A DNA stretch of 64,000 bases from Macrostomum lignano (Eukaryota). Of the stretch, positions 1-64,000 are shown piece by piece. How positions within the stretch are numbered: position 1 is the stretch's first letter; each line of letters begins with the position of its first letter. Under the pieces are notes generated by a model. It was not told the origin of the DNA. It made no database searches and saw only the letters and a program-made list of their open reading frames with translations. The DNA is taken from positions 76,493 to 140,492 of the forward strand of contig NIVC01001950.1 of assembly GCA_002269645.1 (NCBI GenBank). Reading direction: 5' to 3'. The translations under genes and the position numbers were made by a program.

Positions 1-283
1 TACAGTAAAAATTGTAAAGCAATTACGGGCTACAATTATAATCGCGGATCCTGCCAGGGTAATTTATCATCTACAGTTGTTCTCTAGAACTATCGTTGTT
101 TATACTCCTTAAGCATAATTCTGTCTCTCGTAAAGTCCCGGATGTCTATAGTATATTTATAACTCGCTGTCTCAACTCAACAGCTATTATTTATAAAAGT
201 GAGCATAGACTCAAAATACGGATAAAGGACTTCGAACTTCTTCTGCAGCTGCTCTCCGGAAATAAAATTTCTTAAAATTTGAG

Positions 284-22084
<21,801 letters not shown>

Positions 22085-22348
22085 AATTTATTAAAGCTTA
22101 AAAATACGTGAACCCGAGTTACCCAATGCTAATATATAAAAGCGAAATCATAATTTACACTGAATTTGCATTTCGAATTTACGATACAATTGGAATTTGC
22201 AGTAAATAAAAATTATTAGATCGCATTACTAAAACACGCAGAGATCGCGAATATAAAGTACTTTATGAACTTGTATTTCAGTTCGCAGTGTCATTCCCAG
22301 CAGCAATAAAATGCAAGCCTCTTGGAGAAGGCGCAGGCCAGGCGCCCC

Positions 22349-24178
22349 TCATTGCTTGGCCATCATGGCCATGAACTCCTGGAAGTCAATCTCTCCGTCA
22401 CCGTTCATGTCGGCCTCTTTAATCATCTCTTCCACCTCTTCATCGGTGAGTTTCTCGCCCAGGTTGCACATCACCGCCTTGAGCTCGGCAGGGGAGATGA
22501 AGCCGTTGCCGTCTTTGTCGAACACCTGGCAATTTGATTATATGGATACAGGTTGAGGTGCGAGATCGCCGTGTACTGATTCAATATCGCTTTAGCTTTA
22601 GCACCAGGGGCGCCAGCACCAGGGGCGCCAGCACCAGGGGCGCCAGCACCAGGGGCGCCAGCACCAGGGGCGCCAGCACCAGGGGCGCCAGCACCAGGGG
22701 CGCCAGCACCAGGGGCGCCAGCACCAGGGGCGCCAGCACCAGGGGCGCCAGCACCAGGGGCGCCAGCACCAGGGGCGCCAGCACCAGGGGCGCCAGCACC
22801 AGGGGCGCCAGCACCAGGGGCGCCAGCACCAGGGGCGCCAGCACCAGGGGCGCCAGCAATATAGTAATGTTTACCATTTTTATAGTTTTCTATAATAATC
22901 AGAATGTAATTTTTTAACGAGGGCTGCACGAGGGCTGCAGGCGCCTATGGCGCCATCGTTCTACAACCAGCGCTGACTGCAATTCGGCCCATTCTGCTGA
23001 CTTCTGATCACATTCAAGGGCGCCAATACTGTACGCAGGCACAACACTCGTGCACCCGCTCACACAGGGTGTACAACGGCCTTGAGTCGGACGCGTTTAC
23101 GCTGATCTGCTTCGCACCATAGGATGCGTGATTTACGCAAATAATGCTTACTGGCACTTCGTACTCATGTCACGTTGAAACTTAATTCTAATTAGATACC
23201 CAAGCATCTCTGCATTACTGCTAGAGTATTGTTACTCTCGCTGTTTACTCAAGAAAATGAGCAATGGAAGATAAAAAACTTTGTATCAATAACTTGTAAA
23301 ATAATTTTCATTGTCTTCCTGACTGCCATTTGAGTGTCAGTGAGCCCTGAGTTGAGTGTCAGTAAGCCCTGAGTTGAGTGTCAGTAAGCCCTGAGTTGAG
23401 TGTCAGTGAGCACTACTGATTTTAGTGACAGTGAGCACTACTGATTTGAGTGACAGTGAGCGCTGATTTGAGTGACAGTGAGCACTACTGATTTGAGTGA
23501 CAGTGAGCACTACTGATTTGAGTGACAGTGAGCACTACTGATTTGAGTGACAGTGAGCACTACTGATTTGAGTGACAGTGAGCACTACTGATTTGAGTGA
23601 CAGTGAGCACTACTGATTTGAGTGACAGTGAGCACTACTGATTTGAGTGTCAGTGAGCACTACTGATTGGAGTGTCAGTAAGCCCTGATTTGAGTGTCAG
23701 TAAGCCCTGATTTGAGTGTCAGTAAACCCTGATTTGAGTGTCAGTAAGCGCCGATTTGAGTGTCACTAAGCGCCAGTCATAAGCTCCAATTCAAGTCTCA
23801 AAATACCTAGCCAGTACTCAAACACAGAATTGCAATTTTTCTCACCCTGAACGCCTCTTTGAGCTCCGCCTCCGTGTCCGTATCCTTGATCCTCTTTCCC
23901 ATGAGGATGCAGAACTCCTCAAAATCAATAATCCCATTCCCATCGATGTCGATCTCCCCAATCATGTCCTGCAGCTCGGCCTCCGTGGGATTCTGGCCCA
24001 GAGCTCGCATCACAGTTCCCAACTCTTGAGTAGTGATGGAGCCAGAGTTGTCTTTGTCAAACAGACCGAACACCTCCTTCATATCGTTCACCTGCTCCTC
24101 CGTCATGTCTTCGATGCCTCGGAATGTGTTCGAATCGCCTGCCGCAGGCGACTCTTCTGCCGCTGCAAAGTCTGGCAT
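22349..24178 (-). CDS. Calmodulin-like EF-hand protein, 2 exons (24178-23846, 22525-22349), 169 aa with N-terminal extension
   Basis: Four EF loops [36 protein letters not shown]; [14 protein letters not shown]; AGG|GTGAG and CCAG|GTG. Confidence 0.93.
22600..22858. repeat. 15-bp minisatellite (CCAGGGGCGCCAGCA) in the calmodulin-like intron
   Basis: About 17 near-perfect copies. Confidence 0.95.
23335..23780. repeat. 25-bp/21-bp minisatellite in the calmodulin-like intron
   Basis: GATTTGAGTGACAGTGAGCACTACT, period 25, flanked by 21-bp variants. Confidence 0.9.
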
Positions 24179-25730
24179 TGCTGAAGCGTTGTTGCTGCTT
24201 TGAGAGCGAGAGAGCTTCTTCTACAGTCTGCCTAACCGCTACCAGGGACTCCGTTGGTTTTTTTACTCTCAGGCCAGAATTTTGTTTATGCATCTGCGCA
24301 GCTATACGGGTGATGATGAGCATGGAGGTGCATTTTAGTGTGCTTTTCATTTCGTTCGAAGCTGTGCGAATTGTGGGAGGGTCGGTTGGCTTCTTTGAAT
24401 TACTGCCCCCAACCTAGCCTACCCCTACACCCCCCGACCGTAATTCGCTGGAAGTGCAAATAATGTCCATGGACCTCATGCAGCGAGATCTGGACTGAAA
24501 GACGAACTTGATCCGTTCGATAAGTAAATCAGTCTAGCAAATTCTCTGCAATCCAGTGAATAATATTGAAGGATCCTGATGAAAGATCCGGGAGTTGAAT
24601 TAGCTCAACGGTAATTTGGTGTTTTTGTGCCAAAATTGACCCATTGGGTTGCCAGACATGAGGGCCAACCCCAAAACGCATGTAGAATATGAGAGAATGC
24701 TTGTATGAGTATTCATGTAAATTTTGGAGTCTAGATGGACATCCAACCGATGCAAGATTATTTTAGGGTTTTTTCCAATCCAAGAATCCAGAGGTCCTTG
24801 CAATAGCGCTTCGCTCCGCTGCAGTGTACGTTTTTTCTGCATTTTTCTTTTCATTGTCCTGAGAGAACAGCTTTAGCATAGCCTCGCCAATATGCCAAGC
24901 GTGCGCCACTCATAAAAGTGAACCTCTATATAGAGCAATTCTATTTAGAATAAAATAAAAATGCAAACGAGGCGGGACAAGTTTTATTACCAAGCTGCAC
25001 TACTCTTCGAATATATAAGTAGACACTAAACACTAAAAGAGGATAATTTTATCCAGATTTACAATGTTTGTTCATTTAACACCGGAAATTTAACGCAAAA
25101 CAATAGTTTGTACGAGTATAAAGTAATCGATAGCCGGATGCGTCTAAAACAAGTTATAAATGTTAAAATTAAAATTACAACGAAAGAAAACCCTTTTTAA
25201 AAATAAAATCTAGCAGTTATAATGTTTGTTTAGATCTATAATACTACGGAGTAAGAATACAGTACAAGTTTCCTAGAAAAAGGTTTGAAAAAAATCATGG
25301 CTTTACACGAAAAGGTACACGATCAACATAGAAATTGTTTCTTTATGACAAAGAAAGAATAGATAATCATTATCGTTGATTTTCAAATGCTGGTCTTAAT
25401 TAAGCTGAATTGTCAGCTTTTATCGCTTCAATATTTTAAATTTGATGCAAAAAAAGATGTATAGTATACATTTTAATGAGCATTTTGTTTTTATGAGTCA
25501 GAAAATATTTCTATTTTTACGTCTAAAAAATTTGCTAGTGTAATTTATAATTTTTTGCTTAAAACGCCAGCATTTAAAGGTTTTTCGAAAAATCGTTCGG
25601 ATTTACCTTCTTTGCTTTGACTTTATGACGTCTAGCTGTACGAGTACAATAAGCTTGAATTCACACGCAGGTTAGTCTGAGAACAATTAGGAACTTAATT
25701 AGGCAGTGCATGGTTTGCCTGTTGGAGTCA

Positions 25731-25744
25731 GTTGTCATGGTAAC
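25731..25744. promoter_or_regulatory. RFX X-box-like motif upstream of the calmodulin-like gene
   Basis: GTTGTCATGGTAAC; second copy GTTGTCATGGCAAC at 26110-26123. Confidence 0.35.
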
Positions 25745-27098
25745 CTGCCAAAGCAGTGCAGACTGTCGCGTCCTTGGCTACCTGCGGCGACCACGCAGAT
25801 TCCGTTGGCTGGCGAGCCGCTGCAGGCCAGGCCGCGCGGTCTCCAGGCTGCGGTCTCCGCAGATTCCGGCTTGATTTGCCCGCCGCTGATTGGCGCGTCA
25901 ACGAAGGCGCCCTCCAGGCTGTGCCGCGCCACCCGGTGCGCGCCGGAGTCGCAGAGCAGCACGTGACGTCCAGAGACGTCGAATCTCAGACCGAATGGCT
26001 GCTGCGGCTCGTCCTCGGTGCTGGCGGCCCACAGGAAGGCGAGAAGGTCGCCGCGTGGATTCAGCACTGCGGCTCTGCCGTTCTCAATGTCTGACACGGC
26101 TATGAAGCCGTTGTCATGGCAACAGTCGACGTAGCTGGGTCTTAACGGTCGGTCGCCTTTGCCCAGCTCGATCGTGGCCAAGTGACGTCCTTCAGCGTCG
26201 AGTCTGTAGAGCCTACTGGAGCTCAGGTCGGTGAGCAGCAGGTGGCCCTCCCTGGTGGAGCAGATGTCTGCTGGGGAGCGACAGGCGCCGTCAGGCAGAG
26301 GCGGCGCGCGGCCCAGCGAGTGGCCGAAAACGCTGCGACATTCGATGCGACCGAGGCGCCAGTCGGTGACCCAAAGCGCATGGTTGGTCACCTTGATTGG
26401 GAACAGGAGTGTGGGAGGGCAAAGACAATAATTCAACTACGCGCACAAATTCATACATATTAGGGAATACAGAGGGAATTGCATAGATTTTTAGGCTCAC
26501 AGGGGGAATTGCTGAGATGCCAAGACTTACAAAGGGAATCGCAGAGATGTAAAGGCTTACAGGGAGAATTGCTGAGATGTCAAGGCTTACAGGGGGAATT
26601 GCTGAGATGTCAAGGCTGAGGTCAGAAGCTGCGACATGTAGTTTATTAAAAAAATTGTTTTTCATTCTTTGTTAGCTACTATATAATAGTTCTAAAACTA
26701 TAATAAATTCCAATTAATGCGTTGTGCATACATATGGAAGGTGCAATGCCCTCGTGGGATGTCTTGTGAAGGTTTGATGTCCTGGGAAGGGACGATGTCC
26801 TCAGGGGGGGGGTATACATAAACTAGTCTCTAATTCAGGTCCGCACTTATATATGTTTCCTGGAAACTGGAAAACTCACCTGACAAACTCCAGCAGGAGA
26901 GAAGTCAAATCCCAGTCGGACCTGATAGTCCCATTGGGGCAGCCCGGAAGCTGAGAAGTAGACCAGTCGGTGTTCAGCAGCGTCAGGCACCAGCCAGTCA
27001 AGTCCTGGCAAGTCACTGATTGCACAGGCGCTGCGCCAGAGAACCGCCGAGCCAGACGGAGGCTTGTAGGTCCAGCGCCATTGCAGATCGGCCTGCAT
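25735..27098 (-). CDS. NHL-repeat (beta-propeller) protein, exons 27098-26922 and 26391-25735 (~277 aa; may have further upstream exons)
   Basis: LWVTDW, SPADI..LLLTDL, PSYVD..IAVSD, PFGL..LLCDSGAHRV, PRGL; phase-0 CAG|GT and AAG|GT sites. Confidence 0.78.
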
Positions 27099-27511
27099 GG
27101 TGCAGTCTGCAGAGAATTCAATACGAGAGCCTACTAGATAGCTTTCTTCTGCACTTGTGGCATCGGCTGTGAGAGCAGTCAGTTTTGTTTTAACTGGTAT
27201 TATAGCAGAAGGCAAGTGTACTTCGAGAACGTTTACTGTACACAGTTTTAGAGGGGTGTGTACTCCTCTATTTGTAGTGGCTGAGGGTAGAGAGAAAGGT
27301 ACAGTAGAGAGTCTAGAGATGCCAAACAGCTGGGAGTGAGCTGCAGCAGCTCTTACTTTTCTCTGCCCATACTGTGTTCATCCAAGGAGAACTACGTGTA
27401 GGACCTGTGATAGCAATTAACTTCTATTTAGTAGTCCCTGATCCTAGCATGCAGTGTTACCTAGCTACAACTTCATATACATATACGGTACAGGTAGCTA
27501 TTGCTTGCACT

Positions 27512-27688
27512 GGGCGCCCCTGGTGCTGGCGCCCCCTGGTGCTGGCGCCCCCCTGGTGCTGGCGCCCCCTGGTGCTGGCGCCCCCCTGGTGCTGGCGCCC
27601 CCTGGTGCTGGCGCCCCCTGGTGCTGGCGCCCCCTGGTGCTGGCGCCCCCTGATGCTGGCGCCCCCCCTGGTACTGGCGCCCCCTCTC
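27512..27688. repeat. GGCGCC minisatellite, inverted relative to 22600-22858
   Basis: (TGGTGCTGGCGCCCCC)-type units, reverse complement of the 15-bp family. Confidence 0.9.
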
Positions 27689-28019
27689 GCTAAAGTTACG
27701 TGACTAGCTAAACGTTAACATAATAGTTTGGTTTAACCAATTCTGATACGCTCTGGTGTCATTTTGGACTTAAGTAATATCTTCGCATTTAAAGTAAGTT
27801 GAACACACTATTGGCAACAATAGGCTATGGAGCTAGTGCTGACAGAAGCTACTAAAACATAGGATCTGCTTGTATACAAATGGATTTAGGGCTTCGTTTA
27901 TACGGAACCGAATATCAGATGGACTAAATAAACATAGGCAGCAATTTTGAATTTTAAACATAAATTTTTAATTAAAAAACACTAATAAATAATGACCAAA
28001 TCCAAAAAGTAATTAAGGA

Positions 28020-28240
28020 AGCGAAGTAAGGAAAGACCAGAGATTGAGGCTCAGAAGACAGGCGAAGCTGGCAATTAGAGGAAGGGCTAGAGGGCAATTA
28101 GAGGGAGGGATAGAGGTCAATTCGAGGGAGGGATAGAGGGCAATTAGAGGGAAGGATAGAGGGCAATTAGAGGAGAGATAGGATAGACAGTAATTACGAG
28201 CTAGATGGAGTGATATAGAGGGCAATTAGAGGGAGAGAGA
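28020..28240. repeat. Purine-rich degenerate minisatellite
   Basis: GGCAATTAGAGG(G)AAGGATAGAG units. Confidence 0.7.
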
Positions 28241-28541
28241 CTGTAATTAAAATAAGTGTGATCGCATTTAAAAACAAAGTTTGTCTCTCAAGTCACAGAA
28301 AGAATTGTTTAAATTCTGGTCCAATAGTGCTCACAGGGGCATAATTACATACCAGTAGCTCCACCAATACTCATTATAAACGCCAGAACTATCACGAAAT
28401 GTTGCAAGAATTTTTCACTTAGCCTCGCTCATTGGCTTAATGAAATTTAGGCAATTCTCAATACTTTTTTATTTAAATTTTAAAAAAATAAAACGGCCCT
28501 TTTAAGGGCCACCACTTCCATTATCATATCTAACAGTCTAC

Positions 28542-29485
28542 GGGTCTACGACGTTTGCCTGCCGGACGTTTGCAGGCGGCAATTGGTTAAAGAAGTATGC
28601 CCTCTCTAGGCTTACATGTACTTGCATTTGAAAACTGTAGACATAGCACTAATCTAATTCCACCTGGCTCCCTACTACTGCAATTAAATATACAGGTTAC
28701 TAACAAACTACTGTTCAGGCTTATTGAAGTTATTGCTCTTGTCTGCCCAAATAGGAAGGTAAAAATACAAAATAGGACTTTCCATTGTCACAGTTGATGT
28801 CTATGTATGCCATGGAATGGCCCTTTCCATCTTAGTGGCCAAACAAGCTAAGTGTTTACAAGCTAAATGGAAAGATTGAGACATCCATAATGGTATTGGC
28901 TTAGTCTCGCCTATATATACTTAACTCAAAGGCCAAACTCTGCTTAACGGAGTTTGGCCATGACAGCGTGCGCTCGACAAGCTGCATTGGAATTAATTCG
29001 CTTACTTTTGGATCTCCCAATGAACTGGGAAATATATAAGCCAGAATTATCGTTCTTTTATTTGCTCAAAACTAATTGGCTCGCTAGAGATTCCCGTTAA
29101 ATTGCGCGTCCTCATTCGCAAGTGAAAAATCAGACATCTCAAACTGGGAAAAGCGATACAAAACCGTCAGAAGTTAACTTTATAATGTTTTCACATTCAA
29201 AGAAATTTTTGTTAAACTAAAAGTTAGATTGATGAACTGCATAATTTGTATAGAGTTTGTTTTTGAACTTTTATACATGCGAATAACTGTCAAAAAGTTG
29301 GATTAAAAAAACTTTTTAACCCGCTAAACTGCGAATATTTCAGTATCAAATTTTTCACTCACTGACTTAATGTTGGCTGGCAAACGTCCCGCAGGCAAAC
29401 GTCCCGCAGGTAAACGTCAGCTGGCAAACGTCCCGCAGGCAAACGTCCCGCAGGCAAACGTCCCGCAGGCAAACGTCGCTATCCC
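28542..29485. mobile_element. Non-autonomous Mutator-like (Muta1/Phantom-type) element
   Basis: Imperfect TIR GGG(TCTA/ATAG)CGACGTTTGCCTGC.GGACGTTTGC with subterminal 15-bp repeats at 29377-29477; GGGTCTAC terminus recalls Aedes Muta1; TSD not clean. Confidence 0.55.
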
Positions 29486-32000
29486 CAGTAATACATGTAC
29501 TGTAGGGTAAGCGCGACGAATATTTCCGATAATTTTGTCTACGCACATTTTTATTCGATAATATAAGAGAAAGAATTATAAGTGCATTTAATTTACAAGT
29601 CCTCAAAGCTGATAGAAACATGTAAACTTTGTTTATTGACTGAGGACAAATTGCATGCATCTGAAGACATTATGGAGGGTTCCAGAACAGATAGAATAGC
29701 TTTATTCTGTCCTGTGGGTGCCAGGGGTAGAAGAAGACAGGAAAATACAGAGACAGCTAGAAGAAACATATGCCTGTTTAGATACATTGATTCATATTGT
29801 ACTACTAGCTATAGATACATGCAGATTGTAAATTGAAAGTCTGGCTAAAACAAGGTAGTGCAGAGCAGGTCCCAGAGAGCTTTCATACATCCTGTCCTGT
29901 GTGCCTAAATCCACGATCCCATGGCCAGCTGCACCTACACTATTGCAGCCCAAGCAAGTGAAATCAAATAATGTACCGTCCAAACTATATTTATTAAATA
30001 TATATGATGGGTTCGGCTTTTTTAAGCCTGTAGCTCCGGGCCTCAGAGCTCAGAAATGAATCGCTTAGAACTCTGGCCTCTCACTCCTGTCAGATGGTCA
30101 GCCCCATGGTAGCTAGATTGTGGGCCAGCAGCAAGGTCCTATAGCTAAGAGAAGACAGCGAGAGACAAGCTGGGAGAATTTGAAAGGTAGAGATTAGCTA
30201 ATCCGCAGATTAGCTAACCCGCTGCCACCAGTCCTAACCAAACCGGAGCTATCGAAATCGGACTTCCGACTAGAGGGGCACTGTACTTACCTGCCATCTA
30301 GTGTCTTTTAGCTGTCTAAATCTCGAAGTCATAGCCGAATAGAAGGGACGCTGCTGGGACTAAGATCGCATGGCCATGCAGGGACAGAGACGACTTGTGC
30401 AGGGGGTTCATGCGCTGGTGAGCCTTTATACACTACTAAATGTACTATTTCATTACCAATTCCCAGAAGTACATGTATCAGTACACGTGACTGCACGCTT
30501 TTGGCACTAAATGTGTAAACACGTCGACAGATAGCGTTGATGTAGATGCATTGTTACTTTTGGAGACCGTTAGACTAATATTTAAATTTGTTTAGCCGCT
30601 TTAATTAGCTGCCTGAGACTGCACGAAAGTGCCAGTCTGGCACTTGATTTGCATTCTTATCGTGATTTCCGAGATCGACTGATTGACTGGGAACTGTGCC
30701 GCTTCCGGTCCACTGTGACCTCTGCCTCTAGATCTAGCCGCTCATCTCAGCTGGCATTGCGAAAAAGAAAGAAAACGCCAAGTCTTTAACTTCTAGATTT
30801 AACTTTCTCACTTAATCCGCAATCCTAAACACCTTAGATCGAGTCAGAGCAAAGGGCTACTTTTAGTATTATATGAAACTTTTGCCTCGACTTTGGCACA
30901 CAAAAAGTGCAGTGACGTCGGCTGGCACTTGCACACAGAAACAAAGCAATTAAAAGTAAAAATAGCGCGATAATAATACGTACGAATATTGTTAAAATAA
31001 ATGGAAGAATACAGTAGTAGCACGGTATGCATATGAAAATAAAGAAATACGATACGCGCGCTTCTACGAATCACACTGTCACACCCGCCCCTCTACTAAA
31101 AAATACTGAAAAACGAAGAGCAGAAAATACGAATATTTCGAACAGCGACGAAAAAAAAGTAACAAAAACTTATTTCGAAAATACCGAACAAAATAATTTA
31201 CATGCGAGTTCAATTACTGGTATTGTTGGCATCAGTTTCGGATGAAAATATTGAAAAATACACAAAGCATTGGAACGAACAGGAATTAAAATAGATATTT
31301 GTCAAAGGAATGCTTCTCGCATTTCAAAATATTGAACAATATTTGGTGCAACGAGTTAGAGCCGAATTAAAGTACTCACAATGATTAATTATAGGAAATA
31401 TCAAAGGTGTCGCAAACCAACTCAAAACACTGCAAAGCAAATCACGAGACGCAAAACCGGCACAGGCACACCCTATGACTAAGAGAACACACCAAAGCGA
31501 GACGAAACAGGGCGCACCTAGCAACCTAGAAACACCAAGCAAACGGAGCACGAGAGAAACGGGAAAAGAATTCGAGCAAGCCCGGAGGCGAGCTCAGGTC
31601 CGCGCACAAACACGAACCCAGCCGGGGACCGATCAAGAACGACCACAAGGGCACGCCGATCAACGGCGCCGGAACCGACCTCGGAACCAGACGAACAGAG
31701 ACCCTATGGTGCTCTGCACAGCCACACAGGCTTGACAACGGCGGCAGAAAACGCGCTAAAGACCGACAAGCGCTACTTAAGTACAGACGACACGCGATTG
31801 AATGACGATGCAAATTAACTAAACTCTAGGACCGTAAACTACATGTATGAACTGATGATGTATGAACTCTGTACTTTGTTATCTTGGAACAACCCTGTTT
31901 ATTTTCTTTTTTGTGACAATTATATTAGTTTTTATGCGTTTTTAAAGGAACATTTTCTGAGTATTAATTTTACCCGGTCCGAGCGAGTTGCGATCGATTT

Positions 32001-33015
32001 TTATTTATTAAATAGCTGTGCTAGAAAATTTCGACAACGTGCCGGTTTGGTAACAATCCTTCTGGATCTAGTCGTCTGTGTCGATTGAGGCAAGGAAATG
32101 GCGTCAATCTGTTCTTGTGGAGCGACAGCTTCCATCGTGGTCTCACTGTCAGGATCCTCGATGGCTTCTACCGGCATACCGGCTTCCCCCCTAACGGGAC
32201 TGCCTTCAGCCGGAGCTTGCTCCTCGGTGACATCTTCTGCCGCCTCCTCCAACAGATCGCCATTTTCATCGAACACAGCTCTGCCACTCTGTTTACCGTT
32301 CGAAACCTCGTGCAGATCACCTTCATCGATTACTGCCGCCTCTCCTTCCAAGGGCTCCATCGGCGGTGGTGGCACTGCAACTGGCAGGTCGGGAGTGGCA
32401 ACTGTGGTAACCTGCTGGGACTCATCCACAAGCGCTGATGACGCACTTTCTGATACCTGGAGCGGTTGAGTCGCAGCACTTTGATTGGAACCGTTGATGG
32501 AGCACGAAGACAACCAGGTAGACTGGTCGTCTCCTCGCAAGCCTACTCTTGACGACGGCATTCTGGCTGGCGTGCGAGTCCCGTACCTGTCCACAACATC
32601 TTCATAAGGCTGTTTGCGCACACAGCGCTTCATCCGATCGACATTGTACACATTGTGAGACGGGTTGGGAATGCACTCCAAAGGATTTATTCTAGCGAAT
32701 TCTGGAATGAGTCTGTAATTCCTCTCCGAAATGTTTTGCAACACCTTGTATGGTCCAAACCAGACAGCACTGTCGAGGCCACGATGGTCGGCGTTGAGGA
32801 CCCATACAAGATCGCCTATCTCGAAGTTAGAGTTCAGCGCGCTGCGGTCATAGTAGCGCTTTTGGCGCTCTTGGGCCTTTCCACGGGCATGGCGCGCAGC
32901 CGCTGATACCTCAACGAGCGTCTGGTGCAGATAATGTGCATACAGTTCAGGTCTGTACCTATCTTGAACTGGTGGATTATGAACCAGATCCAGTGGCAGA
33001 TTTAGCTCGTGTCCA
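32001..33015 (-). CDS. Frameshifted integrase C-terminus (GPY motif, acidic tail)
   Basis: GHELNLPLDL..QERQKRYYD..VWFGPYKVL..YNVDRMK..RSRRIVTKP. Confidence 0.8.
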
Positions 33016-36000
33016 AAAAGATCTTTGCGGGAGAAAATCCGGTGGATTCGGCGACTGTTGCCCGAATCGAGAGAGCTGCTAGCCGGGCTGCAAGAGGCCA
33101 ATCGAACTGCCGATCCAAGCAAATAGCACGAATCTGACCTTTTACTGTCTGTATCATTCGCTCAACCTTCCCGTTCGCTTGTGGACGTCGTGCTGTGACA
33201 CGCGCCATGTCCACCTCGAGAAGTCGAGTGAGCTCAGATACGGTGCTGTTGACAAAGGCTGTACCGTTGTCCGAGACTATCTGTTCCATGCACCCGTACC
33301 TCGCGATCCATTCGGTCAGGATTTTGACTGCGGTCGTTTCCGCTGAAACATCGGCTACGGGAATGACCTCTACAAAACCCGAAAATCGGTCAACCATTAC
33401 AAGCAAGTACTTATATCCTGCTTGCTCGGGAAACGGGCCTGCGTGATCGACGTGGACCACCTGGTTCGGGTAGCCCGAGAGTTCGGGCTGCAGCGGGGCT
33501 TTATGCTTTAGTTTTGACTTTTTTGTTCTGGCGCAGACGTCACACTCAGCTATGATTCCCTTGACATAAGTTTCTAGGTCGGCGATGGCGAAACGAGATC
33601 GAATAGCTGTCAGGGTTTTTGTGATGCCGCAGTGATTGAGCTGTCGGTGGTATTTTGACACCAACTCGACAACATCTGTGGTCTCTGGAATCACTAACAG
33701 CTTATTGACTGATTTTTTGTTCTTTTTCGGCTTAAGGTGATATAAGAGCCCATTTTCGACTTTCAGTTCATCGAACAGCGACCACAATATTCTAACTTCA
33801 CGACTGCAACTCTGCAGGCTAGCCTTAGGAGGCTTTTCTGTACGGCCCTGCACGCAATCGATCAGCTGAGCGATGTCAACGCAAGTCTCTTGTGATTCAC
33901 GTGCCCATTCTAGTTCCGGGTCAACTGACTCGACTGAGGATTCGCTGGATGCCGATTGTTCGACTTCAGCTACCCTGACTGCTAGTCGAGACGTTTCGAT
34001 TGGCATTGTCGCTTCGACAGCGGCCTCTGTGACCGGAACTGTAGTGAAAAATGTGCACTGTGTTGATGTGTTGCTTGTGAATTTCTCGGTTTGACAGGCT
34101 GATGTTACTACTGTTTCGATATTGTGACAGCTCGTGACAGGCGAGTCTGTCTGGCAACATACGTCCGCTACAGAGCATTGCACTGCGGCGTCAACTTGTT
34201 GCCTTCTGATGTTAACTGATGCTGACTTTTTAGCTTTCTCGCTTTTAAATTTCTCTTGAAATTCAGGTACCATGCTGCATGACGGACAGTCGAAGTGATC
34301 TGCACGAAAGCGAGGATTTCGGCTCAGCATATCTGCCGCCACATGGTCTTTCCCTGGCCGGTACTGGACCTCAAAGTCGTATTCTCCGACTCTTTCAAGA
34401 GCTGACTGTTCGATCTTGAATTCGTACAAATCTATGGTCGCGAGCCACTGCGCGAGCATGCCTGTGGCATGTTTCTTAGAATGAAGCCACTGCAGGGCTG
34501 CGGCATCCACTCTGACTGTGAAAGGTCGATCTAACAGATATGTACGAAAGTGTTCTAGCATGAGTACTAACCCTAGTAACTCGCGCATGGTTGCGCAATA
34601 GTTCGACTGACTCTGTGAAAATTTCTTAGATGCGTACGCAACGACTTGTTCTGACCCATCTGGGCCAATCTGAGATAGCACGCCGCCAACTCCTTCAAGT
34701 GAACTGTCGCAGTCGAGCACGAACCCACGACTGTCGGGAGACAAGTCCGGATACGCTAATACCGGTGGGTTGCACAAACAGCGCTTGAGTTCTTGGAATG
34801 CGCGTTCGTGGCGTTCTAACCACACGAACTTTTCCGAACCTTTAGCCAGCGCGTACAGCGGCGTGGCAATAACTGAGAATCGTTGTACGAATTTCCTATA
34901 ATAGTTGGCAAAGCCAAGAAACGCCATTAACTGTTTCTTGTCTTTCGGTCTACACCACTCTTGGACTGCTCGAGTCTTGGCTGGGTCGGCTTCGATACCG
35001 TTAGACGAGACTATGAACCCTAAGAACTTAACTCTATCTTTAAATAGCTCACACTTCGCAGGTTTAATCTTCAGATTGGCCTTGCGAAGTTGCCAAAGCA
35101 CCAGCGCTAGGTGCGCGATCATTTGGTCATTATTCTGTGCTTTTATTATTATATCATCGAGGTAAATTAGGCTAACTTTCATAAGCAATGGCTGAAATAC
35201 CTTGTGCATTAATTTAGCGAAATTCGCTGGGGCTGTTTTGATTCCGAATGGTATTACTTTCCAACGAAACGTGCCCTGTGGACAAGAGAAAGCTGTAAAA
35301 TCTCTGTCTTCTTCTTTGATTCCCACCTGCCAATAGGCAGAGGTTAAGTCAAGGCTGCTGAACACCGAAGAACCAGCCAGGCTGTCAAACGACTCTTCAA
35401 TTAATGGCAATGGAAAACTACACGGTCGAATTAACTTGTTTACAGCTCGGTAGTCAATACATAGTCTCTGAGACCCATCTTTCTTCTTAACTAACACTAT
35501 CGGCGATACCCAGTCTGAATCACACTCTTCAATTACATCCTGCTTAAGCAATTGACTAATATGTTGATCTAAAAACTCGTTTTGAGCTGGAGTTGTTCTC
35601 CTCGAAGCGAGCAGAACCGGACGACTGTCCTTCTCAATCAGATCGATTGACATTTCATGCAGCTTTGTGCGACCGAGATCACTATCATCCTGTGAGATCT
35701 GGCTTAAAAAGTAATTAAGCATGCGCAAAGTTAGGGCTAATTGATTTGGAGTCAGACTGGACTGGTCGAGTCGGAACTGTTTCACAAGCCATTCTGCTGT
35801 ACCTTTTTCTGGTGGTGGTAATCTTGAAAGCTTACTGTTGAGGAGATTGCAGTTGTCTATGGAAAAATCCTTCTCAGACAAAGCAGTTGGTACTACAACT
35901 TCTCCATGACCGAGCTCTTGAAAAGATGCAATCTCTTGGTCACGCTCAATCCTAGCTGGTTGATCGCTACTATTTAGCAATCGGACTAACACGTGATTCG

Positions 36001-37981
36001 TCGGGCTGACTCTATCCACTGACCTAGCTACAAAAAATTCTGAGTCTGTATTGAAAAGTTTAGAGGAGACTGTGCCACTCAGGTTTGGCACAGTGTCAAT
36101 CACTCGACTCGGCACTAGGGTTTCCGAGTGAGGTGGTAGCTCAGAGGTACAAGCAGCCAATACACGGCGTATGCGAAACACCCCCTTATCGCCCTCGATC
36201 ACAGGCACTGCTCCACCGGCCACGAGTACCTGGCCACAGGTGAAATCCAGCAGCACCTGGAAACCACGGAGGAAATCAATACCTAAGAGCGATTCAGCAG
36301 TGGATTCTTCGGTCACAAGGAAAACGTGATGCTTTTTAATCTTGCCTAGTTCAACTTCGCAGCGCAAAGAGCCTAAAATCTTGGTGGTGGACCCGTTGAA
36401 AGCCGTTGCCTTTGCGTCTTTGTGCGCTGGCGAAAAGATGTTGTTGATCGGATCGGCTTCAACCAGTCTCTCCATGGCTTGCTTCCCCATCACGCTGGCG
36501 TTTGCCCCCGAGTCAAGGCAAGCCATGACTTGGTTGTCCCCGATTCGCAACTGGACAAAGAAGCTGGAATCCACCGCAGGCTCATCGGAACTAGTTTGGC
36601 CTAAATGCGTCTGATTGATCGATGGAATTGGCCTTACCCCACAAGCCTGATCGCGCTTCTTGCCCGAGTCAATTTTCCGATGGAATTGGACTCTTGTGCC
36701 CACGAGTTGGTGCTGGTCAGCCGAACGGTTCAAGGATTCAGACAGCTCACCACGGTGAAAGAAGAGCTGGTCGGGAAGTTGTTCTGATTGAATGAACCCG
36801 AAGTTCCCCTTCCAGGAAACAATTGAACCAACCTCCGACATATGCTGGGCCTGATTATTTGGAGGATGACTCTTAGCAGCGGTCTGGTGGGCTTTTGGAG
36901 GTGATGGTGTGATGGGACAGTCGGCAATGAAATGGTCCTCACCACCGCACCTGTAGCATTTCCTTGATCTGGACACCGCTGTACCAAATTGCTGAGTTGC
37001 CCCGTGATTTGGCGGTTGTTTATTCTTGTGCTTGTTATGTGGCTTGTGTTGGTTTGAATTTTGGATTGACTTGTTAGATGGTTGTGGTTGGTTGACAGCA
37101 ACAGGCTTGGAAACTCCAGCCTGGTTCTGGAGTCGAAGGAGTCTCTCTAGCTCTTGTACTCTTGCCTCCAGAGACGCCTTCTCGGTTTCAAGGACACGGA
37201 TATTCGCAGAGGAGTTTGGAGCGGGTTGCAGAAGTTGCTGAATACCAACGATCTCCTTGGCCTTCTTAACCAACTCGGCAGACGGGACAGTCTTAGCCTT
37301 TGCCCCACTAGACTCATCACTCACCCCTGCATCACTGCTCCAAAGCAAGAGTTTTTCTGCGAGCACCTTATCCCGAATGCCATGGCACAGCCTCGCTCGT
37401 AATAAAGGTTCAGCTTCAGTAGATGAGAGGTCTGCTAACCGGGCATAAGATGCTAACCCATCCTAAAACTCGGCAATCGATTCGGTGCTGTTCTGGTGAG
37501 CGGCAACTAGTTCCATATAACTTTTCTCCCTAACGTTAGAGTCAGTGTAACGCGCTCTCATAGACTTCAGTGCCTCTTCACAGGTCTGGTCCGTGAGATT
37601 GTTATTTAGAAAGTACTCCTGGCATTCTGGTGCCAGAAGGGACAGCAGGACTGAAGTCTGTTGAAAGTGAGGAACCCTATGAGCTTCAATGTAGGCATTG
37701 AACTGAGCTTCCCAGGCATCAAACTTCGTGGTGCAAGTGAACAACGGTGGCGGCCGAAGCTTAATGCCTGTAGCTGTTTCCTTCTGTTGACTCTGGTAGA
37801 ACGATTGAGAACGGGACTCTCTTGAGAATTGATTTTCTAACAACCGGTGCAGTGCGGCAATGGTACTAGCAAGAAGTGGCTCTGAGTCTGTAGTGTTACT
37901 TGACACAAACTTTCTTTCCTGAGCAGAAGCGGCTGGATTTGGAGAGCCAGCAGTGGCACCCCTGTCCTCGCGGTCACTCAT
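33002..37981 (-). CDS. Gag-Pol polyprotein (capsid, CCHC, cold-shock domain, protease, RT, RNase H, integrase); in-frame TAG at 37463-37465
   Basis: CYRCGGEDHFIADC; CLDSGA; IDYRAVN, YLDDII; DSSLEGVGGVL; HRQLNHCG..CDVC; VDHAGP..SDNG..GKVER. Confidence 0.92.
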
Positions 37982-38319
37982 GATCGGCTCGGCAACGAAG
38001 AGAAGGCAGCAAGAAAGAGAGAGAAAGCGGAAAACGAGAGAAGAACAAAAGCAAAAGCACACAGTGTCTGGCAGGACCTAATGCCCAGCCTAAAGAATCT
38101 AAACTAAAATCACACAAACCAAATGCTAACCTGCCAGACAAGAGTCCTAAAAGACACACACAGAGGGATTCATACCGGTTTACGAAACGTGATTGCGGGC
38201 TTAGCTGGTATCGTCGCTCGGACAGTCGTAGATGGCCTCTGGCGGATGCAGACTGTGTCTCGGCCGATGTGCAGATCGCTCCGGCCGATGGAGATCGTCT
38301 TTGGGCCACTTGCAGATAG

Positions 38320-38550
38320 CAGATCGCCTCAGCTCACCGCTGATCGCCAGAAATCGTCGCAGGTCGCTGCAGATCACCGCAGATGGTCTCAGATCGCCGC
38401 AGATTGCTGCAGATCGCCGTAGATCGTTGCAGATCGCCGCAGATCGCCGCAGAACGTCGCAGATCGCCACAGATCGCCGCAGATCGTCGCAGATCGCCGC
38501 AGATCGTCGCAGATCGTCGCAGATCGTCGCAGAACGTTGCAGATCGCCAC
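38320..38550. repeat. 10-bp tandem repeat in the retrotransposon 5' leader
   Basis: (GCAGATCGCC/T)n. Confidence 0.85.
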
Positions 38551-41500
38551 AAATAACAACGAAAATAGGCAGATGGGTGATCTAAGACCTCCGAGGAGCC
38601 GTGCGGGTCGAGTTGAGTCTCGGTGGGACTTCCAAATTTATGTGACGAATAAAGGCAGGAAGACGTGCAGTTTGTGTAGCGATTAAATTTGATAATCTAG
38701 AGCCAGTAGCCGACTTCCCTTAGCGTAAATTGCAGATTCAGATTTGGTATGTTGAATTGAAGGTTAGGTTTTGATTGGTAGCTGCTTAATTTTAGTGCGA
38801 CTAAAGCAATTGAATGCGACGGCTAAGGGGCCCGCGAGAAGCGGAGCGAAAACTCAGGAGAGAAGGGGGAGAGCGGCGGCTGGCTGCAAGCGTATATTTA
38901 ATTGGTAAGGTAAACAGATAACAAACAACAGCGACCCTAATCCAAAACCCAGACAAACCCCCACGCGGCGCGCAATGTACATGTACAAATCAATCGATAA
39001 ATATATCATGCAAGAATAACATACGTCAGTACATGTACATAGGTAGAACTACCTTACGATAAATAATAACGATATGAATGAAATACAAATAATAGAATAA
39101 ATACATACGAGGCTACAAAAACAAATCAATTAACAGTAAAAATAGCGCGATAATAATACGTACGAATATTGTTAAAATAAATGGAAGAATACAGTAGTAG
39201 CACGGTATGCATATGAAAATAAAGAAATACGATACACGCGTTTCTACGAATCACACTGTCACAATATCTTAAAAGTTCTTATAGGGAAGATAACAAACTC
39301 ATTACGTTAGAAGCATATAAAAAATATTTTCCCAAAGGGACCCGTAGTATACACCGTATATACATACACGTATACTAAATTTTTGTTTGTTATATAAATT
39401 TTGTAAGCTGAATAATTGTTCATAATGAAAATGCATCATCATTGGATGGGGTCATAACAATGCTCATAACAGCCAGCCAATTTTATTCAACAATGAACTC
39501 TGCCTCTGCCTTCAATATTCGTAATTGCAGCTTCCATCCTGCATAAAAGTTCTTTTTTAACGGATGCTTAAAATTGATAAATCTTTAAAAAATTGCGATA
39601 AACAAAATTACGCTTAGAAAACTGACATCCTACTTTATCTTTTTTTGCACGACTTGCAGTATTAAAATAAAAAAAAACTAGCTTTACTAGCTATAAAGCT
39701 CTACCTTAACTTTTTTCTTAAAAAGTCGTTTCGTCTGACGGCAGACGAAATGACCACGCACCGGCCTATCGCCTAGATACCCTAAGGGCCTAACCCCTAA
39801 CCCAAAATAAGCCTATCTAAACTAGATAGATTACTAGATCTTACTTTTCAAGCTATCTAGAGGCTTTGAAAGAGTTCTAGTTTGTTTTATTGCTTTTAGT
39901 ACAAAAGAACAAATCAAAAGTTTTTATTAAACTTGTTCATTTCAATAAAAATAAAAGGCTAAAAAGGGTAAGTTTACACCTCATTAATTTACTTGTTTTT
40001 ATATATTTATAATTTTATTTCAATAAACATTAATACCATCATGGTATCAATGTTAAGTAGATATTATAAATCTTACATCATAATAAATATTCCATCAAAA
40101 GTATAGTCCAGACTTCAAGACTTTATTAGTGAGTTTTTGAAAGTTTTATAGTAGACCTAACTTTTTATTTTATTTAATAAAATAATATATCATTTTGACT
40201 CATTCACTAGAATACAAATGTAGGGGCCTAAAAGTTTTCAAAGTTGCTAATGAAAAATTCTACAATAATTCTATTGCTGTGACCAGGGCAGTTGTAAACA
40301 AGACTAAGTTATAGGCCTAATTATATCAAACTTGGCAATTTTTCTATTTTGGGTATTAAATCCTACCACTAGTGAGGTGGGGGTAAAGAAGTTTTCTTGG
40401 AAATTGGTTGGTTTTTTTTGAAATTTGCTGGCACCAGTGAGGTAGGGCAGATTCCTCGTTTGAATTACTGCCAACATTAGGTTCGCACAAATGAAGCTGG
40501 AAATCGCGCAGATGAATCACAACAAAATTTCTTCTCTTGTTTTACTCTGACAGCCAGGTTCTCGTAATCATAGCAGAGCGGTCATTAGCGGCGCAGTCAT
40601 TCAAAGCGATGAAACATTGGAGATTTCTGGCTTGATAAATTAATGCGTCAATTTGTTGAGCTAGTTACTTTTAGTAGGGTAGTTGCTGCCACCACTGTAA
40701 TTTACGTATTACGGAACGAATGAGTCTCAGAGCTTTCTTTGAGATAAGATCTTTGGTTATTATACGCCCTACAAGCAAATGACTCAAGAAATACTATGGG
40801 CGAAATCCAAAAACGTGGGACATATTTTTTCAGATTTCATTTTTTGCAAGTAAAAAACAAGTAAATGGCTAAGAATTATTGAAAATCTACCAAAGAATCA
40901 AGAAAGTATAATAAAAGCACAAATAAACTGTATATAAAGTGTGCTTGAAAGAAAAGATTTGTTAAAACTTTGAACTAAATAACGATTAAAATAGTGCTGA
41001 TAAAACAGTTAATAAAGCTTTTTTACTATAGTAAATAACCTTAAATAAGTTATTTGTATCAAGTTTTTATTAGCATGGTCACATTTTGCAAATAATTTAG
41101 GTGTATTTTGTTAATGTCATTGTTGCTCCTAACAACCTTTATAATTTGCGATTAAAAGTGGTTACTTCTTGGAGTCATTTACTAAATTGAACGCGTCATT
41201 TAATGTGTTAGGGAAAATTAAATTTACGTTATTAATACTTAGTAAACCTCTCTTTTCAGAGTATCAACTGTAAAGCAAGTTAGAAGAGTGCCATTGTAAG
41301 TTTAAAGTACAATTTTTACCTGGAATAACTTTATGAATTTAATTTGCAACATCTTTTTTTAATTTAACAATAATTAAAAATTCTCGAGATTTAAATTCAA
41401 TTATGCTTTTTCCTTTGCAGAGTGCTCCATGATACTGAATGCGATCAGTAATCCAAGTCTCAGATTTTAAGTCTTCCAGAACGATTATTTCGGCATATTG

Positions 41501-42891
41501 ATTAACTTTTGATATTAAATATACAATGTAAAAGATTTTTCAATGTCAAACATTTTTAATCAAAGAAAAGGTCTGGCATTAATCTATTTAAATTTAAGCA
41601 CTTTAACTCATGCATCAAGTTCTGTTAATAAGAAACTACTACTAGTGTTAATTATATATTTGAATTGTTATTACAAAACTTAAAAACAGTATTAACATTA
41701 AAAAAATGCAGAACATGAAAAGTAACGGTTAATACAAATAACATTATATTAATTAATAATGTGATAATTCTTCTTACAAAATGCAGTAAAAAGCAAAAAA
41801 AATTATTACAAAACTTATTGGTGTAGCATTTAAAAAACATTAAGGTGCCAATTTGCTGAGTTATTTAAACCTCTTCAAATTTTCCAAAGAAGTTAAATTT
41901 GACTTTCATATTTTGTGTTTCTTGATTTTCCTTCATTTATTTTTTATAACTGCAAATTGGCACTTGTCTCCCTTCTTTCTACATGCCACTAAGTCAGTGA
42001 CTGCTTCGTCTTCATTTTTTTTTCTTTCTTTGGGTGTTTGATTTACTTTCCCCTTTGGTGGCACTTCCAACATTGGGCACTTCTTTTTGGCAGCAATATA
42101 GTCCTGGACTGTGTACGTTTTGTCCATTATCTGAAATGTAAGCACAAGAATGAACTGAATTAGTTGGAAGTTGGAACCAAAAAATGAATTGGCTTTAAGC
42201 AGAAAAAAATGTAAATAAATGCACTATAGTGGCATGACTTATCTAATGTAGGCCAGAATGACATTTAATAGACTTTTAAATTTCATAAACTTTTAATAGA
42301 CATTCTCTACGAGAGGAGTTAAGTCTTGAGCTTCAGAAAAAGTATAAATCATGTAATATTTGGCTTATGTAAGTACCATTAAATAAGTGGGTTACACCAT
42401 GCAACAACAAATAACTAATAAGTATATGTTTTGTAAGTGTCAAAAGGAAATGAATAAGATGGAAGACAAAGTCAGCTAAACATTTATTCCTGTCAGCTAC
42501 ACAATGCTGACCCTAAATAATTGACTAAGCTCAACTACTATCGCAGTAATAAGGGTCCCTAAGTCCCTAGTACTTATAGTCAAATTTTGGGTTGCATAGC
42601 CATTAGATGAGCTGATGCACACTTGTAGACGATGCAGCTTTGTACTTTGCCATAGTGTAGTCCGTGTAGTGCAGCTTGTAATTCACCAGTCGCCATAGTG
42701 TAGTCCTTCATCCTGGTGTTATCAGCTGAGTCCATCCTCGTCCTAGGTGTTTAAAGTATTTTATTGGCATTATTACTGCGTAGCATAATCAATGACTTCA
42801 TAGACCTATATTTTAATACATGTAGAAGTGTACTAAAAAAGTAAAAAAGAACTAAAAGTATTAAAGTCAAAAGTCTATACGCAGGCATCCA

Positions 42892-43108
42892 TCAGTCATC
42901 CCTCCTACAATCCTCGCAAAAGTACATGTCAGGTAGGTCGTTGTAGTCAAAACCAATACAGTAAAGGTGGAACCAGTCATCACATCCATCACAGGCAGTC
43001 ATTTCTATCTCTTGGCGCTCCGGTGGCAGGCTTGAGATGATGCAGTCTGGCGCCTTGCACTTGTTCCAGTCGCCGCCATGTCGTCCTTCATCCTGTTGTC
43101 TGCGGCCG

Positions 43109-43150
<42 letters not shown>

Positions 43151-45604
43151 GTTGGTGCTGTCCCGTCGGCCGCTTGCTGGATGGTCCTAGTTTGTGCCGG
43201 TGCCAATGGTACCCAGAGTAAAGCACCATGGCAGCTGCAGGTCTCGGTGGGATCAGAGCAGCAGCAAACTAGCTGCCTGTAGATGATCCCTGCCTGCGTC
43301 CGGCTCACGTGGTGCGTGTAGCGAATACCTTTCATGTCGAGCAGATTGGCAGCGCTGATGTATTCCATCCATGTGTCGATTTCCGCCGATGTCACTGTGA
43401 ACAGTTTGGTCTTCAGTTGTTTCTCCGCATTGAGCACTCGCAGCATGTCGTCTAGTGAAGCAACATCAGTTCCTGCTGCTGCAGCTGCGTCGCATTGTCG
43501 CTTGATGTTGCCGCCCACTCCGTCCGCGGCACCTTTGCCATGTCCAGCCTCCGTGTAGATCCATTGCCAGTCGCTGATGTTTCGCCTGCGCATAAGCTCA
43601 TCAAAGCCAAAGATATTCTTCTTGTTACGATATTGGCTGCTGGGCGAGTCCGAAATGATGCTGACTCGCCCGATGCCGGAAGCTGCGAAGTGGTCTAGGA
43701 CAAGGCTAAGATGTGCTGCTATGGCACCAGCAACCTGGAGATTCAGATAAAGATGCATTCCGGTTAAAATATTGGAAGTTGGGTCTATTTCTACAAGTTT
43801 TCCCTAACACTTCTTTCAGACAAAAATGTCTTACTTTGCGGTTGTCATCAGACAGCGATGCGAAGGACTTTGCGATCACTTTGGGGTTGCCTGGTACCCT
43901 CCAGTAGGCGACGCCTTGGTGGATGGTCACCTCACTGTGGCCACCAAAGTGTGCAGCTGTAACTTCAGTTCCGTACTTGAGTCTGTAGTTCTCGGAGAAG
44001 TCCACATGCAGGAGCAGGTGACCTGGCTTTAGAGACGCCTTCAGTTGTTCAATTGCTACATATTGATGACGAATTCGCATGTAGTGGCCAGCATAGTCAG
44101 AGAGGTCCTTGTCTAGCTTGGCGATGATCTCCTCCTTGGTGGCTGTTTTGTCGATCAGTTTCGTAGATTGGAACCTGGATTCCTGAACAATTTCCCAGGC
44201 CTTGTAGTGCACGGTTTCTAAAGCTGGTCCCTCTGGATTGATGGCAGTCTTGTTTTGGCAGCTTGTGCACTGTCTTTTAAAGCAAGCATGCTGTTCAGAG
44301 TTGGTACAGATGATTGTTTTCAGCAGCTTATGCTTGTCCTTAGACCTGACAAGCTTGACCGCATGCATGGCAGCGAGAAGCAGCTACAAACAAAATAGTG
44401 CAAATCAAGGTGCAAGTGCAATTTGGGCGTCGTGCAGTGTGCAGTGTGCTATAGACTTGTGAAATGGTGTTAGTTATTACAAACAACTAAAATTAGTAAA
44501 ATTACACAGTATTAGTATTTTACATACATCAAGGTTGGTGCATTGCTTGCAAAGACACTGGTCCCGGTCATCCAGCCGTGGCTTGACAATGTACCGCGGT
44601 TTCCACTTGTAGAAACTGCTTCTGCTCACTTTGCAATTCGGATGCTCCTTCTTGAACTTCTTGAAAAGGGCGTTCCGAGTGCGAAGGAGATACCTCTTCT
44701 GGTGATGGACTCCCTTGACGCAGATGGTCTCCTTCTTGGAAGCACTGGCGCGTGTGTTGTCATCTCGCTCGTAGAACTTGATGACCAGGGCTTCTTGTTG
44801 GCGCTCGACCCGATGCTTTTGTACCTTCTTCACAACCTTGTGGGTGCATTGGAGTTTCTTTAGGACCTTCTCTCGAATGTTGGCAGGTGCAGACTTGCAG
44901 ATCTTGGACACGGTGAGTCGGACGGCAGTCAGCTTCTTGTTGGACACCAGGGCATCGATGATGTGGTCGGTCGTTTCGACATCCTCAGCAGATGAAACCT
45001 GAAAACCTAAAACGGGGTAGGCGGATGATTTTTGTGCAGATTTAAGCTCCCTAATCTTTTTGCGAAGCCTCTCTGATTCAGCTCCAGCAGCCACCATCCG
45101 GTTCGTGAGCTTTGCTCGCTCTCTCTGAGTTGCAGCGGCAGACTTCAGGTTGGACTTGGTCACAACAGTACTGTCAGCAGTCTGGACGTCGGCCTCGGTC
45201 ATCACAGTACTGTCAGTCTGGACGTCGGCCTCGGTTGTCACAGTACTGTCAGCAGTCTGGACGTCGGCCTCGGTCATCACAGTACTGTCAGTCTGGACTT
45301 CGGTCTCAGTTGTCACAGCACTGTCAGCCTTTGAATCCACAGTACCTGCGTCCTCAGCGGTGATGGTGGCTGCTGCTGAATCACGGAGTTCCTGCTTCTT
45401 CTTGGCTCTTGACTTGGCCATGGCCTTCCGCTTTTGCTCACGACGAACACTCAGCTCTTCATCTGTTGCCGTGGCAAGCTGCTTCTGGTAGCGATTGCGG
45501 TCAGACTCACGTCGGCGCTCCTTGAAGGTGGGGTCCATGGCTTTCTGTTCCTGATATTGTTGAACAGAGCTGAGCTTCCTCTTGGAGCACTTGGTCTTCG
45601 TCAT
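42892..45604 (-). CDS. Spliced DDE transposase (exons 45604-44528, 44383-43835, 43734-42892; ~822 aa) with RG tract and C-terminal PHD finger
   Basis: CLCKQC, VDFSENY, ISDSPSSQYRNK, EAGHGKGAADGVGG; phase-0 GT-AG introns; C..C...CDGCDDWFHLYC..FCEDC. Confidence 0.82.
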
Positions 45605-45934
45605 ATCTGAAACTGTGAATTAGCAAAAATTACAGTAGCACATAGTACATAAACTATACTATGTACTACTGTAATTCTTGCTTTTTCTCAACACTTGTAC
45701 AACATAGAATTGTGAGTAAACTTGAGTGCTTTACTTTTGCAATGTGCAAGGTGCAAAGTGCAAGGATTTACACTGCTAACAAATCCATTTGAACTTACAA
45801 AATTTTTAATAGTTAAATAATAAAATCATTTTGTTTTCATTGTGCTATACCTCATCATGCACAATACAATTGTTGCTATAAATTTGCAAGACTCCAAACC
45901 AGAATGTTTTTGTCTGCTTCGAAAATTAGAAAAT

Positions 45935-46095
45935 TGAAGGTTTAAGTATTTCTCTTCTTGAGGTTTCCAGTGCTTTTAGTGATATATTGAAGGTTCAAGT
46001 ATTTCTCTTCTTGAGGTTTCCAGTGCTTTTAGTGATATATTGAAGGTTCAAGTATTTCTCTTCTTGAGGTTTCCAGTGCTTTTAGTGATATATTT
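45935..46095. repeat. 53-bp tandem repeat x3
   Basis: Units at 45935, 45988, 46041. Confidence 0.85.
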
Positions 46096-46510
46096 GTATG
46101 GACCAGTCACTAAAGCAGGGTTGGGGGTTGCTATTATATAGCATATATACTGTGCTTTCCACTCACCATTGTCTTTATCTTTTATATCTAGTTATGTAAC
46201 AATTGTTGCCTTATTTTTAACCTGGGTTATTGATCTAATAAATGAAAAGAAGCTTTGTCAATTATCAGTCACATCTTTTGGGTATATTGCCAGTCTGCAA
46301 ATAGTGTTTTAATAATTTATTCATTAATCAATTCAACATTAGTGAATAGAATTGGCCATGATCTGCAAGTGTATCAAGGGATTCAGTTAGCTGTCCTAAA
46401 ATGCTAAACTAGTTTATAACAAAATGAAAAATACCAAAACTGCCTTACTAGTTGTTTGAAGTGTATTATACATAGAAATTATAAAAGTACACTTATTCAA
46501 CACCTTATTT

Positions 46511-47165
46511 GGAAGCCGGGTAACACATTAGAATTCCCATAAGGATTGGAAAATCGCGTTTTTCTCAGCTTCTACAATACCTATCAAGAAAATTCTTTTT
46601 TTCCTGCATACACGCCGCGATGATACACATTTAAGTGAAGTTTCACGATACCTGGTTGCTTAATAAGCTTACAGTAAGCGCTTACTTTGGAAGCCGGGTA
46701 ACACATTAGAATTCCCATAAGGATTGGAAAATCGCGTTTTTCTCAGCTTCTACAATACCTATCAAGAAAATTCTTTTTTTCCTGCATACACGCCGCGATG
46801 ATACACATTTAAGTGAAGTTTCACGATACCTGGTTGCTTAATAAGCTTACAGTAAGCGCTTACTTTGGAAGCCGGGTAACACATTAGAATTCCCATAAGG
46901 ATTGGAAAATCGCGTTTTTCTCAGCTTCTACAATACCTATTGAGAAAATTCTTTTTTTCCTGCATACACGCCGCGATGATACACATTTAAGTGAAGTTTC
47001 ACGATACCTGGTTGCTTAATAAGCTTACAGTAAGCGCTTACTTTGGAAGCCGGGTAACACATTAGAATTCCCATAAGGATTGGAAAATCGCGTTTTTCTC
47101 AGCTTCTACAATACCTATTGAGAAAATTCTTTTTTTCCTGCATACACGCCGCGATGATGCATATT
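46511..47165. repeat. 178-bp tandem array (~3.7 copies) inside the Sola-like element
   Basis: Units start at 46511, 46689, 46867, 47045; near-identical. Confidence 0.92.
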
Positions 47166-50100
47166 TAAGTGTAAGTTTATGATATTTCATTGCTTACTTC
47201 GTCTACAGGATGCATTTGATTTGATTTCCGGATTTAAATTTTGTGGTCCAAAATTTTTCACTGAAATTTTTAAAGCCTGAATATGGCCTATTATGAACAA
47301 TACCATGATACAAGTCAATACTTAAATCAAAGAAGACATCTTAAAGATTATTTTGCAACAAGAAATAAGTGGTATACTTACTTCGGGAGAAAAAGGTTTG
47401 CTGGCAAAGTTTGCGCTTTGAGTTAGTATCGAGTTTTTGAGAGTTTAGGTGGTTTTAGAAAAAGTTCAAAATCTTTTGAACTGCTTGTTCTTTTTAAAAA
47501 AATAAAAAGTAAAACACAGAATTCTTTCTCCTTTGTAAGCAAAAGAAAAAATTAGCCCTTTTTGAGACTAAAAAGTCTTATAATTAATTGTTTATTTGCA
47601 AAAAAAGTGAAAAAAAATAATCGCGAAGGTGTCAATACGCACTTTAAAAAATGTTTTTTTAGTGGTTTTGCTCGTTTATTCAGCAATGCAGTGGTATAAA
47701 AATGAAAGTTTGTGTCCTGAACTTTTTTTTAAAGACTTACCTGTCCTTTAAAATGCTTTTTCGGATACATTACCTTCCATTCATAGTCCGCAGATTTGTT
47801 TTACCGCTTTATCCCACGTTTTTGGATTTCGCCTATGGCTTTGGAGTAGTGAACAAATATTAGTTAATGAAGTTTATTAAAGTTTATTAAGCAGGCTGAA
47901 TATTAAAGATAAATATGACTCGACACTACTTAGATAAGACGGAGAAGGCAACTAAATGAAACAAACTAAAACAACTAGATAACTAACAATAGAGACAACC
48001 AGAAAACTCAAGTAGCAAGTTAAACACATGAAACGGGTATAATCAAATCCCGCAACGGGAGTGATGTCATTCCAAAATTTGGGAAACACAGCATACACCA
48101 TGCTCATGCAAAAATATTCCAAATGTCAAGTTCAAGTTTATACGTGGCAACTCACCTGCTACATTAGTAGCATATTCAAGAAAGGCTAAATTTATAGAAC
48201 TTAATTGTAATCCCAATGCTAATACCATCAATTTTAAATAGTCTTAACTTATATAAAGTTATTTCTTAATGTGTGCGCAAATATATTGTTACTTATTACT
48301 AACAAGCCATAGTTAGGAAAGTGGAAGTGGCATATGTACACGCTGGAATTAAATTCGGAAAAGGCCATATTACGGAAAGTTTTCTATGTATGCCGGACAC
48401 ATTTTCATTGAATTTTTAGTTGTACGCCAACAAATAGGCATAATTTTAAATGTATGCAAGCTTTCTTAATCCATAGTCCGGATCATGGCAGGGAGTATGC
48501 CAAACTAAAACTTGATAGATCCACAGTTTGTACGCCAATGTACGCCAAATTTTTTGCCTTCCCTAACTGTATGCCACTTACAGGTACAAATTTCCTACTT
48601 CAAAACTATTCAATAAAAAGTTGAATAGTTTCCAACTCCAAGATACCAATAGTACACTATATACTATAATTATTATATTATATTATATTATATTTTATTA
48701 CTATATTATTCTATAGAACAATAGATAGGAATATATTTTGTTAAAGTGAATGCATTTCTAACATAAATTCCATTTTTAAATTATTGTGCAAATTCCTAAA
48801 AAATACCAATGTTTATGTACATTACATTGCAATTGCAACAGCAACACCATATTGCGTATGGTTCTTCTTGTATGCTAGAAGCATTTTCTGGAAATTTCGA
48901 AGTGTACGCCAGCCTACCAACGAAGTGTATGTCAGCCTACCAACTGTGCGCCAACACCAGGCTAATGTGCTACCGCTTTTGTCAAGCTAATTTAAGTGAA
49001 TTTTTATACAGAACCTATTTTATTCACTATGTTCCTACTGGTATGTACGCTGGCTTTGCTCAACAAAGCCGCACAGGCATATGAAAACAATGGAATCCAG
49101 TTAAAGTAGTCATGCACATGATCGGCCAGGTCCTTCAGTTGCCGCCAATGAAACAGCAGCTTGACAGCTGGTCCAGTCACTTGTTGACAACCTTGCTAGT
49201 TGAATACTTTTTGTCCTTGAAGCATCCTCAAAGAATAGGTGGAAGTGGAGCCGAATTCCGCGTGTAGTGTCCCCCTTATAATAAAGCTTCGCTGCAATAT
49301 CGAGGAACCGCTCGAGAGCATTGCTGCCAACTGGGGGCAGCATCCAACTGGGTTCGCAGCTTGGCCCAAAGCTGCAACGTGCTAAATGACTGAGGCCCCT
49401 GCTGCTGCTGCGACCGCATGGTTGCATAGAATGACTCTACAATGGCCTCTATAAATTTGGGGATGCAAAAGTACTTGGATATGAATGCCTACTTCAAATG
49501 TACGTACAAGATGCTGTACTGAACTAGATACTGTACCAGATACAAGTACCATGTTACTGGGTGTAACCTTTGAGCTAAAACTGCATGCATGCATAAATAT
49601 AATGCACATACTCATTAAGTTACTGGTACAATGTGTTAGACTTAGCTATAATTGGCTTATACTTTGTAAATAATTTGTTACCCTGAACAGTTTAATATAC
49701 AAGGTAAATTGGATTACCAGTCCCATCGCGGTTGAGCGCAAAATCCAACAGATCGCAGGTTTGCTGTCCAGCCCGCTAAAAGATGCTCGAAGTCGAGTAA
49801 AATGCGCGGTAGAATGCAGCTTTGTCCATGGTACACTCCACCTGACCAGTGGCAGTTGCACAGGTTAGCCGAAGAGATATGTCGGCGGGACCGCGTGGTG
49901 GAGCCAGAGAAATTTCGTCAATAGGCCCTTCAATGACGGGGTTCAACCAGCCATCTCGACCTTCGCCAGACAAAATTACATGCTGGATTGTGTCCATATA
50001 GGAAGCAACATACTTCCGGCTGACACGTGGGTCAAGGTCAGCAAGATGCGGAAACTTTGCCGCTGCTTTGACGCAGCGGGGCCTGACTGGTCAGGCCTGA

Positions 50101-50362
50101 CTGGCCTGACTGGTCAGACTGGTCAGGGCTCTATCAGCTTTATGTACATAACACTGGCCTGTTCACACGCTCCTTCGAATAAACTTTTTCTTGACCACAT
50201 CATGGAGCTGAGATCCGCAGCTTTCATTTGAATCAAGTTACAATTGAAACGGACTGAAATTATGTCCACTAGAAGACATCGTAGCAAGGGTTCCGGAAGT
50301 TTTGACGGACAGCATAGATAAGCGTAGTATAGTATAAGCATTCACATTGCAGCTTTACAAGA

Positions 50363-52390
50363 TTACATTTTTGATAGTACAGTTTCTAGGCGGTAGTCAA
50401 GTCCCAATTTGCTGGCCTCTGCCATGCGTTGATAAGCTTGGTAGAGCTGTTTAGAAGCATTTTTTGGAGCCGCCTCTGTTCCGCTGGCGAACTGCCACTG
50501 GTGTAGCCACGCGCTAGAAGGAGGCTCATCGAAAAATTGCACGTGAATTTTCTTCGAGCAGAAGCCCTTGGTGCAGTTTGTTCCGCGCCGGGGTAGGCAA
50601 ACCATCGCCGGCCACCAGTTTTCTCCATCTGTTGGCCAGTAACCTAGTACAAGCGATCCAGGTTGAATTTTCTGACGCTTGGCTGCACTATCGGCTGGAG
50701 CTCGAGCTGGCGGTCGCTTTCTAGCTAGGCGATATAATACTCATAATGATGTAAACTACATTCGTACATTGGTGCAAGGGTTCAAATGCGCAGCTTTAAT
50801 GACTGAACCTATGTTATATGCAGCTATTCGGTGTATTGAATTTAGTTTTTATTCAGGATTATTTAGTTGCTAAGGCATCCAATTTTACGCTTAAAATGTC
50901 ATTTTTGTCGTTTCAGAAGTCTTCTGTGACAATTATTTAGCAAATTTAGCAATTTTACCTGGTAAAATTGGCGCTGCACACCTTCGGTATGATTCTGGTG
51001 GTCAGCCATGAGCCGCTGTTCCTCCGCAGAGCAGTTTGACAGGCCCATGACTTCCAACCATTGCCGAAACTTTGAAACGGTAACGTTCCTGAGCAGAGTA
51101 GAATATCTTTCTCGATATTGATAGAAGTCTATCAAAATACCTGTAAGGAAACACGAGCGCCAGGTCATCGTCCTTTGGACGCTCAGCGAAGCGCTGGGCC
51201 AGCAGTTGCATGAGCAGGTCGCAGCAGGGTCGACGCTAGCCCAGGCCGACCCATGCTTGGCGTTGGACTTGTGACTTTGCACCTTTAACGGCTCGTTAGG
51301 TGCTTTGAGCCAGCGCCGGGCCTCAGAGATGAGGCAGGTCGAGGCTACGCCTTGGCGGTTGGCATTTCCATCACCAAAACAGATAACCATGCCAACGGCA
51401 AGGTATGTCACCGTCCTGTGCGGATGGAATTAGAGGTATTTATTTATTTAGAGGTAATTTTCTGAGCTGTCTCAGATTTCTGTAATTTCTGAGCTAATAA
51501 AATTTGCAATGCCATTCTGAATACCAGCGCCATATTTATCCTTGTGCCATTTTTAATGCCAGTGCCATTTTGACTCCCAGTGCCATATTGAATGCCAGTG
51601 CCATTTTGAATCCCAGTGCCATATTTATCCTAGTGCCATTTTAAATGCCAGCGCCATATTTATCCTAGTGCCATTTTGAATGCCAGCGCCATATTTATCC
51701 TAGTGCCATTTTGAATCCCAGTGCCATATTGAATGCCAGTGTCATTTTGAATCCCAGTGCCATATTGAATGCCAGTGTCATTTTGAATGCTAGGATATTT
51801 ATCCTAGTGCCATTTTGAATGCCAGCGCCATACTTATCCTAGTGCCATTTTGAATGCCAGTGTCATATTAAGCGCGATAAAACTTTTATAACTCGACATA
51901 AAAAGCATTGGGAAAAATTTAACTTACCTGTTCTTGGTTGATCTCCCTTCTGCCAGCACAGCGTCTTTTATCTGAAAGACTGCTGTAATCTGCTCGCCCT
52001 TGAGCAGCTCTTCCTCTCGGCGGTCAACAAGCTTCACGTAATATTCGGCCTTCGGCCCCATTGAACTTGCAGTCCAATTTTTTTGTGGACTGCCTGTTAG
52101 AGGTCAGCTGTTGGTGCATCCCACCGTCTACGATCTGCTGGAAACGGCGGGTAATTAAAAAATTACCGACTTTTTCAAGCGCAAACACGGTTTGTTTTAG
52201 AATCGAGTAGGACAAACTGTCCAAGTACTCGCTGATTTTATCGCGCAGATCTTCGCTTATCAGCTGATTGAAGCTCGTGATGTCTAGACGCTGCATTAGG
52301 CGTTTTAAGTAGCAGCGTGATAAACAAAAAAATCGTTGGGTACGCATGGAAATTTTGCCTTCGTCGCGGGTCTTGGTAGGCGGTATTTTT
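50363..52390 (-). pseudogene. Decayed spliced tyrosine-recombinase gene with downstream PWWP domain
   Basis: YR-like motifs NANRQG, VQSHKS..GSA, TVSKFRQ, MADHQNHTEGVQRQFY at 50960-51416 (two frameshifts); PWWP PGSLVLGY..WWPAMV..IHVQFFDEPPSSAWL at 50363-50690; upstream exon 51929-52390. Confidence 0.65.
51530..51870. repeat. Degenerate ~19-20-bp minisatellite in the YR intron
   Basis: GTGCCATTTTGAATGCCA variants. Confidence 0.8.
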
Positions 52391-52414
52391 TCTACTTTAG
52401 AGAATCTTTTGAAT

Positions 52415-52807
52415 TTATGCAGGTGTACTACAGTAGGTCGTTATTATAGCTGTTGCTAGTTCCTTGGCCGTCATACTGTCCATGATCTCCTTTGTAAGTT
52501 GGATCTTTGGTAATGTTGTTCCGGCGTAAATTTCCTTAGATATTGGCGCTGCACAAGTTATGCAATGCTTATAGTCGCGGCACCGAATTTTTAGGGCACA
52601 ATCTCGGCAGACCCAGTGCCCGTTGGCGCACATCCGTTGTTGCGGTGTTGTATTGCATACCTGGCACAGGGTAGGTGGTGCGCGGCATAGCGGGCATTTG
52701 TCTATTCTATCCGTTGTGCAGCAGTTATAGCAGAACTTATGCCCATGCTGACAGTAGACATACTGTTCAGCGTCTTCATAACAAACAATGCACTCGTCGC
52801 TATCCAT
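52415..52807 (-). CDS. Double RING-finger (C3HC4) protein, 130 aa
   Basis: CIVC..CQHGHKFCYNC..CPLC and CQVC..CANGHWVCRDC..CITC. Confidence 0.75.
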   Translation of the reverse strand: MDSDECIVCYEDAEQYVYCQHGHKFCYNCCTTDRIDKCPLCRAPPTLCQVCNTTPQQRMCANGHWVCRDCALKIRCRDYKHCITCAAPISKEIYAGTTLPKIQLTKEIMDSMTAKELATAIITTYCSTPA

Positions 52808-52880
52808 GTCTGAAAAATGGTCAATGTGATAAGTAATATCTGTGCAAGAATGGTTGCAATATCTGTGGGTGCATGGTATT

Positions 52881-53531
52881 TTAATCAATTTCTAAAGCGG
52901 AACTATTATAGTCATATGATTCTTGGGGTGGTAATATATAAGACAAGTCCTCATTATGCAGAATGAGTGCAGGTAGAGTTGTACAGAGGATGAGGCATGG
53001 GTGAAAATTCATATCGTTAACAATTTTAAACAGCTTATGTTCAATTTCTTGTGGAGATAATTGCCGGAGTCTAGAACCGTAGGAAGAGGAATAGCGAACG
53101 AGGTATTTACGTGTTTTATGAGCAACACGTGGTATGGGCCATGATCTGAGGCGGATAATTTTAGCATGTGTTGAAAAAAGAGCATAAGTGAACGGGTGAA
53201 GCTGTAGGTTATAGTCTGCTTGAATGCATGCAAGTGTGTTGTTAACTTTAGGTAAATGGGTGGCATCGCATATAGGACACTGACAAATGGAGCGATAAGC
53301 AAGCTTCTTAATACATTGTGTGCACATAAAATGTTGATTTAAGCAATATTGTTCAGTGCGCCAGGAGTTGCATATCATGCATTGACGGAGATTACCTCGA
53401 CACATATGGCAATTTTTTAAAGGTTTTTTGTAATGTGCAAGGCTTAAGCAAGAACCACACACCTGGTGTCTATTGACACATATACAAGGTAGTTTACATT
53501 AAAATTCTCCGAGACAGATAGGACAATCCAT
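52881..53531 (-). pseudogene. Paralogous double RING-finger ORF with one in-frame TAA at codon 11
   Basis: MDCPICLGEF*..CVNRHQVCGSC..CHMC and CMIC..CLNQHFMCTQC..CPIC. Confidence 0.7.
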
Positions 53532-53662
53532 TGTCGTGTTTGTCGAAGTTGTGTGAGTGTTTGTAGGAAAACAAGGATTTAGTCGCCTCTTACGACAAGC
53601 TTGAGGAAGCTGTAGTGCTATTCTTTATCCCGGTCACTACACGGGGACATGAAGCGAATAAT

Positions 53663-54725
53663 TTAACGAGATCTTAGGTTGTACGTATGACCGGCAGGTG
53701 GTGCGTTTGTTGTTTGTGTTTCGGCGTGTGCAGTGGCAATGCGTTTATTTGTTGTTTTTGTGTGGTCTGGATTTTGTAGGTCTGGGAGGAATGTAGTGTC
53801 GTTAGTGATACGTTTTAGACGTTGAATGTGAACATAGAACTGAGTTTGATGTGGATCCTGGATATTAGCGAGGCGTGCCGTTGTTGCCGATACCAATGCC
53901 GTTACTCGGAATGGTCCTTTGTATTTAAGTGCGTGTTTATGCGTATGTTGCGCAGGGTAATGTAGGTAAACGATGTCTCCGACTTGTAGAGTAGATGTAT
54001 GATTGCTGGTGGTGACTACTGCCTGTTGATTTTCTAAATTGTGTTTCGCGATTTGCCATGCCAGGTGTGGCTGCGAAGTAAACTTTTGTAGTGTTGTTGG
54101 CGTTTCCACGTACTGAGAAGGTAATAGTTTTTGAACTAGTAGGCTTGGTGGCTGAAAGTCTCGAGAGAACATAAGCAAAAACGGTGTGTTCTCTGTTGAA
54201 CGGTGTACGGCACTGTTGTAGGCCATTGTCACTGACTGCAGGTATATGATCCAATCTTCAGGTTGCTTATAGACGAAATGTGTCAACATTTCGTGTAGAT
54301 TTCTATGGAATCGTTCTACGAGGTTAGCTTTTGGATTGTAGGTGGAGGTGAAAATTTGTTGGATATTTAGTAGTTTAGCAGCCTGTTGGAATAGTTGCGA
54401 CGTAAATTGTGTACCATTGTCGGAGGTTAGTGTCTTTGGAGTTCCGTATTTGCAGATAATTTCATTGTAGAAGGCCATTGCAACTGTAGTGGCTGTAATG
54501 TCAGGCAGTGGAATGGCAACAGAAAATTTAGAGAACACGTCTAATGCGGTAAGAATGTAAGTGTAATCGATAGCATGTTGTCGAGCTGGCGGTAGTGGTC
54601 CAGTAATATCAAGTGATACAATGTCTCATGTGGTTGTCTTTGGTACGGATTGAAGTTCTGGTTTTTGTCTTCCAGTCTTTGTTGAAGCACATGAGTGGCA
54701 TTGTAGGCAGTACTTGCGCAACACT
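53663..54725 (-). mobile_element. Ty3/gypsy integrase fragment (5' truncated; one TGA)
   Basis: YCLQCHSC, SLDITGPLP, TSDNGTQF, ANLVERFH, KYKGPFRV, HIQRLK, HTYNLRSR*. Confidence 0.88.
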
Positions 54726-55352
54726 GCATTGGAATCGCAGGAGGCGGTGGTGGTGGCGGCGGCGGCGGCATCATCTTGGCTGCACCATTATCCACAGCGG
54801 CTAGACGAGACGATTGGCGCACATTTACCGACTGGTAATGCTAAGCTTGCCGATTGAAATGTAATCGAGCTGTCGCTCGCGGTTCCACACCAACTGGGCC
54901 TAAGTAAATTCCTTCGAGATTCGAACCAGCGTCCATGTCCTGGTACACAGATCTCAATGCCAAGCAGTCTAGCTGCTGCTGAAGTTACGTGGTCAGAAAT
55001 ATATTCGCCTTTTCGTTTGGTCTTTTCAGCAAATCGCACCACTCTGCTTCGGAAATGCCAGTGTCGTTCTCTGCGCTGTCGATCCAATTCTCCAGCTCAA
55101 CTGCCAGCGTTTGTCGAAGATTATCTGCGTTCATTTCCAAAGCTGTGCCTTGCAATTGATCCTAGCCGAAAAGAAGCAGTTTCCATCACATGAGATGCGC
55201 TTCAACCAGCAGACCGACAAAGGCACCCATTGTGGGGCACGGCCAACTTGTAGCGTCGCCAGACTCCCTCTGTCCTCTGCGTCATCTTCCAGAGTCGCGA
55301 CACCTTTGAAGTTAAAAGACGTGCACTTTTTTAATTTTCCAAAAAAACCCAC
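54726..55352 (-). pseudogene. Degenerate OTU deubiquitinase-like domain followed by poly-Pro
   Basis: SCDGNCFFSA (55190-55160), DQLQG..LRQTL, AAARLL, HYQSV (54840-54826) across several frameshifts. Confidence 0.55.
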
Positions 55353-56729
55353 ACAATCAGCAAAAAGTCCTCTAACGAGATTGGTTCAAAAATGACGCCG
55401 TAAATGTTGATGAAAAAATATTCCTTAAAACGTCAGTCAAACCAAATAAAGGACAACAATGCTACATTGACAAAATAGTATCACTATAGTATCACTTGTA
55501 GATTCTATATCAGCATTCTTTAAATTTTAAAATCTTGATTAAAAAAACTATGCCACCAATAAAAGACAATAAACTAAGGCAGGGCTTACCGTCAGTGTGG
55601 CAAAAACCTGCTTCTCCGAGTGCAGCAGCAGCTTCGTCCAATTCAGCTTGTTGTCTTGTTAATTCATCTGTAGTAGACACAAAAACAGGAATTGGGCAGT
55701 CTGAAGCACATTAGGGCGATTATACGAAGTTATTAGCTTATGTCTCAAGCATATAGTTTGCAATAGCATTCTAAACTTTATCATCCATGTTTTATGAAAT
55801 CTGAATCTACCTATTCAAGTTCCATAAAAACCTATTTCTCTGTGAAAATTGGCAATGGCAAGGAGTAACACACCACAAGTTTCGTCACACAATCCACACT
55901 CCTGCAGGGCAGCAGCAGCATTGCGCAATTCATAGTCTACAGTCGCATCTTCTTTAACAACATTATCACAACCACCAGAAGCAGCAGCAGCAACCACGAA
56001 ATTCTTTACTTCCGACGTAACAGTAGTGACAGTAGGAGTGTTTGTTTCGGCATCGGAAGCAGCAATGGCAGGCTTCTTTTTAGACTCGAATGGACGCCCG
56101 AAGGTAACGTGCTTAGCCTTCTTCCAGGTCTTTTCGGCGCCATACTCCTTAATAATTGTTGAAAGTGTTAAAGTTAAAAATTACTAATTCATTTTTATTA
56201 ACTACATTTTCCTCTTGAATGTAAAAACCTAAATTTTGAATCTAATTTGCATTTTTCATTGCATAAAAATCCCTGAAAATTTCAAAATTCCAAAAATTTT
56301 GCAACAAAAATATTTAATTCTAACAGTAATATAATTTAATATGTTAATTACAATAGCTCTTACAGCTACTTACATACTCCTAGTGCATATAGTCACAGAC
56401 AAAGTTTCATAGCTTGTGTATTTAGAAAATATATATTATAAATTATTAAAGCTATAAAAATGTAGACATTGTCTTTTCAGTTCAAATTAAATGGAAAGCA
56501 AACTATTTGTTATTTTTGACAACAAACAACTATCAAGTGGAAGTAGCCTACAGCAGAAATTTCATGATGCCTACCACTGATTGCCTATTCAATTTGGAAC
56601 CAAATTATCACATTAGACATAATTGTAGGCATATGTATAGACATAAGCAGTACATATGCACATATTGCTTGGAGATGTGGAGGTCAGAACACCTGCTTTT
56701 GGTGTTCTTTTGAGTCGAAAAAACGAAGT

Positions 56730-56753
56730 TTTTGGTTGCCATGGCAACCAAAA
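56730..56753. promoter_or_regulatory. Perfect 24-bp palindrome containing a canonical X-box
   Basis: TTTTGGTTGCCATGGCAACCAAAA. Confidence 0.4.
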
Positions 56754-57068
56754 CGCGTGGCCATTGCAACCAAACACCGCGCATCCGATAGCCCTAGGTC
56801 TTTGACGCATTTTGGCAAAAACCGTTGGTAAATCGGTCGTACCGTTTTTTTTTATTGGCAGCGTTTAAAAAACGAAAAACGTAATTTTTAGTGTGTCACA
56901 TCTGTTGTACATCTTATCAGGGACGATTTCGCAAGTGTAAGTACCATAGAAAAAATACTCGCTTCGCTCGCATTTTTCCTATGCCACTTACCGGCTCCAT
57001 TGTCCCACTAGCACCATGTTATTACTTACTTCAGGTGTTATATTTTAATTAGTAACATTCAGACGTGT

Positions 57069-57800
57069 TTAATTATTAAAACCGTGGACATACAAAGTAA
57101 GAGAAAAATTATGCGAAAAAATATAGGTGCGATTGTGTGTGCTTGCTATTGTGGTTCCGTGATCTATAGTCGGAATCAGTCGATTAGCACGGCCGTTGAT
57201 GTCAGCAGAAAGGCTGGCAGGGATGAAGAGCGCAGTGTTGACGCCCATGTTGGTGCAACATGGCGGCTTAGGCCAAACCCGAGTGGTGATGTTTCGGTGT
57301 TGACTCTGCAAATAAGAGCACGAAGTTTCGGTAATTGGAGACATGTTTCGGATAATGATTAGACTTTACTTACGTCTGTGTGGCTTGGGAATAATCTGTA
57401 CTGCGGAGGACATTTGGGCGGTGTGACTCGTGTGAGTGGATGCGCTTGTAGCACCAGTGCAGCAGGGTGCAAACCAGGATCAGGCAGATAATTAGCAGCA
57501 CGAGCTTCAGGGCTACCAGTTGAGCGCTCGCCGAGTTGGTTAGTTGGTGGGCAATTTCGCCAATTGAGTTAAATGTTTGGGTATTGTATGCCTAGATGGC
57601 CATTTGGTTTCGTAGATCTTCTTGTGAGTGGTGAGCATTCTCTGACAGTTGCCTAACAACTGCTGTAAGTTTTTGGAGTGTCTCCGCATTTTTTTACCTC
57701 ATTGCCTTGTTTGTTAAATGTAGCAACTATTTTTTGCAGTCGGTTTGCCATTGGGAAGATTGTAGATGCGACACTCAGTGTAATAACAAAATATCCAATC
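57069..57800 (-). pseudogene. Possible env/glycoprotein-like remnant
   Basis: Broken frames give a hydrophobic stretch, a heptad-like segment (LQKLTAVVRQLSEN) and several N-x-S/T sites; weak. Confidence 0.25.
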
Positions 57801-57870
57801 CAAAATCCAACTTGAAACAGCTTTCACTTTTTAATGCCTGCGTCTAGGAAGTTTCTAGAAATTAAAGAAA

Positions 57871-58294
57871 TTAAAGAAATTTCAATGCAAATTCGCCTGT
57901 TACAAGGGTGATTTCATTGTCTAGTAAAATATTCTTAGGTTCGTTTGCAGTTTTATTGATGCATACATAAAACAACTGGTAGGTGGGATAAGACTTTATA
58001 GTCTAATAGTTTCCGATAGTTACTTTCACGACTTGAGGAATTGTCTGTGTTATCAGAAGATTTAAGCTCTAATGCAATCTTTCGCTCAACGTGAACCAGG
58101 TCAATATTTTTTACCTTTTCGAATCCAAAATATTTTTCTGCTAAAACTTCATATAATCTACCTAGTCTCATTTGAATAACTTTAATCTTGTGTGAAATTA
58201 TTAGCTCTTCTTGAAATAAATCGCAAAGAATTTGGTCATACCCCACCTTGTCGTCAATTGGTTTTAAGAGAATTTCTCGAATTTTTTGCTCCAT
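57871..58294 (-). pseudogene. PD-(D/E)xK type II restriction-endonuclease-like ORF (one frameshift near 57985)
   Basis: AAAAATG start; QMRLGRLYE..IDL..IALELKSSDNTDNSSSRESNYRKL; the shifted frame gives YPTYQLFYVCIN..ITLVTGEFALKFL. Confidence 0.6.
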
Positions 58295-58752
58295 TTTTAC
58301 TTTAAAAAAATTTAACAAGTGCTTATCGATCGCCCCGAAGGGACGCGAGCTCTGCTCGATGACTAGCAAGGACATTGACTTTCCTCACTCAGGCCACAAG
58401 GTAACCTGCAAAAGAATACCCTGGAATATGAAATTCTCCAGGATATTTTCCAGTAGAGTAGATGGGTGGCAGTTTTGTCATAGCTGACTGAATCTCTAAT
58501 GCAGAACCAAGAAATAGTGGTTTATTGAAGGCCATTTTATTGAGATTTTTTTATTTCTTTATTTTTACTTGTAAAGTGTTTGTATACATTCCATTGAATA
58601 CTTAATAGACTGAATTTTAAGACAAGTCGAGACAATAATCCAAAGCGACATGTTACACAAAACAGATCGCTGATAAAAGATCTTGGTATATTTTAAAAGA
58701 AACTTATAAGACGATGTATAACAATCCTTAGTCACAGTCACAATGACAATCC

Positions 58753-59130
58753 TTAGTCACAGTCCTTACAGTCCTCCTTAGTCACAGTCACAGTGATAGT
58801 CCTTAGTAACTCATGTTGAGCAGCTTGGTATTGAGCAGCTTGGTGTTGAGCAGCTTGGTGTTGAGCAGCTTGGTGTTGAGCAGCTTGGTGTTGAGCAGCT
58901 TGGTCTTGAGCAGCTTGGTGTTGAGCATCCTTGTATGTTGGAGGTGCCTCTGGAACGTCTACATCTAGCGAGCGCTCGATTTCTAGTTGGCGTTGATTTT
59001 CAAAGATAGAACGCTTCTTCGCAATGGTTTTTTTAATTAGCCTAAGCATCGCTATGTCGTTCTCAATTTTTTCGAAGTGTACGCGATAATGCTCAAGGAA
59101 TTGATTCTCATTTGTAGACGTGATGAAGCT
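58753..59130 (-). CDS. Orphan ORF/exon with PPTY motif and QAAQH repeats
   Basis: Open frame, 15-bp coding repeat at 58810-58930. Confidence 0.4.
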   Translation of the reverse strand, partial: SFITSTNENQFLEHYRVHFEKIENDIAMLRLIKKTIAKKRSIFENQRQLEIERSLDVDVPEAPPTYKDAQHQAAQDQAAQHQAAQHQAAQHQAAQHQAAQYQAAQHELLRTITVTVTKEDCKDCD

Positions 59131-59406
59131 AGTATTGGGGTATTGTGTGAATCAAACCTCTCAAATTGTTTCTCTCTTGTGTGCTCACAAGTATTCTAGC
59201 ACGCCTAGTTGGATTTCCGGGCATTCTGTTCGTTCGGAATGAAAGCTGATAATTTAAGCAGAGGACACTTGTTGTGGATACTTTATTTTGGGTATGCCCT
59301 TAAATGCTGTCTAAAATGTCTTATGCCAGCCGCTAATTGGTTGCCACTGCCCTGCCACTGCCTTGCCACTGCCCTGTGGCAGTGACAGATTTTTTCTCTC
59401 TAGAGT

Positions 59407-59510
59407 GAGTAGTAGTGTGCTATACGGGGCTGAGTCATCCAGCGAGCTGGCGCGCAATGCGCCCGAGCAATAAGTGTGGCATAGCCCCGTATAACACACT
59501 ACTACTACTC
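59407..59510. mobile_element. ~100-bp hairpin / mini-MITE
   Basis: 25-bp inverted repeat GAGTAGTAGTGTG(C/T)TATACGGGGCT. Confidence 0.5.
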
Positions 59511-59851
59511 ATCTTCTACACTTGAAAATAGGGGGAAGTCTCGAGATTGCACTTTAAATATCTATTGAATTGCCAAAATAAAGTTTTTCTAAAAGCCATT
59601 TTTACTATGATATTTTTGTAAAAAATTATTGTGCCAAGGAGCTAATTAAAAGAGAAAAATGAAGACAAAAGTAATTTTTTCAATCTAAAGATAATAACTT
59701 GGCTCAGTTTGAGCTTTGTTAATCATAAATGTGTATTTCTTCGTAAATATGTTTTGTATACTACTTTGAGTAGCAGCGAAAGCAGTAAAATCATTTTTTC
59801 ATGTTGAGTCATTTTTTCTGGATCTCCAGAAATTTTTCTGGACATTTTTTA

Positions 59852-60750
59852 TCATAAGGAATTCTTCCTCTTTACAGTTATATTTGCGCTCTCCTTAAAT
59901 CTCCTTAAATCTGTGTGTAGCAGCAATTTAACCAGCAAGGTTTCGTCGAGTGTTTCGCGGCGGAGTCGAAGCGGTCCGAGTTGTCTTACGCGATGTAGCA
60001 GTCGTTTAAGCGCGAATCGAACGCTCGTTTTCTCCCTCGAATCGTATGTTGAGTGAAACTTCAAGGCTACACGCTCGTCACGCAAGTTCTCGTCTTCTGT
60101 CGCCGTTTTCTGAATAAGAGCCTTGTAGGTTAGCAGTGTTTCAAAGTTGTAACCTGAAACCACCAGAACTGGATATTTGACAATTAGATTTTGAAAAGTA
60201 TAGAGTCTTTCTTCGAACTTTTCGTCGATTTGCAGTTTAGCAGCAACGCCTTTGATGATCAAGCCAAGGGATTCGCGTAGCTTGGCAGCAACTTCCGCTT
60301 GCTTCTTTCTACCTAGACAGGCTAAAATTTCTAGATCGGCAATGAATTTTCCAGCTTAGTAAATCGATCGATTAGTTGGCCTTCATCCTGACTAAGTTCC
60401 TCTCCACATAGATCCTTCGCATCATTGAAACTGAAATAAAATATGTTGTTTTCTCATTGAAAAGTTATTGACTTCGTGATAAGATTCTGTAATAAAACTT
60501 ACTGAGTTTTGACGACAATTGCCTCGTTTTTTACATTGTCAAGCTTTTCCTTCAAGCGAGCAATAAATCGAGATTCTCTTAGAAACTTTGCCTCTTTGTT
60601 GTTGCTTTTCTCTCTGGTGCGATCTTTCTTCGAGGACTGGCTTTATATTACTTGTAGATTTTTAGTAGTTAGTTCTGTTCATCAACATCCAACTTACTAA
60701 CTACAACGGCGGAACTATTTGAGTCTTTGCTGCTAGTACTCTTAATAGTG
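59852..60750 (-). pseudogene. Degenerate spliced gene of unknown function
   Basis: Charged helical ORF 59852-60262 extended upstream by frameshifted segments and a CAG|GTAAGT donor. Confidence 0.35.
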
Positions 60751-61344
60751 GCGATTATCTGACTATGGATAGAAGAGGAGGTCATCGCATGTATTTCTGT
60801 TCTTTGGCAGGGGGTTGGGGGTAAAATAGCTACTCAGTTGCGGCAAGGTGCTCATATTGGTCACATATTGCTCATATATTTTTTCATGACAATGGAAAGA
60901 ATTCATGCATTCCTTTGGCGAGCCCAAAACGTGAGAAAAATTTTTCGAAAATAAAAAATGCCCTAGCGTTTTGGTTTGAATAGAAAGCGTGACTCACTTT
61001 GCCGTGGGTGGATGGCACTAGAGAACCCTGAATTCCTGTGTTAGTCATCAGACTGTGTTCTGTGACCCTTGGGGGTGATCGAGTGAAGTTGTAATTGCTA
61101 TAGCGGACCATATTGTTGCCATGCAAACTTGTTTGTGTGTGGCGCGAATAGAGCCCCGAATTCCTGTGTTACTCATCAGACTGTCTGAGACCCTTCGGAG
61201 CAATTAAGTGAAGTTTGCCTACTCTGCCGAAGAACCACTCTGGGTCATAATATATACAAAGAGGTCAAGCAAGTTTCAAACTATTCAAAAAATAGTTTGT
61301 TACTTTAAAAATAAAAACTATACGGCTAAATTTTTCCTAGAAAA

Positions 61345-61695
61345 ATGGAAGCTAATTACCCAAATGTTCGAAATGCTCTACCACAAAAATTCTATGATTC
61401 TATTATATCATTTTCTCAAATTAAAACCCATACTCGAAATTCTCGACCAATTGCAGAAATTGATAAAGCTTACGATGAATATAAAGCAGAAATATTAAAA
61501 CACACCATTGTACATGTCCCCCATATTTGTATTCAATATTCATTCAGAGTATATCTTGCACATGTTGATAAATGGGCTTTGATTTCGAGACAGCACATTA
61601 GGAATGACGAATTTTTCGTCATGCTGAAGTTAAACATTTTCAAACTCCCCATAGCCTTTAAGAAGTACATTGAAACCGAAAAATCATATTGTTAA
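61345..61695 (+). CDS. Orphan intronless ORF, 116 aa
   Basis: AAAAATG start, AT-rich, protein-like composition; no family recognised. Confidence 0.35.
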   Translation: MEANYPNVRNALPQKFYDSIISFSQIKTHTRNSRPIAEIDKAYDEYKAEILKHTIVHVPHICIQYSFRVYLAHVDKWALISRQHIRNDEFFVMLKLNIFKLPIAFKKYIETEKSYC

Positions 61696-63271
61696 ATTTA
61701 TTTTAAATAAAATGGAAAGAAAAAATCAAAACGATTCAAATGTCTCTCTTCTGATCGTACAGGGTCTGTTTCAAAACTATGATGCACCACCGCCAAAATT
61801 GACAAATTTAAATCAAACTGTCACGTTGTTGTCGTAGTAGGTCTACAACCCACAAAAGGGCCGTTTTGACGAGAGGTACTGACGCTATTAGTCCCAAAAG
61901 GATGGTGAATTCAACAATGGCGGCGGATTTGTAGCGGTAGCATTTGGCAATGGCGGTAGATAACAAAAGACACCAACTGGTTTATTATTATCAATGTTTA
62001 ATATTAATACAGAGGCTTATGACGTTATGGGGCACTGGCGGCTGCAACAATGGGTTGATGTAATCTAGTTGTATAGATAAAAGTTAAGTAGATGATGATA
62101 ATTGGGATGGAGCCGAGTAGCAAGTGATGGCTGTGAGCACAGTGATGGCAGTGAGTAACAAGTAGGCAAACAGGCAAAGTGGCGAGATTGGGCGTCGGCC
62201 CGTGGCAGTACACAGTGGAGCAAGAGTGCGTAGACAGTCTGGACCAGACAGAGTGGAGCCGTGGCAAGAGATAAGGAGGCACGAGGACGAGAGAACGAGA
62301 GAGCGGAAGAGCGAAGGAGCGAAAGTGAAAAAACCCCTAGCCCGCCGCCAGGCGGGGTTAATAAAGGAGCGCAGGAGGGTTAACATAATATATGCGGAGA
62401 GTTTTCATTGGCTGGCGAGGGAAAAACAAGAAACGGAAATTATTGATCGCGCGAGCGTACGCAAAGGCGTACGCAGGCGTACGCAAAGCTTACAAAGTAC
62501 GCAGTGATTTAGCAATTGATACAGATTAGTTGCGCGCTACTACAAGTAAACGTGAGAATACAATTGGAAATTTTAAATGAGAAATTGTAAGGAAAATTGT
62601 AGTCCAACGGCCCTTTTACGGGACCACTTTAAACTGGCAACGTCACACAAACAAAATCGTGGGATAAGCTAATTAATATCTATGGAGAACGTAATTTTAG
62701 ATTCGGAAGTTGCAGTATAACATTGAATAGTAAAACAAAGAAAAAATACCGTCAAAAATGCCAACCAAAGCAGAAAGGAATTCAACCTCCCCACCATTTC
62801 GACCAGAGGTAGAGAACATGATTTGGATGATACTCGAAATTCAAATATAACCGTAATCGATATTGATAATGCTGACCCCTTAGCTACTGATAAAGCTACT
62901 GAATGCTGCTGAATAGCCAGTTAGCAACCAGTCAGTACACTCTCCCCGTCCAAATTAAATTGTAGCAGCGAAACGATGATTCAATTTATTTTAAAATAGA
63001 AATCAATGGCTATATTAAGGCCACGCATTTTTTAAAGAATATACTGGCTGTTTCGTTACAAAAATTAAATATGTTTGGTAGCGCTTAGCAAAAAGGTGGT
63101 GTACCTATACGTGCCGAGAAAAAGATTAATTTTGAAGAAGCAACGTTGATTGTACATACAAGTATGATAATTGTTAGAGTAGAAATATTGATTTTGCATT
63201 GCACTAAGATTAGTTTGACTTGCACATAATTTTTGATTTAGTGAGAAAATGCATATTAAATTGCGTTGAGA

Positions 63272-63961
63272 TTAAATGTTGGACGCGACTGTCCTAGAGT
63301 TTTTGTTTTTCAATTTTTGGGCGGCTTGACCTAGAAAGAACAACATCTTGAGCACGGCCAGCTCCAACGAAGTCCCATGCGGCGGAATAGCGGCAGCGGT
63401 GCGGCGAGCCACTTTGTCGATGGCCTGCCTCCTTGCTTCCGGAGTGGCCGAGAGAAAATCCTCTCGAATTCGACTGGGCCCCCTACGGCATAACTGCCCC
63501 TTAAGGCCGGCCTCTAGGAGTAGGTCCGTCAACAGGCTGATGGTCTCCGCACTGACGGAGCCCAGGTTATCCACTTGGGTCACTGCGTCAGCCTGCTGAG
63601 GCCTAGCTCGGATGGCGGCGCTTATGGCTTCGGCCAGTTCCGAACGGCTGAATAGTCGAGGAGGCAACGGTATCGGTGACGGGCGGCGAAATCGCGGCGT
63701 CGGGGTGTCAGCGGCGTAGGGAATTCGTCCAGATTGACGATGTCCGGCTGCGGTGGTGGCGTTAAAAACTCCCAGGTGGAATGTCGGTGGCGACGAAGTA
63801 GGAGGAGGCGGCGTACGCAGCACGTCCTCCCTCGGGTCTAGTGGGTCCGGAGGGTGCGCTTTTTGTGGGGCCTGCGCTCCTGGAGCCAGTAAATCTTGTT
63901 TCGGCGGCAGCAGGTCCTCTCCGGGCTCCTCTTGTAATGAGCTGCTCAGACGTCCAGTAGG
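63272..63961 (-). CDS. GC-rich orphan ORF (Pro-rich N-part, helical C-part)
   Basis: Frame open from 63961 to stop 63272; no ATG; no family recognised. Confidence 0.35.
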   Translation of the reverse strand, partial: PTGRLSSSLQEEPGEDLLPPKQDLLAPGAQAPQKAHPPDPLDPREDVLRTPPPPTSSPPTFHLGVFNATTAAGHRQSGRIPYAADTPTPRFRRPSPIPLPPRLFSRSELAEAISAAIRARPQQADAVTQVDNLGSVSAETISLLTDLLLEAGLKGQLCRRGPSRIREDFLSATPEARRQAIDKVARRTAAAIPPHGTSLELAVLKMLFFLGQAAQKLKNKNSRTVASNI

Positions 63962-64000
63962 TTAAAAAGGTCACCGGAAGGCGACTGGTCAGCCTAAGCT

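What the first reader, a model, noticed from the sequence alone, without database searches (positions are those of the whole stretch)
52415..54725. Retroelement integrase followed by two paralogous double-RING ORFs in the env position
Seen: 130 bp after the integrase stop, with no LTR or PPT between and the same A/C-rich coding-strand composition, come two tandem ORFs. Each starts MD(x)C-x2-C and has two C3HC4 RING-like modules with a C-x-(N/H)-x-H core. Established: RING fingers are E3 ubiquitin-ligase modules widely used by DNA viruses against host restriction factors. Inference: an LTR lineage carrying its own E3 ligases as accessory anti-defence genes. The alternative is that they belong to the flanking element.
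Basis: partly seen in the sequence, partly recalled or inferred. Interest (0 to 1): 0.8.

Follow-up and report, generated by a model that had tools for sequence, protein, structure and literature searches.

The report
Flatworm retroelement fragment with double-RING genes
A broken piece of a virus-like jumping gene from a flatworm is followed by two small related genes that look like ubiquitin ligases, which the element may carry to manipulate host proteins, but no intact copy could be examined to prove they belong to it.

Summary
The anatomy is real, with corrections. On the minus strand a 5'-truncated Ty3/Gypsy integrase (54721-53663, one in-frame stop) is followed after 131 nt by ORF A (216 codons, stop at codon 11) and after 73 nt by ORF B (130 aa, open but short at its C-terminus). 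Each has two SIAH/TRAF-type RING modules; they are 29% identical. The integrase is 70-72% identical to Macrostomum lignano polyproteins in which a gB-like envelope lies upstream of protease, so the RING ORFs are extra 3' genes, not env replacements. They belong to a tiny, fast-evolving family (one M. lignano gene model with a tandem pair, two unnamed clusters). Linkage to the element is likely but unproven: no LTR, PPT or second copy is in the window; the G-poor strand bias covers integrase and ORF A but fades in ORF B; the one published M. lignano env element leaves about 681 nt before its 3' LTR, too little for both. A splice acceptor matching the host trans-splicing motif sits 2 nt before ORF B. 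Best reading: dead fragment of a GAG-ENV-POL element with accessory E3-ligase genes. Precedent: planarian Burro1 (BIR+RING). New variant of a known kind.

The parts
53663..54721 (-). 5'-truncated Ty3/Gypsy integrase: end of the H2C2 finger, DDE core, GPF motif, C-terminal tail; one in-frame stop at 54628-54626
   Evidence: Pfam rve E 1.8e-16; tblastn 249 of 355 identical to P0022 residues 1561-1914, match starts at 54721; composition change point at 54717
53532..53662 (-). 131-nt spacer, G-poor like the integrase; no LTR or purine tract; a weak YTNCAG acceptor candidate ends at 53610
52881..53531 (-). ORF A: double RING plus helical C-terminal domain, 216 codons, in-frame stop at codon 11 (53501-53499)
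   Evidence: profile of relatives E 1.3e-20; model pLDDT 74.5
53397..53525 (-). ORF A RING 1 (residues 3-45), ends C-x2-C-R
53268..53381 (-). ORF A RING 2 (residues 51-88)
52932..53195 (-). ORF A C-terminal helical bundle (about residues 113-200) with the family R-x-W-P motif; no distinctive fold match
   Evidence: best Z 5.4, common helical arrangement
52808..52880 (-). 73-nt spacer: ATTAAA overlapping the ORF A stop (52885-52880), pyrimidine tract and TTTCAG acceptor ending at 52810, 2 nt before the ORF B ATG; one other ATG at 52874
   Evidence: host trans-splice motif from PMC8629364
52415..52807 (-). ORF B: open 130-aa double-RING paralogue lacking most of the family's C-terminal domain
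52682..52792 (-). ORF B RING 1 (residues 6-42), ends C-P-x-C-R
52553..52666 (-). ORF B RING 2 (residues 48-85)
54726..55310 (-). Upstream flank, not retroviral: frameshifted exon-like sequence with a DGNC motif (OTU-like, unconfirmed) and a poly-proline run
   Evidence: no tblastn match to the polyprotein; no Pfam hit in three frames; ubiquitin thioesterase hit only E 1.9
50363..52414 (-). Downstream flank: frameshifted exon-like sequence ending at a donor at 51927, further acceptors at 51141 and 51089, and a PWWP domain at 50363-50740
   Evidence: Pfam PWWP E 1e-6

Best explanation
This is a dead internal fragment of a Macrostomum-type, envelope-carrying Ty3/Gypsy element (GAG-ENV-POL order), lying inside an unrelated broken spliced gene. 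The parent element carried, behind pol, a small cassette of intronless accessory genes of a fast-evolving double-RING family. Proposed working in an intact element: the long element RNA is cut into separate mRNAs at splice acceptors, for ORF B probably by the host's spliced-leader trans-splicing; RING 1 binds and activates a ubiquitin-loaded E2; RING 2 is a structural or dimer-like partner; the variable helical C-terminal domain picks the host substrate, most likely a protein that limits the element (silencing, RNA sensing or apoptosis). SHOWN: integrase identity, env upstream in relatives, RING folds, paralogy, breaks, acceptor motif. INFERRED: linkage to the element (about 0.75 for ORF A, 0.6 for both), ligase activity (about 0.7 if intact), trans-splicing (about 0.35), anti-defence target (about 0.3).
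For: Integrase 72% identical over 100% of the query to M. lignano ALD16272.1; the other 12 of 13 hits are at most 36%. Cluster member PAA64473.1 (1914 aa) has hydrophobic segments near residues 33-54 and 631-658, an RRRR site at 364 and a Monjiviricetes_fusion match (E 5.7e-5, 21.7 bits, below the cut-off of 27) ahead of PR-RT-RH-IN. ORFs are on the integrase strand, intronless, 131 and 73 nt apart. G/(G+C) is 0.33 in the integrase and 0.37 over spacer+ORF A+spacer; 42 of 1262 strand windows of 900 nt are that G-poor, and they lie only here and in simple-repeat bins at 0-4 kb and 17 kb. Third-position G is avoided in both (0.11 and 0.06 at fourfold sites). The family is tiny and divergent: 9 hits at E<=0.001 among 1.84 billion representatives, of which 3 share the full pattern (P0024, P0026, P0031); a profile search of the 5.8 billion set returned only P0026 and P0031; members are 26-33% identical apart from the two units of P0024 at 65%. 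P0024 (M. lignano A0A1I8G201) also holds a tandem pair. This fits mobile accessory genes better than a conserved host gene. Arg follows the last Cys of RING 1 in 6 of 6 units and of RING 2 in 0 of 6; its role as the E2~ubiquitin 'linchpin' is recalled, not from a call. A YTNCAG within 2 nt of an ATG occurs at 8 of 1894 ATGs of the window; [T/C]TNCAG is the top trans-splice acceptor motif and about 100 nt the modal operon spacing in M. lignano (PMC8629364). Precedent for ubiquitin and apoptosis domains in a flatworm env-carrying Gypsy: Burro (PMC6431247; PMC13465017).
Against: One copy only; no LTR, PPT or target-site duplication (longest shared word across the junctions 7 nt). A change point falls at 52811, just before ORF B, whose composition groups with the downstream flank (gain 28.1 in context; 9.0 within the fragment against a null mean of 5.0, maximum 11.9 in 30 shuffles). 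Fourfold codon usage of ORF A differs from the integrase (p 0.0008; A+B p 0.026), while unrelated ORFs such as the PWWP exon do not (p 0.71). A smaller change point lies at the integrase end (53672, gain 10.0). For the published Mlig_errantivirus_2 the POL stop lies about 681 nt before the 3' LTR match (my arithmetic from its supplement and methods), less than the 1248 nt needed here; that it is the same family as P0022 is only inferred (its contig size is not among the 8 listed). None of the 15 polyproteins scanned, nor P0022, carries a RING, and P0024 has no integrase. ORF B is closer to P0024 (33%) than to ORF A (29% over 91 aa), and the tree is unresolved (0 of 4 branches starred). YTNCAG also fits ordinary cis acceptors.
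Confidence: 0.58

Rival explanations
1. The RING pair belongs to the flanking gene or to another mobile element (a DNA transposon or Polinton/giant-virus-like insert with OTU-like, RING and PWWP cargo), and the integrase fragment landed next to it by chance.
For: Flanks are on the same strand and carry chromatin/ubiquitin-flavoured motifs (PWWP E 1e-6; DGNC motif). ORF B has an acceptor and flank-like composition. Atlas look-alikes are mostly Nucleocytoviricota and Preplasmiviricota RING proteins (0.87 for ORF B, 0.91 for P0031). P0024 shows no retroelement domain.
Against: The G-poor strand bias runs without a break from integrase through ORF A and stops sharply at the 5' break. The flanks are spliced and frameshifted, whereas the RING ORFs are intronless, start with their own ATG and have no frameshift. 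The OTU reading is not significant (E 1.9). Atlas and fold hits to viral RINGs are generic (no Foldseek match at E<=0.001).
Confidence: 0.22
2. Only ORF A is part of the element (one accessory gene filling the gap between pol and the LTR); ORF B was added later or separately, so the locus is a chimera.
For: Change point at 52811; ORF B third-position G 0.22 against 0.06 in ORF A; spacer plus ORF A is 782 nt, near the 681 nt gap of Mlig_errantivirus_2; ORF B is closer to P0024 than to ORF A.
Against: Two members of a family with only three other known clusters sit 73 nt apart, and P0024 is also tandem; the change point is within the null range when only the fragment is tested.
Confidence: 0.15
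3. The ORFs are element genes but not ligases: zinc-binding scaffolds, as in arenavirus Z, or dominant-negative decoys that soak up host E2s or RING partners.
For: RING 2 aligns as well with arenavirus Z proteins (Z 4.8, 5i72) and lacks the Arg after its last Cys in 6 of 6 units; ORF A RING 1 lacks the Pro of C-P-x-C; the fold shows no function.
Against: RING 1 keeps the Arg in 6 of 6 units; the family profile's best PDB matches are TRIM21, TRIM5 and SIAH1 E3 RINGs (E 5e-7 to 2e-5; the top hit is partly due to a fused ubiquitin).
Confidence: 0.2

Closest known systems
GAG-ENV-POL Ty3/gypsy elements with HSV/gB-type env of Platyhelminthes, e.g. Mlig_errantivirus_2 (Chary and Hayashi, PMC13524379)
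   Same: Integrase 70-72% identical to M. lignano env-pol polyproteins with a gB-like region before protease; flatworm elements have this order.
   Different: No gag, env, PR, RT or LTR in this copy. The paper's main text has no word starting with 'RING' or 'accessory'. The gap from POL stop to 3' LTR in the published element (about 681 nt) cannot hold both ORFs.
Burro/GYPSM1 giant Gypsy elements of planarians, Burro1 B-IAP (PMC6431247; Lee et al. 2026 Dev Cell as cited in PMC13465017)
   Same: Flatworm Gypsy with env between gag and pol and with ubiquitination/apoptosis domains, including a RING within a BIR+RING region reported to protect stem cells.
   Different: Burro's domains lie mostly inside a polyprotein of about 4900 aa upstream of pol. 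Here: separate short ORFs downstream of integrase, two RINGs per protein, no BIR, TRAF or BCL2 match.
SIAH/Sina- and TRAF-type C3HC4 RING E3 ligases
   Same: C-x3-H spacing, Sina_RING matches below cut-off, fold match to SIAH1 RING (Z 4.4, rmsd 2.4, 44 aligned).
   Different: Two RINGs in tandem, no Sina zinc fingers or substrate-binding domain; a small helical bundle instead.
RING E3 proteins of large DNA viruses (herpesvirus ICP0, NCLDV RING proteins)
   Same: Short intronless RING genes in a mobile genome; listed among fold and Atlas look-alikes.
   Different: No match at E<=0.001; similarity is confined to the RING fold.
Extra ORF3 genes of bdelloid rotifer LTR retrotransposons (PMC5408684)
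   Same: Accessory ORFs in LTR elements beyond gag and pol.
   Different: Term search found no RING, zinc finger or ubiquitin in that paper.

Membership tests
Ty3/Gypsy (Metaviridae) LTR retrotransposon | Gypsy-type integrase with H2C2 finger, DDE core and GPY/F motif | tested here: met
   rve E 1.8e-16; D, D, E and GPF aligned to P0022; finger truncated
Ty3/Gypsy (Metaviridae) LTR retrotransposon | PR-RT-RH-IN order | tested here: inconclusive
   Absent from this copy; present in the 70-72% identical relatives
Ty3/Gypsy (Metaviridae) LTR retrotransposon | Paired LTRs, PBS, PPT, target-site duplication | tested here: not met
   None around the fragment; this copy is a fragment, not an intact element
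GAG-ENV-POL gB-type errantiviruses of flatworms | gB-like env upstream of pol | tested here: inconclusive
   Seen in relative P0022 (fusion family E 5.7e-5 below cut-off, two hydrophobic segments); that region is missing from the window
GAG-ENV-POL gB-type errantiviruses of flatworms | Placement in their RT/IN clade | not tested
   The published sequences are on GitHub and the Mlig ENV is not among the Rhabditophora rows shown from the supplement
Canonical GAG-POL-ENV errantivirus | Membrane-anchored env ORF after pol | tested here: not met
   The ORFs after pol are zinc-finger proteins with no env family match
C3HC4 RING domain (SIAH/TRAF type) | Eight zinc ligands with cross-brace spacing | tested here: met
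   16 invariant Cys/His in 6 of 6 aligned rows; 4 of 4 modules in the window
C3HC4 RING domain (SIAH/TRAF type) | RING fold | tested here: met
   Both ORF B modules align with solved RINGs, Z 4-5, rmsd 1.9-3.1 over 44-49 residues; middling Z is normal for domains this small, no Foldseek hit at E<=0.001
RING E3 ubiquitin ligase | E2 binding and ubiquitin transfer | not testable with these tools
   Only motif evidence: Arg after the last Cys in RING 1 of 6 of 6 units
IAP / Burro1 B-IAP | BIR domain with RING | tested here: not met
   No BIR match in ORF A, ORF B, P0024, P0026, P0031, P0033
RBR (RING-between-RING) ligases | RING1-IBR-RING2 with an IBR between | tested here: not met
   The two RINGs are 5 residues apart with no third zinc module
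Accessory gene of an LTR element | Lies between paired LTRs in several independent copies | not testable with these tools
   No eukaryotic genome collection; protein searches give no context
SL trans-spliced operon gene | Acceptor near the start codon and short intergenic distance | tested here: met
   TTTCAG 2 nt before ORF B ATG, 73-nt spacer (PMC8629364)
SL trans-spliced operon gene | Spliced-leader reads joined at that acceptor | not testable with these tools

The most novel reading that the evidence does not exclude
A lineage of envelope-carrying flatworm Ty3/Gypsy elements encodes its own stand-alone double-RING E3 ligases as a 3' operon that is resolved into separate mRNAs by the host's spliced-leader trans-splicing, and uses them to destroy host silencing or antiviral proteins: an ICP0-like strategy in a retrotransposon, without borrowing host cullin ligases as lentiviruses do.
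Probability: 0.15. Interest if true: 0.82.

Novelty: new variant of a known kind. Interest (0 to 1): 0.5.

Why it matters
Invertebrate LTR elements are rarely shown to carry dedicated counter-defence enzymes. If intact copies hold these ORFs, Macrostomum (RNAi and transgenesis available, piRNAs active in somatic stem cells per PMC4604429 abstract) would let one find the substrate of an element-encoded E3 and so identify host restriction factors for retroelements in a spiralian. It would also be a second, independent capture of RING genes by flatworm env-carrying Gypsy elements after Burro1, and possibly an LTR element that uses trans-splicing to express downstream genes. The double-RING plus helical-bundle family itself has no Pfam model. 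The value is limited because this copy is dead, a RING in a flatworm LTR element has a precedent, and linkage rests on one locus.

Tried and rejected
1. Word-index homologue search with ORF B (71-228 aa): no candidate. 2. Exact look-up of six window ORFs: 0 of 6 in the collection, so accession adjacency could not test linkage. 3. My recollection that Cer1 CERV is a RING protein was wrong: it has a Cys loop and forms ring-shaped multimers (PMC10309623). 4. PMC4604429 does not describe the polyprotein ALD16272. 5. Supplements of PMC12801592 hold sequences of six heat-responsive families only, none followed up. 6. A frameshifted continuation of ORF B: suspected by eye, not supported by the profile search over 2481 stop-to-stop segments. 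7. OTU domain upstream: no Pfam hit in three frames, PDB E 1.9; left as unconfirmed. 8. Six of the 9 phmmer hits (P0025, P0027, P0029 repeats; P0030, P0032 single RINGs; P0028 triple RING) were dropped from the family; P0028 was kept in the tree only. 9. Tree of 7 units unresolved. 10. ORF A C-terminal bundle: best Z 5.4 (ATP synthase delta), not above background. 11. Viral fold library: nothing at E<=0.001. 12. Scan of prokaryotic genomes with alignment A2 did not run for lack of a conserved stretch. 13. No RING-E2 complex prediction was obtained. 14. Lee et al. 2026 is not held. 15. Literature searches (listings only) showed no paper on double-RING ORFs downstream of a Gypsy integrase; subscription journals, Repbase and Dfam were not searched, viral and metagenome contigs stayed unchecked, and bioRxiv supplements could not be seen.
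Full report
Setting. The window is repeat-rich eukaryotic DNA with several transposon remnants. The best relatives of both parts of the finding are from the flatworm Macrostomum lignano, so the host is very probably a Macrostomum; none of six window ORFs tested is in the protein collection letter for letter, and I did not determine the species.

Observation. On the minus strand an integrase frame ends at 53663. ORF A starts 131 nt later (53531-52881) and ORF B 73 nt after that (52807-52415). The integrase matches Pfam rve (E 1.8e-16). Each ORF has two modules with eight zinc ligands and a C-x3-H core; the pattern is found nowhere else in the window and arose in 0 and 1 of 20000 shuffles. ORF B matches zf-C3HC4_3 above cut-off, and both halves of its model align with solved RINGs. 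The ORFs share 26 of 91 residues (E 1e-7). No LTR, clear purine tract or target-site duplication was found on either side. Some breaks could be assembly errors; I could not test that.

The element. Of 13 longer relatives at E<=1e-10, the top one is M. lignano ALD16272.1 at 72%; the rest are at most 36%. Its cluster has 10 members, all M. lignano. The longest, PAA64473.1, has two hydrophobic segments, an RRRR site and a weak Monjiviricetes fusion-protein match (E 5.7e-5, below cut-off) ahead of PR-RT-RH-IN in one frame. Chary and Hayashi report that flatworm env-carrying Ty3/gypsy elements have a gB-type env in GAG-ENV-POL order (PMC13524379, section 5 part 1) and list one M. lignano element with 16 copies (supplement row). 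So the envelope of this lineage sits before pol, and the RING ORFs are not env substitutes. From their coordinates and methods I calculate about 681 nt from POL stop to the 3' LTR match. That would nearly hold a gene like ORF A but not both; the 5' LTR touches the contig end, so the true gap may be shorter. That this element is the PAA64473 family is inferred from host, env type and length, not shown.

The RING family. A phmmer search of 1.84 billion representatives gave 9 hits; 3 share the architecture: M. lignano A0A1I8G201 (P0024, a gene model with two tandem units) and two unnamed Logan proteins of 208 and 214 aa. A profile search of the 5.8 billion set added nothing. A profile built from these relatives alone finds ORF B (E 4.6e-25) and ORF A (E 1.3e-20) and nothing else below E 0.09. 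Sixteen Cys/His and two Arg are invariant. Full-length members continue into a helical domain with an R-x-W-P motif, which folds as a small bundle without a distinctive match. Pairwise identities are 26-33%, except 65% between the P0024 units, so tandem pairs probably arose more than once; the tree is unresolved. A small, divergent, intronless family looks more like cargo of mobile elements than like a conserved host gene; this is inference, and the databases may simply lack small ORFs.

Do the ORFs belong to the element? For: same strand, short spacers, and a G-poor coding strand running from the 5' break through ORF A, found elsewhere in the window only in simple repeats (42 of 1262 windows). 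Against: change points at 52811 (gain 28.1 in context, 9.0 within the fragment, null maximum 11.9 of 30) and 53672 (gain 10.0); ORF B looks like the downstream flank; ORF A's fourfold codon usage differs from the integrase's (p 0.0008) while some unrelated ORFs' does not; no polyprotein scanned has a RING. The flanks are a frameshifted, spliced gene with a PWWP domain downstream and an unconfirmed OTU-like motif upstream. I put linkage at about 0.75 for ORF A and 0.6 for both.

Mechanism. Expression: ATTAAA overlaps the ORF A stop and a TTTCAG acceptor ends 2 nt before the ORF B ATG; such a placement occurs at 8 of 1894 ATGs. In M. lignano [T/C]TNCAG is the top trans-splice acceptor motif, 30% of genes are trans-spliced and operon spacing peaks near 100 nt (PMC8629364, passages). 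The candidate before ORF A is weak (chance about 0.1). Cis-splicing fits equally. Activity: RING 1 ends in C-x2-C-R in 6 of 6 units and RING 2 in 0 of 6. From recalled knowledge of RING ligases that Arg stabilises the closed E2~ubiquitin state, so RING 1 is the likely catalytic module, RING 2 a partner and the helical domain the substrate adaptor. The family profile's best PDB hits are TRIM21, TRIM5 and SIAH1 RINGs. The target is unknown; a silencing, RNA-sensing or apoptosis factor is my guess by analogy. A non-ligase scaffold role, as in arenavirus Z, remains possible.

Comparison with what is known. Planarian Burro elements also have env between gag and pol and carry BIR, MATH/TRAF, BCL2-like and ubiquitin-like domains (PMC6431247, passages); Burro1 is reported to have a RING+BIR region that protects stem cells (PMC13465017, passages, citing Lee et al. 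2026, which I could not read). A RING in a flatworm LTR element is therefore not new. BIR-less double-RING ORFs behind integrase did not appear in my ten library searches (listings only). Other papers seen: PMC12801592 (first sixth of the text, passages, supplements 1 and part of 5), PMC4604429 (abstract start and passages), PMC10309623 (abstract and passages), PMC5408684 (term search), PMC13524379 (abstract, sections 5 part 1, 14, 15, 22, 23, passages and supplement rows). Its sequences are on GitHub and could not be read; they bear directly on linkage.

Verdict. A real and unusual arrangement in a dead fragment; probably an accessory E3-like cassette of an env-carrying flatworm Gypsy lineage; linkage and activity unproven. 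New variant of a known kind, interest 0.5.

Noticed in passing
window 30935-39263 (-): Near-complete Gypsy element with an LTR-like pair (30935-31083 and 39115-39263, 149 nt, 96.6%) and a cold-shock domain match (PF00313, E 1.4e-4, below cut-off) between zinc knuckle and protease.
   Followed up: no
window 7192-15381: Perfect 34-nt inverted repeats enclosing a Transposase_21-like ORF (10162-12873) and an ORF with a weak CIDE-N match (8068-9792): probably a CACTA-type transposon.
   Followed up: no
window 57953-61695: Cluster of short intronless ORFs, one with an RE_Eco47II match (E 9.5e-5, below cut-off), and an imperfect hairpin at 59408-59506; possibly a viral or Polinton-like island.
   Followed up: no
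window 42892-45604 (-): Transposase-like ORFs ending in a PHD finger (E 5.2e-7).
   Followed up: no
window 50363-56180 (-): Broken spliced gene around the fragment: exon 55667-55590, DGNC motif, poly-proline, weak SAM match, PWWP domain.
   Followed up: partly
window 46508-47163 and 51497-51870: A 178-nt tandem repeat and a 17/18-nt tandem repeat.
   Followed up: no
P0024 (UniRef A0A1I8G201): The gene model repeats the same C-terminal segment three times, suggesting it is stitched from several tandem copies of a double-RING unit.
   Followed up: partly
PMC13524379 supplement rows 1446-1453: No LTRs were listed for 8 of 9 flatworm env elements, including ones with 45 and 215 copies; long 3' or 5' accessory regions beyond the 3-kb search flank are one possible reason.
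   Followed up: no
window 4889-6381 (-), 18455-20440 (+), 23807-24220 (-), 25735-26436 (-): A second Gypsy gag/pol remnant, a C-type-lectin-like ORF, a calmodulin-like exon and an NHL-repeat ORF (lectin and calmodulin recognised by eye).
   Followed up: no
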